A DNA stretch of 64,000 nucleotides, taken from sequence record NC_054908.1. One strand, given 5' to 3'. Numbering within the stretch: position 1 is the stretch's first letter; each line of letters begins with the position of its first letter. Positions 1 through 64,000 of this stretch are shown here, piece after piece. Under the pieces are notes generated by a model, which saw only the letters and a program-made list of their open reading frames with translations, made no database searches and was not told the DNA's origin. Source of the stretch: Escherichia phage vB_EcoM_DalCa. Position numbers and translations under genes: made by a program.

Positions 1-2178
1 TTAGGCCGCAAGGGCCTTCATAGTTTTAGCGATTTGAGAAACTTCATCATCACTTAAAGAGTTGCGATATCCGATGAAGTCGGAAACAATACGGAATTTC
101 TTGGTAAACTCAGCAACCATTTTATCACTGTTTTTTGAAGCATTATTTGATAATACATCAAAAAGATTAGTTACTGTCCAGATGTCATGACCGATGGTAT
201 CTTTTCCACCATTAAAATATACACCGCGCAATGAACTAACTATATTAGCAAGTCGTGTATATTCTTCAGAAACTTCATCTGTACTGAAGTACTTCATCAT
301 AAAATCTAGTTCAGGATACTTGATAATTTTATCAATATATCGTTGAGCTGAACTTGAATAACCTACGTACTTATCATAATCTACATCATCAAAAGCATCT
401 ACATATAAATCACGCAAAGCTTCAAAAATACATTGGCACTGACCGAGTTCTTTTACCTTTTTCTGTAAAAGCGGACGAATAACATAAAATTCATTAATGC
501 CAATAAGATTAGCCATACGAATCAAAATATTCATAGATGGATGACAAAGAGATGTAGTACCATCCATAGAGAAAATATCAGAACGATGCATATACGCTAC
601 ATAACCAGTAATTTCATCTGCTTCTGATGTGAGCGTAAATAATTCCTCTTTTTCCCAGCGCCCGTCTTTAATTTCAAACTTAAATGCTGTAGCAGCTTTA
701 GGACGAGGAGCTTTACTTTTAACTACCTTTGGAATATAGCTTTTAACTAAAGCTTCGATTTCTGACAAATAATGAATGTTAACTTCATCACTTTCAAACA
801 TCGCCATAATATCAGGGAGTAAATCAATCTGCGATTCTACTTCTGGGTTAATAAACAGAAGGCGTTCATTGTGATGAATATTTAAAGTGTTATTAAATTC
901 GCTATCATCTAACGCTCGTGCTAATCCACGAACAATATTAACACGATTTTTAATATTATCAATAACGATATTAATTTTTGTTGTATTAATACCAAACAGA
1001 CGATAACTTGATGCAACGGCTGAAGTTTCATGACTTTGCTTAATGCGCTTCAGTCGAGGGTCAAGATTTACTTCATACACAACTCCTGCATTACATAACT
1101 TATTGTCAGGTTCAAACATGCTCTGCATCTTTTTATATGACAGATTTTTAGTCGTGAATTTGACTGAATTACTAATCATATAATCTCGAGCAGAATATCC
1201 CATCTTCATCAATTCACGATATGTGTGACGAGGAGATGTAGATTCTTTAAATCGTTTTACATCTTCATTAAATGCTTTCTCACTGAGTTCTTTAACTCGT
1301 TCAATAATATTTTTACGAGTACGATCATCCAATGAAAGAGCTTCGCGTGATGGAGCAATATCAAGTGAACCCATTGGAAACTTAATGTAATTCACTTCAT
1401 TGCGGATGCTTAACCAGTTACGGTCTCTAATAACACCATCGATAGGATAAACAATACCACCATAGATAGCATACAATCCATCACGATCTGGCCAGTATCT
1501 TTCTGGATTTACGCCGTAATAGTCATCAAAATCCGGAAAATAATCAATTTCGCGGTCAAGACCATTAATGATAGCCAAATCTTTGAATGGTCGCATGATA
1601 TAAGAAACTTCATAAGCAAAGTTTCTAAAGTCTTTTTCTTCAACTGGAACTACGATTTCAATACCAGTTTTATCATCTGGACCCATTTCTTTTACGAATG
1701 TAGGTTTAATCTGTGGGCCATCACCATCCATGTAAGCTACATAACCACGAATTTCACCTTTATGATACGAAGTAATACTAAACGTATCAGTATAACTAAA
1801 CGGAGATTTAGAACCTAAACCAAATCCGCCAATAAAGTCATTAGATTCAGCTTTAGATGAACTGAAGTATGAATTATACAACCCAGGAGAATTATCATCA
1901 CCTTGAATATCAAAATCACTCATACCCGGACCAAAATCTCGACAAACAAATCGTGGGTCTAAACGTCCAGGAACTTGTATGATAAATTTTTCAGGATTTC
2001 CATTGAGAGCATGGGCATCAATCATGTTAGTAATCAATTCACGAACTACTGCGCGAATCTTGTTTGTATACAAATCAGATGACAGAATTTTAAATACTTT
2101 AGGATTTGCTGCGATGCTAAATGCTTTTGATTTAGAACCATTGCCAAGAATTGTTTCTTTTTCAGTGGTGATAATCAT
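1..2178 (-). CDS. rIIA: rIIA membrane-associated protein
   Basis: 725 aa ORF, same length and genome-origin position as T4 rIIA; stop codon at window positions 1-3. Confidence 0.88.
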
Positions 2179-2188
2179 AATTTCCTCA

Positions 2189-2392
2189 TTAATTCATATT
2201 ACGTTTAATAACTTCAGCAACTTCTAGCAGTTCATCTTTAGTTGCGGTGTCGGATTGAATTTTATCTCTAATATCTTTAAAGCGGTTTTTAAATTCTTCG
2301 GCTTCTCCCATATCGAAAAAGCGTTGAATGATTCTATATTCTCGATGAACTGCTTTATCAAAAAGTTCTAAATTTACTTTATATGATTTCAT
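2189..2392 (-). CDS. small protein upstream of rIIA (rIIA.1-like)
   Basis: 67 aa ORF immediately 5' of rIIA, same position as T4 rIIA.1. Confidence 0.55.
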
Positions 2393-2417
2393 TTCAATAT
2401 CCTCATTTGCCCAATTA

Positions 2418-2447
2418 ATTATACCACATCCTTGTGGTAAAGTAAAC
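2418..2447 (-). promoter_or_regulatory. T4-type early promoter for rIIA.1/rIIA
   Basis: minus strand GTTTAC, 18 nt, TATAAT. Confidence 0.6.
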
Positions 2448-4267
2448 TACTGGCTCATCCATTCTTTACGAAGGTCAGCATTATCTCCCATGAGCATTTC
2501 AAAAAGCTCTTTCCAGTTCTCAGGAAGTTTAACAACATCATATACTGGGTTTTGAATCATCTCACGATATTCAGATTTTTCCAAAGAGCCAAGTCCTTTA
2601 ATATAACGGATGCTATGTTTAGGTAGAGCATCTTTGGCACTCTCATATTCAGCGACTGTATAAAACCATTCTTGTTTTTTACCAATCTGAGCGATGATTA
2701 CAGGAGTTTTGACAAAACGAATTCGTCCTTGCTCAAACAATTCTGGCCAATTACTAAAAAATCCAAGCAGAGAAGGATAAATGCTTCCTAGGCCATCATG
2801 GTCAGCATCAGTCATAATAGCGATATTATGATAATTCAAGTTTTCAGCTTTTTCACCGAGAACTAATCCAGTGATTGCGCAAATATCAAATAGTTCTTTG
2901 TTTTTAAGCATATCTGCATAAGACATACCCCAACTGTTGAGAACTTTACCACGTAATGGATAACCACCGTGAAGTTCTTTATCACGAACATCAATAAGAT
3001 ATCCGATAGCCGAATCACCCTCAGTCAAGAAAAGAGTAGTATCAGCATCTTTACCACAAAGATTCGCTTTAATATGTTTATGAACCTTAGCTTTAGAAGC
3101 CTTTTTAGCTGCTTTAGTTTCTGCTGCTTTTTCTGCCGCCAATTTACGAGCCAAAGCAGCTTCAATAATTGGCATCAGAATTGCTTCATTATTCAAAATA
3201 GCACGTGAAATCTTTTTAGCGTCAAGTTGAATATGACTACGAATTTCGCCAAATGGAGAAGTCAAACGCTCTTTAGTTTGAGAATCAAATCGCATGTTTT
3301 TCATATCACGAACAAACATAACGATAGTCAAACATTCTTTGACACGCGCTTTAGTTACATCAATTTTGAACTTACGTTTGATTTGTGGAATAAGGTCTTC
3401 ACAAATATCATCCATAACACAGTCAATGTGATGGCCACCATTCTTAGTGTGAATGTTATTGACGTATGTTAATTGACGAAAACCATCCGGTGAACGACCA
3501 ACCGCAATAGAACAATTTTCTTGTTCTTGAACGATAGCATGCTCATCATATTGGCGTGCATATTTCTTAAAATTGCCCTGAACCTTTTTACCATTAAAGG
3601 TAAATTGAATATCAGGATAAACTACTGCAAGTGTCTGGAGACGGTCCAGTGTAATGTCAAGATAAACCTGAGACAGCTCATTAGTTTCAAATGACATAAA
3701 ATCAGGAATGAAAGTAACACGAGTTCCTTTCCATTTTCCAGGAATATCTTCCCATGATTTATTTTCCATGCCATTTGAACAACGAACTACAATATTATTT
3801 TGACCATCACCAGTTTCACCGACAAACATCACAGAAAAAATGTTTGTCAAACTAGAACCAACACCATTCATACCGCCAGTGACGCGTTCTTTATCATCAC
3901 CAAAGTTACCACCTGCTTTTGGAATAGTCCACGCAGCAACAGGACCAGGAATTTCTTCACCGGTAGGTGTTTTGACCATCGCTTGTGGAATACCACGACC
4001 GTTATCTTCAACTGTTACTTGATTGTTTTTAATAGTAACATTAATTTTATTTGCGAATTTAAACTTAGTACGAATACCTTCATCTACTGAGTTATCGATA
4101 ATTTCATCAATAAGCTTAACAAGACCAGGTACATACTGAACACTTTCCCATTTACCAAACAGAAAGCGCTCATGCATTTCATTAGCAGAAGAGCCAATAT
4201 ACATGCCACTACGCTTTTTGATATGCTCAATATCGCTCAGAATTTTAATTTCATTCTTAATCATCAC
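2447..4267 (-). CDS. 39: DNA topoisomerase II large subunit, unsplit gp39 (GyrB-like ATPase + Toprim)
   Basis: 606 aa; GHKL ATPase motif VEDNGRGIP, Toprim motifs EGDSA and IMTDADHDG in one continuous frame. Confidence 0.9.
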   Translation of the reverse strand: MMIKNEIKILSDIEHIKKRSGMYIGSSANEMHERFLFGKWESVQYVPGLVKLIDEIIDNSVDEGIRTKFKFANKINVTIKNNQVTVEDNGRGIPQAMVKTPTGEEIPGPVAAWTIPKAGGNFGDDKERVTGGMNGVGSSLTNIFSVMFVGETGDGQNNIVVRCSNGMENKSWEDIPGKWKGTRVTFIPDFMSFETNELSQVYLDITLDRLQTLAVVYPDIQFTFNGKKVQGNFKKYARQYDEHAIVQEQENCSIAVGRSPDGFRQLTYVNNIHTKNGGHHIDCVMDDICEDLIPQIKRKFKIDVTKARVKECLTIVMFVRDMKNMRFDSQTKERLTSPFGEIRSHIQLDAKKISRAILNNEAILMPIIEAALARKLAAEKAAETKAAKKASKAKVHKHIKANLCGKDADTTLFLTEGDSAIGYLIDVRDKELHGGYPLRGKVLNSWGMSYADMLKNKELFDICAITGLVLGEKAENLNYHNIAIMTDADHDGLGSIYPSLLGFFSNWPELFEQGRIRFVKTPVIIAQIGKKQEWFYTVAEYESAKDALPKHSIRYIKGLGSLEKSEYREMIQNPVYDVVKLPENWKELFEMLMGDNADLRKEWMSQ

Positions 4268-4316
4268 TTATCCTCGTTTGGTTTCGGGAATATTATACTC
4301 CGGTAATCATAAAGCT

Positions 4317-4334
4317 AAAGGCCCGAAGGCCTTT
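4317..4334 (-). terminator. GC-rich stem-loop with UUCG tetraloop (transcript sense)
   Basis: aaaggcccgaaggccttt on plus strand, before the gene 39 -10 region. Confidence 0.55.
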
Positions 4335-4606
4335 TATTTAAAACGAATAGTTGAATCCTTAAAGAACAGCCCAGAATATACTGTTCCTTCTACTTTCTGC
4401 CCGGTAGGTCCAATAGCACGAAATCCAGTATGCTGGAAATCATTTTCAGAGCAACCGAACCAGTTATATCCAGTGATTTCAATATTAGTAAACCCACTTG
4501 AAGACAAAACTTTGGTTGCATTATCAGCATCAGTACATCCTACTAAAGATACTGCTAATACTAATGCCGCGATAGAACGATTAACATATTTCATAATTTC
4601 ACTCAA
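4334..4606 (-). CDS. putative lipoprotein
   Basis: 90 aa ORF; hydrophobic signal sequence ending in lipobox-like LVGC; start may be the internal Met (MKYVNRS). Confidence 0.5.
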   Translation of the reverse strand: MSEIMKYVNRSIAALVLAVSLVGCTDADNATKVLSSSGFTNIEITGYNWFGCSENDFQHTGFRAIGPTGQKVEGTVYSGLFFKDSTIRFK

Positions 4607-4976
4607 ATTTAATGGCTTGAAGGAGACTAATAATTCTCAAGCGACTTCTTTCATCTTTAACCGTAAATGAAAGAGGGTCACCAGATTTCATAGTGATAGT
4701 GCATTCAAAATCAAAATCTTCAGGAACTTCTTCGAAGAAGTCAAATTCTTCATCATAAATTAGAACATTACTCTGAAAACTGTGAAGAATTTTTCCATCA
4801 TTTCCAGATGCTGTACTAATCATTGTAACGTTATTACCTTTCATATCTTCAACGATAAATTCGCTTGTAGATATTACATTACTAATAGAACCATTCCTAT
4901 AAATAGCAGAAAATAGATATTTCTTTTCTTCACCTTCGCGAATGCGATATTTCTTACCGATTTTAAACATAATCAC
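4599..4976 (-). CDS. hypothetical protein
   Basis: 125 aa ORF, co-directional, 8 nt overlap with downstream gene. Confidence 0.5.
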   Translation of the reverse strand: MIMFKIGKKYRIREGEEKKYLFSAIYRNGSISNVISTSEFIVEDMKGNNVTMISTASGNDGKILHSFQSNVLIYDEEFDFFEEVPEDFDFECTITMKSGDPLSFTVKDERSRLRIISLLQAIKFE

Positions 4977-5149
4977 CCTTTAAGTAAGTCGTAAAATCCA
5001 CCATTCACATGCTTAGGAGCAGAAACTAACCGAACAGCAATCCGATGACAATCAGGACATACATCAGTATCCCTTTCAGAAATTTTCTTGATTTTTTCGT
5101 ATTCTTTTGCGCAGTCTTTTGATTGACATTTATAATCATAAAGAGGCAT
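4973..5149 (-). CDS. FmdB-type zinc-ribbon small protein
   Basis: 58 aa ORF below the ORF-track cutoff; MPLYDYKCQSKDC...CPDCH pattern; ATG overlaps upstream stop (TAATTATG) and its stop overlaps next start. Confidence 0.5.
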   Translation of the reverse strand: MPLYDYKCQSKDCAKEYEKIKKISERDTDVCPDCHRIAVRLVSAPKHVNGGFYDLLKG

Positions 5150-5151
5150 AA

Positions 5152-5571
5152 TTATTCCTTAAAGTGAGCTTTCAACATCTGATACAAGGACCATGCCTGT
5201 TCATTATTTTCAATAGTAACTTTCATGATCGGGAATTCTGTGAAATCTTCTATTTGTTCTTGCTCTTCCTGCTCTTGTTCTTCAGCTGCCTGATATGGAT
5301 TTTCCACTTCATTAAAGAACTCAGCTTCGCTCGTTGAAAGCCAAATAAAATCTTCATCCAAAATATCTTTACCGGAGGATAACGCCAATCTTCCAGTAGA
5401 TGTCACAATTTTAGTAGGACGACCAAGATGGTCAATATCTATAACTTTAAAAGGTTCCATACCTAAACGCCGCGCATAGATTCCGTTATCAGTATGGTCT
5501 TTAATAAAATTTTCTTGAGCTTGTTTATTTTTAAATTGATACCATTTATTAACTTCAAATTTAATAGCCAT
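5152..5571 (-). CDS. hypothetical acidic protein
   Basis: 139 aa ORF with [10 protein letters not shown] acidic tract. Confidence 0.5.
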
Positions 5572-5789
5572 TAATAAATTTCCTTCCAGTAAGTTGTGCC
5601 ATCTTCAGTGATTTCACGGAATACACCATAAATTGGTTGTTTATCACCGACTTTCTCATATACATAAACCGAAGTCAAGTGAGTAAACTTGATAGTGTGT
5701 TCCTTTTGAACTACTACCAAATCTGGATCGAATAATACATCTTCAAATTCATCATTAGTGCAATTCTGAACAATTTTACGTTTCATCAT
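5571..5789 (-). CDS. hypothetical protein
   Basis: 72 aa ORF, 1 nt overlap with downstream gene. Confidence 0.45.
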
Positions 5790-5960
5790 AATTTCCTCAT
5801 TAATTGAACATTGGAGCGATGCGTTTCAGAAGAGTATCAGCGCACCTTTAACGAATTATCCATTTTATTCTTCAAGTTGTTTTCTGTATCAGTAGTTGAT
5901 ATTGATATAGTACCATAATCAACTACTGATGTATATAGTTTTATGAAAAAATTTTAAACT

Positions 5961-6452
5961 TTATGCATAGCGAGCTTTGCTATAGTGTTTAATCCAACTT
6001 TCAGGAATGACTTTGTATGTTCCTAAAAATACCGCGTTGTATAACTTAACGCCATCTTCTACCCATTGATCAGTAATGTATGCACACATAGCGCGAGTAC
6101 GCCGAGGAAGTGGTTGTCCACCTTCGGTAAATTCAAACTCATAAGGAGCAATGAACTTGATAGCTTGACCAAGTTTCCACTTAAAGTCTACACCTACATG
6201 CGAAGTATCAATCGTTTCAATTCCTTTAGCAGGAACAGCTTTCAAAAACGCAGGCTCAAGAAATTTCCATCGAACATAACCAAACTGGGGCTTAGACATT
6301 CCATCTTTAGCAATGATACGTACTTTTACTTCAGAATCTTCATCTTTAACACCGTGTTTAAGCTGAATGCTTACAACTTCGACCAATTTTCCTGCTGCTT
6401 TAGAACGGGATTTATCAGATACACGAGCAATTTCACCGATATTAATATTCAT
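5961..6452 (-). CDS. hypothetical protein, paralog of 6526..7074
   Basis: 163 aa; C-terminal ITDQWVEDGVKLYNAVFLGTYKVIP resembles C-terminus of neighbouring ORF. Confidence 0.55.
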   Translation of the reverse strand: MNINIGEIARVSDKSRSKAAGKLVEVVSIQLKHGVKDEDSEVKVRIIAKDGMSKPQFGYVRWKFLEPAFLKAVPAKGIETIDTSHVGVDFKWKLGQAIKFIAPYEFEFTEGGQPLPRRTRAMCAYITDQWVEDGVKLYNAVFLGTYKVIPESWIKHYSKARYA

Positions 6453-6525
6453 AATTATCTCTCACTTGTTAAAAAGATTTTATACTCCACAGGACCATTA
6501 TACTCTGGTCCCAAGAGTTTGTAAA

Positions 6526-7074
6526 CTAGCTTACACGAACATTAATCACTGCGCTACGAGGAACTACAGAGTATTCTCCAGCATGAACTACGTTCAGAAG
6601 TTCAACGCCATCTTCAATCCACTGGTCTGTTACCCAACCACAGATAGGATTATCAAAAGGACGACGGATAGACACAGCAGCACACAACAGGTCTGTAGGG
6701 TCTTGTTCTTCAACTTCTTGGAACAGGATGAACTCATCTTCATAAACCAGGTTTTTCTTTATTTTGTTATTATCTAACCGGCGACCGTGGATGACGTAAG
6801 ATTTGTCAAACCACTCACTTTTGGCAAATTCTTCAACAATAAATTCGCCTTCGCCAAAAACATCAGTCAGAGTTTTATGACCAGAAATCAAGGCATTAGT
6901 TTTAATTTTAGGTTCAACCAGTTTGTAGGTTTTGCCGATTTCAATAGCGGTAGTCATAGTAGGTTCCTTAATTTCCAGTGGTTTAACAGGGCATACATAA
7001 GTGCTTACAACATCAAAATCAATCAGTTTAGCTACCGGATTTGGTATGTATTCAGGATTATAATTAAATTTCAT
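6526..7074 (-). CDS. hypothetical protein, paralog of 5961..6452
   Basis: 182 aa; C-terminal VTDQWIEDGVELLNVVHAGEYSVVP. Confidence 0.55.
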   Translation of the reverse strand: MKFNYNPEYIPNPVAKLIDFDVVSTYVCPVKPLEIKEPTMTTAIEIGKTYKLVEPKIKTNALISGHKTLTDVFGEGEFIVEEFAKSEWFDKSYVIHGRRLDNNKIKKNLVYEDEFILFQEVEEQDPTDLLCAAVSIRRPFDNPICGWVTDQWIEDGVELLNVVHAGEYSVVPRSAVINVRVS

Positions 7075-7076
7075 AA

Positions 7077-7577
7077 TTATCTCATTTCAATAAAATCTAC
7101 GAGTTCAGCATGCGATTTGCGGAACATTACTTGGTGCCCACCAATGATAACTTCATCTTCAGGAACTTCGTATACAGCGAGATAAAATCCTTTAGAAGAT
7201 AATTCTTCCCGCTCTTCTCGTGTGAACCATCTCATCATATCATATTCACTAGCGAAAGCAAAATGATAAAGACCTATAAACCATCCTGGAATATGATATT
7301 CTACTCCAACATAATCTTTCTTGAACTTAGTATTAATTACTATATTAGCGTTTTTAACTAATAGTTTATCTTCGTGTGGTAAAGGAATTCTTTTATTATT
7401 ATCGCTATGATGCATAAAATTAGGTCTGTCATAACCTACGTGTAATAGCCACTCTTCGCTCCATGAATCTATTATACTCCTGTACGGCGTTATTTGAACA
7501 CAAAGATTTCGACGTATTGTTATAGCATCTTCATAATCAAGAATACTAAACGATGATTCAACACGATAAATTTTCAT
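7077..7577 (-). CDS. hypothetical protein
   Basis: ORF-track ORF 7077..7616; likely start at internal Met (MKIYRVESS) preceded by GAGGA; longer start would overlap the promoter at 7600..7634. Confidence 0.5.
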   Translation of the reverse strand: MKIYRVESSFSILDYEDAITIRRNLCVQITPYRSIIDSWSEEWLLHVGYDRPNFMHHSDNNKRIPLPHEDKLLVKNANIVINTKFKKDYVGVEYHIPGWFIGLYHFAFASEYDMMRWFTREEREELSSKGFYLAVYEVPEDEVIIGGHQVMFRKSHAELVDFIEMR

Positions 7578-7599
7578 TTTATTATCCTCAGTAGCTATG

Positions 7600-7634
7600 G
7601 TGTTATAATACCACAACTAACCGAGGAAGTAAAC
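7600..7634 (-). promoter_or_regulatory. T4-type early promoter
   Basis: minus strand GTTTAC then TATTATAA. Confidence 0.5.
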
Positions 7635-7640
7635 AACTTT

Positions 7641-8324
7641 TTATCGTTTTGTTGGAAGAGATAGAGGATCGCAATCTTCCTCTGACGGAGCATCTTCAAG
7701 ACCCATAGCATATCGCAAAGCATACTTCATCATCAGAATATCTTTCGCACAGTCATGAATAGAATCATGCGCAACGAATCCATCTAAAGTTCCTTTTGGA
7801 AGAGGACACGTGGTCATATCACGAACAAGCAGAAGTGCTTCAATTCTGGTACGAATATCACGCTGATTCCAGAATTTACATGGTTCTAACTTAAATGTGT
7901 CAAGCTCATTCTCAGAAACACCATTAAGACGTTGAATATCACGAATGAGATCGACTAAAATTGGAAAATCAAACGACATTCCACGGCACCAGCCTTGAGA
8001 TTTCCAAGGATCGATATTATGTGCATTGATGTAATCATTAAATTTTGCAATACCATCGATGGTGCTTACATCTTCATCTGATGGTGCAATATTTTTTCGA
8101 GCTTCAGGAGACTGATTTTTCCACCATTCGATAGTGCTTTTAGTAAAAAGACGATGTCCTTTTTGGCTTTTTAAATCAAATTTGATTTTAATGCCGCGTG
8201 AAACTAATTCATCAAATGTTTCAACTACTTCTGGGTTAGGGTCAAAAGCAATTACAGCTAAATCAATAACAGCTGCTTTTTCACCACTTCCCATTGTTTC
8301 AAAATCTATAATAAAATCAAACAT
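7641..8324 (-). CDS. dexA: exonuclease A (DEDDh 3'-5' exonuclease)
   Basis: 227 aa as T4 DexA; N-terminal DFETMG exonuclease motif; position upstream of dda. Confidence 0.85.
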   Translation of the reverse strand: MFDFIIDFETMGSGEKAAVIDLAVIAFDPNPEVVETFDELVSRGIKIKFDLKSQKGHRLFTKSTIEWWKNQSPEARKNIAPSDEDVSTIDGIAKFNDYINAHNIDPWKSQGWCRGMSFDFPILVDLIRDIQRLNGVSENELDTFKLEPCKFWNQRDIRTRIEALLLVRDMTTCPLPKGTLDGFVAHDSIHDCAKDILMMKYALRYAMGLEDAPSEEDCDPLSLPTKR

Positions 8325-8599
8325 TAAATTTTCCTTGCTAAATCGCGAATTTGACCTACAGTATAATCTTGAATATAAACTTTATTAATAGGTTCATCAA
8401 TAAATTTTGCCATAGATTCAATATCTTTTTGCATCTCTTCAAGACTGTATATTATCTTTAAAGCTTTTTCGCGAATAGTAATATTTTCAGGACCAGAATT
8501 TTTCTCAATGACAGCTTTAACATTTGTCATAAGAGATTTAAACTGTTGCAAACTTAATTCAATCATTAATAACCGCCTTATAAAGATGGCTAATTTCAC
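8324..8599 (-). CDS. hypothetical protein (dexA.1-like)
   Basis: 91 aa ORF; start uncertain. Confidence 0.45.
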   Translation of the reverse strand: MKLAIFIRRLLMIELSLQQFKSLMTNVKAVIEKNSGPENITIREKALKIIYSLEEMQKDIESMAKFIDEPINKVYIQDYTVGQIRDLARKI

Positions 8600-8819
8600 C
8601 TAAAATGTAATCACTGATTGTAACAGTTTTTACTTCACCACAAAAGAATTCTAACGCAATTAAATCTCGTTCAATTTCTTCTAATTGAAGCATTAACTTT
8701 CCAGATTCAATTTTTACATTTCTACGATTTTTACTATAAGCTATTTCATAAATTTCGCTCACTTTATCTTGAAGCAGATAAAACTGGTCTTTAGTTATTT
8801 CCACGAATAGCTTCCTCAA
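8559..8819 (-). CDS. hypothetical protein (dexA.2-like)
   Basis: 86 aa ORF. Confidence 0.45.
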   Translation of the reverse strand: MRKLFVEITKDQFYLLQDKVSEIYEIAYSKNRRNVKIESGKLMLQLEEIERDLIALEFFCGEVKTVTISDYILGEISHLYKAVIND

Positions 8820-9051
8820 ATTTAATTAGTAATTTACAGACACTTTCATCTAGTGTAATTACCGTATCTGTATTACTGTGATATGATTGTTTTTCAATTC
8901 GTTTAATTGCTAATATAGTATCACTTATAAGATAAAGCTTATGAAGGAGCTCAGCTCCTGTTACCATAACATCGAGATTATCTTGCTTATTAGTATGCTT
9001 CCTTATACCATCTATTAGACGGTTTAAATATTTTGAATTGATGTTAATCAT
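8791..9051 (-). CDS. hypothetical protein
   Basis: 86 aa ORF between dexA block and dda. Confidence 0.45.
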   Translation of the reverse strand: MININSKYLNRLIDGIRKHTNKQDNLDVMVTGAELLHKLYLISDTILAIKRIEKQSYHSNTDTVITLDESVCKLLIKFEEAIRGNN

Positions 9052-9057
9052 ATAGCC

Positions 9058-10377
9058 TCACACATAAAACACATCATAACGACCACGTGTTACACCAACA
9101 TAAAGAAGTTGTTGAGCTAATTCAGCATCTGCATAATGAATACAAGGCGTATAAATGAAAGCACGGTCTACAGACATACCCTGAGCTTTATGGAATGTTG
9201 ATGCAGGAAGTGCTTTCACTTTACTAAACTGTGATTTAGCATCCCAAAAATCACTCCATGGAGCTTTTCCGCCTTTGTTCCAATTTTTATAAGTTTCTGC
9301 CGTTTTACCTAAAAATAGGTTAAACTTATACAATTCTTCATCGGATGAAATTATTTTAATCTTTTCACGATAATATTCATCATCGCCGTAAGTTTCTACT
9401 GTTAAATCCCAATGACGAATTAGATATTCCCCAGGAACACCACGAGCTTTAACAAACGTTGATGTATACTCAGCTTCTATAATACGAACTAATTGTCCGT
9501 TATTAAAAATAATTTCTGATACAGGCTTTCCATCAATTTTATATGTTTTAATTAATGGTTCCTGCATTACAATAATTTCACCGACAATAAAATCTTTATC
9601 AGTTTCAAAAATCTTTTTACGAATAATGCTATTTAACTTGTCAACAGATTTATTCGTAAATGCCATTACGCGATTTTCAAACAAATCATCTAAAGATTTG
9701 ACGATTGAAAAATAATTTACCATAAAATCGCGTAAAGCGGTATCACCAGTAAATCCACGTACTCCATGCCCGTCAACAACTTTATCATAAATCCACTTAC
9801 CGTTACGAACGTCAGTAGCTACATCAATAATAGGAGCATTACTGCGTTTAACTTCAGTAAGTTCACACTGATAAAAATCTTTATGTGTAAAGAATGGACT
9901 GATATAAGCAGTGTTTTCTCCTGGGTCAACAGGTCTAATTTGCTTATTATCGCCTATTCCAATTATAGTACACCAAGGTGGGATAGTTGAAAGCAGAATT
10001 TTAAACAGCTTTCTATCATACATTGACACTTCGTCACAGATTAATACTCTGCATTTAGCTAAATCTGGTACTTCCTTCTGCTCAAAGAGGACATTTTCTT
10101 CATATGTTACTGGGTTAATTTTAAGAATACTATGAATAGTACTCGCTTCTTTCCCTGATAGTTTTGAAAGAATCTTTTTAGCTGCATGAGTAGGAGCTGC
10201 TAAAATAATACCAGTTTCACCCGTAGATATTAAAGCTTCAATGATGAACTTAGTAAGAGTAGTCTTACCGGTACCGGCAGGTCCATTAATAGTTACATGA
10301 TGTTTCTTTTCTTTAATAGCCTTCATAACAATGTTAAAGGCATTTTTCTGGCCTTCGGTCAAATCATCAAATGTCAT
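9058..10377 (-). CDS. dda: Dda SF1B DNA helicase
   Basis: 439 aa as T4 Dda; Walker A GPAGTGKTT near N-terminus. Confidence 0.9.
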   Translation of the reverse strand: MTFDDLTEGQKNAFNIVMKAIKEKKHHVTINGPAGTGKTTLTKFIIEALISTGETGIILAAPTHAAKKILSKLSGKEASTIHSILKINPVTYEENVLFEQKEVPDLAKCRVLICDEVSMYDRKLFKILLSTIPPWCTIIGIGDNKQIRPVDPGENTAYISPFFTHKDFYQCELTEVKRSNAPIIDVATDVRNGKWIYDKVVDGHGVRGFTGDTALRDFMVNYFSIVKSLDDLFENRVMAFTNKSVDKLNSIIRKKIFETDKDFIVGEIIVMQEPLIKTYKIDGKPVSEIIFNNGQLVRIIEAEYTSTFVKARGVPGEYLIRHWDLTVETYGDDEYYREKIKIISSDEELYKFNLFLGKTAETYKNWNKGGKAPWSDFWDAKSQFSKVKALPASTFHKAQGMSVDRAFIYTPCIHYADAELAQQLLYVGVTRGRYDVFYV

Positions 10378-10685
10378 CGTAAATTCCCTGCAATTGGTAT
10401 ACTAACAATACGCCCAGTATCTAAAATTCGCTGATATAATCTTTGCGTGTCTACGTCAGGCTTAACATGTTTAACTTCTATTTTATTAAACCAAAATTTA
10501 CGTGGAGTCTCAACTAATCTTGGAATTCCCTTACCTAAAGCTAGTCGATACTGCTCTTTAAGAGTAGTAAATACTTTATCAGCAATATTCCATTCAAAAA
10601 ATACAGCAGGACGATGTTCATCAAGCGGAACTGGCGCCGTAAATCCGTCTTTGTCTCGGTAAACTATCGCGTATACATAAACCAT
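10374..10685 (-). CDS. hypothetical protein (dda.1-like)
   Basis: 103 aa ORF, 4 nt overlap with dda. Confidence 0.5.
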   Translation of the reverse strand: MVYVYAIVYRDKDGFTAPVPLDEHRPAVFFEWNIADKVFTTLKEQYRLALGKGIPRLVETPRKFWFNKIEVKHVKPDVDTQRLYQRILDTGRIVSIPIAGNLR

Positions 10686-10686
10686 A

Positions 10687-11433
10687 TTATCCTCGGATAA
10701 GTTTAAAAATTGAACAATTTAGCGGGTATCCTCTTTTCAGTTTAAGTTTATCAATAAAAGACAAATTTTGATACCGCTCTACACCTTGAATAATTTTATC
10801 ACACATATCATATTGCATTTCTGCTTCTGACAACTTTTTCACAATTTTCCAATCCGAGCCTTTAAGAAGAACGTTCAGTTTAACAACTTCAGCGCCTTCT
10901 GCTATGCGAGAACCATCAATACGAGCTTTAAGTGCTATAATCCTTAGCTTAATGTCAGAGGTCTGTTTTGATTTAGAAAGCTGAGAAATGTGTTCAATTC
11001 GGTTTTCACGTTTTTTCTGTATAGCTTTAATTTGATTATAAGTCTTTTTGATTTTAGCCCATTTCTTTTCATCTAAATTTAGTTTATGAACTTTTTTCGC
11101 AGATGAACGACCAATTCGCAAAGCAAATAAATCACGCTTTTCAATCAACTCTTCTAAAGTATAATCAGAACGAAATGTATTATACTTTTTCTTTACTGCA
11201 ATAACATTCCCTTTAATGTATCCAACGTTATTATCAAAACGTTCTAATGATAATTTCTCTCCTTCAACACGATTATCAAAAGGTTCTCCTGAGTAAGCAC
11301 AAACTTTCTGATCTAAAATGTTCTTAATGTAATTGAAGTCTAAGTTAAAATCTTTAGAACGTCTTTTTGCAGATGCCTGGGTATGCTCTAGACGACGTTT
11401 AATTTTACGAATTTGGTTATTAGACAGCTTCAT
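10687..11433 (-). CDS. Srd-like protein (by size and position)
   Basis: 248 aa basic protein between dda.1 and modA, where T4 srd (about 250 aa) lies; assignment not sequence-verified. Confidence 0.5.
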   Translation of the reverse strand: MKLSNNQIRKIKRRLEHTQASAKRRSKDFNLDFNYIKNILDQKVCAYSGEPFDNRVEGEKLSLERFDNNVGYIKGNVIAVKKKYNTFRSDYTLEELIEKRDLFALRIGRSSAKKVHKLNLDEKKWAKIKKTYNQIKAIQKKRENRIEHISQLSKSKQTSDIKLRIIALKARIDGSRIAEGAEVVKLNVLLKGSDWKIVKKLSEAEMQYDMCDKIIQGVERYQNLSFIDKLKLKRGYPLNCSIFKLIRG

Positions 11434-11555
11434 ATTTTTCTCACATCTTACGGACGGTTAACTACTTATACTATAACATTTTTACTTTAACTTGTAAACA
11501 ACTTTATGAAAAATGCTTTAAAACTTTCATGGTATAATGAATCTAAGTCCTTCCA

Positions 11556-12158
11556 TTACAGATTAAATCCTTCAAAATCAAGAGTATAGATAGTGTATGT
11601 TGAATACTTTTTGTATTCATATCTATCTGCAATTCTAAATACACTTCCAGCTGGTATCATTACTTCTTGTTCATCTGAAACTAATTCCATATTACGATAA
11701 CGATGACTATCCGGAAACTTAAAGTTTGGATTGTATTCTTTACAGCGTAGAGCTTTTATAGCATACTCCTGGAAATTGAATACCATAGGAGCTTTGAATT
11801 CAAAAATAACTTGTGTGTTATACTCTAAACCGGAAGCAAAATGTAGAGCTATATTTTTATCATATGAAGCTGATACGACTTTATCAAATGTAATAATATC
11901 AATTCCTTGATTTAATACTTGTTTAGTCTCAGCTGGAACACCTCTCCAAAGAGGTTTATCGTTTGGAACCAAACGAGATTTGATTATTTCATTTAACCAA
12001 GAATGATCGTCTGGTTTATTAGTAATACAATGAATTAAAAGTTCAATTTCAGATAAATTAAACCCTTCAGAAAGTAATTCTTCACGAATAGAAGCACGCA
12101 CCGATGCATCCATTGATTTTATTTTAAAATCTTTTAGTTGCATTACTGAGTATTTCAT
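11556..12158 (-). CDS. modA: ADP-ribosyltransferase ModA
   Basis: 200 aa as T4 ModA; R-S-ExE motif elements (LWRGV, SDEQEVMIPAG). Confidence 0.75.
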   Translation of the reverse strand: MKYSVMQLKDFKIKSMDASVRASIREELLSEGFNLSEIELLIHCITNKPDDHSWLNEIIKSRLVPNDKPLWRGVPAETKQVLNQGIDIITFDKVVSASYDKNIALHFASGLEYNTQVIFEFKAPMVFNFQEYAIKALRCKEYNPNFKFPDSHRYRNMELVSDEQEVMIPAGSVFRIADRYEYKKYSTYTIYTLDFEGFNL

Positions 12159-12778
12159 TCAACTACCTCAATATCATAAACTTTAAATGTTCCAAATGAA
12201 TCGTGTAATTTTTCTTTTGAAATAGAAGTTATTCTATACTTTCCAATTGGAATCATCCATTCCTGTTCACGCACAATCATCATTAAGTTATCAGTACGTT
12301 CTGAATCTAATCCATCAGTATCTTCATATGTATACTTAAACTCAGTATTAGGAGAAGAAAGTATAATATCGCTGATATGGTCAGAATAATTAAAAGCTTT
12401 ATCAGTTTTTAAGCGAAGTACTATTTCAGTGAAATATTCAGCATAAGAAAAAGAACACGCTGTATGCAAACTAGTAGTAAATGAATCTACTCTGTTCGTT
12501 GAAAACACTTCTCCAACTTGTAAATCTTTAATGAGTTCTTTTGTCGATTTTGATATACCACGATATAGCTGATAAGGTGATTTAGTTAAATGCTTTTTAA
12601 TGATTTTATTCAACTGCCGATGAAGAGCTTCATTCTTTTTGGCTTCCATACATTGCCAAAGAACTGACTGCTCAAAGTCAGTAAATTTTTCACAGACTTT
12701 TTTATACATATCATATTGAAAATCAACGCTTTCAGCTTTTATAGATAACTGTTCAACATCTGCAAGATTAATAATCAT
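12155..12778 (-). CDS. modB: ADP-ribosyltransferase ModB
   Basis: 207 aa as T4 ModB; paralog of ModA with YRGIS and VREQEWMIPIG motifs. Confidence 0.75.
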   Translation of the reverse strand: MIINLADVEQLSIKAESVDFQYDMYKKVCEKFTDFEQSVLWQCMEAKKNEALHRQLNKIIKKHLTKSPYQLYRGISKSTKELIKDLQVGEVFSTNRVDSFTTSLHTACSFSYAEYFTEIVLRLKTDKAFNYSDHISDIILSSPNTEFKYTYEDTDGLDSERTDNLMMIVREQEWMIPIGKYRITSISKEKLHDSFGTFKVYDIEVVE

Positions 12779-12804
12779 GATAGCCTCCGTATACTTCAGA
12801 AGCT

Positions 12805-12834
12805 ATCATATCATCGTTAGAAAGGAAAGTAAAC
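12805..12834 (-). promoter_or_regulatory. T4-type early promoter upstream of modB
   Basis: minus strand GTTTAC, 18 nt, TATGAT. Confidence 0.5.
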
Positions 12835-12845
12835 AACTTTTTGAA

Positions 12846-13028
12846 TTATTTTGCCCAGGGAGCCCAAGGCGGAGGGTCAAGATGGTATGAAGCTAGTTCT
12901 TCTAGAAGAGCATCTGGGGCTTCAATTCCATAATTCTGTAATACTATACGGTACTCTTTCTTATAATCACTAGAATCATTCTGGTTATTCGTAGAATGAT
13001 TATCTTCTAACATCTCAAATAAATCCAT
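12846..13028 (-). CDS. hypothetical protein
   Basis: 60 aa ORF. Confidence 0.4.
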   Translation of the reverse strand: MDLFEMLEDNHSTNNQNDSSDYKKEYRIVLQNYGIEAPDALLEELASYHLDPPPWAPWAK

Positions 13029-13036
13029 ATTAATTC

Positions 13037-13507
13037 CTAGCGATAAAAACCAAATTGACGATTAGCTTCAATAATCTTTCTTTCTTCTTCGGACATTCTC
13101 CAGCGTAGTCCAACATCAAAATGGGCCCAGACCATCTTAACAAATGCATTTATATCTTTAATATCTTCAATAATGAATGTTTTACTTTTCGAAGGTTGAC
13201 TCGCTAATTTAACTTTATCATCTTCAAACAGGTCAAAAAGACCATATTCATGAGCTCTTTTATAGCCTTTAATAGTTAAAGCTTCAGAAGAAGAAAACGG
13301 TGAATCAGTATTCTGCAAAATATCTTCAGTATGCTTTATAATTAGAATAATATTTTCTGGATATTTTCTTTCTTTTATATCTTTAATTAAAAAATCCGGA
13401 TTTTCTGCTAAAGGAATAATTAATGAGCATTTTTTATCAAGTGTATTTACTGATTTACCTTCTTTAGACATGAATTCTACTGAATAATGTTTTGCTACTT
13501 CAATCAT
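13037..13507 (-). CDS. hypothetical protein
   Basis: 156 aa ORF. Confidence 0.5.
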
Positions 13508-13664
13508 GTGATTTCCTTTTGCCTACTAATGGACCATCGGGAATTTTGTTTTCCTGGATATATTTCTCATTTTCTTCCATCATTTTACTACCAATTTTAA
13601 GAAGCAAATCCAGTGCTTCATTTGCTTTAACCTTAGCTTCTTCTAACGTCATATCTTTGTTCAT
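13500..13664 (-). CDS. small hypothetical protein
   Basis: 54 aa ORF read by hand ([13 protein letters not shown]...); ATG overlaps upstream stop as ATGA. Confidence 0.35.
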
Positions 13665-13864
13665 GATTTATCCCCATAGATGTCTCTCATCAATTTAAGC
13701 GCTGAGCGCTCTAATTTCTTTTCTTTCTCAGCGCTAATCATTGATTTCATCCATTCTTCCGATTCGTTCTGCATTTCTTTATTTGCTTGTTCAACCCAAC
13801 CATCATCAATATACATTGAGTTTGGTCTATTGAACCATTCAAACATTTTCTTCAGAACTTTCAT
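13661..13864 (-). CDS. hypothetical protein
   Basis: 67 aa ORF. Confidence 0.4.
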
Positions 13865-14336
13865 TTGTTTTACCTAAAACAATAGTAGGATTATCGTCAA
13901 ATTCATGAATTTTTAGCAAATTTGGATGTAAACTATTCCATACAGAAGAAATAAAGTATGATAAAGCGTCTTCACTCGCAATTATAAATTTATTTCCTTT
14001 ATCTATTTTCCAACTATATAATGAATCGTACGAATAGAAAGATAAAGGTTTATCATTATATTGTTCTGCGCTAACATTAATGTATTCGGATTTAGTAAAT
14101 GCTTCAATTGCTCTAAATGGAATATTTGGCACAGTTTCAATAATACCAATCTTTTTAAGTTTTATTTCAGCATCTTCTGGAACTGGCATTGAAACGAAAT
14201 TTTCTACGAGATACATTGGGTCACAATAACCCTTATCAATCATTACGGCTACAGTAATTGGAACATCTTTAGCAAATGACATGCTATTACTGTTAATATA
14301 CATTTCAAACAAAATAGCTTCCATAATTTTCCTCAA
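13839..14336 (-). CDS. hypothetical protein
   Basis: 165 aa ORF in the mrh region of the T4 map. Confidence 0.5.
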
Positions 14337-14674
14337 TCACAAGACGTAGATGAACAACTAGAATCACAAGAACTTCCACATGAATCGCCTGCCCATACAT
14401 GAACAGGAACATTCGTATCATATGAATCAGAACTAGACTGTGTATTCTGCGTATTAGATGATGTAGTAGGTGTTGACCAGCGCCAAGGATTTTTATAATA
14501 TTCTTGGGCTTCTTCATAAGTCATAGTAACTGCTTCTACTGTTCCATCTCCCATATAAACATACTCAACTACAGTTAAAGGAAGGTAGTCATTTGAAATA
14601 GGAACTACACCTTCTCCGGGAGTCGTAGAGAAAAAATCCGTAAAGAAACTTTTAAACCAATTAAAGATAAACAT
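14333..14674 (-). CDS. hypothetical protein with Cys/Ser-rich C-terminal tail
   Basis: 113 aa; C-terminus [18 protein letters not shown]. Confidence 0.45.
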
Positions 14675-14880
14675 TACAAAAAGCCTCTCTTGAATTCGAC
14701 TTGCTTTTCACCATAATCATATCGAATCTCTGCATTAAATTCGACAGAACCATCTGCGTACATCATAAATGAATGCACAATAACTTCTGTAGACCATGGC
14801 TGTAATTCATATTTCTTCATTACATGTCGTGAAATGATAATATCTAAATCTTCATTCGGTTTAATCCAACGATTTAACAT
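14674..14880 (-). CDS. hypothetical protein
   Basis: 68 aa ORF downstream of promoter 14907..14936. Confidence 0.45.
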   Translation of the reverse strand: MLNRWIKPNEDLDIIISRHVMKKYELQPWSTEVIVHSFMMYADGSVEFNAEIRYDYGEKQVEFKRGFL

Positions 14881-14906
14881 AGTGCTCTCCTCTATAAGAT
14901 AATTCT

Positions 14907-14936
14907 ATTATACCATACTCATTTTGGAAAGTAAAC
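14907..14936 (-). promoter_or_regulatory. T4-type early promoter
   Basis: minus strand GTTTAC, 18 nt, TATAAT; just downstream of soc terminator. Confidence 0.6.
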
Positions 14937-14970
14937 CGGTAAAATGAAAAAGGACTCCCGAAGGAGTCCT
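14926..14970 (-). repeat. promoter-plus-hairpin module, copy 1
   Basis: ggaaagtaaaccggtaaaatgaaaaa + hairpin; near-identical copy at 55896..55939. Confidence 0.7.
14951..14970 (-). terminator. stem-loop terminator downstream of soc
   Basis: aggactcccgaaggagtcct; U-run on minus strand; followed by early promoter. Confidence 0.65.
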
Positions 14971-14977
14971 TGAATTA

Positions 14978-15214
14978 TTAACCATCTATTGATGTAGGCG
15001 TAAACATTGCAGCATTCTTAGTTTTCCAGTCAGCTGCATCAGAAACTACAGTAGAATATGCTGCCTTTTCAGAAGGAAAGGTCTGATAATGAGAATTTGC
15101 AATACGATGCTCGTTAGAATAGATTTCAAACGGAACAGAAACTTCCATACCTTTAACTTCTTTGCCTTCACCTGCTGGATGAGTAAAGGTCTTTATATTA
15201 ACGAAACCACCCAT
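14978..15214 (-). CDS. soc: small outer capsid protein Soc
   Basis: 78 aa; HYQTFPSEKAAYSTV segment matches T4 Soc from memory; followed by hairpin terminator. Confidence 0.85.
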   Translation of the reverse strand: MGGFVNIKTFTHPAGEGKEVKGMEVSVPFEIYSNEHRIANSHYQTFPSEKAAYSTVVSDAADWKTKNAAMFTPTSIDG

Positions 15215-15253
15215 AATAAACTCCTTTATTGTTTAATTACAGGTGTATTTATA

Positions 15254-15427
15254 TCAATCTTCAATGAAAACTTGTGCCAGGAATTCATGCTCATCTTGAA
15301 TTTGTTTATATAAAGCCATTACAGCATTTATGTTAGAGCTATCTACTTTAAGTTGATAAGCATACCACTCATGTAAATTAATTAAAGCTTTTTGACGTCT
15401 AATAAATTCTTCTTTGGATATTTTCAT
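15254..15427 (-). CDS. small hypothetical protein
   Basis: 57 aa ORF read by hand (MKISKEEFIRRQ...); ATGA overlap with upstream stop. Confidence 0.35.
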   Translation of the reverse strand: MKISKEEFIRRQKALINLHEWYAYQLKVDSSNINAVMALYKQIQDEHEFLAQVFIED

Positions 15428-15624
15428 TTTGAATGCTCTATAATTAATTTTAAGGCTTCTTCACTGACAAAAATTTCGTCAGGACCTTTTTCTACAACCC
15501 AATCAACCATACGAAGCTGATTAGAAAAGAGCTCACATACGAGCTCCTTGTCATAATCTTTAAATAGCTGGTCAATACGCTTCTTGCGGGCTTTCTTGAG
15601 CTGGCGTTTAAATAAACGAGCCAT
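15424..15624 (-). CDS. hypothetical basic protein
   Basis: 66 aa ORF downstream of gene 56. Confidence 0.45.
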   Translation of the reverse strand: MARLFKRQLKKARKKRIDQLFKDYDKELVCELFSNQLRMVDWVVEKGPDEIFVSEEALKLIIEHSK

Positions 15625-16142
15625 TAATATCCTCTGTCTTGACGAGCGAAGTTTTCAGCATTTTTCAGATAATAAAGTTTAAAGATTTCCTCAGCTGACA
15701 TTCCAAGAGCAATGAATTTATTCATGAAAAAGTGAAATTGATCAATCAGTTCAAATTTAATTTCAAGCTGATCTTCGGGAGATAAATCTTGAATTTTCTT
15801 GGATTGCATTTCAGAATAACGTTTCTTCCAAGGTTTCCATACGGCAGAAGCTTCTTTTTCACCATTACTCATACCACCAAGAGAAGTATATAGCTCGCGA
15901 GTTTCATCTGCGATATAATCGTCTTGGTTTCGCAACCAAGCAAGAACTTCTCCTGCAGTTTCAAGTGAATCAGGATGACGATTTGTTTCTGGTTTATCAT
16001 TAGCCAAACGAATCTGTAAAGACCGCTGCATATCAAGCATAACCTGCAATGGGTCAATATTGTGCATAATATTCTCAGCATATGCACGAGTTGCTTTATC
16101 AACACCTTCGATCAAATGAGCACATTCATTAAAGTGAGCCAT
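15624..16142 (-). CDS. 56: dCTP pyrophosphatase gp56
   Basis: ORF-track ORF extends to 16235 but internal Met (MAHFNECAHLIEG) gives 171 aa, matching T4 gp56, with AGGA RBS upstream. Confidence 0.85.
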   Translation of the reverse strand: MAHFNECAHLIEGVDKATRAYAENIMHNIDPLQVMLDMQRSLQIRLANDKPETNRHPDSLETAGEVLAWLRNQDDYIADETRELYTSLGGMSNGEKEASAVWKPWKKRYSEMQSKKIQDLSPEDQLEIKFELIDQFHFFMNKFIALGMSAEEIFKLYYLKNAENFARQDRGY

Positions 16143-16213
16143 TATTTTTCCTTTCAATTCATGGATTAATAGATTAATTATACAATAAATATATAAAGCA
16201 ATAAGGAGGACAT

Positions 16214-16414
16214 ATGGTACAAAAATTAATGGCACTTGTTAATGCCATCAAAGGTAATAAGAAACGTATAGCTTTTACTATTTCTGCTATGGTAGGAATT
16301 TTACTCTGGAACTTTATTTTATCACCAATTGCAATTGCGCATGGTGTTAATATTCCAGTAGTTACTCTTGATACATTCGTAGATCTAGCATTTGCTTTAG
16401 TTGGGTTAATTTAA
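16214..16414 (+). CDS. small single-pass membrane protein (plus strand)
   Basis: 66 aa ORF with AAGGAGG 4 nt before ATG; hydrophobic core; only convincing plus-strand ORF in window, in the 56-61 intergenic gap. Confidence 0.45.
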   Translation: MVQKLMALVNAIKGNKKRIAFTISAMVGILLWNFILSPIAIAHGVNIPVVTLDTFVDLAFALVGLI

Positions 16415-17439
16415 ATCTTGGCATATTTAGATAACCGCATTTTAGCCATTAACCCCTGGGCAATATTATTTTTCATATATTCCATAATTTGTTCAGGGGT
16501 TGCACCTTCCTTTCTAATCATATCATTAACATCTTTTGATTTCCAGGGAGATTTATCCCAAAACATAACCCTTTCTCCTGCATCAACTAATTTAGTCATT
16601 CGCTTGATAGTGTCAGGGTGACGAGGTTCATTATCTAAAACCCACACTCGTCTATCTTTAAATGGAATAACTTCTAGGTCTAATTGACCACCCGTAATAG
16701 CTATACCATTTTCAATAAAAAGCGAATCTATAGGTCCTTCTAGAACATATACATCACCATCTTTGACTCGTTCGACTCCATAGATTTTTGTTGCCTCAGG
16801 ATAAGCTTTGATGGTGATATATTTTTGAGGAGCATCTTTCTTTAATGCACGTCCTTGAAAAGACTCAGCTTTTCCGTTAGCATTATAAATTGGAATAACA
16901 AGACGAGGCTCAGGTGTTTCCTTTTTATATGTTCCTGGAGCTATACTATTAACTAATTTAGGCCATTCAGTTGTAAACCAAAGATATTTCCATTTATCCT
17001 TTGGAATACAACGAGCTTTTACATATTTTATAATTGGATGGTCTTCCGCCAATTTATCTAATCTGATGCATGACGGAAGAGATTTAATTATTTTCTTCTC
17101 AGGTTGTTTAGGAAGTTCTTTAGGTTTTTCTACTGGACGACTTTTACCTTTTTCTTTTCTTATTTCAAAGATATACTCACGATATAAATCAGGTTCAAAC
17201 TCCTTTAAATATATTCCGATTGGTGCATGATAGTTACAGTTATAACAATGAATATTTCCTTCATTATTATCGCCATAATACCATCCACGGGCTTTATTTT
17301 GATCGGTTTTTGAATCTCCACAAACGGGACATCTAAACCGTAATTTAAAAGTTGAACTATTATTTACTTGTGCGAATTTAGGTAAATGAGCCAATGCACG
17401 GTATGCAAACTCATTATCAATCCAAGGTATTGATGACAT
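16411..17439 (-). CDS. 61: DNA primase gp61
   Basis: 342 aa as T4 gp61; N-terminal zinc ribbon CPVCGDSKTD...CYNC; Toprim-like core. Confidence 0.9.
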   Translation of the reverse strand: MSSIPWIDNEFAYRALAHLPKFAQVNNSSTFKLRFRCPVCGDSKTDQNKARGWYYGDNNEGNIHCYNCNYHAPIGIYLKEFEPDLYREYIFEIRKEKGKSRPVEKPKELPKQPEKKIIKSLPSCIRLDKLAEDHPIIKYVKARCIPKDKWKYLWFTTEWPKLVNSIAPGTYKKETPEPRLVIPIYNANGKAESFQGRALKKDAPQKYITIKAYPEATKIYGVERVKDGDVYVLEGPIDSLFIENGIAITGGQLDLEVIPFKDRRVWVLDNEPRHPDTIKRMTKLVDAGERVMFWDKSPWKSKDVNDMIRKEGATPEQIMEYMKNNIAQGLMAKMRLSKYAKI

Positions 17440-17441
17440 TT

Positions 17442-17606
17442 TTACTCTTCTTTTTCTTTAGATTCCTCTTTTTTCTTTTTAGGAATCTGTTCAGGACCTT
17501 TATTTACTACAGCACCTGACGTTGTTCCAGTGGAGATATTTTCAGGATTACCACCTGAATCTCCAGCTACCATATCTTCTTTAATAAATTCTTTATATGT
17601 TTTCAT
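17442..17606 (-). CDS. small Lys/Glu-rich protein
   Basis: 54 aa ORF read by hand (MKTYKEFIKEDMVAG...), GAGG RBS. Confidence 0.35.
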   Translation of the reverse strand: MKTYKEFIKEDMVAGDSGGNPENISTGTTSGAVVNKGPEQIPKKKKEESKEKEE

Positions 17607-17607
17607 A

Positions 17608-17964
17608 TTAACCTCTATTCATAAAAGCATTAAAAATTTGGTCATCAATAGATGGTGCAGTAATATTTTCTGCATCATTTAGCAAATCATTAATTTCATC
17701 AGATAGCATAACACATGTACCTTTATTTCCTGTAATTGTTACTGCGCAATTACGAACGTTTTCTTTATTAAATTTTAGGTTAATATTTTCGTAATGAAAA
17801 TCCTTTAATGCTGAATATATTTTTAAAATAAAATTGTCTTTTACTACAATAAACCCAACCTCACTATTAAAACGTGGTTCATGGAAACTGTAATAAACCT
17901 TTTCATCTATAAAATCGTATGAAATTTTTTCCATTTTTAAATATGAAAATTCAGAACTATACAT
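17608..17964 (-). CDS. hypothetical protein
   Basis: 118 aa ORF between primase and sp. Confidence 0.5.
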   Translation of the reverse strand: MYSSEFSYLKMEKISYDFIDEKVYYSFHEPRFNSEVGFIVVKDNFILKIYSALKDFHYENINLKFNKENVRNCAVTITGNKGTCVMLSDEINDLLNDAENITAPSIDDQIFNAFMNRG

Positions 17965-17976
17965 ACTAACCTCTAA

Positions 17977-18270
17977 TTACTCACCTACCACTTCAGCGAT
18001 GATATTTTTGTTATTAAAGTTTTTATCGCAATACAGAACATAATTATACTGCATTACACCGCCAGACTTAAGCTGTTTTTGTACTTCAGCTTTCATTTCA
18101 GGACGATCGCGCTCAACAATATTCATAATATCCGCCTCAATTTGAGTTTCAACTTCAGTCTGATCTGCAGTCATAGACCATTCGCACAAATCTTTATCAT
18201 AACCTGCCATAGCAGGCTGAGTAGCACAAGAAGATAAAGCAAAAATTGTAGCAAAGATAAATTTTTTCAT
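17977..18270 (-). CDS. sp: Spackle periplasmic protein
   Basis: 97 aa as T4 Sp; signal peptide MKKFIFATIFALSSCATQPAMA. Confidence 0.8.
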   Translation of the reverse strand: MKKFIFATIFALSSCATQPAMAGYDKDLCEWSMTADQTEVETQIEADIMNIVERDRPEMKAEVQKQLKSGGVMQYNYVLYCDKNFNNKNIIAEVVGE

Positions 18271-18296
18271 GATAATCTCCTCAGTAGTTTATGTTT

Positions 18297-18328
18297 ATAT
18301 AGTATCTCAATTTCCAACAAAAGTAAAC
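18297..18328 (-). promoter_or_regulatory. T4-type early promoter upstream of sp
   Basis: minus strand GTTTAC then TACTATATAA. Confidence 0.5.
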
Positions 18329-18330
18329 AG

Positions 18331-18630
18331 TTATTTTAAAACTTCTGCGTAATCACATGTTACAAACTGTTTCTCTAGCTTAACGATCTTACGAAAATAC
18401 CTTTTACACTGACGAATCTGTCGCTTCGTAGGACGTACAGCAAACTTAATAAATTCCACTCGACCAAATGGAGGACTTTCTTCTGCTGGAATATCTAACA
18501 CCAATTCCCACGTATCTGAAATAAGTGCTTTGAATTGCGTATTTTTCCTGACGTTATACGGAGTAGGTTTAAATAAAACAATATGCATATTATCCTCGGC
18601 AATCCACTTCACACACTTTCTTGTCATCAA
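18331..18630 (-). CDS. hypothetical protein (61.4-like)
   Basis: 99 aa ORF between sp and dmd. Confidence 0.5.
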   Translation of the reverse strand: MMTRKCVKWIAEDNMHIVLFKPTPYNVRKNTQFKALISDTWELVLDIPAEESPPFGRVEFIKFAVRPTKRQIRQCKRYFRKIVKLEKQFVTCDYAEVLK

Positions 18631-18772
18631 TGAAAGCTTTAACTAATGCTTTATTAACTTCGGCATATTGAGTAGTAGCCCATTGAACGTCATCTTTCAT
18701 CATTGTAGTTTCTTTAGTAAACATGCTTTCATTCTTAAACCACCCCATAAAAACTACCTTTACCAATTCCAT
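18590..18772 (-). CDS. dmd: Dmd, discriminator of mRNA degradation (RnlA/LsoA antitoxin)
   Basis: 60 aa, matches T4 Dmd length and remembered sequence (MELVKVVFMGWFKNESMF...); directly downstream of gene 41. Confidence 0.8.
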   Translation of the reverse strand: MELVKVVFMGWFKNESMFTKETTMMKDDVQWATTQYAEVNKALVKAFIDDKKVCEVDCRG

Positions 18773-18800
18773 AACAATCTCCTCATTTAACCAACAAGAC

Positions 18801-18830
18801 TACTATACCATAGTCTTGTCAGCTTGTAAA
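18801..18830 (-). promoter_or_regulatory. T4-type early promoter upstream of dmd
   Basis: minus strand GTTTAC, 18 nt, TATAGT. Confidence 0.55.
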
Positions 18831-20258
18831 CTAAAATTTTAATTCATTTGCCAAAGCATCTAACTGAGCTCGAGTGGATTCATTTCTTTGATAGCGATTC
18901 TGCTCAGCCTGAATCTGTTGTGAACCTGCTACTTCACTCACTTCAGTTGGAGTAGAATCTTGTTCAATTTCTACCCATTTTTGATTTCCTTTTTGAACAC
19001 CCATCAAAAACTTATTCCACTTATTCTTATCACCATATCGTGATTTGATTTGCTTAATAAGTTGTTGTTCAGCAGCTGCTAGCTCCTCGGTTTCAATGAC
19101 CGCAAGCATAAAATCAGCTGTTGCTGGAAGACCAGCAGATTCTGCAATATCGCTCATGTTAACATCGGAAGAGTCCCAAGCTTGTTTACCAACCTGTGCT
19201 GCAGTCCAAAGAACAGTTTCGGTTTCAACAGCCAGAGCACGCAATTCCTCTGCGATAGCTTTAACAGTTGTGTAACTATTTTCTGAATAAACTCTAATAC
19301 GGCAAGATTTACAAATACCTAGATAGTCGACAATAATGATTGTTGGAACAAAATTCTTCTTGAGCTTTAATTCATTTAAAAGTGATCGAAATGTATTAGC
19401 GTCTGCTCCACCAGTAGGATATTGCTTAACGATTAAACGACCAAGGGTAGATTTCTCGCGCCATTTTTCCATTTTTCCTTTATACTCAGCGTAAGAAATA
19501 TGCCCGTCATCAATGTCATCAAGAGAAACATCAAGCATATTAGCATCAATACGCTTAGCACAGACTTCTTCTGCCATTTCCATGGAAATGTAAAGAACAT
19601 TGTGTCCGAGCTGCAAATAATCTGCTGCCAATGAACACAATCCTAATGACTTACCGACGTTAACGCCAGCCATTAAAACGTTCAGTGTTCCAGTCTCAGC
19701 TCCGCCTTTAGTAATTTTGTTTAGAATTCTGAGTTTAAATGGAACCTTACGAGCTTTATTCATATAAGATAGCCAACGTGCTTCGTAGTCATCCATCCAA
19801 TCATGACCAACGTAACTATCAAATGAAATAGATAATGCCTGGCGCATGATGTCAGGAATAGCACCAACATCTGGCATTTTCTTATTTCGTTTTTCCGGAG
19901 GAAGCTCAGCATTAGTTTGAATTTCGATTATTTTAGACGTAGCATTAAACATCGCCCTTTGCTGAACATATTTTTCTGTTTCTTTTATTAACCAACTGTG
20001 GTCTTCCGGAGAATCAGCCAGTTTTGAAATAAGTGTTTTTACACCAGAATATTCTGTTTCAGTAAATGAACTATTTTCTAATGCAACATTTAACGCATTA
20101 ATAGATGGAACGCTATGATACTCATTAACATGAGATTTAATTAATTTGAATGTATTTTTAGCTGGACCACTTTCAAAATATTCTGAATCCATATATGGCC
20201 AAACTTTTGAAAAATAAGCTTGATCAAATATGAGATGAGAAAGAATAATTTCTACCAC
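18831..20258 (-). CDS. 41: replicative DNA helicase gp41 (DnaB-like)
   Basis: 475 aa as T4 gp41; Walker A GVNVGKS. Confidence 0.9.
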   Translation of the reverse strand: MVEIILSHLIFDQAYFSKVWPYMDSEYFESGPAKNTFKLIKSHVNEYHSVPSINALNVALENSSFTETEYSGVKTLISKLADSPEDHSWLIKETEKYVQQRAMFNATSKIIEIQTNAELPPEKRNKKMPDVGAIPDIMRQALSISFDSYVGHDWMDDYEARWLSYMNKARKVPFKLRILNKITKGGAETGTLNVLMAGVNVGKSLGLCSLAADYLQLGHNVLYISMEMAEEVCAKRIDANMLDVSLDDIDDGHISYAEYKGKMEKWREKSTLGRLIVKQYPTGGADANTFRSLLNELKLKKNFVPTIIIVDYLGICKSCRIRVYSENSYTTVKAIAEELRALAVETETVLWTAAQVGKQAWDSSDVNMSDIAESAGLPATADFMLAVIETEELAAAEQQLIKQIKSRYGDKNKWNKFLMGVQKGNQKWVEIEQDSTPTEVSEVAGSQQIQAEQNRYQRNESTRAQLDALANELKF

Positions 20259-20267
20259 ACTTACTCC

Positions 20268-20630
20268 TTAAAAGAATTTAAACTTTTTCTTTGACCTTTT
20301 ATTGAATGCATCTTGCAGTTGCATTGTAATACATTTTTCTACATGAGGAGCTAACTCAGCTTTTCTTTCTTGGTCAAGAACAGCAAAGTCCATTACAACC
20401 TTTCCATCAACCCAATCCAGTTTAGTTACATACACTATATGTGTAGAACCATCTTCTAGTTTAATGACAATCTCCTGGATAACATTTTCCATGGCAGATT
20501 TAATTATCTTAAGAGACTCATTAAAAAGACGTTCTTTTCTTTCTTCTTCCCCCTCCGAAGAGGGGGATTCATCGATAATTTCTAGATCTAAATCTAAATC
20601 ATCTTTATTCATTAAATTCTTCCATATCAC
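20268..20630 (-). CDS. 40: gp40 head vertex assembly chaperone
   Basis: 120 aa ORF between uvsX and 41 as in T4. Confidence 0.65.
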   Translation of the reverse strand: MIWKNLMNKDDLDLDLEIIDESPSSEGEEERKERLFNESLKIIKSAMENVIQEIVIKLEDGSTHIVYVTKLDWVDGKVVMDFAVLDQERKAELAPHVEKCITMQLQDAFNKRSKKKFKFF

Positions 20631-21786
20631 TTAACTGTTCGAGGTCAGTTTCTAAATCAGCAGCTGATTTACTTTTACTTTCTGGAGATTTAAATTTTTC
20701 AACCTTTGAGTTAATCAATTCATCAACTTCAGCTTCAACAATTTCATTACTATCAATAGCACCTAACTGATAAGCACGTTTAATAGCATCTCGGAATGGT
20801 TGATGCTTAAATAAAGGACCCCAGAATGTAGTGCAGTTGGTATCTTTTGCACGCCAAGATTTTTCTTCGCGAATCATCTCGCCGGTTTCTTCATCAAGAA
20901 ATTCACGAGCATACCAACCATTTTTAGGTTTTACCACAAATCCTAATTCTAGAGCCATATCTAACAATCCAGAATAAGGATCGATACCACCGTCAAATTT
21001 AACATCAATAAAGAATTTACTTTTTTCTTTAACGGTACGAGATTTTTCTACATTTAGAACAAATTGATACCCCTGAAGATCAGAACCATCTTTAATCTGA
21101 CGCTTACCGATAATGAATACGGTATCAGCCGAATACATTACGCCTGTACCACCTGTCATCACGGTTTTACTAAACATTTCAATGGTTTCAATTGTATGGT
21201 TAACTGCAACACATGGAATATTTTTAATGCTAAAATAAGGAGTAACAATACGGAATAATGACTTCAGTGATTTAGCACGAGTCATATCTGCCACAGATTT
21301 TTCATTCAAGGCATCTTCAGTTTCTTTCTTAGAAGCCATATTACCAATTGAATCGATGAATACAATAACTTTTTCACCACGCTCAATAGTTTCAAGCTGA
21401 TTCACCATATCAATTTTCAGCTGTTCAACTGACTGGATTGGCGTATGAATTACTCGTTCTGGGTCAACTCCCATAGACTTAAGATAAGCCGGAGTGATAC
21501 CAAACTCTGAGTCATAGAACAAACAGATAGCATCAGGATACTTATTCAAATAAGCTGCTACCATTGTCAGTGACATATTAGATTTAAAATGTTTAGAAGG
21601 CCCTGCGAAAATAGTTAAACCAGACTGCATACCGCCATCAATCGCACCAGAAATAGCAATATTAAGCATTGGAATTTTTGTACGAATTACATCCTTTTCA
21701 TTAAAGAATTTAGATGTAGTCAGTTCAGCAGTCATTTTAGAAGTGGAAGCTTTAATCAAACGGGATTTTAAATCTGCAATAGACAT
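20605..21786 (-). CDS. uvsX: UvsX recombinase (RecA-like)
   Basis: 393 aa; N-terminus closely resembles T4 UvsX; RecA-like P-loop region. Confidence 0.9.
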   Translation of the reverse strand: MSIADLKSRLIKASTSKMTAELTTSKFFNEKDVIRTKIPMLNIAISGAIDGGMQSGLTIFAGPSKHFKSNMSLTMVAAYLNKYPDAICLFYDSEFGITPAYLKSMGVDPERVIHTPIQSVEQLKIDMVNQLETIERGEKVIVFIDSIGNMASKKETEDALNEKSVADMTRAKSLKSLFRIVTPYFSIKNIPCVAVNHTIETIEMFSKTVMTGGTGVMYSADTVFIIGKRQIKDGSDLQGYQFVLNVEKSRTVKEKSKFFIDVKFDGGIDPYSGLLDMALELGFVVKPKNGWYAREFLDEETGEMIREEKSWRAKDTNCTTFWGPLFKHQPFRDAIKRAYQLGAIDSNEIVEAEVDELINSKVEKFKSPESKSKSAADLETDLEQLSDMEEFNE

Positions 21787-21863
21787 TCATTTTTTCCATA
21801 GGCATCATTATATTTTCCTCACTGGTTAAAGATAGAGTAATTATAACACAATAAATTTAGGCA

Positions 21864-22706
21864 TTAATCAACTGCTATTGGATGAATAGCATTAAACTTA
21901 TGAAATGCTTCTGATTTTTCTTTACGCGAAACGCACATGCGAAGAACCTTTAATGGCTCGTCTTCTTCACCCAACGATTTTCGTTTTTCAATATTAGAAG
22001 TTTTCCAACGAGCTTGCTCTGGAAACTCTCTATTGATTTGCTCAAGCGCTCTATTATGTTTAGAATTACTACGAATTGAACTGCACCCTCCAGGAGCTTG
22101 TGCTTTTCCAGATACAACCAGATATTTGAACAAGGCCAAATGCGGATAACCTTGATTAATTAAATTGAGAAATGCATACATATCTTCGCACAAATCAATT
22201 TTTCCATACCCAATTTGTTCTGTCGTAAGTTTTCCAAGGTCATACCATGTATTCGTGAATCCATATGAATTTTCACGATAATTACCCCAAGATGAAGTAA
22301 TTTTAAAAATTGGTAGGCGAGCATGACCGTGATAATACCCACAATCCATGGCATCTTCGACGTATTGAATCAATTCATAGAACTGTTCACGAGTCAATTG
22401 ATTGACTTTATCCACACAACGACGATCATCTCTTTTTCGCATTGAACTCATACGAATAGTAGTATCATCGTCAATCATCCAGATTCGTTGACCTGCATAC
22501 ATATCAGTAATTGCTTTACGAGTACCGGCAATTCCATTAACATCATCAGGAATAGTTACAATTTTAGCTTTAGACCCATAGGCATCATAATAAGCTTTTT
22601 CTTCATGTTCACGTACTACGATATGAGGTTCATAATCAGTCGGAAACATATCAAGGGCAGAAACTGCCCCTACACGTTGATAGCTCGGAATTACGAATTG
22701 AATCAT
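21864..22706 (-). CDS. GT-A-fold glycosyltransferase at the beta-gt locus (possibly beta-glucosyl-HMC-alpha-glucosyltransferase type)
   Basis: 280 aa; N-terminal IPSYQR and DxD-like IDDDTT motifs; not similar to remembered T4 beta-gt (351 aa). Confidence 0.6.
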   Translation of the reverse strand: MIQFVIPSYQRVGAVSALDMFPTDYEPHIVVREHEEKAYYDAYGSKAKIVTIPDDVNGIAGTRKAITDMYAGQRIWMIDDDTTIRMSSMRKRDDRRCVDKVNQLTREQFYELIQYVEDAMDCGYYHGHARLPIFKITSSWGNYRENSYGFTNTWYDLGKLTTEQIGYGKIDLCEDMYAFLNLINQGYPHLALFKYLVVSGKAQAPGGCSSIRSNSKHNRALEQINREFPEQARWKTSNIEKRKSLGEEDEPLKVLRMCVSRKEKSEAFHKFNAIHPIAVD

Positions 22707-23344
22707 TTAAGTGCCTTACATTTATCAAAATGGTATCTTGTCATATTTGGCCCACGTCCTTTTAGTCCGCAATGCGGACATATTTTTTCTATCAAATTAT
22801 GAGGTTTTCCTTTACGATTTTTAGACATCGTTTCTTTAATTATTTTAGCTTTTTCTACGCCAAAAATTTCTTCATAAGTTTTACCAGAATTTTCCTTGGC
22901 TCGATTTATAATTCCATATGCCTGCTCATTTTTACCATACATTGGATTACCTTCGCCTTTCATTCTTTTAGAATGATCAGGACGCTTGATTCCACGAAAG
23001 GCATTTCCGCACTTATATCTTTCTTCTGGAGATAGTTTTTTACCGTACATTCCATTTAATTTGCCTGGAAAACTTCCTCCCCATGCTTCATTCTTTAAAT
23101 TATATGAATCCGGACAATTAGCAGCATCTAAACAAGTTAAAATAATTTCTTCAACCTGTCTAAACATTGGTCCTTCATATAATATTTCTTTATTAAAGGA
23201 TTTTATTCCATATTTCTTTTTAACATGTTGCCAAACTACACCCGAACCATCATAATTCGGGTTGTGACCATCATGACTTCCTATATACCACTTTTTAGTT
23301 TTAGGATGTTTATACTTATAAACATGCGGCACATTTACTTCCAT
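22703..23344 (-). CDS. GIY-YIG homing endonuclease (Seg-like)
   Basis: 213 aa; N-terminal VYKYKHPKTKKWYIGS GIY-YIG-like motif; NUMOD-like repeats GKKLSPEERYK, GNPMYGK, GKPHN; C-terminal CPHCG. Confidence 0.75.
   Translation of the reverse strand: MEVNVPHVYKYKHPKTKKWYIGSHDGHNPNYDGSGVVWQHVKKKYGIKSFNKEILYEGPMFRQVEEIILTCLDAANCPDSYNLKNEAWGGSFPGKLNGMYGKKLSPEERYKCGNAFRGIKRPDHSKRMKGEGNPMYGKNEQAYGIINRAKENSGKTYEEIFGVEKAKIIKETMSKNRKGKPHNLIEKICPHCGLKGRGPNMTRYHFDKCKALK
22703..23344 (-). mobile_element. free-standing homing endonuclease gene inserted between glycosyltransferase gene and gene 42
   Basis: HEG overlaps the upstream gene by 4 nt and gene 42 by 10 nt; no ORF lies here in T4 gene order. Confidence 0.65.
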
Positions 23345-24075
23345 TTTCCAGTATAATCCTTTTTAGCAATATGAGTCTCACCGGTGTTCCACCAATGGTC
23401 AACTAAATAAAACTGATTTTCGTACACATGAAGACTTCCAACGTTCCATATAATAGAACCTGCTTTATATTGCCGCGATGGGTCGCCTGCATTCAAATCA
23501 GATACTAATTTATCTAGTACGTATTTTTGCCAAGCATAATCATTACGATAGCCTGCCCAGCAATCATTGCTTCTCATGCTAACAACCGCATTGACTTTCT
23601 TATCACGAATCAGGTACTGTACTGTATTAGTACACATGAAATCTGACATACCATCTTTATTGTAGTCAAATTGCATGGATGGACGAGTATAAATCATGAT
23701 ACCACGTCGAGAATCAGGATTTTGACCAAGTTCAGCTAAACACATATCATACTGGGCATAGTTATCTTCTGACCAAATAGCCCAACCATAATTCGAGTTA
23801 ATTTCGCCTTTAGAAGATGCTACCTGCTGCCAAATCTTTGGTGTTTCACCTGGAATATCTTTAACAAACAAACTCTTAGATTTATACCATTCAAGTTCAC
23901 GCTGAATGTATTCATCATTAAGAGCGCCAAAAATAAACGGTTCATCTGCTACAAATGATGCGCCAATAATTTCAATAGTTTTAACACCGGTTTTATCAAC
24001 TACGAAATCTTTTTCTTTTAATGCAAGCCCCAAATGAAGACGGATTTCTTCAACTGTCATAGAGTCACTAATCAT
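23335..24075 (-). CDS. 42: dCMP hydroxymethylase gp42
   Basis: 246 aa as T4 gp42; thymidylate-synthase-like fold expected. Confidence 0.9.
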   Translation of the reverse strand: MISDSMTVEEIRLHLGLALKEKDFVVDKTGVKTIEIIGASFVADEPFIFGALNDEYIQRELEWYKSKSLFVKDIPGETPKIWQQVASSKGEINSNYGWAIWSEDNYAQYDMCLAELGQNPDSRRGIMIYTRPSMQFDYNKDGMSDFMCTNTVQYLIRDKKVNAVVSMRSNDCWAGYRNDYAWQKYVLDKLVSDLNAGDPSRQYKAGSIIWNVGSLHVYENQFYLVDHWWNTGETHIAKKDYTGKWK

Positions 24076-24082
24076 TTAAACC

Positions 24083-24232
24083 TCAATTGATACATTCATA
24101 TTTAACTTGTAACAGTAATAAACCCCACCCTATGATAAGAGTTGGAATCATAAGAGGAACCGTTACACTATAGTATATACTTATTATAATCATCAAGATT
24201 AAAAGCAACACTGCTATAATTTTGCTTTTCAT
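24083..24232 (-). CDS. small hydrophobic protein
   Basis: 49 aa ORF (MKSKIIAVLLLILMIIISIYY...), codon-checked; ATG overlaps imm stop as ATGA. Confidence 0.4.
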   Translation of the reverse strand: MKSKIIAVLLLILMIIISIYYSVTVPLMIPTLIIGWGLLLLQVKYECIN

Positions 24233-24480
24233 TCCTTCTCTCTGATGATAATTACCTGATTTGGCTGTGCAGACTTTTTAGTTTCACCCGCAATTGACCA
24301 AATAAATGTAATAAACCAACCAATAATTGACCAGTTAAACAGCAAAGATGTGAAAAAGATTCCTACTGTCGATTTTGACCCACGCATCAAGGCGATAAAC
24401 CATGGAAGCATGTATATAATAATAGCCAACACACCTGAAACTAAAACCATAAAAATTGAACCTGCTACTAAAGTTTCCAT
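24229..24480 (-). CDS. imm: Imm, immunity to superinfection membrane protein
   Basis: 83 aa as T4 Imm; two hydrophobic helices; position next to gene 42. Confidence 0.75.
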   Translation of the reverse strand: METLVAGSIFMVLVSGVLAIIIYMLPWFIALMRGSKSTVGIFFTSLLFNWSIIGWFITFIWSIAGETKKSAQPNQVIIIREKE

Positions 24481-24487
24481 GTTTTCC

Positions 24488-24868
24488 TCACTTAGTCAAA
24501 TTTTTTACACATGAATTATAAGAATTCACTACATACTCCATCGGAGCATTTTTACCTGTACGCCATTGGTAATTATTAGCCCAATTAGCCCAAAGCTCGG
24601 CGCAGTAGTTTTCAATTTTTTCTTCGCGTGTAATTACATCCGAATTACGATATGCTTGAGCAGATTCATCTGGACGAATAGCTTCGTCAAAATTCGCCTG
24701 CATTTGTTCTACTGTCTGTTTTGGAGCTTCTTTATAACACTTGACATTAGGATTATAAAACTTGCTTGAACAGTTTACAATTTTTCCTACATCAGACTGA
24801 TTTACTACCGGTCCTTGAGCTACACAACCAGTAAGACCTAATGCAATAACCAAAATAGCGATTTTCAT
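24488..24868 (-). CDS. putative lipoprotein
   Basis: 126 aa; signal peptide with LTGC lipobox. Confidence 0.5.
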   Translation of the reverse strand: MKIAILVIALGLTGCVAQGPVVNQSDVGKIVNCSSKFYNPNVKCYKEAPKQTVEQMQANFDEAIRPDESAQAYRNSDVITREEKIENYCAELWANWANNYQWRTGKNAPMEYVVNSYNSCVKNLTK

Positions 24869-24878
24869 AATAATTTCC

Positions 24879-25127
24879 TCAAATACAAGTAGTAATTACT
24901 CCAGTAGTGCTTACACAGATATTACCTAATTGAACACCCAGCGTTCCATTAGTATTCATATGAAGATTATCATCAATTTTTGTTGATACTTTACCATTCA
25001 TGTGAATAACAGTATTAGATTCAATCACATTCTGAGTATCATTTTCAACACTAACAAATGGAACTGCTGCTAATGCAACTAAACAAACTGCTAAGCATCC
25101 CATAACAATTTTCATTTTATTCTCCAA
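24879..25127 (-). CDS. secreted/periplasmic small protein
   Basis: 82 aa; N-terminal signal peptide. Confidence 0.5.
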   Translation of the reverse strand: MENKMKIVMGCLAVCLVALAAVPFVSVENDTQNVIESNTVIHMNGKVSTKIDDNLHMNTNGTLGVQLGNICVSTTGVITTCI

Positions 25128-25153
25128 ATCCGTATCAGTAGTTGATAGTTGTA

Positions 25154-25182
25154 TAGTACCATGGAAGAACAGTCTTGTAAAC
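25154..25182 (-). promoter_or_regulatory. T4-type early promoter
   Basis: minus strand GTTTAC, 17 nt, TACTAT; part of repeated module. Confidence 0.55.
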
Positions 25183-25269
25183 AGTTTTGTGAAAATTTTT
25201 TAGGGAATTCTAAAGGTCCAGAACCATCTGTTTTTCATAAGTATAGATTTATATTACTTGTATGAAAAA

Positions 25270-25285
25270 GGGACCCGGAGGTCCC
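25270..25285 (-). terminator. stem-loop downstream of gene 43
   Basis: gggacccggaggtccc, 6 bp GC stem. Confidence 0.55.
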
Positions 25286-25298
25286 TAGATTTATTCTA

Positions 25299-27995
25299 TC
25301 AGCCAAACAGGAAGTCTAACGAAGCTTTTTCTTCATAGTCCATACCTGCCGATTCACACATACCCGCAAGCGGTTTAACAAACGATTTTTGGAACAAAGT
25401 TGAGTAGTCAATCCAAGATAGTACATCAGAACGAATTTCTTTTGGAAGTTCTGTACCTGATGGCCAAGCAATGCACTTGTCACCAAATGGATTTCCTTCA
25501 CGCAATGGAAGGACCATTACTTTATTTCCATCCAAAATTGGAGCTACACCCAGACCACTAACAGCTCGACGATAAGTTAGCACACCACGAATATGGAACG
25601 GACATTTAAATCCTGGCCAACCTTTATCATCATATTTCGCTATATCGTTCGCAGTTTTTACTTCAGCAATAACTTTATAGTCAAGTTGACGATATTCTTT
25701 CTCGAAGTTCTTGTAATATTCTTGGACAGACTCTTCACCTTCCTGAAGAATACGACGAATACTTTCTTCGAGAGCTTCTTGGACCGCTTTAGGCGTTGAA
25801 CTCTGCTGAGTTTCCATACCCATGATTTTTAGATGTGGTTCAGCAAATCGCTTATCTTCCATATCATAAACGTTCAGAGCATAACGCTTTTTCGCTTTCC
25901 AAAATCCACCAACGCCCTTTGAACCAAGTGGAGGGCAAGAAATAGCTTCACGGTCCATATGCATCAGATGCTCGCGGTTATTCATATAATCACATAACTC
26001 ACGATATGCAACATCAATCATAGGTTCCATCTTTTTCTTACCGAACTGATTCATGAATTCAACTAAATCGTTCTGCTCTTTGAATCGGTCAAGACCAACT
26101 TTTTCAATAACTTTATCTACACAAACATATACCGAATCAGTATCACCTGCTGCGATGAAATCTTCACCATTAGTTCCGCACACTTTATTCAGATACTCAT
26201 TAATTTTACGAGCAATCCACTGAATACCAACTTGACCAAAAATTGTGATAGCAGTAGCATTTCGCAAATCATAGTAACGGAAATGAATATTACCAAGAGC
26301 ACCGTAAAGGCTGTTAATAAGAATTTTACGGTTCAGCTGATTTGTATTAGCAAGTGTAGCCGCTTTTTCACATTCCTCAATCAGACTATTGAGAACAGAT
26401 TCAGTATAATTCGATAGTTCATTTAAGAAATCATCACTGAACTTAACATATCGTTCAACTTCAGGTTTAGTTGAACAAGACCCTGCGCCTTTCATAATAA
26501 TCTTTTTAATAGCTTCGGCATTCATTTCTTCAGCGAACATTTTCTTTTTCCAATCTTTACGCTGGAAAAATACTTTAGCGATTTCCTTTGGAATGATACC
26601 TTCTTGATGCTTATCATACATCCATCCATTCGGAGAACAAGAATATTCATCACTCGGTTTAGGAGCTGTTCCTGCGATATATTCATGAATTGGATGAACT
26701 TTAAACTGACCACGAATAGTCTCAGGACTAATGTTAACCTGACGAATAATGCTAGGATACAGAGACGTCAAGTCAAAACTCATAATATATCGACGAGCAA
26801 TTGGTTTAGGTTCAAATACAAATGCACCTGGAAAACTTTGTTTAACGTGCGAACCTTGTTGAGGAATAACCTTATGTTCACCTTTCAATGAGTTAAAAAT
26901 AATAGCATCCCAGGTTTTAATAGGACTCATTACACCAGAAAAAGGCATTTTAGCGTAATAAGACATACTTAAAACTAGATCGATAAACCCGCGAATTTTA
27001 TCAATTGCTTGAACTGATTCTACGTCAATGATGTTATAACTAATATATCGTTGATGATTAGTCTCACGAAGTTTATTAATAGGACCATCGTACGGCAATT
27101 TACCTTTTTTGGTTTCGTGCTGAGCAACTGATTCCAAAGAGAATGATGGCAAATTAGTAAATGCGAATTTTTTGTACAAATCTAAATAATCAAGAATAGA
27201 TACGCCATCAATCGAATAAATTTCTTTGCTACCGTACATATTTTGAATTAGTTTAGATTTTACTCGACCGATTGGAGAGAAGCGTTTCATACTACGTTCA
27301 CCAAGAACCATTTTAACACGATTCATGATATACGGAACGTCAAATCCCTCAATATTCCAACCAGTAAAAATAGCAGGTCGTTTCTGTTCCCAGAGATTAA
27401 TATATTCCATGAGCATATCACGCTCATTATCAAATGGCATATAAATTACTCGGTCAAGAATTTCTTGAGGAACTTCATCACCACCTTCACAGTCAAGTTT
27501 AGCAGCTAACTTTGCATCCCATTTTGATACTGAACCGTACATTGAATTCAACAAATCAAAGACGTAAAAACGATCGTCAATTGAATCATAATGAGTGATA
27601 GCATCAATTTCATATTCCGCTTTCATTGGGTCAGGAAATTTATCGCCAGTAACCTCAATGTCACAGTTAGCTACACGAACAAATTTTCGGTCATAAACAA
27701 TTTCTGAACCATATGTATCACTGATATAAGCGAGTTTAAAATCGTTCATACCGAGAGCTTCGAGACCGATGTCTTCCATTCGTTTCATCCAATCTCGAGC
27801 ATCTTTCATTGATGGAAATTTTTGAGGAGCGCAGTTTTTACCATAAATGTCTTTGTACTTTGACTCTTCCTTACAATGTCTAAACATAGTTGGAAGATAT
27901 TCTACTTCACGAGTACGTTCCTTTCCGTTTTCATCAATATAACGTTCAACAATGTTATTTCCGACTGTTTCAATAGAGATATAAAATTCTTTCAT
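25299..27995 (-). CDS. 43: DNA polymerase gp43 (family B)
   Basis: 898 aa as T4 gp43; family B motifs (DxxSLYPS-like, YGDTDS). Confidence 0.95.
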   Translation of the reverse strand: MKEFYISIETVGNNIVERYIDENGKERTREVEYLPTMFRHCKEESKYKDIYGKNCAPQKFPSMKDARDWMKRMEDIGLEALGMNDFKLAYISDTYGSEIVYDRKFVRVANCDIEVTGDKFPDPMKAEYEIDAITHYDSIDDRFYVFDLLNSMYGSVSKWDAKLAAKLDCEGGDEVPQEILDRVIYMPFDNERDMLMEYINLWEQKRPAIFTGWNIEGFDVPYIMNRVKMVLGERSMKRFSPIGRVKSKLIQNMYGSKEIYSIDGVSILDYLDLYKKFAFTNLPSFSLESVAQHETKKGKLPYDGPINKLRETNHQRYISYNIIDVESVQAIDKIRGFIDLVLSMSYYAKMPFSGVMSPIKTWDAIIFNSLKGEHKVIPQQGSHVKQSFPGAFVFEPKPIARRYIMSFDLTSLYPSIIRQVNISPETIRGQFKVHPIHEYIAGTAPKPSDEYSCSPNGWMYDKHQEGIIPKEIAKVFFQRKDWKKKMFAEEMNAEAIKKIIMKGAGSCSTKPEVERYVKFSDDFLNELSNYTESVLNSLIEECEKAATLANTNQLNRKILINSLYGALGNIHFRYYDLRNATAITIFGQVGIQWIARKINEYLNKVCGTNGEDFIAAGDTDSVYVCVDKVIEKVGLDRFKEQNDLVEFMNQFGKKKMEPMIDVAYRELCDYMNNREHLMHMDREAISCPPLGSKGVGGFWKAKKRYALNVYDMEDKRFAEPHLKIMGMETQQSSTPKAVQEALEESIRRILQEGEESVQEYYKNFEKEYRQLDYKVIAEVKTANDIAKYDDKGWPGFKCPFHIRGVLTYRRAVSGLGVAPILDGNKVMVLPLREGNPFGDKCIAWPSGTELPKEIRSDVLSWIDYSTLFQKSFVKPLAGMCESAGMDYEEKASLDFLFG

Positions 27996-28055
27996 AGATA
28001 TTCCTTAGTTTATAGCCCGAGTTATTAGGCTCTTGATATATTATACTCCAAATAA

Positions 28056-28069
28056 GGGGCCGAAGCCCC
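28056..28069 (-). terminator. stem-loop between regA-side ORF and gene 43
   Basis: ggggccgaagcccc; UUCG loop on transcript. Confidence 0.55.
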
Positions 28070-28073
28070 TTGC

Positions 28074-28337
28074 TTAAATTAGTACTATTTGCCGGGTGAA
28101 AATTGTCAATCCATCTGCATTAATTGACTTAACGACTGCAGTAAAATGTTTTTGTTCTGGGTGAACTAATTTTTGAAATTCTACCTGAAATTTTAATTGG
28201 AGGTTTTCTGGTAAATCAAAAAGTGTTTCTGTTGCAGAAAGATTATATTTTTCTTTAAGAGACGCCATGTATTCTTGCGGAGTTATAGCAGTCATATTAA
28301 TTACCAATCGTATATTTAGGAACGAGTTTCCATTCAT
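28074..28337 (-). CDS. hypothetical protein
   Basis: 87 aa ORF overlapping regA 3' end by 41 nt; real start may be internal Met. Confidence 0.4.
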   Translation of the reverse strand: MNGNSFLNIRLVINMTAITPQEYMASLKEKYNLSATETLFDLPENLQLKFQVEFQKLVHPEQKHFTAVVKSINADGLTIFTRQIVLI

Positions 28338-28665
28338 GTTTTTGTTTAAAAGAAATAACTCGGAAGTTATTAGTTAAATCTTTCATAAAAGTTCTTTGAC
28401 CAGGAACGATTTCAATCAGTCCCCAATCTTCTAACAGCCATGCAATCGAATCACGACGAACTTCATCTTCTTCTGTCATTTCAACTTGACGGCCATCCAT
28501 ACGAAGCATTTCTTTAAAATGAACGATATAGTATAGTCCTTTTTTCTGAAGAATATGACAGGACTGATACAGAACTTTATCTTTATTATTAGCAATTCCC
28601 ATACGAGTCAAAGTTTCTTTTACTTTCAGAAAATCTTCAGGTTTTTTAAGAGTAATTTCAATCAT
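28297..28665 (-). CDS. regA: RegA translational repressor
   Basis: 122 aa as T4 RegA; position between 43 and 62. Confidence 0.8.
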   Translation of the reverse strand: MIEITLKKPEDFLKVKETLTRMGIANNKDKVLYQSCHILQKKGLYYIVHFKEMLRMDGRQVEMTEEDEVRRDSIAWLLEDWGLIEIVPGQRTFMKDLTNNFRVISFKQKHEWKLVPKYTIGN

Positions 28666-28666
28666 T

Positions 28667-29230
28667 TTACCATTCCAATGCTAGTTTTTTGAGTTGTTTC
28701 TGTTCTTTTACGTTCTTAGTCACTTCTTTCAAAAAATCATCCGTGACTAATCCTTTAAGTTCTTTTAATACTAAAGGTAGTTTTCCATTTTTAGTAAGAA
28801 TTGATTTATAGTTAATTGCATCATTTGTATTAACTTGATAACGCTTAGCAAGTAACTTAATAATCAATACTTCGGTGGAATCTTCAACTAGTTTTGCCCA
28901 TTTACCATATCTTTTACCACGAGGAACTGCAGCCATTAGATAATTAAAATGGGCTTCATCACTTAAGCCTGATCCAATTAAATTCATAGCATATACAGCT
29001 GGCATGCACTCTGGAAATTGTGATAATGCATTTTCAACCATGAATTTTGAATAATCTTTTTGAGCAATAGAGCATTTAGTTTTATTATTAATAGCTCCAA
29101 TTATTTCAAAAAACTCATTTTCAGCTTTTTCTTTAAAAGAATCAGCAGCGGATTGGACAGCTGTCCAATCTTTTGAATACCAAGCAACTTGATGCTCGTT
29201 TAATTGAATATCATCTTCAAATAAGCTCAT
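28667..29230 (-). CDS. 62: clamp loader small subunit gp62
   Basis: 187 aa from internal Met, matching T4 gp62; ORF-track start 29251 would overlap gp44. Confidence 0.8.
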
Positions 29231-29231
29231 A

Positions 29232-30191
29232 TCACTTCCACTGCATTTCACATGCTAACTGAATGAAAAGATAAGCTAAATGCAATTCAGTATTAGCTGC
29301 AATACCATGATACTGATTATTTTCGCCGACAATTTCGTACATACGAATAATACTCTGTGGAGTTACACGTGAATAGATTTCTTCGGCAAGTTTACCCACG
29401 AACCACGAATAATCGGCTGCATATTTTGGTGCTAAAGCTCTGAGTTGTTTAACATCTTTATTTTTGAGAGACTCAAGAACATCATCAATAGCACCACGAT
29501 CGTTAGTAACCAGTGATAAAATACCAGCATCCAAAACACCCTTAGATGAATAACTATCGAGCTCGCCAATAGTTTTACGAAAATCAGGAAAATTCTTTTT
29601 AACCAAAGCTGCTACAACTTTCATATCAGCTATAGCAATTCCTTCATGCTTGCAGATTTCAGTCAATCGACGAATCATCTGCTTCATCATTTCAATTTTA
29701 TCTTCATCAGTTGGTTGACCGAATGTAATAACTCGGCAGCGTGACTGAAGTGGTTTAATAATACCATCAATATTGTTAGCAGTAATAATAATACTACAGT
29801 TTGAACTATAAGCTTCCATAAAGGAACGAAGATGTCGCTGAGACTCTGCTAGCCCTGAACGGTCAAATTCATCAATAACGATTACTTTTTGACGACCATC
29901 AAATGAAGCTGCGCTGGCAAAATTAGTCAAAGGACCGCGAACGAAATCAATTTTACAATCTGACCCATTCACAAACATCATATCAGCATTTACATCATGA
30001 CACAATGCTTTTGCTACAGTTGTTTTACCTGTTCCTGGAGAAGGAGAATGAAGAATAATATGTGGAATCTTACCTTTACTTGTAATAGATTTAAAGGTTT
30101 CTTTATCAAAGGCGGGAAGAATACATTCATCGATAGTAGATGGACGATATTTCTGTTCAAGAATGTGTTCTTTTTCATTTACGGTAATCAT
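29232..30191 (-). CDS. 44: clamp loader large subunit gp44 (AAA+)
   Basis: 319 aa from Met MITVNEKEH; Walker [11 protein letters not shown]. Confidence 0.9.
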
Positions 30192-30226
30192 AATTTCCTC
30201 ATTCAAGTTTTAGTGTAAATTATAAA

Positions 30227-30238
30227 GGGCCGAAGCCC
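30227..30238 (-). terminator. stem-loop between genes 45 and 44
   Basis: gggccgaagccc. Confidence 0.5.
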
Positions 30239-30242
30239 TCTA

Positions 30243-30929
30243 TTAAAAATCGTGGGTAGAATCAGCTTCAAGAGCTACTACATAATTCGCGTGTTCACCT
30301 TCAAATTTAGCAGCACCTTGTTTACCTTTTGCCCAGAGCAGAAGTTTATAATTTCCTGGTTGCATTTTCATATTTGCCATATTGATAATGAAATTAAATG
30401 TATTTTCACCATCATAATCACCAAGAGTCAAAGAATATTTAACACGGGTCAGAGCAGAATCTTCTACTTTATTAAAACCGTTAATTACGATTTTACCTTC
30501 TTTTACCGTGATAGCAATTGTATCAATTTGCAGACCACGAGATACACGCAACAGTTGTTGAAGGTCTTCAGCTTTAATTTCAGTAACAACAGATGCTACC
30601 GGAAATGGAATTGGTTTATTAGGAGCAACTACTGTACTCGGATCGGCTGCTGGCCAAAAAATTGTTGAACGAGCATCAGCAATTTTAATATTTCCATCTT
30701 CTGACTGGGAAATTTCTGCATCATCATTAACTAGCGACAGAATACCGAGAAAACCGTTCAAATCGTAAATTGCTACATCAAAATCAATAACGTCAGAAAT
30801 ATTTGCTTCCGCGTAAGTTGTACCATTAACTGCGCGAGTCATAATAAATTGACCGGATTTAAGCATAATGCCAGAGTTAATAGTAGCGAAATTTTTCAAA
30901 ATATTCAGTGTATCTTTAGACAGTTTCAT
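30243..30929 (-). CDS. 45: sliding clamp gp45
   Basis: 228 aa as T4 gp45; position upstream of 44/62. Confidence 0.85.
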   Translation of the reverse strand: MKLSKDTLNILKNFATINSGIMLKSGQFIMTRAVNGTTYAEANISDVIDFDVAIYDLNGFLGILSLVNDDAEISQSEDGNIKIADARSTIFWPAADPSTVVAPNKPIPFPVASVVTEIKAEDLQQLLRVSRGLQIDTIAITVKEGKIVINGFNKVEDSALTRVKYSLTLGDYDGENTFNFIINMANMKMQPGNYKLLLWAKGKQGAAKFEGEHANYVVALEADSTHDF

Positions 30930-30984
30930 GTAATTTCCTTCAATTCAAATGAGATTTAATTTTATAACTAATTTAATAAAGCAA

Positions 30985-31374
30985 TTAACGATTAAAATCA
31001 GCCGCAATTGTTTCCGCAACAATTTGAGCAGCAACAATTAGACGTTCATCTGCATTACCACAATAATCATCTTCAAGGCGTTCACCACATGAAGTCATAA
31101 TAAATTTAGCACCGGCGTTTAGGGATTCTGTAGTATGTTTGCGCATTAGTTCAATCCATTTATTACTTACTTCACGATCGATAGCTTCATAATACGCATG
31201 ACGAGCAGGTGCAGATTTAATTTTATTCTGAATAACTTCCATTGCGTTATCAGAAAGAGACAAAACCCATGCGCGACGAATTTTATTTTGGTTTTGTGGA
31301 TTTGATTCAGAACGCACGTGTTTTGGCTGAATATCTTTTACATCAACAGTATAATTCACAGTAATTTTAGTCAT
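30985..31374 (-). CDS. rpbA: RpbA RNA polymerase binding protein
   Basis: 129 aa as T4 RpbA, position between 45 and 46. Confidence 0.65.
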
Positions 31375-31383
31375 AATACACCT

Positions 31384-31572
31384 TTAGTCATAATAATCAG
31401 TAACAGTCCAAGCTTCATTTCTATTGGACATTATTTTTGTATATTCTGCTTTAAATGCATTCCTAAGCATAGATTCAGTAACTATATGCTCTTCATTAGA
31501 AAAATTATTTCTCAGAATATATCGTTTTATTTCAGGAATAGTTAATAGATGCTGTCCAGTTGAATATTCCAT
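31384..31572 (-). CDS. hypothetical protein (45.2-like)
   Basis: 62 aa ORF. Confidence 0.45.
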   Translation of the reverse strand: MEYSTGQHLLTIPEIKRYILRNNFSNEEHIVTESMLRNAFKAEYTKIMSNRNEAWTVTDYYD

Positions 31573-31627
31573 GTTTTTCCTCCATAGAGATTATACTCTA
31601 ATAAATTAAAGCATAATCTCTTATAAA

Positions 31628-33310
31628 TTAAACCATTATAGTAAATCGACCAACTTTCTTCATTTGAAGATGCTGACCATATTCTTGCGGGTCATGGTCT
31701 TTATGCGAAATTATAAAAACATTAGTGTTTTTCATTGAATTTATAATATTAGCTACACCTTTAATACCTTCGGCATCAAATGACCCATCAAACACTTCAT
31801 CAAGAATTAATGTACTAATACTAACACCAGATACGATAGAAGCAATATCACGCCAAGTAAATAAAAGAGCAATATCAATTCGTGCCTTTTCACCTTCACT
31901 AAATGAAGCATAACTAAAATCTTCACGACCACGGGATTTAATTGTCTCATTAAATTCTTCATCTAATGTAAACACATAATCCGCTTCCATTATTTTAAGA
32001 TAATGGTTAATCTGCTTATTAAATAATGGAATGTACTTTTTAATAATAGCACCTTTAATACCAGAATCTTTGAGCATATCAGTCAAAATTCCTCGGTGGT
32101 ATTTTTCCATTACTAAATTAGTTTTTGTCTTAACAATTTTATCAAGTTCTTCTTGAAGCAGTGCTATTTCATCAGCATGGTCAATAAACTCAGAAGATGC
32201 TTTTTCTATAGCCGCTTTAACTTTTTTAGCTTTATCTACCGTCGTGATTAGAGATTGCTTTTTATTGCGAATATCATTTGCCAACGACTGCTGGGTTTTA
32301 ATATTATCTCGGTATTCATCAACAAGAACTTTTAAATTATCACGGTGTGTTGAAAGCTGTTCAAATGAATGCGTACATTCAGAAACTTTATCTTTAATTT
32401 TAGAAACAACTTTATCACCGGAACTTAATTGTGACAAACAGGTTGGACATAATCCACCTTCATGATACATATTAATGACTTTATTATACGAGTCAATTTT
32501 TGATTTAATTAAAAATGCTTCTTGACCGATTTTATTAAATGCATCAGTCGGGTCTTCATCTAAAACAATATTAACTAATCTTTCATTAGCTTCTTCTATT
32601 TCCGATTTTAGCGTTCTAGCTTCTTTTGCCAAATCATCATACATATTCTGCAGACGAGTAAGGTTGTCACCAGACAATTTTTTCTGGCGTTCAACGTTAT
32701 CATTATATATTTTAATTTGTTGGATAATACTATCTTTTTTAACATCAAGCACTTGGTTCTGCGAATTTAATTCACGTATTAGTGCTTTATTAAGCTTATC
32801 CATTTCAGCTAATGTTCCTACCTCAAGCAGGTCTTCCACAAGCTTTCTTCGTGCAGGGGTCGACAAACCCATGAAAGGGGTATACCCTGCTGTACCAAGG
32901 ACAACAATCTGCTTGAAACTGGCATATGACATTCCGATAAGCTGTTCAAATTCTGCTTGGAAATCTTTACTGCTGGCAGATTCATTAAGACGTGTACCGT
33001 TAACGGTGATTTCGAAAACGTTTGGTTTTTGTCCTCTTTTGATATAGTACTTTTTCTCATCATATTCCATCCACAGTTCAACTAAAAGTTCTTTCTTATT
33101 TGTGCTGTTTATTAATTGACCTTTCTTTACATCACGAAATGGCTTACCAAAAAGCCCAAATGTGATGGCTTCTAGCATAGTAGACTTACCACCGCCATTT
33201 CGTCCAGTAATAAGAGTTTTTTGAACCTTATCTAATTGAATGTCAATAGGATTTCCACCTACTGACATTATATTTTGATACCTAACTCGGTTTAGTTTAA
33301 AATTCTTCAC
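31628..33310 (-). CDS. 46: recombination nuclease subunit gp46 (Rad50/SbcC-like ATPase)
   Basis: 560 aa as T4 gp46; Walker A GRNGGGKST, central coiled coil, C-terminal signature region. Confidence 0.9.
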   Translation of the reverse strand: MKNFKLNRVRYQNIMSVGGNPIDIQLDKVQKTLITGRNGGGKSTMLEAITFGLFGKPFRDVKKGQLINSTNKKELLVELWMEYDEKKYYIKRGQKPNVFEITVNGTRLNESASSKDFQAEFEQLIGMSYASFKQIVVLGTAGYTPFMGLSTPARRKLVEDLLEVGTLAEMDKLNKALIRELNSQNQVLDVKKDSIIQQIKIYNDNVERQKKLSGDNLTRLQNMYDDLAKEARTLKSEIEEANERLVNIVLDEDPTDAFNKIGQEAFLIKSKIDSYNKVINMYHEGGLCPTCLSQLSSGDKVVSKIKDKVSECTHSFEQLSTHRDNLKVLVDEYRDNIKTQQSLANDIRNKKQSLITTVDKAKKVKAAIEKASSEFIDHADEIALLQEELDKIVKTKTNLVMEKYHRGILTDMLKDSGIKGAIIKKYIPLFNKQINHYLKIMEADYVFTLDEEFNETIKSRGREDFSYASFSEGEKARIDIALLFTWRDIASIVSGVSISTLILDEVFDGSFDAEGIKGVANIINSMKNTNVFIISHKDHDPQEYGQHLQMKKVGRFTIMV

Positions 33311-33570
33311 AAAAGATTCCTTTTAATGTATCTTTTAGACCATTCTATCATATCATCATAATCTAAAAAGTATTCATCAAATTCAGCCATGCAAACAACA
33401 CCTTGTGCTGTTTTTGATGTAATATAAATTATTCCAACATATCTAGAATCTTCTTCGGTATAATCAATATTTGCTATGAATTCATCATTAATGTCAAATG
33501 TCGAAAACTTCACAATATGCATCCTTAATACAAGATACAGCCATATCTCGTAATGATTTAGGTGTGTCAT
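33307..33570 (-). CDS. hypothetical protein (46.1-like)
   Basis: 87 aa ORF; overlaps next ORF by 77 nt, start uncertain. Confidence 0.4.
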   Translation of the reverse strand: MTHLNHYEIWLYLVLRMHIVKFSTFDINDEFIANIDYTEEDSRYVGIIYITSKTAQGVVCMAEFDEYFLDYDDMIEWSKRYIKRNLL

Positions 33571-33757
33571 TATCTAAAATGTTGAAGTTAAAAGATACAG
33601 CCCAGTCAGTGCAGACCGTAACCTTTTTAATACAATTATCTTCAACCTCTAGCGGTTCAAACCAATATTCAATAATTTCTTTATGACCAATATCATCTTT
33701 TACTTCGCATTCAAAATGCTGACTCATCATAACATTTTTAAATTCATCAAAAGTCAT
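33494..33757 (-). CDS. hypothetical protein (46.2-like)
   Basis: 87 aa ORF. Confidence 0.4.
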   Translation of the reverse strand: MTFDEFKNVMMSQHFECEVKDDIGHKEIIEYWFEPLEVEDNCIKKVTVCTDWAVSFNFNILDNDTPKSLRDMAVSCIKDAYCEVFDI

Positions 33758-34773
33758 TGTGTTGCCTCTACATATAACTGATTTGCATATTGAATAAGTG
33801 CTTCGCGATCAGAATCAGTGATGTCTGGAATTGCATTAATGTATTCTTCCATCAACGTCTGAAGAGGTTGAACTTCAACTTCTTCACTGTCATCTGACTC
33901 GACAGAGTTATCAATCTTTGACACAACTCGTAATGAATGCACAACTTTTTCTAGTTCAGATTCGAACTTCGTTAGATTTTTGTCTACTTCAGTTACTATA
34001 ACACGTACTGATAGATTTGTAAAATCTTTATAGTCAATTTTTCCTTTAAATGGATAATGAATTCTACGATGCCAGGTAGTATTGTTTGGAATAAATTCCA
34101 TTCGTTCTGTTTCTGTATCAAACATCCAGAACCCACGAGGGTCATTCTCGTCACCTGCAGTTAGTGTCCATGGTGTCCCAATATATCTGACGTTTGCAGC
34201 CTCAGAAATAGTATGGAAGTGACCAGACCACACTTCTTTATAAGTCTTAAGGAAATCAGGTTCAAGACCATGAGATTTCATTCCTTTATAAAAATAAAAT
34301 CCATTCAGTTCCCAGTGACCAACACAAAAAGAAGCAGATGAAGTTTTGATGTGTTCAAGAATTTCACCAGTATTTTCTTCACACATCCAAGGAATTAAAT
34401 CAATTAAACATCCGTCAAAATCTACTGTAGTAGGCTTATCATATACTTTAACATTAGGATATTTAGCCAAAAGCTCAGTAGAGGCATTTGGAGTTAAAGT
34501 ATTTTTAAAGTGCATATCATGGTTTCCTACAATAGTATGTAGGGTAATACCAGCATCATCAAGCATTTGAACTATTTCACGAGCAAACTCCATAGTTTTA
34601 TGCGTGATCGCTTTTCGCACATCAAAAATATCGCCGTATTGAATCCAGGTAGTAATTCCATTTTTCTTAGAATATTCTATTGCTTGTTTAATTCCATCCA
34701 ACTGAATGGATTGAACCCACTCATCATCAGCTTTAACGCCTAAATGCCAATCACCTAAATTTAAAATTTTCAT
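33754..34773 (-). CDS. 47: recombination nuclease subunit gp47 (Mre11/SbcD-like)
   Basis: 339 aa as T4 gp47; phosphoesterase motifs LGDWHLG, GNHD, GHWE. Confidence 0.9.
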   Translation of the reverse strand: MKILNLGDWHLGVKADDEWVQSIQLDGIKQAIEYSKKNGITTWIQYGDIFDVRKAITHKTMEFAREIVQMLDDAGITLHTIVGNHDMHFKNTLTPNASTELLAKYPNVKVYDKPTTVDFDGCLIDLIPWMCEENTGEILEHIKTSSASFCVGHWELNGFYFYKGMKSHGLEPDFLKTYKEVWSGHFHTISEAANVRYIGTPWTLTAGDENDPRGFWMFDTETERMEFIPNNTTWHRRIHYPFKGKIDYKDFTNLSVRVIVTEVDKNLTKFESELEKVVHSLRVVSKIDNSVESDDSEEVEVQPLQTLMEEYINAIPDITDSDREALIQYANQLYVEATQ

Positions 34774-34934
34774 ATATCAAGAACCGTCATTGAAATGCAA
34801 AATAAAATTATTGAAATAAATCCATCTGGAGTGCTAAAGAACCCAATCCAACATGCTCTAGTGAATAGATAAAATGCAAGAAAAAGTATCACATATCCAA
34901 GAAATATCATTATATCAAACTCCGTATAAAGCTA

Positions 34935-34950
34935 AAGGGCCGAAGCCCTT
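34935..34950 (-). terminator. stem-loop at 3' end of alpha-gt
   Basis: aagggccgaagccctt overlapping the stop codon. Confidence 0.55.
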
Positions 34951-36152
34951 TATTTTGTAATAATGTCAAACTGTTCTTTAAAACAGAAGCTTGAATCTTG
35001 GTGCTGATACAAAAATTCATATGCTTTTTCTCGCTCACGGTCATAAAGAGCTCGGTCAGATGACAGTTCTTTAATACGTTCAAATGTTGATTCCATATCA
35101 TTTTCATCAAACCAAATGATACCGCTATCATGCGAGGTCAAAGGAGTATTATCAACACGGAATTTTAAATTTTCGCCAGTAGATTTCCAAAATACCGGAA
35201 TTGTTCCACACGCGCCAAGCTCGAGATGAGTATATTCTAAAGAACGTTGTAGATATTTTTTATCCAACTTACTCAACTGATAACCAAAACCGGATTTACT
35301 CATACGTTCAAGCATTTCGCTATTTACATAACGGTCAAGAATTTGCGTTGGCAAATTAGGAGCAATTTTAATTTGGTCTACTTGATGAAGACGATAATAC
35401 TCGTATGGAATTCCTTTTTCTTTAATAGGAATGAACGCTGGAGAACGTTCCAGACCTTCCATAATAGTACTTAGTCCTGCAGGTTTAAGATGTTTTTCAT
35501 GAAAATCAAACATCTGATAAAAACCTTTCCATGTAGTCGTACGACCAATCCAACGGTTGATATTCATGTTAATTTCAGAAACATCTTTCCAGTAGGTTGA
35601 TCGAACCTTCGCAATATCCATCGGAGGCTGAAAGTTATATACTGTCGGTGCTTCTTCAATATCATCAAACAGAGAAACTGTTTCTGGATACCATTCTTTC
35701 ATCAGAACTTTATTAAAATCGCCATTATCAGAATGGCTAAAAATAACATCAGCTCGACGAACAGTTTCTTCTAATCCCAAATTTCGACGCAAAGAAAGAG
35801 AAGAATGGTCATGTTGATAAACTACAACACGAACCGAAGGTTTAATGTTATCAATAATTTTTTTATAGTTATTAATAGTGTCTTCTTCAACTGAAGTAAC
35901 AGGAACTGAATTGATAATTAGAATATCACAATCATTTACCAGCTTAAGTGTTTTATCGTATTCTTTTGCCAATAAAACCGGAATTGAAAATGATTTATAA
36001 TCATGTGCACAGTTACGAGTAAATGATTTATCTTTAGCATAAACCAAAGTTACTTCATGACCATTTTTAATAAACCAATCACGTTGCTCAAGAGAAAATT
36101 TAGTTACACCACAACCTTCAAGACCTCGAGCCATAAAAATACATACTTTCAT
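34950..36152 (-). CDS. agt: DNA alpha-glucosyltransferase
   Basis: 400 aa as T4 alpha-gt; N-terminus resembles remembered T4 AGT; position between 47 and 55. Confidence 0.8.
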   Translation of the reverse strand: MKVCIFMARGLEGCGVTKFSLEQRDWFIKNGHEVTLVYAKDKSFTRNCAHDYKSFSIPVLLAKEYDKTLKLVNDCDILIINSVPVTSVEEDTINNYKKIIDNIKPSVRVVVYQHDHSSLSLRRNLGLEETVRRADVIFSHSDNGDFNKVLMKEWYPETVSLFDDIEEAPTVYNFQPPMDIAKVRSTYWKDVSEINMNINRWIGRTTTWKGFYQMFDFHEKHLKPAGLSTIMEGLERSPAFIPIKEKGIPYEYYRLHQVDQIKIAPNLPTQILDRYVNSEMLERMSKSGFGYQLSKLDKKYLQRSLEYTHLELGACGTIPVFWKSTGENLKFRVDNTPLTSHDSGIIWFDENDMESTFERIKELSSDRALYDREREKAYEFLYQHQDSSFCFKEQFDIITK

Positions 36153-36204
36153 TTAATATCCTCTTTGTTTTGGTTTATTTTACCAAAATTTTATAAAGCA
36201 ATAT

Positions 36205-36220
36205 AGGAGCCGAAGCTCCT
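36205..36220 (-). terminator. stem-loop upstream of alpha-gt
   Basis: aggagccgaagctcct. Confidence 0.5.
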
Positions 36221-36395
36221 ATCCACATAATACGCCATACAGAGGCTCATTAGAACTTTTAAATTTTATGCGCTTATATTTTATAGTTCCTTCTGCTTTA
36301 GCTTTATCATGAGACGCTTTAAAGAGTCTCATCATTTCCTCTTTAGAGGAACGAATTTTATTATAATCTATTTCAGAAGTCTGGGTGTTCATCTT

Positions 36396-36602
36396 TCATA
36401 ACTGCCACCATTTTTTGACTTGATAAGAATCAACCCACACTTTCATATTAGGGTCTGCTCTTACAATAGGAGGATTAACTTCTTTAATTGAACTATCATG
36501 GTATTCTTTTTCAGAAATTTTCACACAAAGATGACCATTCAAAGATTCAGTAAATCCTGCATTAATTTTAAGACGCTTGAATTTTACGTGTGTAAGCATC
36601 AA
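36396..36602 (-). CDS. hypothetical protein
   Basis: 68 aa ORF. Confidence 0.4.
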   Translation of the reverse strand: MMLTHVKFKRLKINAGFTESLNGHLCVKISEKEYHDSSIKEVNPPIVRADPNMKVWVDSYQVKKWWQL

Positions 36603-36885
36603 TCATATCCTCAATTTGCGATCTAGTAGTCTTCCAAAGAATACTGATGAGTTCATCGTTATATGGCTGTTTTAGAATATCCCGACTTTTCTTGATAGCA
36701 TATTCGTATTGAGCAAAATTATTATTTTCAGCTGCAATCTGAGCGTGCTTATAAAGACGATTCAGTTCGCGTTTGTTTTTAGACAATAACTTATTTGCTT
36801 TTCTTTCTGCTTCAAGACGGTTCTTTTCTTCAATAGAAGAAATAAGCTTTTCCACTTCATCATTAATTTCGGGTTTATCAGTCAT
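36568..36885 (-). CDS. hypothetical protein
   Basis: 105 aa ORF. Confidence 0.45.
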   Translation of the reverse strand: MTDKPEINDEVEKLISSIEEKNRLEAERKANKLLSKNKRELNRLYKHAQIAAENNNFAQYEYAIKKSRDILKQPYNDELISILWKTTRSQIEDMIDAYTRKIQAS

Positions 36886-36886
36886 A

Positions 36887-37105
36887 TTATTTCTCTAATA
36901 TAAAATAAAAATCATCATCTGTTAAATGATACCTGTAATTTAATTCTACACCATTAGATTTAAAAGCGGTATCATACGGATTTTCTGGATCAATATCAAT
37001 GTCAAGAGCTAAAACTTCCCTGAGATACATTTTAAGTAAATAGGGAATAGCTTCAACTTCAGGTATTTCTTCCAAGAATCCGGAGAGGTTAATCGTTAGC
37101 CTCAT
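36887..37105 (-). CDS. hypothetical protein
   Basis: 72 aa ORF. Confidence 0.45.
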
Positions 37106-37652
37106 ATAAAAAATCCAAACTAGGAGAATCGTCTACAACACTTTTCTTTTCAGCCCCCGGTGTTCTATAGGTTGATTCTTCGTAATGCGTCATTTTATCA
37201 TAGATGTCTTGAATAAAAGTTTCATCTACTAACGCAACCATATCGTCGTCACGGCTGTCATAGACATTGTGAACGAAGTAACTATATTTCTTTGCAACTT
37301 CCTTACGTTCTTTTTTAATACGTTGGACGAATGCATTAAAACAAGCTTGAGTTATATACGCATGTGGGTTTTTATATTTCGTTTCATCAAAATTATGAAG
37401 CCCCTTAATAGAAGCTTCTATACCATCTGCAATCATTTCTTGTTTCCAAGACTGGGTGTATCCTGAAAAGTTGAAACGTTTAGATAAGCCTTCTGCAATA
37501 AGCATAATGGCTAATCCGATAGTATCATTCTGACGAACTACTTTATTTGGGTCTTTATTATTTGCTAATTCTGTTTTCCAATCAATAATAGCTTGTAAAA
37601 GCTCTTTATTGTTTACGTAATTATATTTAGGCTTAGTTTCTGACATTTTCAC
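37089..37652 (-). CDS. 55: late-promoter sigma factor gp55
   Basis: 187 aa, near T4 gp55 length; position after alpha-gt block. Confidence 0.85.
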
Positions 37653-37724
37653 CTCTTAGCTCAATTCATAGATCTATTATATCATAATATTTGAAGATCT
37701 ATCTTAAAGCATAGAGGATATCAG

Positions 37725-37994
37725 TTATCTAAGTAAACAGTATGCTTGGAACACTTTATCCATCATCTTTTTAAATTCATGAATATCTATATAATGACTA
37801 GTTAGATCAGCATGATATAAAAAGTCTAAAAACTTTTCATGTGTACTAGCATATTCGCTTTCATTTAATTCAGAAACATGGCTTTCCCAATATCCAACAC
37901 CAGTCTTATTTGGGAAAAATGAAATTTTCATGTATTGGTCAACATAGAAAATGCCATAATTTTCAATAGTAATAGAAATATTAATAAATTTCAT
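37725..37994 (-). CDS. hypothetical protein (55.x)
   Basis: 89 aa ORF. Confidence 0.45.
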   Translation of the reverse strand: MKFINISITIENYGIFYVDQYMKISFFPNKTGVGYWESHVSELNESEYASTHEKFLDFLYHADLTSHYIDIHEFKKMMDKVFQAYCLLR

Positions 37995-38206
37995 ACATTC
38001 ATCAACTTAGCCGCTTCAAGAGCTGCATCTAGTGAATCAAATTGGTCAACATATTCAATCAATTCGCCGTAATTAGCGTATAACCACCATTGACTGAATT
38101 CATATTCAAGGATAAATCCATTTCCCTCAATTTGAGTTAAACCAATGCCATTTGTATTTACTTCATATCCGGCAAGACGCAAATCGTTAATAAGAGCTTC
38201 GTTCAT
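37991..38206 (-). CDS. hypothetical protein (55.x)
   Basis: 71 aa ORF. Confidence 0.45.
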   Translation of the reverse strand: MNEALINDLRLAGYEVNTNGIGLTQIEGNGFILEYEFSQWWLYANYGELIEYVDQFDSLDAALEAAKLMNV

Positions 38207-38208
38207 AA

Positions 38209-38535
38209 TTATGCCTTAGTAATTTTCAGGTCAGCAAATTTTTTCTTGCGTTGATTTTTCATGCGACGAATAGTTTTATCGGAAATTTCATGCTTTTGAT
38301 AAGCTTTAGATTCTACACCAAAAGCTTTAACATCAAATTCTGACAAGATATATTGAACCAATAATTCACGGACAGTATTGCGTCCAATCTTCTGATCATT
38401 CTGTTTCATCATTTGATGAAGCTCTTTTTCCCATTTATCCAAAATTTGAGGAGTTACAATATCGCCTTTTTCTAACAAAGAAACTACTTTATCATATGCG
38501 TAAGAATTGATGGCGTTTTTAATTTGAATAGTCAT
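38209..38535 (-). CDS. hypothetical protein (55.x)
   Basis: 108 aa ORF. Confidence 0.5.
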   Translation of the reverse strand: MTIQIKNAINSYAYDKVVSLLEKGDIVTPQILDKWEKELHQMMKQNDQKIGRNTVRELLVQYILSEFDVKAFGVESKAYQKHEISDKTIRRMKNQRKKKFADLKITKA

Positions 38536-38574
38536 ACATTATCCTCAATTGCATTAAAATTTTATTATCCAAAA

Positions 38575-38588
38575 AGGGCCGAAGCCCT
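38575..38588 (-). terminator. stem-loop in 55.x region
   Basis: agggccgaagccct. Confidence 0.5.
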
Positions 38589-38788
38589 TAGCTAAACCGT
38601 TTGGCACCCTTCCAGCCTTCGTACATCATTGCAACTGATAATGACAAAGCTCCTTCGCATGCTGCATACTTATTATTCCAGAACCAATTTAGAAAAACTT
38701 CATCCTCAATACCATTGTGTTTCATGTTCTGGAAAAATTTGGCGCGTTCTTCAGCAATTCGCTGCGATAATTTAGATTCAGGATTCAT
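38588..38788 (-). CDS. hypothetical protein
   Basis: 66 aa ORF. Confidence 0.45.
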   Translation of the reverse strand: MNPESKLSQRIAEERAKFFQNMKHNGIEDEVFLNWFWNNKYAACEGALSLSVAMMYEGWKGAKRFS

Positions 38789-39004
38789 TTAAATTTCCCA
38801 ATTACCATTTTCATCAATAAATTTAATCCAGTCATTTACTGACCACTTGGTCGTATCGCCTTTTGGAGTAACATTTAAAGTATATAGCCCTTGCTTAAAA
38901 AGCATTCGCTTGATATTCATATTTTCCTCAGCTGTAACGATAGCACTCGTTTGATTTGCGCTTAGCAACTCGTTGAGAAATATTGTAATCAAAATCATCG
39001 TCAA
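38789..39004 (-). CDS. hypothetical protein
   Basis: 71 aa ORF; overlaps next ORF, start probably internal. Confidence 0.3.
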   Translation of the reverse strand: MTMILITIFLNELLSANQTSAIVTAEENMNIKRMLFKQGLYTLNVTPKGDTTKWSVNDWIKFIDENGNWEI

Positions 39005-39260
39005 TGTAAACTGATTTTTTCAACTTTCTTACTTCGCCGCGTAATTGACGATTCAATTCATTCTTAACCTCTGAATCAACACCCCGCATACGTCGCCATT
39101 TATCTGAGCGAAAAATGTTTTCAACCATATCTTTATGACTTACACCATCAGGAGCTTTACGCTTTCCGAAATAGTCATAATCACGTACTTTTAAATCTTT
39201 ACGACGATACGTTTTACCCATGGTGTTTAATTTCCTTAGCAACTGAACTAAATGCAACAC
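38928..39260 (-). CDS. hypothetical basic protein
   Basis: 110 aa ORF, Arg/Lys-rich; start may be internal Met. Confidence 0.45.
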   Translation of the reverse strand: MLHLVQLLRKLNTMGKTYRRKDLKVRDYDYFGKRKAPDGVSHKDMVENIFRSDKWRRMRGVDSEVKNELNRQLRGEVRKLKKSVYIDDDFDYNISQRVAKRKSNECYRYS

Positions 39261-39396
39261 GATCGCAAATCATGCGTTTATGTAACTTGAGTATAATATA
39301 GCAAACTTCAAAACTATTTACATGAGTAACACGAACAGCATTACCATTAATGAGATAATACTGTCCCTTTTTAATTTCTTTATCAACCACAACCAT
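39214..39396 (-). CDS. hypothetical protein
   Basis: 60 aa ORF downstream of promoter 39426..39455. Confidence 0.4.
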   Translation of the reverse strand: MVVVDKEIKKGQYYLINGNAVRVTHVNSFEVCYIILKLHKRMICDRVAFSSVAKEIKHHG

Positions 39397-39425
39397 ATCA
39401 ATTCCTCAAAGGCAATTCATGTGTT

Positions 39426-39455
39426 AATAATACCACAGTTTGAACTTGTTGTAAA
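39426..39455 (-). promoter_or_regulatory. T4-type early promoter
   Basis: minus strand GTTTAC, 18 nt, TATTAT. Confidence 0.55.
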
Positions 39456-39536
39456 CAACTTTGTGAAAATTATTTTAGGGAATGATAAGAAGGGAACGAT
39501 AGCTTAGAATGGTAATATACAGAATGTGAGAAAGAA

Positions 39537-39551
39537 GGGCCCAGAGGGCCC
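39537..39551 (-). terminator. stem-loop downstream of nrdH-like gene
   Basis: gggcccagagggccc palindrome. Confidence 0.5.
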
Positions 39552-39554
39552 GTC

Positions 39555-39878
39555 TTAGTCTTCTATGATATCTCTATCATATCCAAGTGAAATGAGAGTT
39601 TCTTTGAAGTGTTTAATGTTCTTTTGTCTAGAATCATTAATGAAAATGACAGGATACCGAATATTAAGAGATGTGAATCCGGCGCGTTTGGCAAGAGATA
39701 CAATCAGTGGACGATCATACTCAATCTTACCATTATTAGTAAGAACTTTATAGAAAGTAAAAGGAGCATTGAGCTCCTTTAGAAGTTTTGTAACTGATTG
39801 ACATCCAGGACAACGACCTACTTCATCTGGAATTCCATAGACTTCAATCTTATTCTTTAAGTTCGAGTTTTGTTCCAC
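39555..39878 (-). CDS. NrdH-like glutaredoxin
   Basis: CPGC redox motif in IEVYGIPDEVGRCPGCQSV; ORF-track ORF 39555..40007 has an implausible N-terminus, GTG start at 39878 with AAGGA upstream proposed. Confidence 0.55.
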   Translation of the reverse strand: MEQNSNLKNKIEVYGIPDEVGRCPGCQSVTKLLKELNAPFTFYKVLTNNGKIEYDRPLIVSLAKRAGFTSLNIRYPVIFINDSRQKNIKHFKETLISLGYDRDIIED

Positions 39879-40161
39879 GAGAAATAATTCCTTGGTAAGC
39901 CCAATAAGGAGGATTAACAGAATCCTCACCAGAGTTTTCTTCAGGAAAATAAACCTGGATAACGAAGCCGGATTCATCAAAGGTAAAATAAACCGTAGGC
40001 AGTTCACCTAACAATTCTGCACGAGCATTAATTTCTTCGAGATCTCGTTCACGTCCAGCCCAAAAACTAGGATTTAGACTACATTCGTAAAAATAATAGT
40101 CATTACCGAACATATCAAACCCCTTCCAACTCTCTACTACATACCGCTCAAAACTAATCAT
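39850..40161 (-). CDS. hypothetical protein
   Basis: 103 aa ORF. Confidence 0.45.
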   Translation of the reverse strand: MISFERYVVESWKGFDMFGNDYYFYECSLNPSFWAGRERDLEEINARAELLGELPTVYFTFDESGFVIQVYFPEENSGEDSVNPPYWAYQGIISRGTKLELKE

Positions 40162-40163
40162 AA

Positions 40164-40379
40164 TTAAGCCTTTTTATCAAGAACAGCATTCAGCTTGTTA
40201 GTAATTTTATCCAGACGCTCATTGAACTCACTAGAAGATAAGCCCTTTTCTGGAGAAATTAAACTAATCACGAAAAATATAGCAATAAAAGGAATAAGGA
40301 AAATAGCTCCAACTGCCATAAACAGAAAGAATGTTACAGTTGTAAGAAAATCAGCTAAACCTTTACGAAATTTATACAT
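40164..40379 (-). CDS. small membrane protein
   Basis: 71 aa with one long hydrophobic helix. Confidence 0.45.
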   Translation of the reverse strand: MYKFRKGLADFLTTVTFFLFMAVGAIFLIPFIAIFFVISLISPEKGLSSSEFNERLDKITNKLNAVLDKKA

Positions 40380-40494
40380 ATTTTACCCTTAATTGATTAA
40401 CCAAGCATTGATAAGCACTAAACTATATTGGGAATAAAATTCTGGACCAAAATGAAAAATCATATCATTTATAGTATCCATAATGTAATTCAAT

Positions 40495-40965
40495 TTAATC
40501 ATGTTTCCACACCCCATCGGTATTTGACCAAAGTCGCTGATTATCTGATCCTCGCCACAGCTTTTTAGTCGGAAGATTTTTCTCATACTTCCCATCAATA
40601 ATAACATCAACATATTTAAGCATTTCTAGTTGTTTAATATCTTCAAACTTATATCCTGTCCACAACCAAATGCTTTTATTGGGATAAAGATTTTTAATAG
40701 TTTGAACCACAGAGTGAATCACGTCTCTGTTATCAGGATAAAGAGGGTCACCTCCGGTTATAGTTAATCCTTCTATATAATCATTATTCAAACATTCAAT
40801 TAATTGTTCTAGTGTTTCACCAGTGAATGGAATACCATTTCTAGCATTCCATGTTGATTTATTATAACACCCTTCGCATTTATGCAAACAACCTGTAACG
40901 AAAAGAACGGTCCTGCAGCCAGGACCATTAACAAAATCGCAAGGATAAAATCTATCATAATTCAT
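40495..40965 (-). CDS. nrdG: anaerobic ribonucleotide reductase activase NrdG (radical SAM)
   Basis: 156 aa as T4 NrdG; CxxxCxxC cluster GCLHKCEGCYN. Confidence 0.85.
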   Translation of the reverse strand: MNYDRFYPCDFVNGPGCRTVLFVTGCLHKCEGCYNKSTWNARNGIPFTGETLEQLIECLNNDYIEGLTITGGDPLYPDNRDVIHSVVQTIKNLYPNKSIWLWTGYKFEDIKQLEMLKYVDVIIDGKYEKNLPTKKLWRGSDNQRLWSNTDGVWKHD

Positions 40966-42779
40966 TGGTGTTTAACCCTATGCATGATTTCTTTATTTTT
41001 GCCGAGATTAAATCCGCGTTCGTTCGGATTTCCCAAATAACCACATGTTCTTCTTATTGTGTTCATCTTTTTAGGATCAGTTTCTCCACAAATAGAACAA
41101 ACAAATCCGTTTTCAGTAGGAGTCATTTCATGGGTACTTCCACATGTAAAACATTTATCTACTGGCATATTAACACCAAAATAATCTAAATGTTGTGCAG
41201 CATAATCCCATACGGCCTCAAGACCCTTTAAGTTATTTTTCATATCAGGAAGTTCAACATAAGAAATGTGGCCGCCTGTCGCAATGAAATGATATGGTGC
41301 TTCGCGAGAAATCTTTTCAAACGGAGTAATATTTTCTTCTACTGAAACATGGAAACTGTTAGTGTACCAACCTTTATCGGTAACATCCTTTACACTTCCA
41401 TATTTTTCGGTATCAAGTTTACAGAAGCGATAACAAAGGTTTTCAGCAGGAGTAGAATACAAACTAAAAGCAAACCCAGTTCTTTCAGTCCACTGTTTAA
41501 GACGAGCATTCATTTTAGTTAAAATTTCCTGTCCAATATCACGACCGACAAGAATATTCAATTCGTGAATACCAATGTATCCTAGAGACACTGAACTTCT
41601 GCCATTTTTAAATAACTCAATTATATCGTCATCAGGTTTAAGACGAACCCCGAATGCACCTTCTTGGTAAAGAATAGGAGCAACAGTCGCTTTAACTCCT
41701 TTTAAGGAACTAATTCTACACATCAAAGCTTCAAAACATAAATCCATTCGCTCATTGAACAATTCAGTAAATTTCTGTTCATTGAACTGTGTTCCAATAT
41801 AAGAATCTAATGCGATACGAGGAAGATTCAGTGTTACAACACCGAGATTATTACGTCCATCAAGAATTTCATTGCCAGTCGAATCTTTCCATACGCTCAA
41901 GAAACTACGACAACCCATTGGAGAAACAGGAATAGATGAGCCGGTGATAGCTTTATTGTTCTTAGCCGAAATGATGTCAGGATACATTCTTTTGCTTGCG
42001 CACTCTAAAGCAAGCTGCTTAATATCATAGTTCGGGTCGTCTTTATAAAGATTAACACCTTCTTCAACGAACATAACAAGTTTAGGAAAAATAGGAGTTA
42101 TCCCATCACGACCGAGACCTTTAATACGATTTTTCAGAATTGCTTTCTGAATCATTCGTTCAGTCCAGTCAGTTCCCGTACCAAATGTAATTGTTACAAA
42201 AGGAGTCTGTCCGTTTGAACTAAAGAGAGTATTTACTTCATATTCATAAGCTTGGAATGCATCGTATACGTCTTTTTCTGTTTTAGATTGAGCATAATTC
42301 AACGCATCAGCGATTTGCCATTTTTCTGCATCTTCAATATGTTTTGCATAGGTGCGTTTAACATAAGGAGAAAGTACTTCATCTACATTCGCAAAAGTCG
42401 TTCCGCCATATTGATGGGAAGCAACCTGTGCAGTAATTTGTGCCATAATTGCAGTAGCAACACCGATTGATTTAGGAGTTTCAATCTGCGCATTACCGAG
42501 CTTAAATCCGTTCTCAAGCATTCCTTTTAAATCTACTAAACAGCAATTAGTAAATGGAAGAGCAGGGGAATAATCAATATCATGGAAATGAATAATTCCG
42601 CTTTCATGCGCTTTCATAATAAAAGACGGGACCATATTTTTGGCAATGTGCTTAGACACAATACCAGCCATAAGGTCCCGTTGAGTTGGAAAAACACGAG
42701 AATCTTTATTAGCATTCTCGTTTAAAAGGTCTTTATTAGTTTTATGAATCAATCCTTCAATTTCTTTTTCAATTGTCAT
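40962..42779 (-). CDS. nrdD: anaerobic ribonucleoside-triphosphate reductase NrdD
   Basis: 605 aa continuous ORF; C-terminal glycyl-radical motif RRTCGYLG and Cys-rich zinc site. Confidence 0.9.
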   Translation of the reverse strand: MTIEKEIEGLIHKTNKDLLNENANKDSRVFPTQRDLMAGIVSKHIAKNMVPSFIMKAHESGIIHFHDIDYSPALPFTNCCLVDLKGMLENGFKLGNAQIETPKSIGVATAIMAQITAQVASHQYGGTTFANVDEVLSPYVKRTYAKHIEDAEKWQIADALNYAQSKTEKDVYDAFQAYEYEVNTLFSSNGQTPFVTITFGTGTDWTERMIQKAILKNRIKGLGRDGITPIFPKLVMFVEEGVNLYKDDPNYDIKQLALECASKRMYPDIISAKNNKAITGSSIPVSPMGCRSFLSVWKDSTGNEILDGRNNLGVVTLNLPRIALDSYIGTQFNEQKFTELFNERMDLCFEALMCRISSLKGVKATVAPILYQEGAFGVRLKPDDDIIELFKNGRSSVSLGYIGIHELNILVGRDIGQEILTKMNARLKQWTERTGFAFSLYSTPAENLCYRFCKLDTEKYGSVKDVTDKGWYTNSFHVSVEENITPFEKISREAPYHFIATGGHISYVELPDMKNNLKGLEAVWDYAAQHLDYFGVNMPVDKCFTCGSTHEMTPTENGFVCSICGETDPKKMNTIRRTCGYLGNPNERGFNLGKNKEIMHRVKHQ

Positions 42780-43249
42780 TTTAAACTCTTTCTAAGCTGC
42801 TTCTTGAATGAAGCTATTAATTGTGTTTTGGTGTCAGATTCATTATATTCAAATCCTCTTTGAAGCATCTCAGCCATCATTTCCTCTTTTCCTAAACGAG
42901 AAAATTCCTTTGATTTATCTCCAACGAAGTTAGGGTGAATATTATTTTGGGTGTAATCGGATTTTAAATAAGTAAGTAAATTTTCTAACCATTCAAGATA
43001 ATCAACCCCTTGTCCCTTTAAGCCAGAACGATTAAATTTATGCTTCATTTGACCTTCTGCGGCATTGCAGAGATTACAAAGCAATCCACGTACCTTTCCT
43101 GCTTTTGGTCCATTTAATTCATGGTCATGGTCGAGGTGATTAGCTTGAACGTCAGGATTTAGTTCTCGTTGGCAAATTAAGCATTTACCATTTTGTGCAT
43201 CATAAAATTTCTGTTTTTCTTCTTTATATAATTTGCCAGTCAATAACAT
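42776..43249 (-). CDS. 49: endonuclease VII gp49 (Holliday junction resolvase)
   Basis: 157 aa as T4 gp49; zinc/His-Me region HLDHDHELNG...CNLCN. Confidence 0.85.
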   Translation of the reverse strand: MLLTGKLYKEEKQKFYDAQNGKCLICQRELNPDVQANHLDHDHELNGPKAGKVRGLLCNLCNAAEGQMKHKFNRSGLKGQGVDYLEWLENLLTYLKSDYTQNNIHPNFVGDKSKEFSRLGKEEMMAEMLQRGFEYNESDTKTQLIASFKKQLRKSLK

Positions 43250-43291
43250 AATAAAACCCTTACCTTAAATAGATAAGGGTATTTATTATTT

Positions 43292-43795
43292 TCAAGTATT
43301 GTAAAACATTTGATGCAATCGCTTATATTGCTGAATCATTCGGTCAGAAAAAGAAATTTGAGTTTCAAGCCATTCAATGTATTCTGCGGCAGCTTGCATC
43401 AGGTTACCTTCATAGCCATCGTTATTTTCTTGCGCAGCTAATTTAGCTAATGCGTATGAAATACGTTCACCTTGAAAATCGGCTTTAGGCTTCTGAACAA
43501 CTTGATTAGTTCGCTCTACAACTTCTTCAATTTCGCCATTTTCAACGGATTCAGTATTCCATAAGCACCAATACGTAATTGGCTTATCATAGATATTAAT
43601 AATCTTTCCGTCGGAAAGTTCAATTTCAATAATTCCAGTATCAGGCTCTATATCATCTTCACATTCTTTTGCAAGTTCACGAACTTTAAAGACAGTACCT
43701 GCACTAAGTTCCGGCCAGTAATTACACAGCCCTGTATCAGCACGATTAATTCTAAACCACTTATCTACTGTAATCATGTCCCATCTCCATATCAA
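43292..43795 (-). CDS. hypothetical protein (Pin-like by position)
   Basis: 167 aa ORF adjacent to gene 49 where T4 pin (about 161 aa) lies. Confidence 0.5.
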   Translation of the reverse strand: MIWRWDMITVDKWFRINRADTGLCNYWPELSAGTVFKVRELAKECEDDIEPDTGIIEIELSDGKIINIYDKPITYWCLWNTESVENGEIEEVVERTNQVVQKPKADFQGERISYALAKLAAQENNDGYEGNLMQAAAEYIEWLETQISFSDRMIQQYKRLHQMFYNT

Positions 43796-43900
43796 TTAAG
43801 TCATTTATCGTTGGTTCATTATATACTGTTTCTTCATCAGTGTAAACCGGTTCTTCCGGCTCTGGCTCTACAGTTTCCCATCTAGCCGCCCACCAAGGTT

Positions 43901-44221
43901 TTATAGCGTAATCCATTCTCGTACTATCTGAGTTACTACACGTTCACGGGGCTCGACTAGTTCAACAGTCGGAACTGCATAATACCAGTCAGAATGATAA
44001 GAACCTGACCGAGATTCATTTACCGCTACATGTACATTATGTTTTGGACTAAAGTAAACACACTGACGATATTGGCATTTACCATCTTGCACCCAGTCTT
44101 CTATTTCGATAGGTTTAAGATAGTCGGAAAAATCGAAATCATAGTTTTCCGAAAATGCATCATGGTCTTCAATAATTTCGCTCAGAACTGCATCAACATC
44201 TAATTTATTTTCAATAGTCAT
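43901..44221 (-). CDS. hypothetical protein
   Basis: 106 aa ORF. Confidence 0.45.
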   Translation of the reverse strand: MTIENKLDVDAVLSEIIEDHDAFSENYDFDFSDYLKPIEIEDWVQDGKCQYRQCVYFSPKHNVHVAVNESRSGSYHSDWYYAVPTVELVEPRERVVTQIVREWITL

Positions 44222-44231
44222 TTTTCACCAA

Positions 44232-44441
44232 TTAATTTCGCAATTTATTAAGTTCTTCATCATCAATCCAGGATTCTAGTCCTGATGGCAGGTCACATTC
44301 AATTTCCCAAAGAAGTTCTTCAATTTTCTGAAGACGATCTAGTTCTTCGGCTGGAATAGTAACCATTGACGGAGCTCGTGATACATTAATATCGTAAATC
44401 ATATTTACCCCAGTTTGACCATACAATCGCCGTATTTCCAC
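44232..44441 (-). CDS. hypothetical protein
   Basis: 69 aa ORF. Confidence 0.4.
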   Translation of the reverse strand: MEIRRLYGQTGVNMIYDINVSRAPSMVTIPAEELDRLQKIEELLWEIECDLPSGLESWIDDEELNKLRN

Positions 44442-44620
44442 TTAGAAATAGACTTTTCACCATTAGAATAATAAACTTCAAGTTTAGCACGATTATTTTT
44501 AATTTGAATAACCTTTGCTGTCATCAAAGTTCCATACCCATAATAAACTGCAACTTCATCACCTACATATACCGCGATTCCGCGGTAATCGTGAATATAG
44601 TCAGTTCCTTCGAGCATCAT
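44405..44620 (-). CDS. hypothetical protein
   Basis: 71 aa ORF. Confidence 0.4.
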   Translation of the reverse strand: MMLEGTDYIHDYRGIAVYVGDEVAVYYGYGTLMTAKVIQIKNNRAKLEVYYSNGEKSISKWKYGDCMVKLG

Positions 44621-44880
44621 TTAAAATATTCTCGCAGTTGGTCAAATCCACCAATATGACTTCCATCAGGAGCAAATACCTGGGGCATTGTCAAGCCGAT
44701 TTGAGTATCACGACCTAGTTTAGTTAGAAGCTCAGCGATTTTCTCATCATCAAAAACACCTTTTTCCGGCATAATGTTGATAAATTCAAACGGCTGTTTC
44801 TTCACGGTCAAAAGACGTTTTGCATTATCACAATACACACATTTATGGATGTTGCTATCATAACCATATACTTTAAACAT
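44617..44880 (-). CDS. nrdC: NrdC thioredoxin/glutaredoxin
   Basis: 87 aa as T4 NrdC; CVYC active site near N-terminus. Confidence 0.8.
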   Translation of the reverse strand: MFKVYGYDSNIHKCVYCDNAKRLLTVKKQPFEFINIMPEKGVFDDEKIAELLTKLGRDTQIGLTMPQVFAPDGSHIGGFDQLREYFK

Positions 44881-44881
44881 A

Positions 44882-45139
44882 TTATTCCTTAATTCCTAGT
44901 ACTTGTTTAAAAGTCTCGTCGTAATCAAGACTTTGGCCCGTTTGTTCTTTATGTTTGTATATAATATCACTTACTTCTGATAGCATATTTTTATATGAAC
45001 GAGTTAAAGCAGATTTAAGCACGCTGTATCTATCAGGAAATTTACCATGTTCATTATAATAAGCTATTGCTAATTCACGGACTGCCTTTTCAGCAGTCTC
45101 CATATATTCTTTACGCTTGGTCATTTTCTTCTCGGTCAA
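44882..45139 (-). CDS. hypothetical protein
   Basis: 85 aa ORF. Confidence 0.45.
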
Positions 45140-45407
45140 ATCGGTGTTTACAATGGCGACATTTATAACGAAGATTATTAGTCTGCCAATGAACTAATTG
45201 TACCTGTTCAGTACCGCATTCAGGACAATTAGGAACGTTTTTAGAAGCCCTTTCGCGACGCTTAACCATAGCCATAATGGCATCCCATGCTGGAGGTTTA
45301 AAATCTAAATCGTCAGTAACTAGCAGTCCTTTATCAAACCCAGCGCATGGAGTCCATTCAGGAAAATCTGAAGCTTCGGCAATATCTTCTAATAAACGCT
45401 TTTTCAT
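45111..45407 (-). CDS. zinc-ribbon protein
   Basis: 98 aa; CPECG...CRHCKHRF four-Cys ribbon. Confidence 0.5.
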
Positions 45408-46330
45408 TTCAGTACCTCAATAGCATCACGTAAACCATTTGCTTTGGCGGTTAAAGCCTTAAGAACTTTAGTATGCTCTTCAATCTGTTTTTCAACTTCA
45501 ATCAAACGAGCACTGAGATATTCGCGTTCTTCTTTCATAGTATCATTCCCACGATTGGGCTTTGGTGTAGGTTTAAATTCACTAGGGTCCTTTAATTTAA
45601 TAACAAATTTAGTTTCAAACAGTGAAAGACCATAATTCGTATTATCATCAAAGGATTTGACTACATCCATATCAGATAATAACGTACGAAGATTATAAGT
45701 CAAAGAACGAATCGTTTTATTATGTTTATTAGCTTCACACGGTTTCATATATGGAAGATTTTTATATATCTCATTCGGAGCGCAAACGATAATTGACAAT
45801 TCAAATTGTCCATTCTGGGACGATGGAATGAATTTAGCCGTAACCCAGTCTTTTACATTCACATTAATAGTACGGTTATCACCATGACAAAACAGTCTAC
45901 GAGAATGCTTAAAAAGCATATTCACGTTATTATTGAATTCGTGTGAAAATTCACTAGCAAATTTTTCTTTACTATTTTTAGAAAACCATTCTTCTAAATA
46001 AGTTCTTTTCACGTCATTAATAATATTAAATGTAACAACATTAGCATTTGATACATTAGTCTCAATGTAGCTTGGATACATAAATTTTTTAACATTATTA
46101 ACAGCTATCACAGAAGATAGTAATCGGGAACGTTTAAACCATTCAAGCAAATTGCCTAACGAATGAGAATACGCATTTTGTGTATCTTTACAAATATGGT
46201 TTTCCCATCCAATATAGTCTAAAAAATCACGAAGAATATTATTGATTACTGCTCTGTGTCCTATCTGATAATTACGATGTTTAGTAATAAGACTGTCAAA
46301 ATAATCAATATAATGTTTACGAGTTTTCAT
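45404..46330 (-). CDS. hypothetical protein with C-terminal coiled coil (array member 1)
   Basis: 308 aa; Pro/Lys-rich linker then about 50 aa heptad-like C-terminus. Confidence 0.5.
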   Translation of the reverse strand: MKTRKHYIDYFDSLITKHRNYQIGHRAVINNILRDFLDYIGWENHICKDTQNAYSHSLGNLLEWFKRSRLLSSVIAVNNVKKFMYPSYIETNVSNANVVTFNIINDVKRTYLEEWFSKNSKEKFASEFSHEFNNNVNMLFKHSRRLFCHGDNRTINVNVKDWVTAKFIPSSQNGQFELSIIVCAPNEIYKNLPYMKPCEANKHNKTIRSLTYNLRTLLSDMDVVKSFDDNTNYGLSLFETKFVIKLKDPSEFKPTPKPNRGNDTMKEEREYLSARLIEVEKQIEEHTKVLKALTAKANGLRDAIEVLK

Positions 46331-46382
46331 GTTCTTCTCACTTGGTTAATGATTTATACTCCGAGCCATCCTTGGCTTTAAA

Positions 46383-47381
46383 TTACTTAATTAACTGTAA
46401 AGCTTGTTCAAGACGATCCAGGCGATTAACAGATTCTTCCCAAATCCTTTTAGCCTGCTCATATTCTTTCTGCGCTTTATTAGAAATTTCTAGAACTTCT
46501 TTATAAGCTTTTTCTAATGCAATAACTTCTGGACGAATTTCTACCGGTTCAGGTGAATCATCAAGATTATCCATTAGTTCCTCAAGGGTAGTTTCTTCTT
46601 TAGGAGTATTCACAATTTCATCACATTTTTGTTGGTAAATTTCTTTATCAGTAGGTGAATAAGCACATTTCACTTCACGAAGGCTAATTATGAGTTTATA
46701 TCCTTCCCAACCGCATATATTTTTAAAAGGATATGTATGAATATTTTCTACTGTTTCCATACAAAGTAATGCGGTCTCTAACTGACGAGTTATATCACTA
46801 GCAATTGAGAAAAATTTATTAATATTCTTTTGGTTAGCGTTTGGTGTAAAAAATCCATAATTCACAAAAATAGCTACTTTATTTTCATCAAGCTCATATT
46901 CTTTTACGATAATCATATCAGAAGCCAAAGGATGAATTTGACGATAATCGCCATAACATAATTTAGAAGCTGATTTTAGAATTTGTCCTTTGAAAAGTCT
47001 GAAATTACTAATCCAACGACGAGTAAAAATATTCTCAGGGGCTTCTTTATTAAGATGATAAGAATTAACATCACCGAACCAATTATATCCTACTACATCT
47101 TTGGTTCGTTTAATTTCTTTCCCAAAATTACCAAGAATATCCCGATTAACCAAATATGAAAGAAGACGAGATCCTTTAAAGGTTTTCTTAATGGCATCTT
47201 TATTTGTACGACTAGAAATTTCATGAACTTCATGAATAAATTTGCCGGAAGAAACAATACTTGCATCAATATTATTGAGCCATTGATTGATAATAGAAAG
47301 AACACTATTTTGGCCAAACAGCGGTATAACTTTATCATCAATAACGCTATTGAATGATTTGATATATTCGTTACGAGTCAT
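46383..47381 (-). CDS. hypothetical protein with C-terminal coiled coil (array member 2)
   Basis: ORF-track ORF to 47411; start at internal Met (MTRNEY) with GAGGAG RBS avoids the promoter at 47410..47439. Confidence 0.5.
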   Translation of the reverse strand: MTRNEYIKSFNSVIDDKVIPLFGQNSVLSIINQWLNNIDASIVSSGKFIHEVHEISSRTNKDAIKKTFKGSRLLSYLVNRDILGNFGKEIKRTKDVVGYNWFGDVNSYHLNKEAPENIFTRRWISNFRLFKGQILKSASKLCYGDYRQIHPLASDMIIVKEYELDENKVAIFVNYGFFTPNANQKNINKFFSIASDITRQLETALLCMETVENIHTYPFKNICGWEGYKLIISLREVKCAYSPTDKEIYQQKCDEIVNTPKEETTLEELMDNLDDSPEPVEIRPEVIALEKAYKEVLEISNKAQKEYEQAKRIWEESVNRLDRLEQALQLIK

Positions 47382-47409
47382 ATTAATCTCCTCAGTAGAA
47401 AGTAAGAAC

Positions 47410-47439
47410 ATTATACCACATCCTTGTGGCGAAGTAAAC
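47410..47439 (-). promoter_or_regulatory. T4-type early promoter
   Basis: minus strand GTTTAC, 18 nt, TATAAT; near-identical to promoter at 2418..2447. Confidence 0.6.
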
Positions 47440-48458
47440 TAGTTCAGTGCATTTAGTGCGTTGTTCAGTTTAGAACGTTGCTTCGTGAGATTTTTGACTT
47501 TTTCTTGAGCTTTTTCTAGCATCTTTTCAGCTTCTAGCACTTCATTGGTCGCTTTAACGAGTTCATCATCTACTGCCTTGATAGACTTCTCAATCGCATC
47601 CGCGTGCCATTTTTCAACAGGTTTAAGACTCGGATTTTCAATAGGAAGAAAATTCACTTTATTGAATTTCCATGCATCTTTATTGCCTGAACTATACATC
47701 CAAAATTTAGGATCGTTTGATGAGTAATTAGATAAATTTAAGTTATCTTGCACTTCTTGCTTTTTCTCTTGCGGGACTTCATCCTTTCTCAAAAAATCGT
47801 ATTTAAATGAAACGATCATATCAAGTTCATATGTTGTTGTATGTTCCCAATTTCGCTCAAAACGAGGTAAAATCTTAGAATGAACAGCGGCAACAACATC
47901 CATATACTTAAATGCTTCTGTCAACTGCGATTTAAGGCATTCGCAAATTGAAAGAGAATTTTTTGTATTAGGTTTAAAGCTAATTCGTGCAGTTCTATTA
48001 TTTTCTTTTAATGGTCTTACTTCCATCTGAAGAGTATAACCATCAAATTTCAGGTTCTTTAAGTTAATGTCAGAACCTTTTAATCGACTAGCCGTCGACA
48101 AAATTTGCTTTAATTGTTTACGGAATAGAGCAATAAATCTCCATTCAAGACGATAATGATTTGGATTAAAAAATCCTGTTGATAAATCAACCTTACTCTG
48201 ACCAACGCCTTGAACAAATAGAGGATTTTTATAATCAATAGTTTTACAGAAATCGGTGAGCTGCTCACGAGCAGTCATTTGTGTAATATATCCCGCTTTA
48301 CTAAAATGACGTAACCATTCACTGCTATTCATATACTTAAAGTGAATATCACGATTAACTTTATCAGGGTCTAAATTATTTTCACACAAAAATGTCATAA
48401 CATCACGAGTATAGCTGGCATTACGAACCATATCTTCAATTTGAGAACGAGTTTTCAT
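47439..48458 (-). CDS. hypothetical protein with C-terminal coiled coil (array member 3)
   Basis: 339 aa; C-terminal EAEKMLEKAQEKVKNLTKQRSKLNNALNALN. Confidence 0.5.
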   Translation of the reverse strand: MKTRSQIEDMVRNASYTRDVMTFLCENNLDPDKVNRDIHFKYMNSSEWLRHFSKAGYITQMTAREQLTDFCKTIDYKNPLFVQGVGQSKVDLSTGFFNPNHYRLEWRFIALFRKQLKQILSTASRLKGSDINLKNLKFDGYTLQMEVRPLKENNRTARISFKPNTKNSLSICECLKSQLTEAFKYMDVVAAVHSKILPRFERNWEHTTTYELDMIVSFKYDFLRKDEVPQEKKQEVQDNLNLSNYSSNDPKFWMYSSGNKDAWKFNKVNFLPIENPSLKPVEKWHADAIEKSIKAVDDELVKATNEVLEAEKMLEKAQEKVKNLTKQRSKLNNALNALN

Positions 48459-48466
48459 AGTGTTCC

Positions 48467-49375
48467 TTAAGATTTAAGTAAATCAACAATTTTAATTAAC
48501 TTTTCACGCTCAGATTTAGCTTTACTACTCAATCCAGATAGTCTGAAAATTTCATCGTCATATTGTTGAATAGAAATATTCAGCTCTTCAATTTGCTTAT
48601 TAAAATAATCAATTTGTTCAGAATGTTTTTCATTACTACAAACTGGTACAGGTTTTGTAGGTAATTTAGTTGAACTGGATTCATCCGGGCGATAAATTAA
48701 AATACAACTTGAACCAATAGGACATTTTACACCAGACGAATATTCTAATGTTCCAGATTCTTTTAAAACTTCAAAAGCTAAACAGAGATGATGCCCCATA
48801 TTGACATAATCTGTAGAGTGAGCTCTGATATAATAATCATCGCCGCGAATACTAAATTTAAAGCATTTAAGGTCTTCTGTATTATTGGTCTTAAAAATCA
48901 TTTGTTTATCTAGACCTTTAGCTAATCGAGCGCCTAATGCTAATAATCGTCGTTGATTTTCCCACAAATCCGCAATCATTTGATCGAATGATAATTTCGG
49001 CATTAGTCGACCATAAAGGTCGTATCCTTTATTATAATTGCGAAGGATTTCACTCGCATTAATACGAGACAATGCTCCAATTTTATTAAGGGCTTTCATA
49101 ATGCGATTAGATAAACCCATTCCAGACCCGTTTGTTCGCTGTAAATGTTTTTCTAATCCAAATCCAATATCAACTTTAAACTTATCTAAAATTTCTGCAT
49201 GAACATCTCTGTCAATAACATTCAAATCCAAAGTTGGGTTAAATCTATGAAAAAATTTATCTGGCTCTCCACGACGAAGTACAGTCCATTCATTCAATTT
49301 TTTATTAACTAAAGATTTAATTACTGCATTGACATTATTAATTACTACTGACATATTTTCCTCACTCAATTTCAA
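48467..49375 (-). CDS. hypothetical protein with C-terminal coiled coil (array member 4)
   Basis: 302 aa; C-terminal coiled-coil-like segment. Confidence 0.5.
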   Translation of the reverse strand: MKLSEENMSVVINNVNAVIKSLVNKKLNEWTVLRRGEPDKFFHRFNPTLDLNVIDRDVHAEILDKFKVDIGFGLEKHLQRTNGSGMGLSNRIMKALNKIGALSRINASEILRNYNKGYDLYGRLMPKLSFDQMIADLWENQRRLLALGARLAKGLDKQMIFKTNNTEDLKCFKFSIRGDDYYIRAHSTDYVNMGHHLCLAFEVLKESGTLEYSSGVKCPIGSSCILIYRPDESSSTKLPTKPVPVCSNEKHSEQIDYFNKQIEELNISIQQYDDEIFRLSGLSSKAKSEREKLIKIVDLLKS

Positions 49376-49769
49376 TTTTACTAAATACGCAGAATATGAT
49401 GGAAAAAACTATATAAGCACCGCATACAGATTGAACTAATACCATTCCAAAGAACCAAACAATATTATCAAACAATGTCTGTTTTACGTCGAAAGGACGT
49501 AAACTTACAGTAATATTATCACCTTTTTCTATTGAAGAATACATCTCTGGTGAAATATATTCGCTAAATCTATAACCATCATTCAGCTCATATACAGCAA
49601 TAAACGATAAACTAGACCCCTTTCCTTGTGTTCCTGTAAAGGTATTAACTACAGTAACATCATAATCTTTATAATGCATATAATCATTAATTGCGTAATA
49701 ACCATATGCAATTACTATACATAAACAACATATCAATAAATTCAATCTTTTAATTATCAACTGTTTCAT
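49362..49769 (-). CDS. membrane protein
   Basis: 135 aa; hydrophobic helices at both termini. Confidence 0.5.
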   Translation of the reverse strand: MKQLIIKRLNLLICCLCIVIAYGYYAINDYMHYKDYDVTVVNTFTGTQGKGSSLSFIAVYELNDGYRFSEYISPEMYSSIEKGDNITVSLRPFDVKQTLFDNIVWFFGMVLVQSVCGAYIVFSIIFCVFSKIEIE

Positions 49770-49824
49770 AATAATCTCAATTAAAAGGGCTTAGAACCAT
49801 TATACCATCCTTGGTATAAAGCGG

Positions 49825-50352
49825 TTATGCGAGTACCGTCTTTAACCGTTCTTCAAACTTCCGAAGAGTATTTTGGCGTTCAGCTCTTTGCTTTTTGTAA
49901 GTTTCAATACGCTCTGAAATGAGAGTGTATCGTTCATTTACTGATTCTTTCATAAAATCAGGAATTTCACGAGAAGCTTTAATCTCATCAAATTTATCAA
50001 TAACAGCTTGCTCTTCAGCAATTAAGTTATCATACATCAAAATATCTTTCTTGATGAACTCAATATCTTCTTGAGTTACACGAGATAACTTAGATGCTTT
50101 ATCCTTTTTGTACTGTTCGTTAGTATCACGAGACCAATGTAATGTACGATTTTTATTCGTATTTTTGTAAATTTCTACAATACCAATCTCATCAATAATA
50201 ACGATCCAATTCCAACGGGATTTGTAAATTTGTCCTCCATCAACCGCGATTTCACCACCGATTGAGACATCATTAAAGAACTTGCTTTGAGCTTCAGATT
50301 TAAATTTACCATCATTGTAGTTTACTAAGTTGAAAATATCTTTAGCATTCAT
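49825..50352 (-). CDS. hypothetical protein
   Basis: ORF-track ORF to 50412; probable start at Met MNAKDIF with GGAGG RBS; C-terminal helical region. Confidence 0.5.
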   Translation of the reverse strand: MNAKDIFNLVNYNDGKFKSEAQSKFFNDVSIGGEIAVDGGQIYKSRWNWIVIIDEIGIVEIYKNTNKNRTLHWSRDTNEQYKKDKASKLSRVTQEDIEFIKKDILMYDNLIAEEQAVIDKFDEIKASREIPDFMKESVNERYTLISERIETYKKQRAERQNTLRKFEERLKTVLA

Positions 50353-50380
50353 TTTCTGTTCCTCCGTAGTTGATAGTTGT

Positions 50381-50410
50381 ATAGTATCACAGAGGAACAG
50401 TCTTGTAAAC
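50381..50410 (-). promoter_or_regulatory. T4-type early promoter
   Basis: minus strand GTTTAC, 18 nt, TACTAT. Confidence 0.55.
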
Positions 50411-50412
50411 AA

Positions 50413-50727
50413 CTAAAAGAAACTTCTTTCACAATTTTTTCCACTAAACCATGCGCTCACTGCTTTCTTAGTCTCAGGAGCAGTGTTATCCATAAACCAT
50501 TCAAAGGCAGCCTTTTTATGATTCTGGAGGGCTTCTCGGGCTTTAATCTGCTCACGGTCTATTAACACTAACATATGAGCCTTTCTTGTCACCAAGGGCT
50601 TCTTATGATTTTTTGAATACTCCCAATCATTTGTCCATCGCATCGTTGTTGCGAACTGAAATACTGCTTCTTTAATTTTAGTTTCGTAAATTTCACGAGC
50701 CTTTGAGTATAACATCATTACCTCCAT
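50413..50727 (-). CDS. hypothetical protein
   Basis: 104 aa ORF. Confidence 0.45.
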   Translation of the reverse strand: MEVMMLYSKAREIYETKIKEAVFQFATTMRWTNDWEYSKNHKKPLVTRKAHMLVLIDREQIKAREALQNHKKAAFEWFMDNTAPETKKAVSAWFSGKNCERSFF

Positions 50728-50815
50728 TTACCAGTTTAATTCTAGTCATTTTTTGATGGCAGTCCATATAATCTATTTCTGAACTGCCTTTTTATCTTAG
50801 AAGGCCTCTTATGAA

Positions 50816-51796
50816 TTATTTCAGAAGAGTAACCTCAGCGATTTCTTCCCAACCGTTTTTGTCGGTCATAATAAAGTCAGCAAGATAAAGTGCAGTACGC
50901 AGTGAAACATTGCGTAAACGATTAACATTAACTTTCATCCATGATAATGCTTTATAAGTTTCTTCATCAGAAAGACCGCGTTTTTGCATCATGTCAGTTG
51001 AAAGAATAACATCTTCAACCCTGACCATAATTTCTTCATTAGTGTGAACACCCAAATCCAAATAAACTGAGCGGGAAACTAATGCTTGTAAATGTGGAGC
51101 AAGTTTAGTACCACGGTCTAATTCGCGGTCAATGTCAACGTTTGTGATAAAAACAATCGTTCCTTTAAATTCAAACTCACGCTCAATGCCTTTTTCTTCT
51201 AAGTAAGAAGATGCGGTGCTCCAGCAGACTTTACGGGTCTCTCCGGTGTCCAGAGCAGCTTTCAGAAGATTAAGAATGTCCATATCAGAGAAAACATCCA
51301 CATCATCAATCAAAAGGACAGAATTCTCTTCACGATTATTCCAAAGCTGTTCATAAAGACCGATACCAGAGATTTTACCATTAATGCTTTTATATTCGAT
51401 GTATCCAATATCATTTGCTTTATTTAAAGCTTTATCTAAAGAATACGTTTTACCAATACCTGCTGCTCCAGAGATAATTAATGAACGAATGTTTCCGTTA
51501 ATAATACCATTCGTCATCATTCCCATAACATTAAATCTTTTATTAATGCGGGTTTTCATATCTTCATACGATTCTTTAACTTCTTCAACTTTTACACCAT
51601 CATATGAAATGTCTGATTTGTAAACCCAAACACCGCGACGCTTACCGTCAATTTCAACAAAAACTTTACCATCTCCTTGTGCATCTACCGGAGCATTATC
51701 TGGGAACCATTCACCTAAGAGCTCAAAAGTTCCAGAGATTTCTTTACCGAAGTAGATACCCTTATTGATAGTTACAGTTTTCATTTTATTCTCCAA
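50816..51796 (-). CDS. P-loop ATPase (AAA-like) of unknown function
   Basis: 326 aa; Walker A GAAGIGKT and Walker B-like LLIDDVD. Confidence 0.6.
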   Translation of the reverse strand: MENKMKTVTINKGIYFGKEISGTFELLGEWFPDNAPVDAQGDGKVFVEIDGKRRGVWVYKSDISYDGVKVEEVKESYEDMKTRINKRFNVMGMMTNGIINGNIRSLIISGAAGIGKTYSLDKALNKANDIGYIEYKSINGKISGIGLYEQLWNNREENSVLLIDDVDVFSDMDILNLLKAALDTGETRKVCWSTASSYLEEKGIEREFEFKGTIVFITNVDIDRELDRGTKLAPHLQALVSRSVYLDLGVHTNEEIMVRVEDVILSTDMMQKRGLSDEETYKALSWMKVNVNRLRNVSLRTALYLADFIMTDKNGWEEIAEVTLLK

Positions 51797-51820
51797 TTTT
51801 ACATTTGTTTTGATAGGGTA

Positions 51821-51850
51821 ATAATATCACACTACTACCCTGCTGTAAAC
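51821..51850 (-). promoter_or_regulatory. T4-type early promoter upstream of ATPase gene
   Basis: minus strand GTTTAC, 18 nt, TATTAT. Confidence 0.5.
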
Positions 51851-51853
51851 AAT

Positions 51854-52117
51854 TTATTTTAATGTTTGCCAAATTTTTACTGCTTCACGACGAGATACTT
51901 CTACAGCTCCAAGTTCTACAGCTTTTTGGCGTCGCCGAGCGTGTAAGTCATAATGTTTAATGCGTTTATCTTGAAACCAAGAACGTTTCATTCCTATTGC
52001 TTCTGCCATTTCGTGAAGCTCTTCAATATCTCCATCAGTGAACATATGACAATTTTTAGTTGGATGACCGCGAAGTTTCCATCCATGATTCATTAAAACA
52101 TCTACGTAAACTGTCAT
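51854..52117 (-). CDS. hypothetical protein
   Basis: 87 aa ORF. Confidence 0.45.
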   Translation of the reverse strand: MTVYVDVLMNHGWKLRGHPTKNCHMFTDGDIEELHEMAEAIGMKRSWFQDKRIKHYDLHARRRQKAVELGAVEVSRREAVKIWQTLK

Positions 52118-52263
52118 TGATTCTTCTCCAAATAAGTTTCGATAATTTTCTGGGCGAGATAAACCGCGTTATCTTCAGTTGCGTCTTCCAAGAAACTTTC
52201 AAAACACTCTGAAATTTCTTCTGTATCAATCAACTTTTTTACTTCAATTGGTGTAATTTTCAT
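52114..52263 (-). CDS. small hypothetical protein
   Basis: 49 aa ORF read by hand (MKITPIEVKKLIDTEE...), ATGA overlap with downstream start. Confidence 0.35.
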   Translation of the reverse strand: MKITPIEVKKLIDTEEISECFESFLEDATEDNAVYLAQKIIETYLEKNQ

Positions 52264-52299
52264 TTTGTTTTCCGTTTAAGTGTTTGTTTTGATAGTTGT

Positions 52300-52329
52300 A
52301 TAGTACCATAAAGCTTTATGCTTGTAAAC
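52300..52329 (-). promoter_or_regulatory. T4-type early promoter
   Basis: minus strand GTTTAC, 18 nt, TACTAT; directly after terminator 52359..52376. Confidence 0.55.
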
Positions 52330-52358
52330 AGTTTTGTGAAAAATTTTTGAAATAAAAA

Positions 52359-52376
52359 GGGAGCCCGAAGGCTCCC
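52359..52376 (-). terminator. stem-loop terminator downstream of nucleotidyltransferase gene
   Basis: gggagcccgaaggctccc followed by U-run and early promoter on minus strand. Confidence 0.65.
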
Positions 52377-52378
52377 TA

Positions 52379-53392
52379 TCATTTATAATAACTTCGGTGG
52401 TTTTCAAGATAGACCTTCTCAAGGAAGTCATCCCAGAAACTCATGTCTACTGTTTTAGGCATACCGTTCTTAGAAGCTTCAATAGATGCTGCTTCTACTT
52501 GATCGACCACATCTTCCAAAAACTCTTGAACCGTTTTAAATGGATGTTTACCCAACTTCACGTCGAGAATAAATGGAGCATCTTGGAGTGGATAAACCAA
52601 GTCACCAGTTTTGTAAATTTCCAATAGTTGGAGTCCACCACGGCAAGCATGACTCAGAGCTTTCCAGTCAATACCTTCATTGGCTTCGGCCTTACGAGCA
52701 CGTTCACCATATTCAGCATCTAATTTGTTCAGTGACTGCTTAAGCTCAATAAGAGAAAGCGTTGTCTGATATTTACGACCCAACACAGTGTAGAACGTTT
52801 GTGGGCCTGTTTTCTCATGATTATGGAACACCCATTCACAGAATTCGTTTTCTGGAAGACGATGCTTAATATCTTCAACTTTAGTGCGACGCTGCTTAAT
52901 AGAACCATCTTCTTGGTAATCAATCCACTGCTCAGGGATTTGATTAACTACTTTCAATACATCACGTAATGCAGCCAAACGAGAACCCTTGACACCGTAT
53001 TTAGAAGCTTGCTTGCGGACATATCCTAAATAGGATTTCATGTTAGTCGTATAAAAACGAGAACGGTTGTCTTGAATAAACTTCCACACATCAGGCAAAT
53101 CAGATTTAACCACTAGTTCAGGTGGAGTGTGAAGCATATCCAATGCTACAGTTTCACCATCTGCTGCTAATTTAAAGAAATATTTAAGACTGTATAGTTC
53201 ATGGTCAATATCATCTTTAGTGTTTTTAGATGATGTGTTGTTAGTGTTTTTACTCATGTGCTCTTTGACATTTCCGATAAGAATATCACGAGCAGGAGGA
53301 ACAAAAATTTCTTTAAAATCTACATCAGATTCTGGGGTAGAAGTTCCATAAAGATGACTACCAAAATAGCTTTTCATTACTGTTTTCATCAT
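52379..53392 (-). CDS. Pol-beta-superfamily nucleotidyltransferase of unknown function
   Basis: 337 aa; N-terminal GS-x9-DxD signature (YFGSHLYGTSTPESDVDF) and helical C-terminal domain. Confidence 0.6.
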   Translation of the reverse strand: MMKTVMKSYFGSHLYGTSTPESDVDFKEIFVPPARDILIGNVKEHMSKNTNNTSSKNTKDDIDHELYSLKYFFKLAADGETVALDMLHTPPELVVKSDLPDVWKFIQDNRSRFYTTNMKSYLGYVRKQASKYGVKGSRLAALRDVLKVVNQIPEQWIDYQEDGSIKQRRTKVEDIKHRLPENEFCEWVFHNHEKTGPQTFYTVLGRKYQTTLSLIELKQSLNKLDAEYGERARKAEANEGIDWKALSHACRGGLQLLEIYKTGDLVYPLQDAPFILDVKLGKHPFKTVQEFLEDVVDQVEAASIEASKNGMPKTVDMSFWDDFLEKVYLENHRSYYK

Positions 53393-53856
53393 TCAGCCTT
53401 ATATTCAATAACAGGACATACTTTAGCTTTACGAGCTTTTAAAAATTCAACGATAATCGATTTCTTGGGTTGAATAGGAGGTAAACCTTTATACGCCCTA
53501 TCAATATTTTCTATGTGTAAAGCATAATCCTTTTTCCATTTATAATCTTTATATTTTTCATGCAAATGTGCAGGAATAACAAATGAACCGATAATAAGTA
53601 AAACAACCAAAAGTGCAAGTATAAATGCCGATGGAAGAAGAGTCCATAAACTACCGAAAATAAGCCAACGTTGTAAGCTTTCTGCACAAATAATTGTTAG
53701 CCCTACGAGTATAGCACATCCAAAAATAGAAACGAAAAATGTAGGAATGGCAATAGACCAAAAATATGCGCATAGTGTCTTAGGTCGTTGCCATTCATCG
53801 TTAAACAATTTGAATAATTTATAGTGCCAAGAGTTTTCATTAATAACCATAATCAT
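53389..53856 (-). CDS. polytopic membrane protein
   Basis: 155 aa; about three hydrophobic helices; 4 nt overlap with nucleotidyltransferase gene. Confidence 0.5.
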   Translation of the reverse strand: MIMVINENSWHYKLFKLFNDEWQRPKTLCAYFWSIAIPTFFVSIFGCAILVGLTIICAESLQRWLIFGSLWTLLPSAFILALLVVLLIIGSFVIPAHLHEKYKDYKWKKDYALHIENIDRAYKGLPPIQPKKSIIVEFLKARKAKVCPVIEYKAE

Positions 53857-53858
53857 AA

Positions 53859-54380
53859 TTATCCTTTCATTGAAGGCGTAACGGTTGTTAAATACTTAAT
53901 CATAGCTTCAGCTTCTGATTTTGATAATGAAATTTCTCCATTGTTTTGACGAATAGAAATAAAATCCGGATGACGGTCACCACCAGCTTTTAAAACACAC
54001 ATATAAGTATCAGTTTCACCTTCAATATTTGAAATGATTGAAGCAGTTCCACATGAATGCGGTTTTTGATAAATCAATGCAGCTTTTCTTCCGCCATTTG
54101 ACTGCTCATAGGCTTTTAATACATCAAGCAAATCAGTTCTTTTATCAATAGCTAAAATGTTATTTTCATCTTCAATGTTAAATCCTTCGGATACTTCATA
54201 AAGTGTTACCCATAAATCACCAATGTCAATAACAGCATTTACTTTTCCACGGCTTTCAAGAGTATGACAAATTTTCTTGATTTCGTCATAACTCATTTTA
54301 ATAATATCATCTCCTTGACTAAGGAAGATGTCATTTTTAAATTCAACACGAATTAAACCGCTTCCACTTGAAATAAACAT
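53859..54380 (-). CDS. hypothetical protein, paralog of 54387..54932
   Basis: 173 aa; C-terminal motif SKSEAEAMIKYLTTVTPSM shared with neighbour. Confidence 0.5.
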   Translation of the reverse strand: MFISSGSGLIRVEFKNDIFLSQGDDIIKMSYDEIKKICHTLESRGKVNAVIDIGDLWVTLYEVSEGFNIEDENNILAIDKRTDLLDVLKAYEQSNGGRKAALIYQKPHSCGTASIISNIEGETDTYMCVLKAGGDRHPDFISIRQNNGEISLSKSEAEAMIKYLTTVTPSMKG

Positions 54381-54386
54381 ATTTCC

Positions 54387-54932
54387 TCACTTTGAAATCA
54401 TAGTTGGAATGACAGAATCAAGATAAGTCTTTAGCGCAATAGCTTCGTCTTTGGTAAATGTGACAATATGTGCTCGAAAATCATCAATTTGACGAATAGT
54501 TAAGACATCTCCATCTTCATAACATTTTGATACGTTTAAAACAGTTTCATCATTCTGATTGCAAGCGTTAGTAATAATAGCATTGCAATTTTTAAACCAT
54601 TTTAAACTATGTTTTCTTTCATTAGAATAATAAAAATATTTAATCTTATCTATAAAACTATCCCAATGGATAACTGATAAGCATATTGACTCGCTTTCAA
54701 TATTAAATCCTGGGCATGAAGAATAAAAATGAATTTTATGCTCATCATTAATGCTTACAATTTTATCAGTATAAGGATTTTCAATTTTGGTTAAATGAAT
54801 GATTTCACTAGGCGTAAAATACAGCATATCGTCTTCTTGTGTCAAACGATACATATTATTTACTTTTTCTATAGCCAATTCACCAAAAAGTGAACTAACT
54901 TCTAATACTAATCGTTTCGCCTCGCTCATCAT
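54387..54932 (-). CDS. hypothetical protein, paralog of 53859..54380
   Basis: 181 aa; C-terminal TKDEAIALKTYLDSVIPTM. Confidence 0.5.
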   Translation of the reverse strand: MMSEAKRLVLEVSSLFGELAIEKVNNMYRLTQEDDMLYFTPSEIIHLTKIENPYTDKIVSINDEHKIHFYSSCPGFNIESESICLSVIHWDSFIDKIKYFYYSNERKHSLKWFKNCNAIITNACNQNDETVLNVSKCYEDGDVLTIRQIDDFRAHIVTFTKDEAIALKTYLDSVIPTMISK

Positions 54933-55052
54933 TACATACTCCTCTGAATCATATCAATAATGTTGTTCACCAGATTATAAGTAAACATTGGGTAATTATA
55001 TTGAATCACCACATACACAACAAACAAAACTTTCATTCTCTTCTCCTTGGCA

Positions 55053-55082
55053 GTTGACAAGATTACTATATCATAACCTTGC
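55053..55082 (-). promoter_or_regulatory. T4-type early promoter
   Basis: minus strand GTTTAC, 18 nt, TATAGT. Confidence 0.55.
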
Positions 55083-55086
55083 CAAC

Positions 55087-55260
55087 TTGTAAACCATTAA
55101 ATGACGTTTTCGATAAAATTCTGAAGCTTTGTATGAGCATCAACCATGATTTTCATTTCTTCTTTAGCGAAAGCTGTACCTCTTTCCCGAGAAGAATACT
55201 CATAATCAGAAACTGCATTAGCATATTCTTCAATTAGCTTCATTAAAAACATCTGCTTTT
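55087..55260 (-). CDS. small hypothetical protein
   Basis: 57 aa ORF read by hand, TAATG overlap. Confidence 0.3.
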
Positions 55261-55454
55261 CAGTTTTCATTATTCCACCTAATCATTTCAAGATATTGAA
55301 CTAACTTAGCTTTAGATTTATCCAAATCCTTTTTAGCTGATTCTATACCATCGTATGAATATCCTTCACAATGCTCAACTGCTAATTGGTATGAATCTAT
55401 TTCAATATCACGTGCTAATTTAATGATTTTTTCAAACTGTTCGCGTGTTAGCAT
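55260..55454 (-). CDS. hypothetical protein
   Basis: 64 aa ORF. Confidence 0.4.
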   Translation of the reverse strand: MLTREQFEKIIKLARDIEIDSYQLAVEHCEGYSYDGIESAKKDLDKSKAKLVQYLEMIRWNNEN

Positions 55455-55456
55455 AA

Positions 55457-55696
55457 TTAAACTCTAGTATTATGATCGATAATTTCATCAAGAAACATAT
55501 CTAACGCTTCTAAAGCATTATCAACTTTAGCTTCAAGTTCATCAATGCCTTTATTTGCAATGCCTGACGAAAACCAAGCAAAGTCACTAAGTTCCTCGTC
55601 TGCTTTACGAATTAAAGCTACCAATTCTTTAATCTTATCCGCTTGTTCGATACTAATCATTATTCCACCACATATGAAAGAGAGAATATTGCACAC
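55457..55696 (-). CDS. hypothetical protein
   Basis: 79 aa ORF; start may be internal Met. Confidence 0.4.
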
Positions 55697-55848
55697 GCCA
55701 TGTGAGTTGCAACTTCATCACACATATTATAACGTTTCTTAAGAAGTTCTACAAGTTCTTCACTAGTAACTTCATCCATGTTGACGAAAAAATCACCATT
55801 AATGATGACGTAGATATTTCCTTCATGATTAAGTGCTTCAATTTTCAT
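55660..55848 (-). CDS. hypothetical protein
   Basis: ORF-track ORF to 55893; start at Met [10 protein letters not shown] with GAGGAG RBS, downstream of promoter 55877..55906. Confidence 0.4.
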
Positions 55849-55876
55849 GATGTTCTCCTCTTTATCCGATGGTTGT

Positions 55877-55906
55877 ATAGTACCACAGCTCAAACGGAAA
55901 GTAAAC
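55877..55906 (-). promoter_or_regulatory. T4-type early promoter
   Basis: minus strand GTTTAC, 18 nt, TACTAT; directly after terminator 55922..55939. Confidence 0.55.
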
Positions 55907-55939
55907 CGGTAAAATGAAAAAAGTCTCCCGAAGGAGACT
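55896..55939 (-). repeat. promoter-plus-hairpin module, copy 2
   Basis: first 26 nt identical to 14926..14951; hairpin stem differs by paired compensatory changes. Confidence 0.7.
55922..55939 (-). terminator. stem-loop terminator downstream of rI.-1-like gene
   Basis: agtctcccgaaggagact; same module as 14951..14970 with compensatory stem changes. Confidence 0.65.
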
Positions 55940-55943
55940 AATG

Positions 55944-56330
55944 TTATTCGAGGGAAAGAAGATACTTACTTTGGTAAAACATTCCAGTAATATCATCTAT
56001 CGTGCTTTGGATGGCTGGAGGCATTTCTTTATAAATGCTGTTAGATTGGTCTAGTATACGATCAATCATTTTAATTGTGTCGGTAGGAAGTTTACTGGCA
56101 TCTGGAATTGAAGGCGTGTATTTTCTACCAGAATACCCCAAATATTGCTCACCAAATTTATCAATCAAATCTGGTAACTCAGAGAAAATAAAATCGTATG
56201 CTTTGTGTCTAGCATAACTTTTAGTTTCAAAATGTGCAGAATGAAAATAAGCTTGTGCAGCCATTAATAAACCTAAGTATTCATCTGCCTTTGAAGGTTT
56301 TCCACTTTGTGAAAAGTCGCTGAATTTCAT
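55944..56330 (-). CDS. hypothetical protein (rI.-1-like)
   Basis: 128 aa ORF immediately downstream of rI. Confidence 0.5.
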
Positions 56331-56620
56331 TCAGTCTCCAATTTAATGTTCATAATTCTAGCGTATGATTGTGCCATCTCCGCGCCTCGTTCTATACATT
56401 CAAAATCAGAAGAGCACGGGTCATTTTTATAGGTCGTTCTCATAAAACTATAGAATTGTTCAGACGATTCTACGCTTTTATTTTCAAAAAGCATATAAAC
56501 GTGCCTAATACCAGATTCCATAAATTTATCAAAATGAGGATCGACATTCGCTTCAATCGATGGAGATAAAACAAATGACAATCCTAGCATGGCAAATAGT
56601 GCCGTTGCTTTTAAGGCCAT
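56327..56620 (-). CDS. rI: lysis inhibition regulator RI
   Basis: 97 aa as T4 RI; N-terminal signal-anchor MALKATALFAMLGLSFVLSPSIEA; position next to tk. Confidence 0.75.
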   Translation of the reverse strand: MALKATALFAMLGLSFVLSPSIEANVDPHFDKFMESGIRHVYMLFENKSVESSEQFYSFMRTTYKNDPCSSDFECIERGAEMAQSYARIMNIKLETE

Positions 56621-56681
56621 AAAGGCCTCCTATCATTTTTGTCCTGTATTTACTTTATGCCGATGCACGGCCTTAACTTTA

Positions 56682-56846
56682 TCAAGGTATTTTTTCAAAA
56701 TTTCGCAATCTAGTATAGTCTGCCGGAGATTGGTTGAGTGATACTTCTCGACGCAAAGCTGAAATAACATTTCCAACTTCCCTACGAATTTCATCTAATT
56801 GAAGCACAGTAAGATTGCGAAGTTGCTTTTCAGTTAATTGTAGCAT
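56682..56846 (-). CDS. small hypothetical protein
   Basis: 54 aa ORF read by hand ([12 protein letters not shown]...), AAAGGGG RBS. Confidence 0.35.
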
Positions 56847-56888
56847 ATATACCCCTTTAGTTAGATAAACCTATTTATAACTTTTGCA

Positions 56889-57470
56889 CTAACCGAGCTT
56901 TTTAGTTAATTCGTTCCAGTGTTTTCTACACAAAGAAACATAAATTTCATCACCAATACAGATTTGATTACCTTCTTTAACTGGTGTTCCATCTTCCATT
57001 AATCGAGCTGTCATAATAGCTTTTTTACCACAATGACAAACTGCCTTTAGTTCAATAAGTTTATCTGCAATCGCCAAAAGTTCTTTAGAACCTTCAAATA
57101 ATTTTCCAGCGAAATCAGTCCTTAGCCCATAAGCCATAACAGGAACATTATATGTATCAACAATTCGACTTAATTGATGCACCTGTTCAGTTTTTAAAAA
57201 CTGAGCTTCATCTACAAATACACAATGAATATCTTTTTGTGCTTCAGCCCATTTATAGAACTCAAAAATATCCATATCATCCGTAATAATATTCGCTTCC
57301 TGCTTAATTCCAATGCGAGAAACGACTTCACAGACAGAATCGCGAGTATCAATAGCAGGCTTAAGAACTAATACACCCATTCCGCGTTCTTTATAATTAT
57401 GTGCAGCAGTCAAAAGAGAAGCAGATTTTCCAGCATTCATTGCTGCGTAAGTAAAAATTAAACTCGCCAT
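56889..57470 (-). CDS. tk: thymidine kinase
   Basis: 193 aa as T4 Tk; P-loop YAAMNAGKSASLL and C-terminal zinc Cys pairs. Confidence 0.9.
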   Translation of the reverse strand: MASLIFTYAAMNAGKSASLLTAAHNYKERGMGVLVLKPAIDTRDSVCEVVSRIGIKQEANIITDDMDIFEFYKWAEAQKDIHCVFVDEAQFLKTEQVHQLSRIVDTYNVPVMAYGLRTDFAGKLFEGSKELLAIADKLIELKAVCHCGKKAIMTARLMEDGTPVKEGNQICIGDEIYVSLCRKHWNELTKKLG

Positions 57471-57479
57471 ATCACCTTC

Positions 57480-57665
57480 TTAAAGCATATTCACATAAGC
57501 TATTAATTCGTTTTCTTTCTTATCAAACCGATCAGCAAATTCTTCTTGCTGTTCGGGAGATAGCGGGCCGTATTCATCATAAAAGGTGTTTGCTTCTGTA
57601 TGCTCATCTAGAAGTTCATGGATAAGCTCAAACAATTTATCTTTTTGTTCTTTACTCAGACTCAT
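57480..57665 (-). CDS. hypothetical acidic protein
   Basis: 61 aa ORF. Confidence 0.4.
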   Translation of the reverse strand: MSLSKEQKDKLFELIHELLDEHTEANTFYDEYGPLSPEQQEEFADRFDKKENELIAYVNML

Positions 57666-57835
57666 ATATTAATTTCCAGGAGTTTTAAAATAATTCGCTT
57701 TTGCTTAAATATTTCCATAGTTAAATGACCAGTATCTTTTTGACCGATTCCAATGGCAAAACCTTTATTGACAGCGAGTTCAATTAAATTATCAATCTCA
57801 CGTAACACTTCATACTGTAACTCAAAACTATTCAT
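57662..57835 (-). CDS. small hypothetical protein
   Basis: 57 aa ORF read by hand, ATGA overlaps at both ends. Confidence 0.35.
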   Translation of the reverse strand: MNSFELQYEVLREIDNLIELAVNKGFAIGIGQKDTGHLTMEIFKQKRIILKLLEINI

Positions 57836-58044
57836 TTCGGTTTACCTTCTTTAACGAAATCTGGATAAGGATAAAATCCCGAATAAAATCCTTCACCTTT
57901 ATGATTGATGCATCCTTTATTAGAACAATAGCACCAATAATCGAAATCACAAGCCATTTCATCGTTGCATAAAGCAAAAACAACTGGCCATTTACACTTT
58001 TCACAATGGGCATTTTTAAGAATACTAGTTTGGCTCATAACCAT
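57832..58044 (-). CDS. Cys-rich small protein
   Basis: 70 aa; several Cys pairs (CEKCKW, CNDEMAC, CYCSNKGC). Confidence 0.45.
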   Translation of the reverse strand: MVMSQTSILKNAHCEKCKWPVVFALCNDEMACDFDYWCYCSNKGCINHKGEGFYSGFYPYPDFVKEGKPK

Positions 58045-58262
58045 GTAACCTTTAAGCAGTATTCTTCTACATGCTGTTTACGACCTTTCTTATCAATAAA
58101 GGTATATTCAACGAATGTTCCAATGTAGTCTTTATCTACATCATGCGGACTATTAATTGGACATTTAGTACGGCAAATGCGTTCCCATTGACGAATAATT
58201 ACTGCCTTATTCTTTGGGTCATATGGATGTGGATAATGTATATTCATAATAACGGTTCCCAA
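58035..58262 (-). CDS. hypothetical protein
   Basis: 75 aa ORF. Confidence 0.45.
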   Translation of the reverse strand: MGTVIMNIHYPHPYDPKNKAVIIRQWERICRTKCPINSPHDVDKDYIGTFVEYTFIDKKGRKQHVEEYCLKVTWL

Positions 58263-58711
58263 TCAACAATCACAATTTCTAATTTAGAGGAATATGTATC
58301 TAAAATCCCCTCAATAATATCCCAGTTCCCTTTACCTATGCCTGCACCAATCCTAGGCATATAGATTGTAGGTTTAATCAGTTTATTTTCACCAAACTCA
58401 TTTAATTCTAACATACAATTCATTAAAGCGGAATACTCAAAATTTGGCCCTGGTTGAAATTGAGTATAAAGGTTGAAGCAATACGCTTTATGAGTCCTAA
58501 AGTATTTTTCATAGACTGAGTAAGAACCGAGTTTAGTTACATCACCCCATTCAGTCTGTAATTTATCAGCTTCCAAAATTTTAGGGAAAGCTTTGGTTAA
58601 TTGACCCGCTACGCCTGAACCCATAGTATGAAAACAATTGCATCCATGCGCAATATTTTTACCTTCAGCGAAAAGGGCGACAATATCGCCCTTGATATAT
58701 TTTACAATCAT
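58244..58711 (-). CDS. macro-domain protein (ADP-ribose binding/processing)
   Basis: 155 aa; macro-like motifs NIAHGCNCFHTMGSGVAG and MPRIGAGIGKG. Confidence 0.6.
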   Translation of the reverse strand: MIVKYIKGDIVALFAEGKNIAHGCNCFHTMGSGVAGQLTKAFPKILEADKLQTEWGDVTKLGSYSVYEKYFRTHKAYCFNLYTQFQPGPNFEYSALMNCMLELNEFGENKLIKPTIYMPRIGAGIGKGNWDIIEGILDTYSSKLEIVIVDWEPLL

Positions 58712-59049
58712 CTAGTACTCAATCCTCGATTATAAGAATCTACTAAACGGTCAACCATTGAATGACAAGCGGCTTTATCTTTCTCCTCCGCAACTGAACA
58801 TTCTAAGGTATTCCACTTTTTAGCATATCGTTTTAACAATGTATCATTTTTGTATCTGCTTGATTTATCTCTTTCTCCGTCTTTATATGCATATATTAAT
58901 TTCTGCGCAAATTCAGCTTGGCATGCTTTATTTTTCCCGCAATAATCCGCTGCAGTACGGTTTACATACTCTCTAATTTCAGTATATGATGTATCTGCTA
59001 ACACAGAAAATGAAATTAATCCTATACATAAAACCAAAATTTTAGTCAT
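58708..59049 (-). CDS. secreted small protein
   Basis: 113 aa; signal peptide MTKILVLCIGLISFSVLA; four Cys. Confidence 0.5.
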   Translation of the reverse strand: MTKILVLCIGLISFSVLADTSYTEIREYVNRTAADYCGKNKACQAEFAQKLIYAYKDGERDKSSRYKNDTLLKRYAKKWNTLECSVAEEKDKAACHSMVDRLVDSYNRGLSTR

Positions 59050-59587
59050 TTACTATTTCCAAAAGTTTATTATTTTTAAGGTAATTAGCCTTTTCTAGGA
59101 CTTCAGAAGCATATTTAGAACCTGCTTTAACATTCCATCCCGAATTATAAGATGATATTGCTTTTCTTATATCACCCTTATGTATATTTAACCAATAAGA
59201 AAGTTCAATGTACGCCCAGGAAGCTGAATTGGACCGTTTATTCAACATTCTTTTTATTTCAGCATCGGTCATATTATAACCAAGTTCCTTGACTCTCGCT
59301 CGCATAGTAGGCAAATAATTTTGGAACATTCCATAGGCATGATGCTTTGGTTTAGATTTTAAATTAACTCCGGCAGAGCTTTCTTGCCACAAAATAGCAG
59401 CCATTATATGACCCAATCCGCTCTTATGGATGTTTTTGTGTGTTTTATATTTTCCATCCTTAGAAAATTGTTCCCCGAATTGATACGCGTAACGCATGTT
59501 ATCGAGTTGGACATTACTGAAAGTATGCTCGGAGCTATGTGCCATCATTGAAATGGCCAATAGACCAGCGAGTAGTGCTTTTCTCAT
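59042..59587 (-). CDS. secreted SLT-domain lytic transglycosylase-like protein
   Basis: 181 aa; signal peptide; SLT-like motifs WQESS, GMFQ, SYNSGW. Confidence 0.55.
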   Translation of the reverse strand: MRKALLAGLLAISMMAHSSEHTFSNVQLDNMRYAYQFGEQFSKDGKYKTHKNIHKSGLGHIMAAILWQESSAGVNLKSKPKHHAYGMFQNYLPTMRARVKELGYNMTDAEIKRMLNKRSNSASWAYIELSYWLNIHKGDIRKAISSYNSGWNVKAGSKYASEVLEKANYLKNNKLLEIVND

Positions 59588-59594
59588 GCTTACC

Positions 59595-60056
59595 TCATTG
59601 AGTTTTAATTACTGCTTTAGAAGCCTTTCCTGGTAAACGACGACTGTTGATAATTGCCATCCTACATTGAAGTGACGGGTCTTTGAACTTCGCGTTAGGT
59701 TTACAAACTGTAAATCCAAGCCAAAGATTTCCATCTGTGATTTCTAAACGTCCAGGACGATATTCAACCCCATCAATAAAATCCTCGTCAATGTCAGGAC
59801 GCGGAGGCATACTCAGGAATTCATTAACTTCTAAAACATGGTCTTTTATTTTATGGAATAATTCAAAAACATATGTCTCATCAATCTCCCGTTGAATTGC
59901 ACGATCAAGAAGATGTTGAGAATATTTTAGATGAAACGATGAGACTCCTGCTGCTTTTGATGCCTCACGAATCTCATTGTTAATTTGACGAAACTCCGAC
60001 TCAAAGTGACGACGAAGCTTATTTCGACGGATAAAAACTTCTGTATTGATAGTCAT
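59595..60056 (-). CDS. regB: RegB endoribonuclease
   Basis: 153 aa as T4 RegB; GAGGAG RBS; early promoter immediately upstream. Confidence 0.8.
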   Translation of the reverse strand: MTINTEVFIRRNKLRRHFESEFRQINNEIREASKAAGVSSFHLKYSQHLLDRAIQREIDETYVFELFHKIKDHVLEVNEFLSMPPRPDIDEDFIDGVEYRPGRLEITDGNLWLGFTVCKPNAKFKDPSLQCRMAIINSRRLPGKASKAVIKTQ

Positions 60057-60083
60057 GTTATTCTCCTCTTAACTGATAGAAAA

Positions 60084-60113
60084 ATTATACCACAGTCAAG
60101 AGGAAAAGTAAAC
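60084..60113 (-). promoter_or_regulatory. T4-type early promoter upstream of regB
   Basis: minus strand GTTTAC, 18 nt, TATAAT. Confidence 0.6.
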
Positions 60114-60115
60114 AG

Positions 60116-60394
60116 TTATTCTTTAAATCTAATCAATTTATTCATAGACTTTGAAACTTCTGCACGAACCTCATGTAGATTTTTGAGCTGTTCAAGACGC
60201 TGCTCATAGTAAGCAATTTCATCTTCTTCGAGACAGTCCTGTGAATCTTCTTTAAGATAACGTGCATAGTCCTGGAAAGCGTTACGAACTACTTCCTGGA
60301 AGTCATCAAGACTTTGAATTTTCTTAGGAGCAACAGATACACGACGAGGGGCAGTATAATACTCATAACCAAACCCTGCGCTTAATTGAGCCAT
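60116..60394 (-). CDS. hypothetical protein
   Basis: ORF-track ORF to 60436; internal Met start avoids overlap. Confidence 0.45.
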
Positions 60395-60660
60395 TAGTAT
60401 TTTTCCTCTAGTTGGAACACAGCACGACAAGCCCACATACTGGCTTCTTTGAGTTTCATTTTAGCAATAGTTAACTGATCGAGGCTTTCGGCGTAATTCT
60501 TCGCGAGTTCATCATCTTCACAGCTATCAAATGCTTCCCAGAATTCATCATATAAAGCATCAAAGATAAGCCCTAAACGAACTTCAGCATCTTTGATAGC
60601 ATTCACTTTACTGATTTTATCGTCAGTATGTGGTTTATAACCTTTAATGTCTTCAATCAT
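60394..60660 (-). CDS. hypothetical protein
   Basis: 88 aa ORF. Confidence 0.45.
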
Positions 60661-60874
60661 ATTTTACTTCCTCACCTGTTCCCAAATCATATTCAACTAA
60701 ACGAATAGGTTCATGAATGCCATATCCTTGAACAGAAATTTCTGTCGTAGGATAAATTCCATTAATATCACCCATGTTCCATGCTTCGTTAAATTGCTGT
60801 TCGCCTGAATTACTAAACCACTCGGCGAAAGCATTTAGCACATCTTCAGAACCTTCAATAATTATCTTTGCCAT
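60653..60874 (-). CDS. hypothetical protein
   Basis: 73 aa ORF. Confidence 0.45.
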   Translation of the reverse strand: MAKIIIEGSEDVLNAFAEWFSNSGEQQFNEAWNMGDINGIYPTTEISVQGYGIHEPIRLVEYDLGTGEEVKYD

Positions 60875-61236
60875 TACAAACTCTCGGTGAAGGTACGAGC
60901 GATAACGTCGCGCTGCTGTTCCGGAGTCAGAGAGTTAAAGCGAACTGCATAACCGGATACACGGATGGTCAGCTGCGGATATTTTTCCGGATGCTTAACT
61001 GCATCTTCCAGAGTTTCACGACGCAGAACGTTAACGTTCAGGTGTTGACCACCTTCAATTTTAACTGTAGGCTGTTGCTCAATTTCAATTTCACGGGCAT
61101 GCAAACCATAGAAAATTTCTGGGTCTACAAAAGAGTCCTCTTTAAAGGTTTTAGAGACAATAATTCGTGCTTGAATACCATCTTCAAAATAAATAGTACC
61201 TTTATGTGTGCCTTCAAGAATTTGATATGCTTTCAT
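60874..61236 (-). CDS. autonomous glycyl radical cofactor (GrcA/YfiD-like; T4 Y06I-type)
   Basis: 120 aa; C-terminal glycyl radical motif [29 protein letters not shown]; 3' half visibly GC-richer than surroundings. Confidence 0.8.
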
Positions 61237-61242
61237 ATAACC

Positions 61243-61569
61243 TCAATTAGAAAATAAATTTATCCAAGATTGTTCTTTAATTAAAAATGGCTCAGAATCA
61301 TATGCCATTAAACTCTGTGTGATTAGTCCTTTAAAAGGCCCATCAATAAATTCCATGGTAAAATATGGAATTTTATTCATTAGCCGTGCATTAGGAGCCG
61401 TGCACAAAACTCTGCATCCTTTGAATACGCCTTTTTGTAATTTGTATTGCTTGGGATAAAATTCGCTCAAAATGTTATTTTTTGCCAAAATTTCAAAATG
61501 ATTCACCAATTTATTTTTAATAGTTTTTGGCGAAAAATAAAGATATTCGAAAAGCTGAGTGTCTGTCAT
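61243..61569 (-). CDS. hypothetical protein
   Basis: ORF-track ORF to 61623; probable internal Met start. Confidence 0.45.
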   Translation of the reverse strand: MTDTQLFEYLYFSPKTIKNKLVNHFEILAKNNILSEFYPKQYKLQKGVFKGCRVLCTAPNARLMNKIPYFTMEFIDGPFKGLITQSLMAYDSEPFLIKEQSWINLFSN

Positions 61570-62108
61570 CATTGCATTCCGATTACGAAAAACTGTGGAC
61601 GAGTAATACCACCAATGCAACATTTAATATTACAGCAGCAGTGTACAGTGTCAATATGGACACTATAAATCTTATCCATATCAGGAGATTTGACAGGCTC
61701 ATCAATTATATACAAAATTCGCGAAAGCGATAAACCTCTGAACTTGCTTCCTTTATTACCAATAAAACTGCGCACAGAATCAGTAAATAAACGAAAACGT
61801 ATATCATCATTAGAATAACGCGAAAATTCCTTTTTAATATTATCTGCGGAAATTTTAGCGTAAGCTGAAGTATTAGAAAGAACAATAACTGTTCCACCGT
61901 CATACAACCAATTAGCGGCAAAATTAGTTACTGCAGTTGATTTACCAGATTGACGCCCACCATCTAGTCGAAGTGTACAATACTGTTTAAGTAAGTCTTC
62001 AAATGGCGGGATATATTCGTTTTTACAAATTTCTTCTACTCTAGCATCAGAATGGTGTGTAAAAGCATTCATCAGGGATAGATAAGGACCAGTTAAAAAT
62101 GTTCTCAT
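61569..62108 (-). CDS. P-loop protein of unknown function
   Basis: ORF-track ORF to 62156; start at Met MRTFLTG; Walker A-like GGRQSGKST. Confidence 0.5.
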   Translation of the reverse strand: MRTFLTGPYLSLMNAFTHHSDARVEEICKNEYIPPFEDLLKQYCTLRLDGGRQSGKSTAVTNFAANWLYDGGTVIVLSNTSAYAKISADNIKKEFSRYSNDDIRFRLFTDSVRSFIGNKGSKFRGLSLSRILYIIDEPVKSPDMDKIYSVHIDTVHCCCNIKCCIGGITRPQFFVIGMQ

Positions 62109-62253
62109 TTTGTTCTCTCTAGGTTTGGGCCATTCCATGGCGCATGAATTGTCCATTTCTGTATTTACCCATTACCGCACTTGGGCTCGACCTTATTACA
62201 GGTTGGCGGGAATCCCTCACAGAATCATGAGGTCCAGGTTATTCCCATGTTAT

Positions 62254-62670
62254 TTAAATGTAAATATTTTTGCCGTAATACTTATACCAGTGTGGCTTCA
62301 TTAAAATTTTTTCATCGAGTCGTTGTTGACTCAACTTAATAGCTGATTTGCATGGATTATAATCATTTTTCCATTCTACTGGAATATCGCTGATGTCAGG
62401 AACTTCAGTATCTTTTATACTGAACCCGCGTTTTAAGCATTCCGTTATAATGTCCGATTGACGCTTTCGCAAAAATTCTAACTTATCGTAAAAGAAAGTA
62501 ACATGACCAGAACCTAAAATAAATTTAGAAGATATTTTAAAATCTTTAACGCGCTTACCGTTTGCCACATGCTTACGAACTATACCAAAAACACGCGGCA
62601 ATTCACGGTATTCTGCGATTAAATGTTGATCAGCAAGTTCAGATACTAAAGTCAAATTAATACGAGTCAT
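62254..62670 (-). CDS. denV: endonuclease V (pyrimidine dimer DNA glycosylase)
   Basis: 138 aa; near-identical to remembered T4 DenV ([17 protein letters not shown]...WYKYYGK). Confidence 0.92.
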
Positions 62671-62694
62671 TTTATCCCTCCAAGTAACTGTGAA

Positions 62695-62725
62695 TATACT
62701 ATCACAATTCTAGGAGAAAGTAAAC
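62695..62725 (-). promoter_or_regulatory. T4-type early promoter upstream of denV
   Basis: minus strand GTTTAC then TAGTATATT. Confidence 0.5.
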
Positions 62726-62729
62726 AACT

Positions 62730-63260
<531 letters not shown>

Positions 63261-63716
63261 TTAAAAGAGGCTGTTCATTATTCGGTAAAGTGAAGGACCC
63301 ATCACATATTGCCACTGAGTACGAGGAATAAGAGCAAAAGCATCCATCTCTGGAATCATAACGCCATCTTTATTTTCAAAATAAGACTCGCAATGGCAAT
63401 TTCTAAACATCTCATGCTCTACTGGAATCGTATAATAAAATAACTGTAAGTCTTTATTACTAGAATATTTAAATACACCTAAGTCTTCTAGAAGGTCTGG
63501 ATTATAATCGATAAAACCAGTCTCTTCTGAGCATTCTCTTTTTGCAGCTTCCAGTGCATTCAAATCAGAACTTTCTACGCGGCCCTTTGGAATATCCCAG
63601 CGATGTGCCATCATTCCAGGCTTACGAGAACCAGTAACCCGACCCATAAATAAATCTTTATCTTCTGTCATAAAGATAATACCAGCTGATAGTGTTTTCA
63701 TTTTAATTTCCTGCAT
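63261..63716 (-). CDS. nudE: Nudix hydrolase NudE
   Basis: 151 aa as T4 NudE; Nudix box GRVESSDLNALEAAKRECSEETG. Confidence 0.8.
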   Translation of the reverse strand: MQEIKMKTLSAGIIFMTEDKDLFMGRVTGSRKPGMMAHRWDIPKGRVESSDLNALEAAKRECSEETGFIDYNPDLLEDLGVFKYSSNKDLQLFYYTIPVEHEMFRNCHCESYFENKDGVMIPEMDAFALIPRTQWQYVMGPSLYRIMNSLF

Positions 63717-64000
63717 TCAGTGATAAAGTTATTTAAATTTTGAGTATATTTCTTTTCATCAAAAATCTTTTGTTGTCTGCGTAAACGCCATGGCATTTCA
63801 ATGAACATACGCCATATTCCTGATAATACTGCTGCTGTAAAAATATTAACAAGTATAGTTAAAAGAACCCAATCTCCTATTCTGTCCATTGGATTTTTTA
63901 TAAAAAAGTAAAATACGAACGATGATATAGGAAGACTAATGATATACCACAGAAGAACCTTCTTATCTGTGAACCAATCAGCATTCGTTAACTTAGCGCG
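63698..64000 (-). CDS. membrane protein, possibly 5'-truncated at window edge
   Basis: ORF-track ORF 63698..63889 (63 aa); frame stays open upstream to position 64000. Confidence 0.4.
   Translation of the reverse strand, partial: RAKLTNADWFTDKKVLLWYIISLPISSFVFYFFIKNPMDRIGDWVLLTILVNIFTAAVLSGIWRMFIEMPWRLRRQQKIFDEKKYTQNLNNFITECRKLK

Follow-up and report, generated by a model that had tools for sequence, protein, structure and literature searches.

An uninterrupted gene 39 at the MobA insertion site of Escherichia phage vB_EcoM_DalCa

We analyzed a 64,000-nucleotide stretch of the genome of Escherichia phage vB_EcoM_DalCa (NC_054908.1), referred to below as the window, and found that its gene 39 (2447..4264, minus strand) is almost certainly an intact, never-split Tequatrovirus allele that encodes a 605-aa GyrB-like topoisomerase subunit and represents an uninvaded 'empty site' for the MobA cassette. 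In T4, the ancestral large-subunit gene has been split by a cassette comprising the HNH homing endonuclease MobA and a 50-nt bypass (10.1101/2022.08.31.505936), and mobA has been described as dividing a gene that is whole in related phages (Edgell et al. 2010, PMC2988022). The uninterrupted form of the gene is already known: it is well described in T2, T6, and their relatives, and has been recognized from the time when T2, T4, and T6 were compared.

Results

Extent and start codon of gene 39

The ORF listing of the window contains one minus-strand frame at 2447..4267, which would encode 606 aa if begun at a GTG codon. The very next codon in the same frame is an ATG (4264..4262). The sequence upstream of the gene contains a Shine-Dalgarno motif that is 6 nt from the ATG and just 3 nt from the GTG, and the ATG start is the one annotated in T2, T6, and phage ASO78A, giving 605 aa. 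Based on this spacing and on these annotations, we assigned gene 39 to 2447..4264 (605 codons plus stop); the GTG is probably not the start and the ATG is preferred. The start-site features and the gene are as follows.

4265..4267, minus strand: in-frame GTG, one codon 5' of the ATG (sequence GAGGATAAGTGATG)
4275..4271, minus strand: Shine-Dalgarno motif GAGGA, read from the sequence
2447..4264, minus strand: gene 39, uninterrupted, large (GyrB-like, ATPase plus Toprim) subunit of a phage type IIA topoisomerase (ORF, BLASTP, Pfam, and PDB match)

A sequence-only reading of this DNA had described gene 39 as a single uninterrupted ORF with a frame of 606 aa. The single ORF was confirmed, with T4 gp39 and gp60 collinear within it, and only the length needed a trivial correction, as the count of 606 included the GTG. 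At the base composition of this DNA, the chance of an open frame of 606 codons is ~1e-18, with ~1e-13 expected per whole window.

Domains and catalytic motifs

We searched the predicted protein for domains and motifs and found that it carries HATPase_c (E=2e-9), DNA_gyraseB (E=1.5e-13), and TOPRIM_C Pfam domains. The motif search located the GHKL ATPase motifs, namely the N-box EIIDNSVDE (aa 54-62), DNGRG (aa 87-91), and GMNGVG (aa 131-136), as well as the QTK loop of the transducer (aa 329-331). Both Toprim motifs, EGDSA and DADHDG, lie in the same frame, so that the whole Toprim domain (catalytic Glu plus DxD acidic cluster) is on one polypeptide. This bears out the earlier description of the ATPase and Toprim regions as sharing one ORF.

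3125..4264, minus strand: GHKL ATPase and transducer region (motif search and Pfam; PDB 9imj covers residues 1-380)
3008..3022, minus strand: Toprim catalytic-glutamate motif EGDSA, aa 415-419, located on gp39 in T4
2792..2809, minus strand: Toprim acidic motif DADHDG, aa 486-491, located in T4 on gp60 immediately 5' of the take-off codon

In a PDB search, the protein matched chain C of 8ylu, the T6 topoisomerase II, over its full length (residues 1-605), while an artificially fused T4 gp39-gp60 chain matched it in two stretches. Yeast and human topoisomerase II and ParE each gave one continuous alignment over residues 6-605 that spanned the junction between the parts corresponding to gp39 and gp60. 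This unbroken alignment to non-phage type IIA enzymes indicates that a contiguous Toprim domain is the general type IIA state and that the T4 split is derived. GyrB, ParE, and the N-terminal half of eukaryotic topoisomerase II likewise combine a GHKL ATPase, a QTK-loop transducer, and the Toprim E and DxD motifs, but these enzymes are distant (E values of 1.6e-59 to 8.8e-21, compared with 0 for the T6 and T4 chains). The phage enzyme is described as relaxing rather than supercoiling DNA, with gp52 as its partner (PMC11461880).

Comparison with the split genes of T4

We compared the window with the T4 reference (NC_000866). By BLASTP, with residues numbered from the ATG, residues 1-473 were 98.5% identical to T4 gp39 1-473 and residues 472-605 (134 residues) were 94.8% identical to T4 gp60 27-160. 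The alignment with gp39 and gp60 suggested in the sequence-only reading thus shows a C-terminal region that is clearly related to gp60. At the nucleotide level, blastn matched window 1-2782 to T4 12-2793 (97.7% identity) and window 2847-4596 to T4 3911-5661 (96.8% identity). Between these matched flanks, the blastn breakpoints leave 64 bp in the window (2783-2846) and 1117 bp in T4 (2794-3910).

2783..2846, minus strand: 64-bp 'parental' segment, gene nt 1419-1482; T4-type phages have the 1117-bp MobA cassette instead (T4 2794-3910)

The 1117-bp stretch of T4 holds a 43-aa C-terminal tail of gp39, the mobA pseudogene, 60.1, an N-terminal head of gp60 of ~30 aa, the annotated 50-nt bypass region, and a substitute copy of the replaced segment. 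The substitute copy has diverged from the window segment (78% identical over 46 nt). We searched the whole 64-kb window for the gp39 C-terminal tail, the gp60 head, gp60.1, the mobA fragment, and the 50-nt gap using tblastn, blastn (word size 7), and tblastx, and obtained only chance-level matches (best E=0.11). The sole match of T4 2794-3910 was the short copy of the replaced segment, which aligned to gene 39 itself. A weak match to gp60.1 near 59970-60062 was dismissed, as it lay in the terminal part of a 153-aa ORF that is unrelated. Neither gp39 nor gp60 had a second copy in the 64 kb.

We also compared the take-off site codon by codon. Gly491, the position equivalent to the T4 take-off codon, is encoded by GGC in the window (2794..2792), and the next three codons are CTA GGA AGC (L G S), so that the window reads GAT GGC CTA GGA AGC (D G L G S) where T4 reads GAT GGA, a 50-nt stretch beginning with TAG, and then TTA GGT TCT. 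The coding gap found in T4 after gp60 Gly46 (take-off GGA, stop, hairpin, and landing GGA) is absent from the unbroken codons of the window. Together with the window-wide searches, this agrees with the earlier statement that a separate gene 60, a bypass element, and mobA are all missing. The two phages encode the same enzyme in flanking DNA that is 97-98% identical; however, T4 needs a ribosome hop and the assembly of split Toprim halves, whereas the gene 39 of the window needs neither. Its translation is ordinary, with no stop codon, hairpin, or coding gap where T4 ribosomes hop.

Comparison with T2, T6, and ASO78A

Gene 39 of T2 and of T6 has the same coordinates (2447..4264) and length (605 aa) as that of the window. 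The proteins differ by 2-3 aa (99.5-99.7% aa identity), and the genes differ by silent changes and a few conservative substitutions only (96.2% nt identity to T2 and 97.5% to T6). The comparison with T2 gp39 proposed earlier therefore gave equal length and coordinates. The surroundings of the gene are also alike, with a 39.1-like ORF upstream and rIIA.1 and rIIA downstream. For the two-subunit topoisomerase II of T6, cryo-EM structures are available (8ylu, 8yo1, and others). The closest record in this region was phage ASO78A, with 98.0% identity over gene 39 and 98.2% over window 2100-4700.

Neighboring genes and signals

The next gene downstream is rIIA.1, separated from gene 39 by a spacer of 54 nt; its direct succession to gene 39 had been noted from the sequence and was confirmed by Pfam. 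The spacer contains an early-promoter-like site, and in ASO78A the homologous position carries an early-promoter annotation. Upstream of gene 39, a hairpin is followed by a site resembling T4 middle promoters. The homologous positions of ASO78A are annotated as a terminator and a middle promoter, and we regard the elements in the window as a putative terminator and a putative middle promoter; the consensus terminator scan did not detect the minus-strand hairpin upstream of gene 39.

2189..2392, minus strand: rIIA.1, 67 aa (Pfam T4_RIIA1, E=1.4e-33)
1..2178, minus strand: rIIA, 725 aa (ORF; 97.7% nt identity to the T4 rIIA region; annotation of homologous records)
2418..2446, minus strand: early-promoter-like site TTTACT-17-TGgTATAAT in the 54-nt spacer (consensus scan 10/12 plus extended -10 TG)
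4292..4333, minus strand: hairpin (GGCCTTCGGGCC plus T), then T4 middle-promoter-like site GCTT-N14-TATAAT, upstream of gene 39 (read from the sequence)

An uninvaded allele and predicted target of the MobA cassette

We located the breakpoints in gene coordinates at nt 1418/1419 and 1482/1483, with the 64-bp segment ending 9 nt after Gly491. The element of clade 1 has been reported to delete 64 nt, to insert around Topo2L nt 1399-1419, and to end 9 nt beyond G491 (10.1101/2022.08.31.505936). The agreement between the breakpoints in the window and these published boundaries identifies the window as carrying the 'parental', uninvaded Topo2L allele. Parental Topo2L alleles of clade 1 were described by Manning & Atkins 2022, e.g., in RB14, with the same breakpoints; the window is a further member with no substantive difference. 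The corresponding gene of RB14 is annotated as '60plus39'.

The 64-bp segment is common to T2, T6, and ASO78A, and its flanks are 97-98% identical to those in the cassette-bearing T4. The segment shows two silent differences from T2 (ATC vs ATT at Ile481 and GGC vs GGT at Gly491) and two differences from T6, including GGC vs GGT at Gly491.

According to the account of Bonocora et al. 2011 given in a later study (10.1101/2022.08.31.505936), the uninterrupted gene of T2 is nicked by intact MobA, and in the course of mixed infection T2 acquires the split together with the gap. In the same account, the nick site lies inside the replaced segment and the gap shields the invaded genome from being cut again. 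By comparison with T2, the homing and nick site for MobA would lie within 2783..2846, and gene 39 of the window is a predicted homing substrate for MobA in mixed infection. In T4, a mobile cassette has taken the place of 64 bp of this gene, bringing in MobA, new sequence for the gp39 tail and the gp60 head, a stand-in for the segment that it displaced, and the 50 nt of the bypass. The silent changes (ATC at Ile481 and GGC at Gly491) could conceivably alter recognition by MobA and make this a naturally MobA-resistant uninvaded site, which we consider highly improbable.

Frequency of the uninterrupted gene

We determined how often the junction is contiguous using a 301-bp probe centered on it. 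The probe matched 497 phage records, and the junction was contiguous in 453 of these (~91%) and found in two separate places in 41. A longer query was unfit for counting uninterrupted genes, as pieces up to ~1.8 kb apart were joined and T4-type records were included (506 of 544 records covered at least 80%). A search with the T4 insert found the T4-type insert in 43 records, comprising T4 strains, RB55, RB59, HY01, HY03, and some others. An uninterrupted gene is therefore what is found by default, and the split seen in T4 is exceptional.

What the state of gene 39 says about lineage

The sequence-only reading had also placed the phage with T2/T6-type relatives on the basis of gene 39. We found that the locus itself is of the T2/T6 type, but that the placement of the lineage was over-read from a default state and a mobile cassette. 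Over the shared coding parts, nucleotide identity was 96.9% to T4, 96.2% to T2, and 97.5% to T6, which makes T4 no more distant than the other two. Over the first 57 kb of the window, identity was 95.4%, 96.0%, and 96.0%, respectively. The window was covered by T2 over 53.1 kb, by T6 over 52.8 kb, and by T4 over 47.7 kb (the T4 figure being slightly low, since the T4 stretch used ends earlier). The nearest records were the Tequatrovirus isolates C2-3, JK23, AV119/120, and ASO78A, at about 97-98%.

The glucosyltransferase region provided a second comparison. The T4 beta-glucosyltransferase gene (beta-gt) is absent from the window. The interval between uvsX and 42 instead contains the 280-aa ORF of T2 and T6 (98.6% and 97.9% identity, respectively; Pfam TAGT), which is annotated elsewhere as beta-glucosyl-HMC-alpha-glucosyltransferase. 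The glucosyltransferase region and the coverage lean towards T2/T6, and this support comes from loci other than gene 39. In HY03 and 215Ecol030PP, the T4-type MobA insert occurs together with the T2/T6-type beta-alpha-glucosyltransferase region. This combination shows that the presence of the cassette varies independently of the remaining genome, which is what a homing element would be expected to do. The state of gene 39 is a presence/absence polymorphism of a mobile element. Being the usual condition and uncoupled from other markers, the uninterrupted gene is a poor phylogenetic marker, and placing a lineage by it is only weakly justified.

Discussion

The protein encoded by gene 39 is likely to act in the way known for its closest relatives. 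Activity has been shown for the T6 topoisomerase II holoenzyme, and the enzyme has two subunits in T2 and T6 and three in T4, both forms being active (PMC11461880). With 99.5% aa identity to T6 gp39, the protein of the window would be expected to carry out ATP-dependent strand passage. By homology, gp39 would bind and hydrolyze ATP, clamp the transported duplex, and supply the Toprim metal site. Together with gp52 it should form an A2B2 enzyme like the solved T6 enzyme, driving one duplex through a transient double-strand break at the expense of ATP. This activity, the partnership with gp52, and the sensitivity to MobA are all predicted from at least 99.5% identity to the T2 and T6 proteins. 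No gp52 homologue was found by tblastn within the 64-kb window; gene 52 of T4 lies at 163.9-165.2 kb, outside the region covered by the window, and gp52 would be encoded beyond the window.

We considered other histories that could have led to an uninterrupted gene. The gene could be a revertant: the MobA cassette may have entered it in the past and then been lost again, for example when a co-infecting phage supplied an uninvaded allele for recombination. T-even phages have mosaic genomes that undergo free recombination, cassette status is independent of other markers, and cassette decay and 'hit and run' cases have been reported in other clades (10.1101/2022.08.31.505936). However, the window shows no scar and nothing left over from the gp39 tail or the gp60 head, and the 64-bp segment is of the parental type seen in T2, T6, and ASO78A rather than the T4 substitute copy with its 78% identity over 46 nt. 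We therefore consider a restored gene unlikely, with the note that a clean parental replacement would leave a sequence like that of a never-invaded gene, so that both histories predict the same present-day gene and function.

The opposite direction of change, in which the split of T4 would be ancestral and the single gene would have arisen later by the joining of genes 39 and 60, has a hearing in the literature, as 'gene-fusion or gene-separation' was left undecided in the introduction of the structural paper (PMC11461880). The continuous alignment of cellular and eukaryotic type IIA enzymes across the junction effectively refutes it. In addition, the T4 split cuts a single Toprim domain, parting EGDSA from DxDxD, and the T4 insert is the minority state and brings with it a gene for a homing endonuclease as well as ~70 residues that no homologue has. 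A fusion is thus extremely improbable, and the same holds for the suggestion that the long ORF is an artefact of assembly or annotation, such as a collapsed cassette. Nothing was found in favor of an artefact, while the same contiguous junction occurs in 453 independent phage records, T2 and T6 have identical length and coordinates, and the frame and catalytic motifs are intact. An intact gene that was never split remains by far the best reading of this locus, and none of our observations speaks against it.

These results have consequences for annotation and typing. We suggest annotating the gene as topoisomerase II large subunit (gp39, '39+60' type), and the programmed bypass and split-gene annotation of the T4 reference should not be carried over to 2447..4264. 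The presence or absence of a homing cassette is unsuited to assigning T-even phages to lineages. If the allele were MobA-resistant after all, it would represent a second route of immunity against a homing endonuclease, one that does not involve the bypass cassette. Beyond the right annotation the importance of the finding is small; it adds one more uninvaded target allele for MobA and the bypass. Uninvaded phages of this kind are natural recipients for homing experiments and partners for defining the boundaries of the cassette.

Discrepancy in gene 39 of the T4 reference

Just ahead of the QTK loop, gp39 reads MRFDSQTK in the window, T2, and T6, but MRLIRQTK in the T4 reference (NC_000866). 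The site corresponds to codons 326-328 of T4 gene 39, at about 3281..3289 in the window. At the DNA level, CGATTGATTCGTCAA and CGATTTGATTCTCAA underlie MRLIRQTK and MRFDSQTK, and they differ by a -1/+1 shift that compensates itself, which suggests that the T4 version is an old sequencing error rather than a true difference.

Genes upstream of gene 39

Three ORFs were identified 5' of gene 39:
4334..4606, minus strand: 90-aa homologue of gp39.1
4599..4976, minus strand: 125-aa ORF of the 371-bp stretch 4597..4967
4973..5149, minus strand: 58-aa zinc-ribbon protein (Pfam Zn_ribbon_8)

The 90-aa ORF was 98% identical to T4 gp39.1 over 62 aligned aa, but T4 gp39.1 is only 65 aa long and lacks the N-terminal extension found in the window. 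This added N-terminal part, MKYVNRSIAALVLAVSLVGC..., resembles the signal peptide of a lipoprotein, so the T4 reference copy of gp39.1 may be truncated or have the wrong start. The 371-bp stretch is missing between 39.1 and 39.2 in T4. Megablast matched it in both T2 and T6, and T6 has an ORF annotated at the position equivalent to the 125-aa ORF. Neither the 90-aa nor the 125-aa ORF had any Pfam match.

At the position of the zinc-ribbon protein, T4 has gp39.2, which carries the T4 annotation FmdB-like regulator. AP018813 and AP018814, the records for T2 and T6, clearly misname the products of this gene and many of its neighbours, using labels such as 'baseplate wedge subunit' and 'anti-repressor'. 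These two records are unfit as annotation sources.

Gene content relative to T4

We compared gene content between positions 1..57000 of the window and 1..57000 of T4. Within this range, no close homologue was found for dam or for the homing-endonuclease genes segF, mobB, mobC, and I-TevII, and soc was only 47% identical to its T4 counterpart. For several short stretches of the window, megablast found no counterpart in any of the three phages T4, T2, and T6 (for example, 14985-15421, 28082-28296, 37720-37979, 39855-40178, and 51797-52288).

The region between uvsX and gene 42

Two ORFs were located in this region:
21864..22706, minus strand: 280-aa ORF (Pfam TAGT)
22703..23344, minus strand: 213-aa ORF, lying between the 280-aa ORF and gene 42

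The 213-aa ORF is absent from the corresponding place in T2, T6, and T4. A free-standing homing endonuclease is the probable identity of this ORF, given a NUMOD3 match below threshold and weak partial similarity to SegA (T4 segA; 42% over 71 aa). At ≥95% identity, the ORF is present in 76 phage records; two of these, HY03 and 215Ecol030PP, carry the MobA cassette as well.

The 280-aa ORF, named beta-glucosyl-HMC-alpha-glucosyltransferase in other phage records, was 98.6% and 97.9% identical to the ORFs of T2 and T6, respectively, and no T4 beta-glucosyltransferase was found in the window. This combination implies, as judged from gene content, that DNA glucosylation in this phage would be of the T2/T6 type (gentiobiosyl).

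Follow-up and report, generated by a model that had tools for sequence, protein, structure and literature searches.

The window analysed here, a stretch of 64 kb (64,000 nucleotides) of Escherichia phage vB_EcoM_DalCa (NC_054908.1), is the early-gene region of a Tequatrovirus. The minus strand carries every gene in the window, in a T4-like order that runs from rIIA/39 through to e, the closest annotated genomes being those of Yersinia phage fPS-65 and vB_EcoM_C2-3. An earlier note on this DNA had drawn attention to nine small ORFs, given without their strand and said to lie in intergenic gaps. Tiling of the minus-strand ORFs, which together make up 94% of the window, recovered the same small frames plus others that had not been listed; all nine lie on the minus strand. 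When translated, eight of the coordinate pairs proved to be exact ORFs of 49-58 aa from ATG to stop; the ninth, 55087..55260, has no open frame on either strand, and the true ORF lies 10 nt away, at 55097..55270 (minus strand, 57 aa). The description as intergenic does not hold, as all of these frames are already listed as genes in T4 or related phages: T4 has 39.2, modA.4, 61.1, rI.1 and mobD.2a, RB32 has 42.1, and the others are annotated as hypothetical proteins. Moreover, modA.4, 61.1, mobD.2a and rI.1, along with the unlisted 47.1 and 49.1, are orthologous by position and by 87-98% identity to the T4 genes of the same names, as 42.1 is to its RB32 counterpart, and an exact-sequence look-up found the proteins already annotated in public records.

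The lead ORF, 39.2, was confirmed at 4973..5149 on the minus strand, between goF (5152..5571) and a 123-aa ORF (4599..4970). The surrounding region has matches in 664 phage genomes at 90-98% identity, almost all of them T4-like phages of Escherichia, Shigella or Yersinia. The protein, Gp39.2, has 58 aa (MPLYDYKCQSKDCAKEYEKIKKISERDTDVCPDCHRIAVRLVSAPKHVNGGFYDLLKG), and this version of it is annotated as DalCa_006. Its assignment as an FmdB-type zinc ribbon was borne out, with both family models matched above their curated cutoffs: TIGR02605 (44.8 bits, cutoff 31.3, E=9.4e-12) and PF09723, Zn_ribbon_8 (43.2 bits, cutoff 34.4, E=3.9e-11). The zinc-ribbon pattern had been called clean; it is real, but it is non-canonical, since the first knuckle is C-x4-C (C8-QSKD-C13) instead of CxxC and only the second, C31-P-D-C34, is a CxxC. 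Gp39.2 thus departs from the two-CxxC pattern of the FmdB family while keeping four Cys ligands, a knuckle-length variant common to all T-even orthologues of 39.2. The four residues C8, C13, C31 and C34 presumably hold one Zn. Other family features are present: the inter-knuckle spacer is 17 residues (14-30), as in the family, residues 1-8 (MPLYDYKC) follow the MPxYxYxC start of the family with the HMM alignment beginning at residue 1, and a SAP motif follows the second knuckle. This N-terminus recurs in 66 viral loci. The C-terminal part is different. The name of the TIGR02605 model, CxxC_CxxC_SSSS, refers to a degenerate Ser-rich tail, whereas Gp39.2 has instead a conserved GGFYDLL motif within a T-even-specific conserved tail (SAPKHVNGGFYDLLKG).

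An AlphaFold2 model of Gp39.2, built from an 8-sequence alignment, contains four short beta-strands with a mean pLDDT of only 54.8, and a large homologue search returned just 10 T-even clusters, too shallow a set to better the model. A PDB sequence search with Gp39.2 gave chance hits only (E near 1), with no solved relative. Given this low-confidence model and the lack of a solved relative, we therefore infer the zinc-ribbon fold from the sequence models. The gene itself is well conserved, with 874 phage records in tblastn, 860 of which cover at least 80% of the protein, and a dN/dS of 0.02-0.17. It has a Shine-Dalgarno (SD) sequence, AAGGA, 7 nt upstream of the ATG, with a duplex energy of -6.1 kcal/mol.

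The product of T4 gene 39.2 is reportedly the protein called NwgI, in work attributed to Ang and Georgopoulos (Genetics, 2012). Gp39.2 of resequenced T4 (MT984581) is identical to the protein of the window at 57 of its 58 residues, the sole change being conservative, I37 here for L37. T4 NwgI has the same 58-aa length, the same four cysteines and the same GGFYDLLKG tail, and its position between goF and 39.1/39, in the cluster from motB to gene 39, is shared here. The two phages differ in that the window has the 123-aa ORF as an insertion separating 39.2 from 39.1, whereas in MT984581 the 58-aa 39.2 directly adjoins an 86-aa 39.1. In the legacy T4 reference (NC_000866/AF158101), an extra T shortens the annotated 39.2 to 45 aa. 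At least nine modern T4 assemblies differ from that reference by 5% over this stretch of 161 nt; among these, MT984581 was the one directly inspected. Gp39.2 of the window is, by orthology, NwgI.

In two secondary accounts, T4 Gp39.2 is a 58-residue peptide that shifts GroEL to an open state accepting GroES or Gp31, and a T4 39.2 deletion fails to grow on particular groEL mutants (PMC5153855, PMC4396842). Gp39.2 of this phage would likewise shift the host GroEL to an open conformation that accepts the co-chaperonin. As the lead frame corresponds to 39.2, with a GroEL role already in print, its discovery in the window is an ordinary finding.

The lead gene appears to belong to a longer transcription unit. 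A sigma-70-type early promoter (TTTACA-17-TATAAT, 11 of 12 consensus positions) lies upstream of motB at 6497..6525 on the minus strand, and the fPS-65 annotation has an early promoter at the equivalent place. This site is likely the start of a transcript that would comprise motB, cef, goF, 39.2, the 123-aa ORF and 39.1. The promoter match upstream of motB, together with the terminator annotated after 39.1 in fPS-65, suggests one early polycistronic mRNA. A second sigma-70-like match, on the plus strand at 5123..5152 inside 39.2, was discounted as a promoter because promoter-like hits are fewer in this region (6) than in shuffled sequences (9.8).

Among the other eight frames, modA.4 (13500..13664, minus strand, 54 aa) is 96% identical to T4 modA.4 and matches phrog_2681 (E=4.7e-37). 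Its start overlaps the srh stop as ATGA, its 3' end shares 8 nt with the start of modA.3, its dN/dS is 0.03-0.20, and proteomics of T4 places ModA.4 in the early-RNA/middle-protein class. In databases it carries the misleading name 'molybdenum ABC transporter'. The 57-aa ORF at 15254..15427 (minus strand) is an accessory gene located between soc and gene 56, the site of segF in T4; it matches phrog_9053 (E=1.7e-25), has no T4 homologue, occurs in 69 phage records and lies in unannotated DNA in RB14. The gene named 42.1 in RB32 (24083..24232, minus strand, 49 aa, phrog_3610) overlaps by ATGA the stop of imm (superinfection immunity; PF14373, Imm), its upstream gene. Its hydrophobic product looks like a two-helix membrane hairpin, as predicted from the sequence. 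This gene is unannotated in the T4 RefSeq record and in fPS-65 despite conserved DNA: the protein is 92% identical to the translation of unannotated T4 DNA at 26230..26376. It is found in 744 records, with a dN/dS of 0.1-0.5 on few substitutions.

An acidic 49-aa ORF lies at 52114..52263 (minus strand; phrog_6888, E=5.5e-31; 161 records), with a dN/dS of 0.14 against ZCEC15, and its stop overlaps as ATGA the start of a DUF4031 gene (51854..52117). The 57-aa ORF at 57662..57835 (minus strand), part of the tk.1-tk.3 cluster, has an ATGA overlap at each end, matches phrog_3452 (E=1.5e-33), is present in 437 records with a dN/dS of 0.13-0.24, and is annotated as ECML134_108 and DalCa_111. A search of Pfam and NCBIfam gave no match for modA.4, 42.1, the ORFs at 15254, 52114 and 57662, or the long 61.1 homologues described below. 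The gene 61.1 itself (17442..17606, minus strand, 54 aa) is 96% identical to T4 61.1, has 1431 phage records and a dN/dS of 0.09-0.14, and lies directly upstream of the primase gene 61, at a TAA-aa-ATG junction. Literature searches on 61.1, modA.4 and mobD.2a found no functional study.

Two of the nine frames involve frameshifts. The ORF at 55097..55270 is a full-length mobD.2a of 57 aa (DUF7438, PF24219, E=2.4e-16; 642 records), whereas T4 mobD.2a is frameshifted, which accounts for its 38-aa annotation there. Conversely, alignment to the 70-aa rI.1 of T4 and fPS-65 shows that rI.1 at 56682..56846 (minus strand) has 54 aa rather than 70 because of a +1 A frameshift in an A-run; the gene falls below the 60-aa cutoff only because of this extra A, be it a mutation or a sequencing error. 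The exact 54-aa protein is annotated as DalCa_108.

Comparable small ORFs missing from the earlier list were also found on the minus strand. They include 47.1 at 34770..34910, which encodes a predicted membrane peptide of 46 aa and is annotated in T4 (phrog_6693, E=1.5e-31), a 57-aa DUF5486 ORF at 36219..36392 (PF17588, E=8.5e-38), and 49.1 at 43761..43916 (51 aa, phrog_2382), which overlaps both neighbours and whose T4 protein has been seen by proteomics. A further small ORF, at 44232..44402, emerged from the tiling of minus-strand ORFs.

The nine frames had been described as translationally coupled, each with its ATG overlapping the upstream stop. This arrangement is present in five of them: four have an ATGA overlap (13500, 15254, 24083 and 57662), and 55097..55270 overlaps the upstream mobD.3 orthologue by 11 nt, its 'TAATG' string being out of frame with that gene. 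In two others the ATG instead follows the upstream stop after a short spacer, of 2 nt behind goF for 39.2 (TAA-tt-ATG) and of 1 nt behind the upstream gene for 61.1 (TAA-t-ATG). The last two are uncoupled. A terminator hairpin and an early-promoter-like sequence precede the ORF at 52114..52263, which is therefore the first cistron of its transcript; the one frame that abuts it, of 40 aa, is spurious. The start of rI.1 lies 42 nt past the tk stop, behind a late-promoter motif (TATAAATA) and its own SD, so that it is uncoupled to tk.

That these small ORFs depend on termination-reinitiation at the end of the upstream gene is possible, although we lean against it. The overlaps and the 1-2 nt spacers would fit such a dependence, as would the fact that both of the weakest-SD frames having an upstream gene, 15254 (-2.1 kcal/mol) and 24083 (-3.6), are ATGA-overlapped; with a weak SD and an ATGA overlap, these two are therefore the best candidates for real coupling. 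A third weak SD (-3.5) belongs to 52114, which, like 56682, has no adjacent upstream gene. However, SD duplex energies range from -5.5 to -8.0 kcal/mol in six of the nine frames, with rI.1 (-8.0) the strongest, and so match in strength those of independent large genes (median -5.9, compared with -1.6 for all ATGs). Overlap is also a packing feature of the whole genome: among the 122 junctions of the window, 46 are overlaps and another 16 leave 0-5 nt between the genes (62/122 overlapped or within 5 nt). Closely packed junctions are thus usual across the window, not peculiar to the small ORFs, and sequence alone cannot demonstrate coupling.

Small proteins that act in host takeover or against host defences have general precedent in T-even phages. 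The earlier note had extended this precedent to the nine frames, and as a description of the set we find it improbable. In its favour, Gp39.2 acts on a host protein, GroEL, in the published descriptions, and therefore counts as host modulation; moreover, 15254, 52114 and 57662 are accessory genes of variable presence, carried by only 69-437 genomes. On the other hand, the anti-defence part of the proposal is unsupported; searches of Pfam, NCBIfam and PHROGs linked none of the nine to an anti-defence family that has been characterised; 61.1 and 42.1 are not variable but present in almost the whole group; and rI.1 works in lysis inhibition, as an accessory control (PMC2962797). Experimentally known roles among the nine are restricted to 39.2 (GroEL modulation) and rI.1 (lysis inhibition).

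A role of Gp39.2 in transcription is less probable still. RefSeq and the PHROG annotation label the protein an 'FmdB-like transcriptional regulator', and small zinc ribbons can bind nucleic acid. However, this label is inherited from the family name, which derives from one putative regulator, FmdB, and finds no support in the present analysis; NCBIfam itself has reduced the name to 'FmdB family zinc ribbon protein'. Apart from the ribbon, no DNA-binding domain is recognisable in the 58 residues, and the sole experimental data known for the T4 protein concern GroEL. We thus regard a function as transcriptional regulator as very unlikely, and keep to the GroEL role.

Several lines of evidence bear on whether the nine frames encode proteins at all. 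The earlier note had stated beforehand that absence of these frames from related phages would count against them; all nine are conserved, at full length, in 69-1431 phage genomes (counts per frame from tblastn against GenBank phages; for some ORFs, IMG/VR scans gave a mere 4 to 15 T4-like loci per frame). All nine match PHROG families with E between 1e-24 and 1e-37, and dN/dS, from pairwise Nei-Gojobori comparisons with orthologues, is about 0.02-0.5 over the set and at most 0.3 for the frames other than 39.2, modA.4, 61.1 and 42.1. Minus-strand genes of 60 aa or longer leave 24 gaps that measure 120 nt or more; 13 of these contain an ATG-started sense ORF of at least 45 aa and 2 an antisense one, and when the gaps were shuffled, an ORF as long as the observed one arose in 0-4% of trials. 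In published T4 omics data, every T4 counterpart is an early RNA, with protein-level detection for ModA.4, RI.1 and 49.1. The T4 proteome dataset gives 39.2, 61.1, 47.1 and mobD.2a no protein class, and the case for translation of Gp39.2, gp61.1 and mobD.2a comes from conservation and SD signals only.

Chance ORFs in AT-rich, untranslated intergenic DNA might be suspected, given the numerous antisense or out-of-frame ORFs of 40-150 aa that overlap real genes, the spurious 40-aa frame at 52260..52382 that spans a terminator and a promoter, the weak SDs at 15254, 24083 and 52114 and the three T4 counterparts with no protein-level class, but we give this hardly any credence: it is effectively refuted by the full-length conservation of all nine, and further opposed by dN/dS far under 1, the PHROG matches, the excess of sense ORFs in the gaps over antisense and shuffled ones, the ModA.4 and RI.1 proteins seen in T4, and the reported phenotype of the T4 39.2 deletion (PMC5153855).

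The nine frames are thus, as the earlier note had supposed, genuine small genes for proteins, of a size that escapes a 60-aa cutoff, being conserved, PHROG-matched and low in dN/dS. We hold with high confidence that they are ordinary, already catalogued small genes in the dense minus-strand early and middle clusters of a T4-like phage. All nine are already known small T-even genes, and the function of the lead gene is already published. A 60-aa ORF cutoff conceals roughly a dozen real genes in the 64-kb window. Database names often mislead for small T-even genes, as with 39.2 and modA.4, and the legacy T4 reference should be used with caution, being wrong for both 39.2 and 39.1.

The product of one of the nine, 61.1, resembles proteins of the T4 head. 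Residues 1-10 of gp61.1 (MKTYKEFIKE) match the capsid targeting sequence (CTS) of the internal proteins IPII/IPIII (MKTYQEFIAE) at 8 of 10 positions, and the key residues Y4, F7, I8 and E10 are all retained. Experimentally, positions 4 and 7 of the CTS serve targeting, and positions 8 and 10 serve processing by gp21 (PMC9026906). Beyond this start, residues 2-38 of gp61.1 share 43% identity with residues 57-93 of gp23 (pairwise BLASTP, E=1e-8). An HMM of ten diverse 61.1 homologues, run against 1261 T4 ORF segments, hits gp23 59-100 with E=1.7e-11, the next hit having E=3.3, and gp23 chains are the sole hits in a PDB-wide search with gp61.1. By these sequence comparisons, residues 2-42 of gp61.1 are homologous to gp23 57-100. 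The aligned segment of gp23 covers the site of maturation cleavage, E65|A66, and the beginning of mature gp23*; the latter forms the 25-residue 'N-fist', which contacts four neighbouring subunits and helps to form the Soc site (PMC9958956).

Unlike gp23, IPII and IPIII, gp61.1 is a free-standing protein of 54 aa whose tail is Lys-rich; its gene is a neighbour of the primase gene and is transcribed early. The 61.1 module is also found in T4-like phages of Klebsiella, Aeromonas, Acinetobacter and Vibrio. The proteins of Ceceduovirus, Pseudotevenvirus and Gualtarvirus are longer, at 148-163 aa, with the module at the C-terminus. The module is invariably located just upstream of the primase gene. 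Some databases tag gp61.1 as 'major capsid domain-containing protein', and our literature search found no paper that discusses gp61.1.

We tentatively propose, while regarding it as rather doubtful, that gp61.1 reproduces the gp23 maturation site and N-fist as a separate protein, which opens with a functional-looking CTS. Speculatively, it could be loaded into proheads and cut by gp21, yielding a 44-residue internal or capsid-binding peptide that is predicted to begin at DMVAGD. Alternatively, and as speculatively, gp61.1 could compete for recognisers of the gp23 segment, such as the gp21 protease, the N-fist docking sites or a host sensor. Among the findings from this window, the relationship between gp61.1 and gp23 is the one item able to seed new work on T4 head assembly.

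The small protein gp61.1, encoded upstream of the primase gene (window 17442..17606, minus strand), is homologous through its residues 2-42 to residues 57-100 of the T4 major capsid protein gp23, whose gene lies at L103:6946-8511 in a T4 sequence (HMM E=1.7e-11), and the matched segment of gp23 takes in the cleavage site of the maturation protease gp21 together with the N-fist. More than 1400 T4-like phages keep the gp61.1 module, placed upstream of the primase gene, and in distant genera the module constitutes the C-terminus of a protein of 148-163 aa. At its N-terminus, gp61.1 closely reproduces the capsid targeting sequence of IPII/IPIII.

The 39.2/39.1 region was compared between the legacy T4 reference (NC_000866, 5398..5839) and the resequenced T4 MT984581. 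The legacy annotation gives 45 aa for 39.2 and 65 aa for 39.1; these lengths stem from early errors in the sequence, namely one additional T and a 161-nt stretch with 5% divergence. In MT984581, the sole resequenced T4 inspected, a 39.2 of 58 aa is directly followed by a 39.1 of 86 aa. T4 lacks the 123-aa ORF that lies between these two genes in the window (4599..4970, minus strand). This ORF weakly matches the GoF family in PHROG (phrog_13003, E=4e-7) and may be a GoF paralogue.

The A5 run of rI.1 (window 56682..56846, minus strand) has one A more than in T4 and in Yersinia phage fPS-65, and this extra A cuts the 70-aa protein to 54 aa. The additional base is either a true mutation or an artefact of sequencing through the homopolymer; the phage DalCa annotation carries the identical 54-aa product. 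In phage vB_Eco_ZCEC15 (PQ871103, 1367..2557; counterpart of window 52114..53392), a deletion of ~92 nt removed the terminator region after nrdC.11. The nucleotidyltransferase there consequently continues, in the same frame, into the homologue of the small ORF at 52114..52263 (49 aa), and the fusion is annotated as one 396-aa protein.

The strongly acidic 56-aa ORF at 44232..44402 (minus strand) matches, at E=1.5e-40, a PHROG family labelled 'antitoxin from a toxin-antitoxin system' (phrog_3402). Its likeness to the T7 Gp5.9 RecBCD inhibitor is sub-threshold, both with PF25708 (20.5 bits, cutoff 24.5) and with phrog_6234 (E=8.6e-4). Two minus-strand gaps, 16236..16410 and 39261..39554, each hold a 61-aa antisense ORF on the plus strand in place of a sense ORF; in the dam-61 gap of fPS-65, a plus-strand CDS adjoining a terminator is annotated (g034).

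Several product names in annotated relatives are name-collision artefacts: 'molybdenum ABC transporter ModA' for modA.4 and modA.2, 'molybdopterin-guanine dinucleotide biosynthesis protein MobD' for mobD.4, 'dextranase' for dexA.2 and 'iduronate sulfatase' for imm.1. The hydrophobic 49-aa ORF 42.1 (window 24083..24232, minus strand; T4 NC_000866 26230..26376) carries no annotation in T4 RefSeq or in fPS-65 and is conserved in 744 phage genomes. The start of 42.1 and the stop of imm, the gene for superinfection immunity, overlap in an ATGA, and the 42.1 product is a possible partner for Imm in the membrane.

Follow-up and report, generated by a model that had tools for sequence, protein, structure and literature searches.

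The window analysed in this work was a stretch of 64,000 nucleotides from Escherichia phage vB_EcoM_DalCa (sequence record NC_054908.1), in which nearly all genes lie on the minus strand. It displayed 95-99% identity with many Tequatrovirus (T4-like) genomes and was collinear with the first ~64 kb of T4, and we assign the phage to the T4-like Tequatrovirus. Two minus-strand intergenic spans, referred to as copies A and B, share a repeated module. Copy A occupies the interval between soc and mrh.2, from the soc stop (14978) to the mrh.2 ATG (14880), and copy B between rI.-1 and mobD.5, from the rI.-1 stop (55944) to the mobD.5 ATG (55848). The gene upstream of A (14978-15214, minus strand; TAA stop at 14978-14980) was taken from the list of open reading frames and is annotated as soc, the small outer capsid protein, in related phage records; the one upstream of B is rI.-1 (55944-56330, minus strand; stop codon at 55944-55946). 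On the other side, a GAGGAG Shine-Dalgarno sequence (14887-14892) precedes the mrh.2 coding sequence (14674-14880; together 14674-14892, minus strand), and another (55855-55860) precedes that of mobD.5 (ATG at 55848, end at 55660; together 55660-55860, minus strand).

The layout was the same in both copies, running in the direction of transcription from the stop codon through a C(UUCG)G hairpin, a U tract, a -35 element, 17 bp, TGn, a -10 element and a Shine-Dalgarno sequence to the ATG. Hairpin A (AAGGACTCC-UUCG-GGAGUCCUU, with a DNA 3' arm GGAGTCCTT; 14950-14971, minus strand) begins 6 nt past the soc stop and is made up of a 5' arm at 14971-14963, a loop at 14962-14959 and a 3' arm at 14958-14950; a terminator consensus scan listed it with a 4-nt loop and a stem of 9 pairs, of which 5 are G-C. 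Hairpin B (AGUCUCC-UUCG-GGAGACU, then UUUUUUCAUUUU; 55922-55939, minus strand) begins 4 nt past the rI.-1 stop and has a stem of 7 pairs, of which 4 are G-C, and a T6CAT4 tail. On the transcribed strand of both, a C-G pair closes the UUCG loop, and an 11-12 nt U-rich tail directly follows the stem. Fold energies were -15.1 kcal/mol for A (z = -4.0) and -10.8 kcal/mol for B (z = -2.7), the stability of the latter exceeding that of shuffled sequence only moderately. The G+C-rich stem, the short loop and the U tract 0-2 nt off the stem make each of the two hairpins a predicted intrinsic terminator, and a scan of the whole window at Rfam gathering scores matched no family.

The candidate early promoter of mrh.2 (14907-14935, minus strand) combines the -35 hexamer TTTACT (14935-14930), a 17-bp spacer, TGn and the -10 hexamer TATAAT (14912-14907), and its start site would fall near 14900. 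That of mobD.5 (55877-55905, minus strand) has the same TTTACT (55905-55900), a 17-bp spacer, TGn and TACTAT (55882-55877). The features of T4 early promoters (GTTTAC, 17-bp spacer, TGn, TAnnnT and an A/T-rich upstream region) could thus be recognised at both places, in each case 11 nt beyond the terminator U tract. As a class, the early promoters of T4 are active at once after infection, with no need of phage proteins. In a review they are presented as promoters that combine the elements UP/-35/TGn/-10. The hairpin ends 14 nt (A) or 16 nt (B) before the -35 hexamer; GAGGAG follows the -10 after about 14-16 nt and is itself followed by the ATG after 6 nt in both copies. When the start site was taken ~7 nt beyond the -10, the hairpin came to ~ -50 to -71 and the T-rich tail to about -37 to -50; the tail thus occupies the A/T-rich zone of the UP element, and the same bases would probably serve both signals.

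The first-pass annotation had described a promoter-hairpin module at 14926..14970 recurring at 55896..55939 with the first 26 nt identical. The recurrence was reproduced: the exact 26-mer (minus strand, TTTTTCATTTTACCGGTTTACTTTCC) was found in the window only at 14926-14951 and 55896-55921, both on the minus strand, and a 41-nt pattern formed by the inner stem, the loop, the 3' arm and the 26-mer matched, with up to three mismatches, these two sites only (0.00 expected from dinucleotide-preserving shuffles), so that the likeness of A and B is far beyond chance. Three details of the description could be refined. Hairpin A extends one base further, to 14971; the identical 26 nt contain the U tract (UUUUUCAUUUU), the linker ACCG and the -35 region (GTTTAC plus TTTCC) but not the whole promoter; and along transcription the hairpin precedes the promoter and ends the upstream gene. 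As had also been claimed, two of the seven stem pairs shared by the copies differ (G-C to A-U and A-U to U-A) on both arms and are still Watson-Crick. The probability that 4 neutral substitutions on 14 stem positions form two full complementary pairs was roughly estimated at 21/1001 x (1/3)^2, or about 0.002.

The similarity of A and B was also compared with that among all 15 early-promoter-like sites of the minus strand (105 pairs). Upstream of the -35 their identity was 0.92, the highest of the 105 pairs (family mean 0.38, sd 0.14), whereas between the -35 and the -10 it was ordinary (0.62 vs. a mean of 0.59), and from the spacer on the two copies are as unlike as any two early promoters. 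This indicated that the repeated unit consists of terminator, linker and -35. A mobile-element (MITE-like) reading was discarded, as terminal repeats and target duplications were not found around the copies and the similarity ends 5 nt past the -35. The likeness might instead come from a common constraint on U tract, -35 consensus and UUCG loop with neither common ancestry nor exchange, as other genera also have the T tract and an interrupted C(A/G)TTT tail at these two loci, and as GTTTACTTTCC is present also at the promoter at 12805-12833, leaving few free positions. We consider this improbable in view of the 0.92 identity upstream of the -35, of a linker (ACCG) unlike the AA(A/G)(C/T)T usual in the family, and of an inner stem (CTCC/GGAG) confined to A, B and a T4 copy after gene 30.9. 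In addition, Gaprivervirus VR26 and phage G8 have dissimilar loci A and B, which shows that identity is not forced by constraint alone.

The module is already known in T4-like phages, and the observation is correct but ordinary. In T4 record X01416.1, at the same locus as A, the palindrome is labelled 'put. transcription termination t 15.02' and is followed by the -35/-10 of 'P(E) 14.98'; record U76612.1, at the same locus as B, bears the labels 'terminator', 'minus_35_signal' and 'early promoter 57.9'. The annotation of one of these T4 loci dates from the earliest T4 sequencing. Hairpin A, hairpin B and the copy-B 26-mer are identical in T4 and in the window. MK327937 also marks hairpin A as 'terminator', and newer genome records do so automatically. 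The CUUCGG hairpin itself is said to have been discovered in T4 mRNA by Tuerk et al. in 1988. The C(UUCG)G hairpins of T4 mRNA (summarised in PMC4371310) have the same UUCG loop, C-G closure, intergenic position and location on the transcribed strand, A and B corresponding to the subset that bears a U tract. As compared to bacterial intrinsic terminators, A and B have similar features (4-5 G-C pairs, a 4-nt loop, a U-rich tail from the stem end), but their tail overlaps the upstream-element zone of the next promoter, an arrangement tighter than in most bacterial operons.

Cassettes of this kind form the PeSL (promoter-early stem-loop) class (Arbiol et al. 2010, PMC2839356; Comeau et al. 2014, PMC4122927), which in T4 and PST has the form of a stem-loop just upstream of TTTACW-N17-TAYWAT, near indels (PMC2839356, PMC4122927). 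The cassettes of RB49 displayed both terminator and promoter activity in reporter assays and recombined with one another (PMC2839356). Like PeSL, copies A and B lie between genes of the same orientation, have a stem-loop at short distance before a sigma-70-type promoter (TTTACT-17-TATAAT in A, TTTACT-17-TACTAT in B, with TGn in both) and an A/T-rich stretch (TTTTTCATTTTA) upstream of the -35, and carry GAGGAG and ATG at the 3' end. PeSL cassettes are likewise found at the boundaries of indels and replacements, with crossovers between the -10 and the Shine-Dalgarno sequence; the corresponding boundaries in the window were found at A and at the modules 52328 and 51849, and B lacks a boundary with respect to T4. 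Two differences were observed. The stems of A and B are of the CUUCGG type, in contrast with the G-run/C-run stems of RB49, and A and B, as direct repeats, are separated by 41 kb, whereas the mini-circles of RB49 are excised between neighbouring cassettes; such excision cannot give viable deletions here, since essential replication genes lie between the copies. Judged by sequence features, every one of those by which PeSL cassettes are recognised was found, and A and B differ in nothing essential from the class.

That the RNA hairpin itself is under selection had been proposed from the two copies. Their alignment and folding agree with the proposal, the stem changes remaining paired and both copies folding as predicted, and the claim is supported, although the two-copy comparison is thin on its own (two paired changes between paralogues) and the loci of other phages are stronger. 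In IMG/VR, the exact 26-mer matched only 7 stretches on 5 contigs. As this does not suffice for an analysis at the population level, loci anchored on proteins were used instead; in those found with Soc, this protein was 79-96% identical to that of the window. C(TTCG)G was kept at all soc-downstream loci (16 from IMG/VR plus T4 and G10400), with stems GGACTCC/GGAGTCC, GGAATCC/GGATTCC (C-G to A-U), GGAATCC/GGGTTCC (a U.G intermediate), GGAACC/GGTTCC and GGGAACC/GGTTCCC. The rI.-1 junction of Moonvirus, Karamvirus, Jiaodavirus, Dhakavirus, Gaprivervirus and Bragavirus keeps the stop, the hairpin, the T tract, GTTTAC...TACTAT, the Shine-Dalgarno sequence and the ATG, and the stem sequences of these six genera are unrelated; the loop is UUCG in three of them and UACG, UUAU or UUUU in the others. 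Every related genus examined has a hairpin, a U tract and an early promoter at both junctions, and the stem sequences vary.

When 10 distinct hairpins (from locus A of other phages, locus B and the third T4 copy) were aligned on their loops, in an alignment that combines stems of differing lengths, 93.3% of the cells were paired vs. 75.4 +/- 2.8% after shuffling, and none of 500 shuffles reached as high a value. Changes on both sides were present in 4 of the 9 pairs, and pairing fell to 33-66% when partner columns were slid. Hairpin B is invariant within Tequatrovirus, so its covariation comes from other genera only, among which positional homology of the stems is not demonstrable. Each Watson-Crick-compensated change also preserves the DNA palindrome, and the palindrome could therefore act as DNA, either by forming a cruciform, by binding a protein or as a site dedicated to recombination, with dyad symmetry being kept by the paired changes; Arbiol et al. 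(PMC2839356) speculated on PeSL stem-loops as targets of DNA-binding recombination proteins. We regard this as very improbable. The G.U pairs found in L014 at locus A and in Dhakavirus, Gaprivervirus and Moonvirus at locus B become A.C mismatches on the opposite strand or in a cruciform, the sense-strand loop is taken as always UUCG or UACG, and the T tract is one-sided. Moreover, of the 14 CTTCGG motifs on the minus strand of the window, 10 are embedded in a hairpin of 6 bp or more, as against none of the 16 on the plus strand, so that all 10 hairpin-embedded motifs lie on the transcribed strand. Pairs allowed on the sense strand only, the UUCG loop and this strand bias argue for selection at the level of the sense-strand RNA, and the compensated stems lead us to conclude that the hairpin structure is selected as such.

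Other cassettes were found in the window. The promoter blocks previously noted near 25131, 39441, 50361 and 52281 are real and correspond to T4-type early promoters at 25153-25181, 39427-39455, 50381-50409 and 52300-52328, all on the minus strand. The first belongs to a AAAATTTTCACAAAACTGTTTACAAG...TGGTACTATACAACTATCAA subfamily, of which the second is a looser member (60-65% identity); over 65 columns, the 25181 block was 80% identical to the third and also 80% identical to the block at 52328. The near-identity attributed to the promoters at 2418 and 47410 held as well, 31 of 34 positions, spacer included, matching between 2418-2446 and 47410-47438 (both minus strand). A third cassette of hairpin plus early promoter (52300-52377, minus strand) consists of the hairpin AGGGAGCC-UUCG-GGCUCCCU (52358-52377), a U tract, a 29-nt A/T-rich linker and the promoter at 52300-52328.

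At 4317-4334, 34933-34952 and 36203-36222 (minus strand), a CUUCGG hairpin without U tract is immediately followed by a MotA-box-like (A/T)GCTTTA and, after ~12 nt, TATAAT or TAAAAT. The arrangement resembles the 'PmSL' of phage nt-1 (Comeau et al. 2014, PMC4122927) and would join a hairpin to a middle promoter. Another 8-bp CUUCGG hairpin without U tract (TCCCCCTC-TTCG-GAGGGGGA; 20548-20567, minus strand) is located within the 5' part of a coding open reading frame (20268-20630) that occupies the place of gene 40 in T4 and comes directly after the uvsX homologue.

The U tract is missing in at least 6 of the 10 strong CUUCGG hairpins of the window (e.g., 36203-36222, 34933-34952, 30222-30243, 28054-28071 and 4317-4334), indicating that this genome uses the motif for something besides termination. 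This, together with the exceptional stability of UUCG hairpins (PMC4371310), favours a reading in which the hairpins would be mainly 3' protective caps or processing barriers, which stabilise the mRNA of the upstream gene against 3' exonucleases, and not terminators, although both roles are compatible. For A and B we find that emphasis rather unlikely, given the canonical U-rich tail of 11-12 nt that adjoins the stem, the designation as terminators by the original T4 depositors and by automatic pipelines, and the termination produced by RB49 PeSL stem-loops in lacZ assays (Arbiol et al. 2010, PMC2839356). Our literature search retrieved no open-access genome-wide map of T4 3' ends and no usable mapping of start sites or terminators; an analysis of the 3' end of soc mRNA is cited, with no coordinates, in a review.

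The identity of the 26 nt between A and B is an allele and not a fixed trait. Thus, locus A of T4 differs at 3 of the 26 positions, clustered in the linker (TTTAAATGG in T4 vs. TTTTACCGG in the window), and the two copies of T4 agree with each other at 23 of 26 positions as compared to 26 of 26 in the window. Exact-word megablast against GenBank retrieved 132 records with the window-type linker, 121 with the T4 type and 39 with an intermediate; these three common alleles of locus A have 0, 3 and 2 differences, respectively, from locus B, which is essentially invariant. Besides A and B, T4 has a third copy of hairpin A and its T tract after gene 30.9, at 10330-10359 of L013 (T4 130330-130359) and followed by a different early promoter. 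The hairpin at this 30.9/30.8 site is identical to hairpin A; the site is not part of the window, and in most related genomes the module matches at three places.

The pattern of alleles fits an exchange of cassette segments between loci, which may have come about by conversion or through ancestry and in either direction. A simple gene conversion of B into A, first suggested by the three-mismatch locus A of T4, was discarded: TTTTACTGG stands at locus A also in L026, a phage further removed, so the window-type linker may be ancestral. Homogenisation of the distant cassettes (soc/mrh.2, rI.-1/mobD.5 and the 30.9/30.8 site) by patchy gene conversion within Tequatrovirus can be put forward only tentatively, and we would not bet on it. 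In three Gaprivervirus-like loci downstream of soc (L020, L023 and L024, at about 1735-1800), TGGTATAAT comes after the hairpin and T tract and the -35 element is missing, a truncated form that corresponds to the 'half' cassettes mentioned by Comeau et al. 2014 (PMC4122927).

The suggestion that such repeats are recombination substrates was supported by a mosaic boundary at A, by the independent assortment of cassette segments and soc alleles, and by an insert flanked by two promoter modules, in agreement with the PeSL model in the literature (PMC2839356, PMC4122927). Nucleotide identity between the window and T4 was 0.45-0.65 across soc (0.88 in one comparison interval), rose to 0.93 or more at hairpin A and the stop codon of soc, and remained at 0.93-1.00 through hairpin A and mrh.2. 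An initial view, taken from BLAST blocks, that A is not at a breakpoint with T4 was overturned by this base-level alignment. The Soc proteins of the window and T4 are only 47% identical, and the divergent soc allele (14978-15214, minus strand) stands beside DNA on the mrh.2 side that is 95-100% identical to T4. At copy B, the identity profile revealed no mosaic boundary with T4. Among relatives, the hairpin type, the linker type and the soc allele assort in differing combinations.

Two small open reading frames of 49 and 87 amino acids (52114-52263 and 51854-52117, minus strand), located between nrdC.11 and nrdC.10, are absent from T4. T4 has there a lone cassette, whose 5' part, from the hairpin to just past the -10, matches the window at 52300-52377, and whose 3' part, from the Shine-Dalgarno sequence onward, matches the early promoter module at the downstream edge of the insert (51821-51849, minus strand); the two extra reading frames intervene. 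The crossover would thus have fallen between the -10 and the Shine-Dalgarno site, the type sequenced in RB49 mini-circles (Arbiol et al. 2010, PMC2839356). The association of indel breakpoints with promoters is confounded, as an inserted gene must in any case land between genes.

Other differences from T4 were noted along the window. A single open reading frame of 606 amino acids (2447-4267, minus strand) stands where T4 has the split genes 39 and 60, and the large subunit of the topoisomerase is therefore unsplit in the window phage; a T4 segment of 1117 bp with the translational-bypass region of gene 60, 60.1 and mobA is absent. Segments present only in T4 at the junctions 15093/15624, 21774/23343, 36143/36168, 40965/40945, 42241/42244 and 53393/54362 coincide with homing-endonuclease genes and an intron (segF, segA, mobB, mobC, the I-TevII intron in nrdD, and mobD), and the window phage appears to be devoid of these genes and of the nrdD intron. 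At the 62674/62681 junction, which adjoins an early promoter at 62696-62724, the ~1.1-kb ipII/ipIII internal-protein segment of T4 is missing; this locus is a known hot spot of shuffling according to Repoila 1994, as cited in PMC4122927.

We consider it very probable that the two copies are compact intergenic cassettes of a T4-like phage in which a terminator is fused to an early promoter and which are used as crossover points. In such a cassette, the C(UUCG)G hairpin with its U tract would stop the transcripts that arrive from soc (A) or rI.-1 (B), and a T4-type sigma-70 early promoter, apparently strong, would restart it for mrh.2 at A and mobD.5 at B, the T-rich tail probably contributing to both signals. 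The stem would change only by compensated substitutions because the hairpin works as RNA. Since many cassettes share 30-60 bp of sequence, the very active homologous recombination of T4 would use them as crossover points, giving rise to insertions and replacements of gene cassettes and probably to patches of sequence homogenisation between cassettes.

Copies A and B are thus a textbook example of how T4-like phages insulate small gene cassettes with a terminator fused to a promoter, and of how common signals of 30-60 bp may double as crossover points for gene swaps between phages, the soc/mrh.2 edge at hairpin A being a clean illustration of modular exchange. For annotation and engineering, these cassettes mark boundaries of transcription units and safe insertion points. 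If the reading of concerted change were true, the regulatory cassettes of T4-like phages would evolve in concert across tens of kilobases.

Follow-up and report, generated by a model that had tools for sequence, protein, structure and literature searches.

Phages T4 and T2 carry dam, the gene of a GATC adenine methyltransferase, between genes 56 and 61 (16846-17625 in T4, and the same place in T2), as the sequence-only reading that preceded this work had stated. In the 64,000-nucleotide stretch of Escherichia phage vB_EcoM_DalCa analysed here, which we call the window, the two genes are close neighbours, and a 66-aa ORF lies between them on the opposite strand. This raises the question whether dam is absent, whether the small ORF takes its place, and what the small ORF encodes. 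We propose that the window belongs to a Tequatrovirus of the RB14/RB32 type with a simple 56-61 interval, that the 66-aa ORF is a conserved Tevenvirinae gene, most likely for a late inner-membrane protein, and that dam is an accessory cassette. The probability of this reading is, in our estimate, roughly 0.8.

The 56-61 interval and the absence of dam

Over 2.2 kb around the interval, the window is 96-97.6% identical to NBG2, VEc20, RB14 and many other Tequatrovirus genomes. RB14 is 96.5% identical in this region and has the same local arrangement. The first 25 kb of the window align end to end with Tequatrovirus genomes, beginning at rIIA. All sizeable ORFs around the interval are on the minus strand and match T4 genes: soc, 56 (dCTPase), 61 (primase), 61.1, a short 61.2/AdfA-like ORF, sp, 61.4, dmd and 41. 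From the start of gene 56 at 16142 to the end of gene 61 at 16411, the gap (16143..16410) is exactly the 268 bp that had been claimed. Among the plus-strand ATG-initiated ORFs of 50 aa or more, only one in the window both lies within a gap of the minus-strand genes and has a Shine-Dalgarno sequence, in agreement with the description of the 66-aa ORF as the sole convincing one on that strand. The Shine-Dalgarno sequence, AAGGAGG, is as strong as had been stated. At the other end of the ORF, its stop codon and that of gene 61, both TAA, are convergent and overlap by 4 nt. The features of the interval are collected in Table 1.

Table 1. Positions of the genes and signals in and around the 56-61 interval, in window coordinates.
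Feature	Position	Strand	Basis
Gene 56 (dCTPase/dUTPase; Pfam dUTPase_2), left border	15624..16142	-	ORF list and family match
MotA-type middle promoter for gene 56	16177..16201	-	Alignment with annotated T4 promoter; activity here inferred
MotA box TTGCTTTA	16201..16194	-
-10 element TATAAT, after an 11-nt spacer	16182..16177	-
T4 late-promoter-like box AATAAATA, A at -13 (consensus TATAAATA)	16184..16191	+	Sequence motif
Shine-Dalgarno AAGGAGG	16203..16209	+	4 nt before ATG, read from sequence
Small ORF, 66 aa, phrog_2024	16214..16414	+	ORF list and profile match
Intrinsic-terminator-like hairpin and U-run	16216..16251	-	Terminator scan: 11-pair stem, 4-nt loop, TTTTTG tail
Gene 61 (DNA primase), right border	16411..17439	-	ORF list and family match

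Several details of the surroundings were recorded alongside. The soc-56 spacing (15254..15624, minus strand) lacks the homing endonuclease gene segF, unlike T4, and the position of segF is filled by two small ORFs of 57 and 66 aa (Soc.1 and Soc.2 in JK23; phrog_9053 and phrog_5782). The 61.2 homologue (17608..17964, minus strand) has only 118 aa, compared with 208 aa for T4 gp61.2. It corresponds to the short RB32ORF033c form (phrog_4122) and matches only the C-terminal half of AdfA, the anti-DarT factor A (PF23813 positions 113-211 of 211). Within the 3' end of gene 61, a long stable hairpin at about 16450..16502 (AACCCCUGGGCAA...UUGUUCAGGGGUU) could form on transcripts of both strands; the 166-nt segment that contains it folds at -38.1 kcal/mol, with z = -3.2 relative to shuffled sequences.

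No Dam homologue was detected in the whole 64-kb window by tblastn with T4 and JK23 Dam (best E = 0.8), and the positive control of this search, run on T4, gave E = 5e-176. The earlier statement that no ORF in the window has a methyltransferase motif is likewise correct. The window lacks DPPY, and a six-frame scan for [DNS]PP[YFWH] returned three matches, none in an ORF of methyltransferase size: a 17-aa frame, the 61.4 homologue and a 103-aa member of phrog_2749, which are ORFs of at most 103 aa from unrelated families. A search of the whole genome for Dam had also been suggested. It was made directly in the window and by proxy only for the rest, where RB14 at 60-165 kb has no Dam homologue (best E 0.6) and no annotated methyltransferase; a dam gene elsewhere in this phage's genome, beyond the 64-kb window, would thus be excluded only by analogy with RB14.

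The idea that the small ORF is present instead of dam holds for its first half, as dam is absent from the window, but not for its second. In T4, T2, JK23 and HY03 the small ORF is found between dam and 61, always abutting the 3' end of gene 61, and in JK23 and HY03 dam, a 186-aa ORF and the small ORF occur together. Because these four phages carry both, the small ORF is no stand-in for dam.

How unusual is a Tequatrovirus without dam? Phage records with T4-type Dam (at least 90% identity) number 182, and those with the Tequatrovirus form of the small ORF about 501, so roughly two thirds of sequenced Tequatroviruses lack dam. The dam-less order of 56, ORF and 61 is the commoner state in Tequatrovirus and is also seen in Mosigvirus, Gaprivervirus, Jiaodavirus, Dhakavirus and Gelderlandvirus. 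Thus, the absence of dam is unremarkable, and since the empty form is present in these five other genera, dam is best read as an accessory insertion. Distant Dam homologues of other T4-like phages are at other loci, for example adjoining the UV-repair N-glycosylase gene in Aeromonas phage Asfd_1. The dam-less state is common, and probably ancestral, with the direction of change read from the outgroup genera only. Both this state and the small ORF are already in databases and widespread there, and in this respect the finding is ordinary.

The content of the segment between gene 56 and the small ORF varies from phage to phage. It is empty in the window, RB14, EcNP1 and Pu-Krd-SF6; it contains dam and the remnant of a second ORF in T4, dam and an ORF of 181-186 aa in T2, JK23 and HY03, and an HNH/NUMOD3 homing endonuclease gene in fPS-2. 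In Yersinia phage P8, a homing endonuclease gene is inserted between the small ORF and 61 instead. Dam, alone or with a restriction-enzyme-like neighbour, would be an accessory cassette placed between the gene 56 promoter and the small gene in about one third of Tequatroviruses. The late-type box ahead of the small gene, described below, is positioned left of the MotA box in dam-less genomes and right of dam in dam-carrying ones. Loss of dam by one deletion between short direct repeats (ATTAATT...) was considered and rejected, as no single simple event accounts for the junctions.

Free-standing homing endonuclease genes are found at varied points around 56 and 61 (2780-3547 in Yersinia phage vB_YenM_P8, 1780-2430 in Yersinia phage fPS-2 and 3127-3759 in Salmonella phage STP4-a, numbered in the retrieved loci), and the region is a recurrent target of mobile elements. 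The 181-186-aa ORF directly upstream of dam (phrog_8706; in the retrieved loci, 3055-3615 on the minus strand in Shigella phage JK23, 1865-2410 in T2 and 1850-2410 in HY03) is absent from the window. Its resemblance to type II restriction enzymes is weak and below threshold (Pfam DpnII, E = 0.0045; PADLOC REase_II, E = 9e-5), and it has a D...EIK motif of the PD-(D/E)XK kind. The T4 remnant of this ORF is a 21-aa C-terminal piece with 95% identity (4649-4711 in the retrieved locus). A GATC restriction-modification-like cassette, decayed since then, may have brought dam in. Host defences that sense phage methyltransferases may also be influenced by whether a phage carries dam; one preprint mentions activation of the retron Ec86 by a methyltransferase that a phage encodes.

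The 66-aa ORF as a gene and the signals around it

The 66-aa ORF matches the phrog_2024 profile over its full length (E = 1.5e-31; residues 2-66 on profile positions 1-65 of 65). It also has the location typical of the phrog_2024/RB32ORF030w family, between 56 and 61, on the opposite strand and abutting the 3' end of 61. With RB32ORF030w of RB14, which is annotated as 'similar to RB69ORF029w', it shares 97% identity. The T4 copy (17738..17938, plus strand) is identical at 64 of 66 residues and is located in the 309-bp stretch between dam and 61. In the reference records of T4 (NC_000866.4) and T2 (LC348380) the ORF is present and unannotated, and a Pyrodigal-based T4 record from the 2020s lists it as hypothetical, phrog 2024.

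A tblastn search recovered the ORF from 691 phage records; identity was at least 90% in about 501 of them and under 60% in 190, and the primase gene was usually its neighbour. With a more sensitive query, further weak matches turned up among T4-like phages, those of Klebsiella and Salmonella included. The order 56 (minus), small ORF (plus), 61 (minus) is present in Mosigvirus ST0, Gaprivervirus TH40 and TH57, Jiaodavirus JY1, Dhakavirus QL01 and Gelderlandvirus STP4-a. No fewer than six Tevenvirinae genera therefore have the ORF in this interval, with products of 63-69 aa. Beyond this group, HMMER was run in full against 1.84 billion representative proteins for distant homologues and returned only small T-even-type proteins, after three long matches (1255-1822 aa, in 5-14 stretches) had been dropped as spurious because they are repetitive proteins. 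A word-indexed protein search returned only relatives of at least 91% identity.

The reading frame is intact in all 23 loci compared. Within genera, dN/dS is mostly 0.12-0.35, reaching 0.68 in Gaprivervirus; between genera it is 0.1-0.43, with synonymous sites near saturation. Variable columns number 45, 22 and 56 at the first, second and third codon positions, the 3 > 1 > 2 pattern. Residues invariant in an eight-sequence alignment include K4, L5, A11-I12-K13, W32-N33-F34, P38, H43-G44, P48 and D57. By these patterns of sequence change, the 66-aa ORF is a protein-coding gene under purifying selection and not a chance ORF in a regulatory spacer.

We considered whether the segment might instead be untranslated and conserved as the 3' untranslated region or terminator of gene 61, together with promoters for dam or 56. 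On the minus strand, the gene 61 stop codon is followed some 160 nt on by the terminator-like hairpin, which lies inside codons 5-13 of the plus-strand ORF, and the fPS-2 annotation marks a terminator at the equivalent place. The T4 record of Macdonald and Mosig marks only early and middle promoters here and no ORF, and the ORF's omission from the T4 and T2 reference annotations would agree with this. However, the hairpin is restricted to Tequatrovirus and is missing from Mosigvirus and Gaprivervirus, whereas the ORF, its length, its Shine-Dalgarno sequence and the late-type box are kept in six genera. The codon-position pattern and a dN/dS well below 1 also argue against an untranslated segment, and the invariant WNF, P38 and H43-G44 fall outside the hairpin. 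We regard this explanation as quite unlikely. A narrower version, in which the hairpin causes the conservation of the ORF's N-terminus, was rejected, as the same residues are still conserved in the two genera without the hairpin.

The small gene is preceded by signals that suggest when it would be expressed. In all 26 loci compared there is a Shine-Dalgarno sequence containing GGAG (AAGGAGG, AGGAGG or AAGGAG), and in every lineage sampled a late-type box is followed by it 10-20 nt on. Dam-less Tequatrovirus shares the box AATAAATA with Mosigvirus and Dhakavirus; dam-carrying Tequatrovirus has GATAAATA, Gaprivervirus and Jiaodavirus both have CATAAATA, and Gelderlandvirus has ATTAAATA. The ATAAATA core is shared by Tequatrovirus, Mosigvirus, Gaprivervirus, Jiaodavirus and Dhakavirus, in flanking sequence that is specific to each lineage. 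When five different arrangements with and without dam are aligned, homology restarts exactly at ATAAATAT. The spot between the gene 56 promoter and the small gene thus amounts to a natural experiment: the insertions differ and the late-type box before the small gene is always kept, which supports the function of the small gene.

The T4 late promoter is TATAAATA at -13 to -6, and A at -13 is its commonest deviation, occurring in 9 of 50 listed sites (PMC2988020); T(-13) is poorly conserved among T4 relatives (PMC2988020; PMC1524935). The small gene has a box of this type at about -13 to -6, with A, G or C at position -13 and never the canonical T in the lineages compared. Transcription from it would start near 16197. 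On both strands of the 64-kb window there are only eight [TA]ATAAATA boxes, six of which precede a Shine-Dalgarno sequence and an ORF; that of soc is among them, and record X01416 marks P(L) 15.32 as the late promoter of T4 soc. Because the late-type box is rare in the window, lies mostly ahead of ORFs and is kept in every lineage sampled, we read the small gene as probably expressed, and expressed late, on the strength of these motifs.

Further TATAAATA or AATAAATA boxes are located 30-40 nt ahead of minus-strand ORFs with Shine-Dalgarno sequences, at 63224..63258, 56846..56879 and 43249..43287, and are probably additional late promoters in the early region. Two tandem boxes precede the 164-aa ORF at about 63.2 kb.

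On the opposite strand, the gene 56 promoter aligns with the 56-dam junction of T4, T2 and JK23, where X01416 marks the mot-box and the -10 element of P(M) 16.53. It would be the equivalent of that promoter, which is upstream of gene 56/69 and linked to oriA; a MotA-dependent transcript is thought to prime oriA (PMC3016281). We suggest that the 71 bp between gene 56 and the small gene act as a divergent control region, in which the MotA-type middle promoter would direct transcription leftward into gene 56 and, on the other strand, a gp55-type late box and the strong Shine-Dalgarno sequence would serve rightward expression of the 66-aa gene. The late box lies wholly inside the 11-nt spacer of the MotA promoter, a very compact divergent pair that uses different sigma and activator systems. 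As a result, in dam-less phages part of the local conservation of the box could serve the middle promoter.

A late transcript running rightward could also matter as RNA. In this alternative, its main effect would be antisense to 61 and 41, helping to shut off early replication genes, and the peptide would be secondary. The ORF converges on and overlaps gene 61, we find no plus-strand intrinsic terminator between 15500 and 17600, and T4 is known to transcribe both DNA strands, at different times, at several sites (PMC2988020). In Jiaodavirus and Gaprivervirus, however, which have a spacer between the ORF and 61, a hairpin, as read from the sequence, directly follows the ORF stop and would limit read-through. 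Purifying selection acts on the amino-acid sequence, which also speaks against RNA as the main product. We consider this alternative highly improbable, although an antisense role could exist alongside a functional protein.

The predicted product and its role

The sequence-only reading had called the ORF a small membrane ORF. The gene is real, and its product is predicted, from composition and from a structural model, to be hydrophobic and of membrane type. The AlphaFold2 model (mean pLDDT 80) contains three helices: a basic amphipathic helix at residues 2-12, a long, potentially membrane-spanning helix at 16-42, and a short acidic helix at 52-62. Hydropathy peaks at residues 17-42, with a second peak near the C-terminus, which ends in ...DLAFALVGLI. 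Five K/R residues are found between positions 4 and 18, and beyond residue 18 the only charges are D53 and D57. By the positive-inside rule, a single-pass topology with the N-terminus inside is likely: the basic N-terminus would be cytoplasmic, one helix would cross the membrane, and the acidic tail of about 24 residues would be periplasmic. A single-pass inner-membrane protein is the best reading of the model; the hydrophobic C-terminal segment could alternatively form a second membrane helix, giving a hairpin.

Searches of Pfam, NCBIfam, PADLOC and PDB sequences with the 66-aa product gave no family match; the lone PDB match, NqrE (E = 2.2), was set aside as hydrophobic noise. A structure search of a viral library retrieved a close Tequatrovirus homologue (OE5505, labelled 'Holin') and two 63-aa proteins, one of them from Enterobacter phage CIP9, at E = 0.04-0.1. 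All other matches in that library had E > 1 and offered no functional lead. As Pfam, NCBIfam, PADLOC and the PDB gave no match for the family, any function assigned to it is a guess.

Is the product a holin or pinholin, a small membrane protein that makes the lethal lysis lesion? It is small and hydrophobic, its promoter motif suggests late timing, and the predicted helix supplies at least one membrane span, as a holin would need. The OE5505 relative is named 'Holin' in UniRef and BFVD, and the structure search showed weak similarity (E > 5) to other small membrane proteins of phages, of which a few carry the label holin. The OE5505 label, however, is automatic and unsupported. The product lacks the hydrophilic, highly charged C-terminal domain of holins, ending in ALVGLI, and only one clear membrane helix is predicted. 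Its gene is flanked by those for dCTPase and primase rather than endolysin or spanins, nor would it be the sole holin: T holin, RI, RIII and the spanins are encoded elsewhere (in RB14, t at 155.9 kb and pseT.2/pseT.3 at 133 kb). The Met1/Met6 pair, a possible sign of a dual start, is not conserved outside Tequatrovirus. Releasable signal-anchor domains are richer in Gly/Ala/Ser/Thr than the membrane helix of the 66-aa product, in which these residues make up about one third. Taken together, we consider a holin or pinholin quite unlikely and set this reading aside.

Returning to the single-pass inner-membrane protein, we would guess that it is no canonical holin but has an accessory function at the envelope late in infection, for example in the timing or inhibition of lysis or in protecting the infected cell. 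A more specific proposal, which we put forward tentatively and as less likely than not, is that the product is an unstudied late inner-membrane factor, shared by T4 and the other members of six or more Tevenvirinae genera that have the gene, and that it has a task of its own such as tuning the T holin/RI lysis clock or protecting the envelope. If so, the gene has been overlooked, since gene-by-gene screens of T4 built on the reference annotation would never target it. A useful point in any case is that the T4 and T2 reference annotations omit a conserved gene for a small predicted membrane protein with a late-promoter-like box. As the T4 reference annotation lacks it, studies based on that annotation will have missed the gene. 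Literature searches on the ORF names, on T4 ribosome profiling and unannotated genes, and on late antisense transcripts near gene 61 yielded nothing specific, and the small gene appears to be unstudied so far.

Comparison with known systems

The dam locus of T4 and T2 shares with the window the flanking genes and the gene 56 promoter region as far as the MotA box. It differs in that the window has neither dam (780 bp in T4) nor dam's own upstream region.

Small membrane proteins of lysis pathways, such as the phage 21 pinholin S21-68 and the T4 antiholin RI, resemble the 66-aa product in size, in having one or two hydrophobic segments and in probable late expression. In contrast to them, the 66-aa product has no charged C-terminal tail, is encoded outside the lysis cassette and shows no sequence match or significant structural match to these proteins.

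The arrangement of signals is that of soc and other T4 late genes in the early region, in which a TATAAATA-type box about 20-30 nt before the start codon is followed by a Shine-Dalgarno sequence, amid early and middle genes. Whereas soc has a perfect consensus box and a known structural role, the 66-aa gene has the A(-13) variant box and only a conjectured role.

The closest counterpart is RB32ORF030w/RB69ORF029w (phrog_2024), found in RB14, RB32, RB69 and hundreds of later T4-like genomes, whose members are recorded without a function. Nothing material sets the ORF in the window apart from it: gene, position, orientation and the 4-nt tail overlap with 61 are the same.
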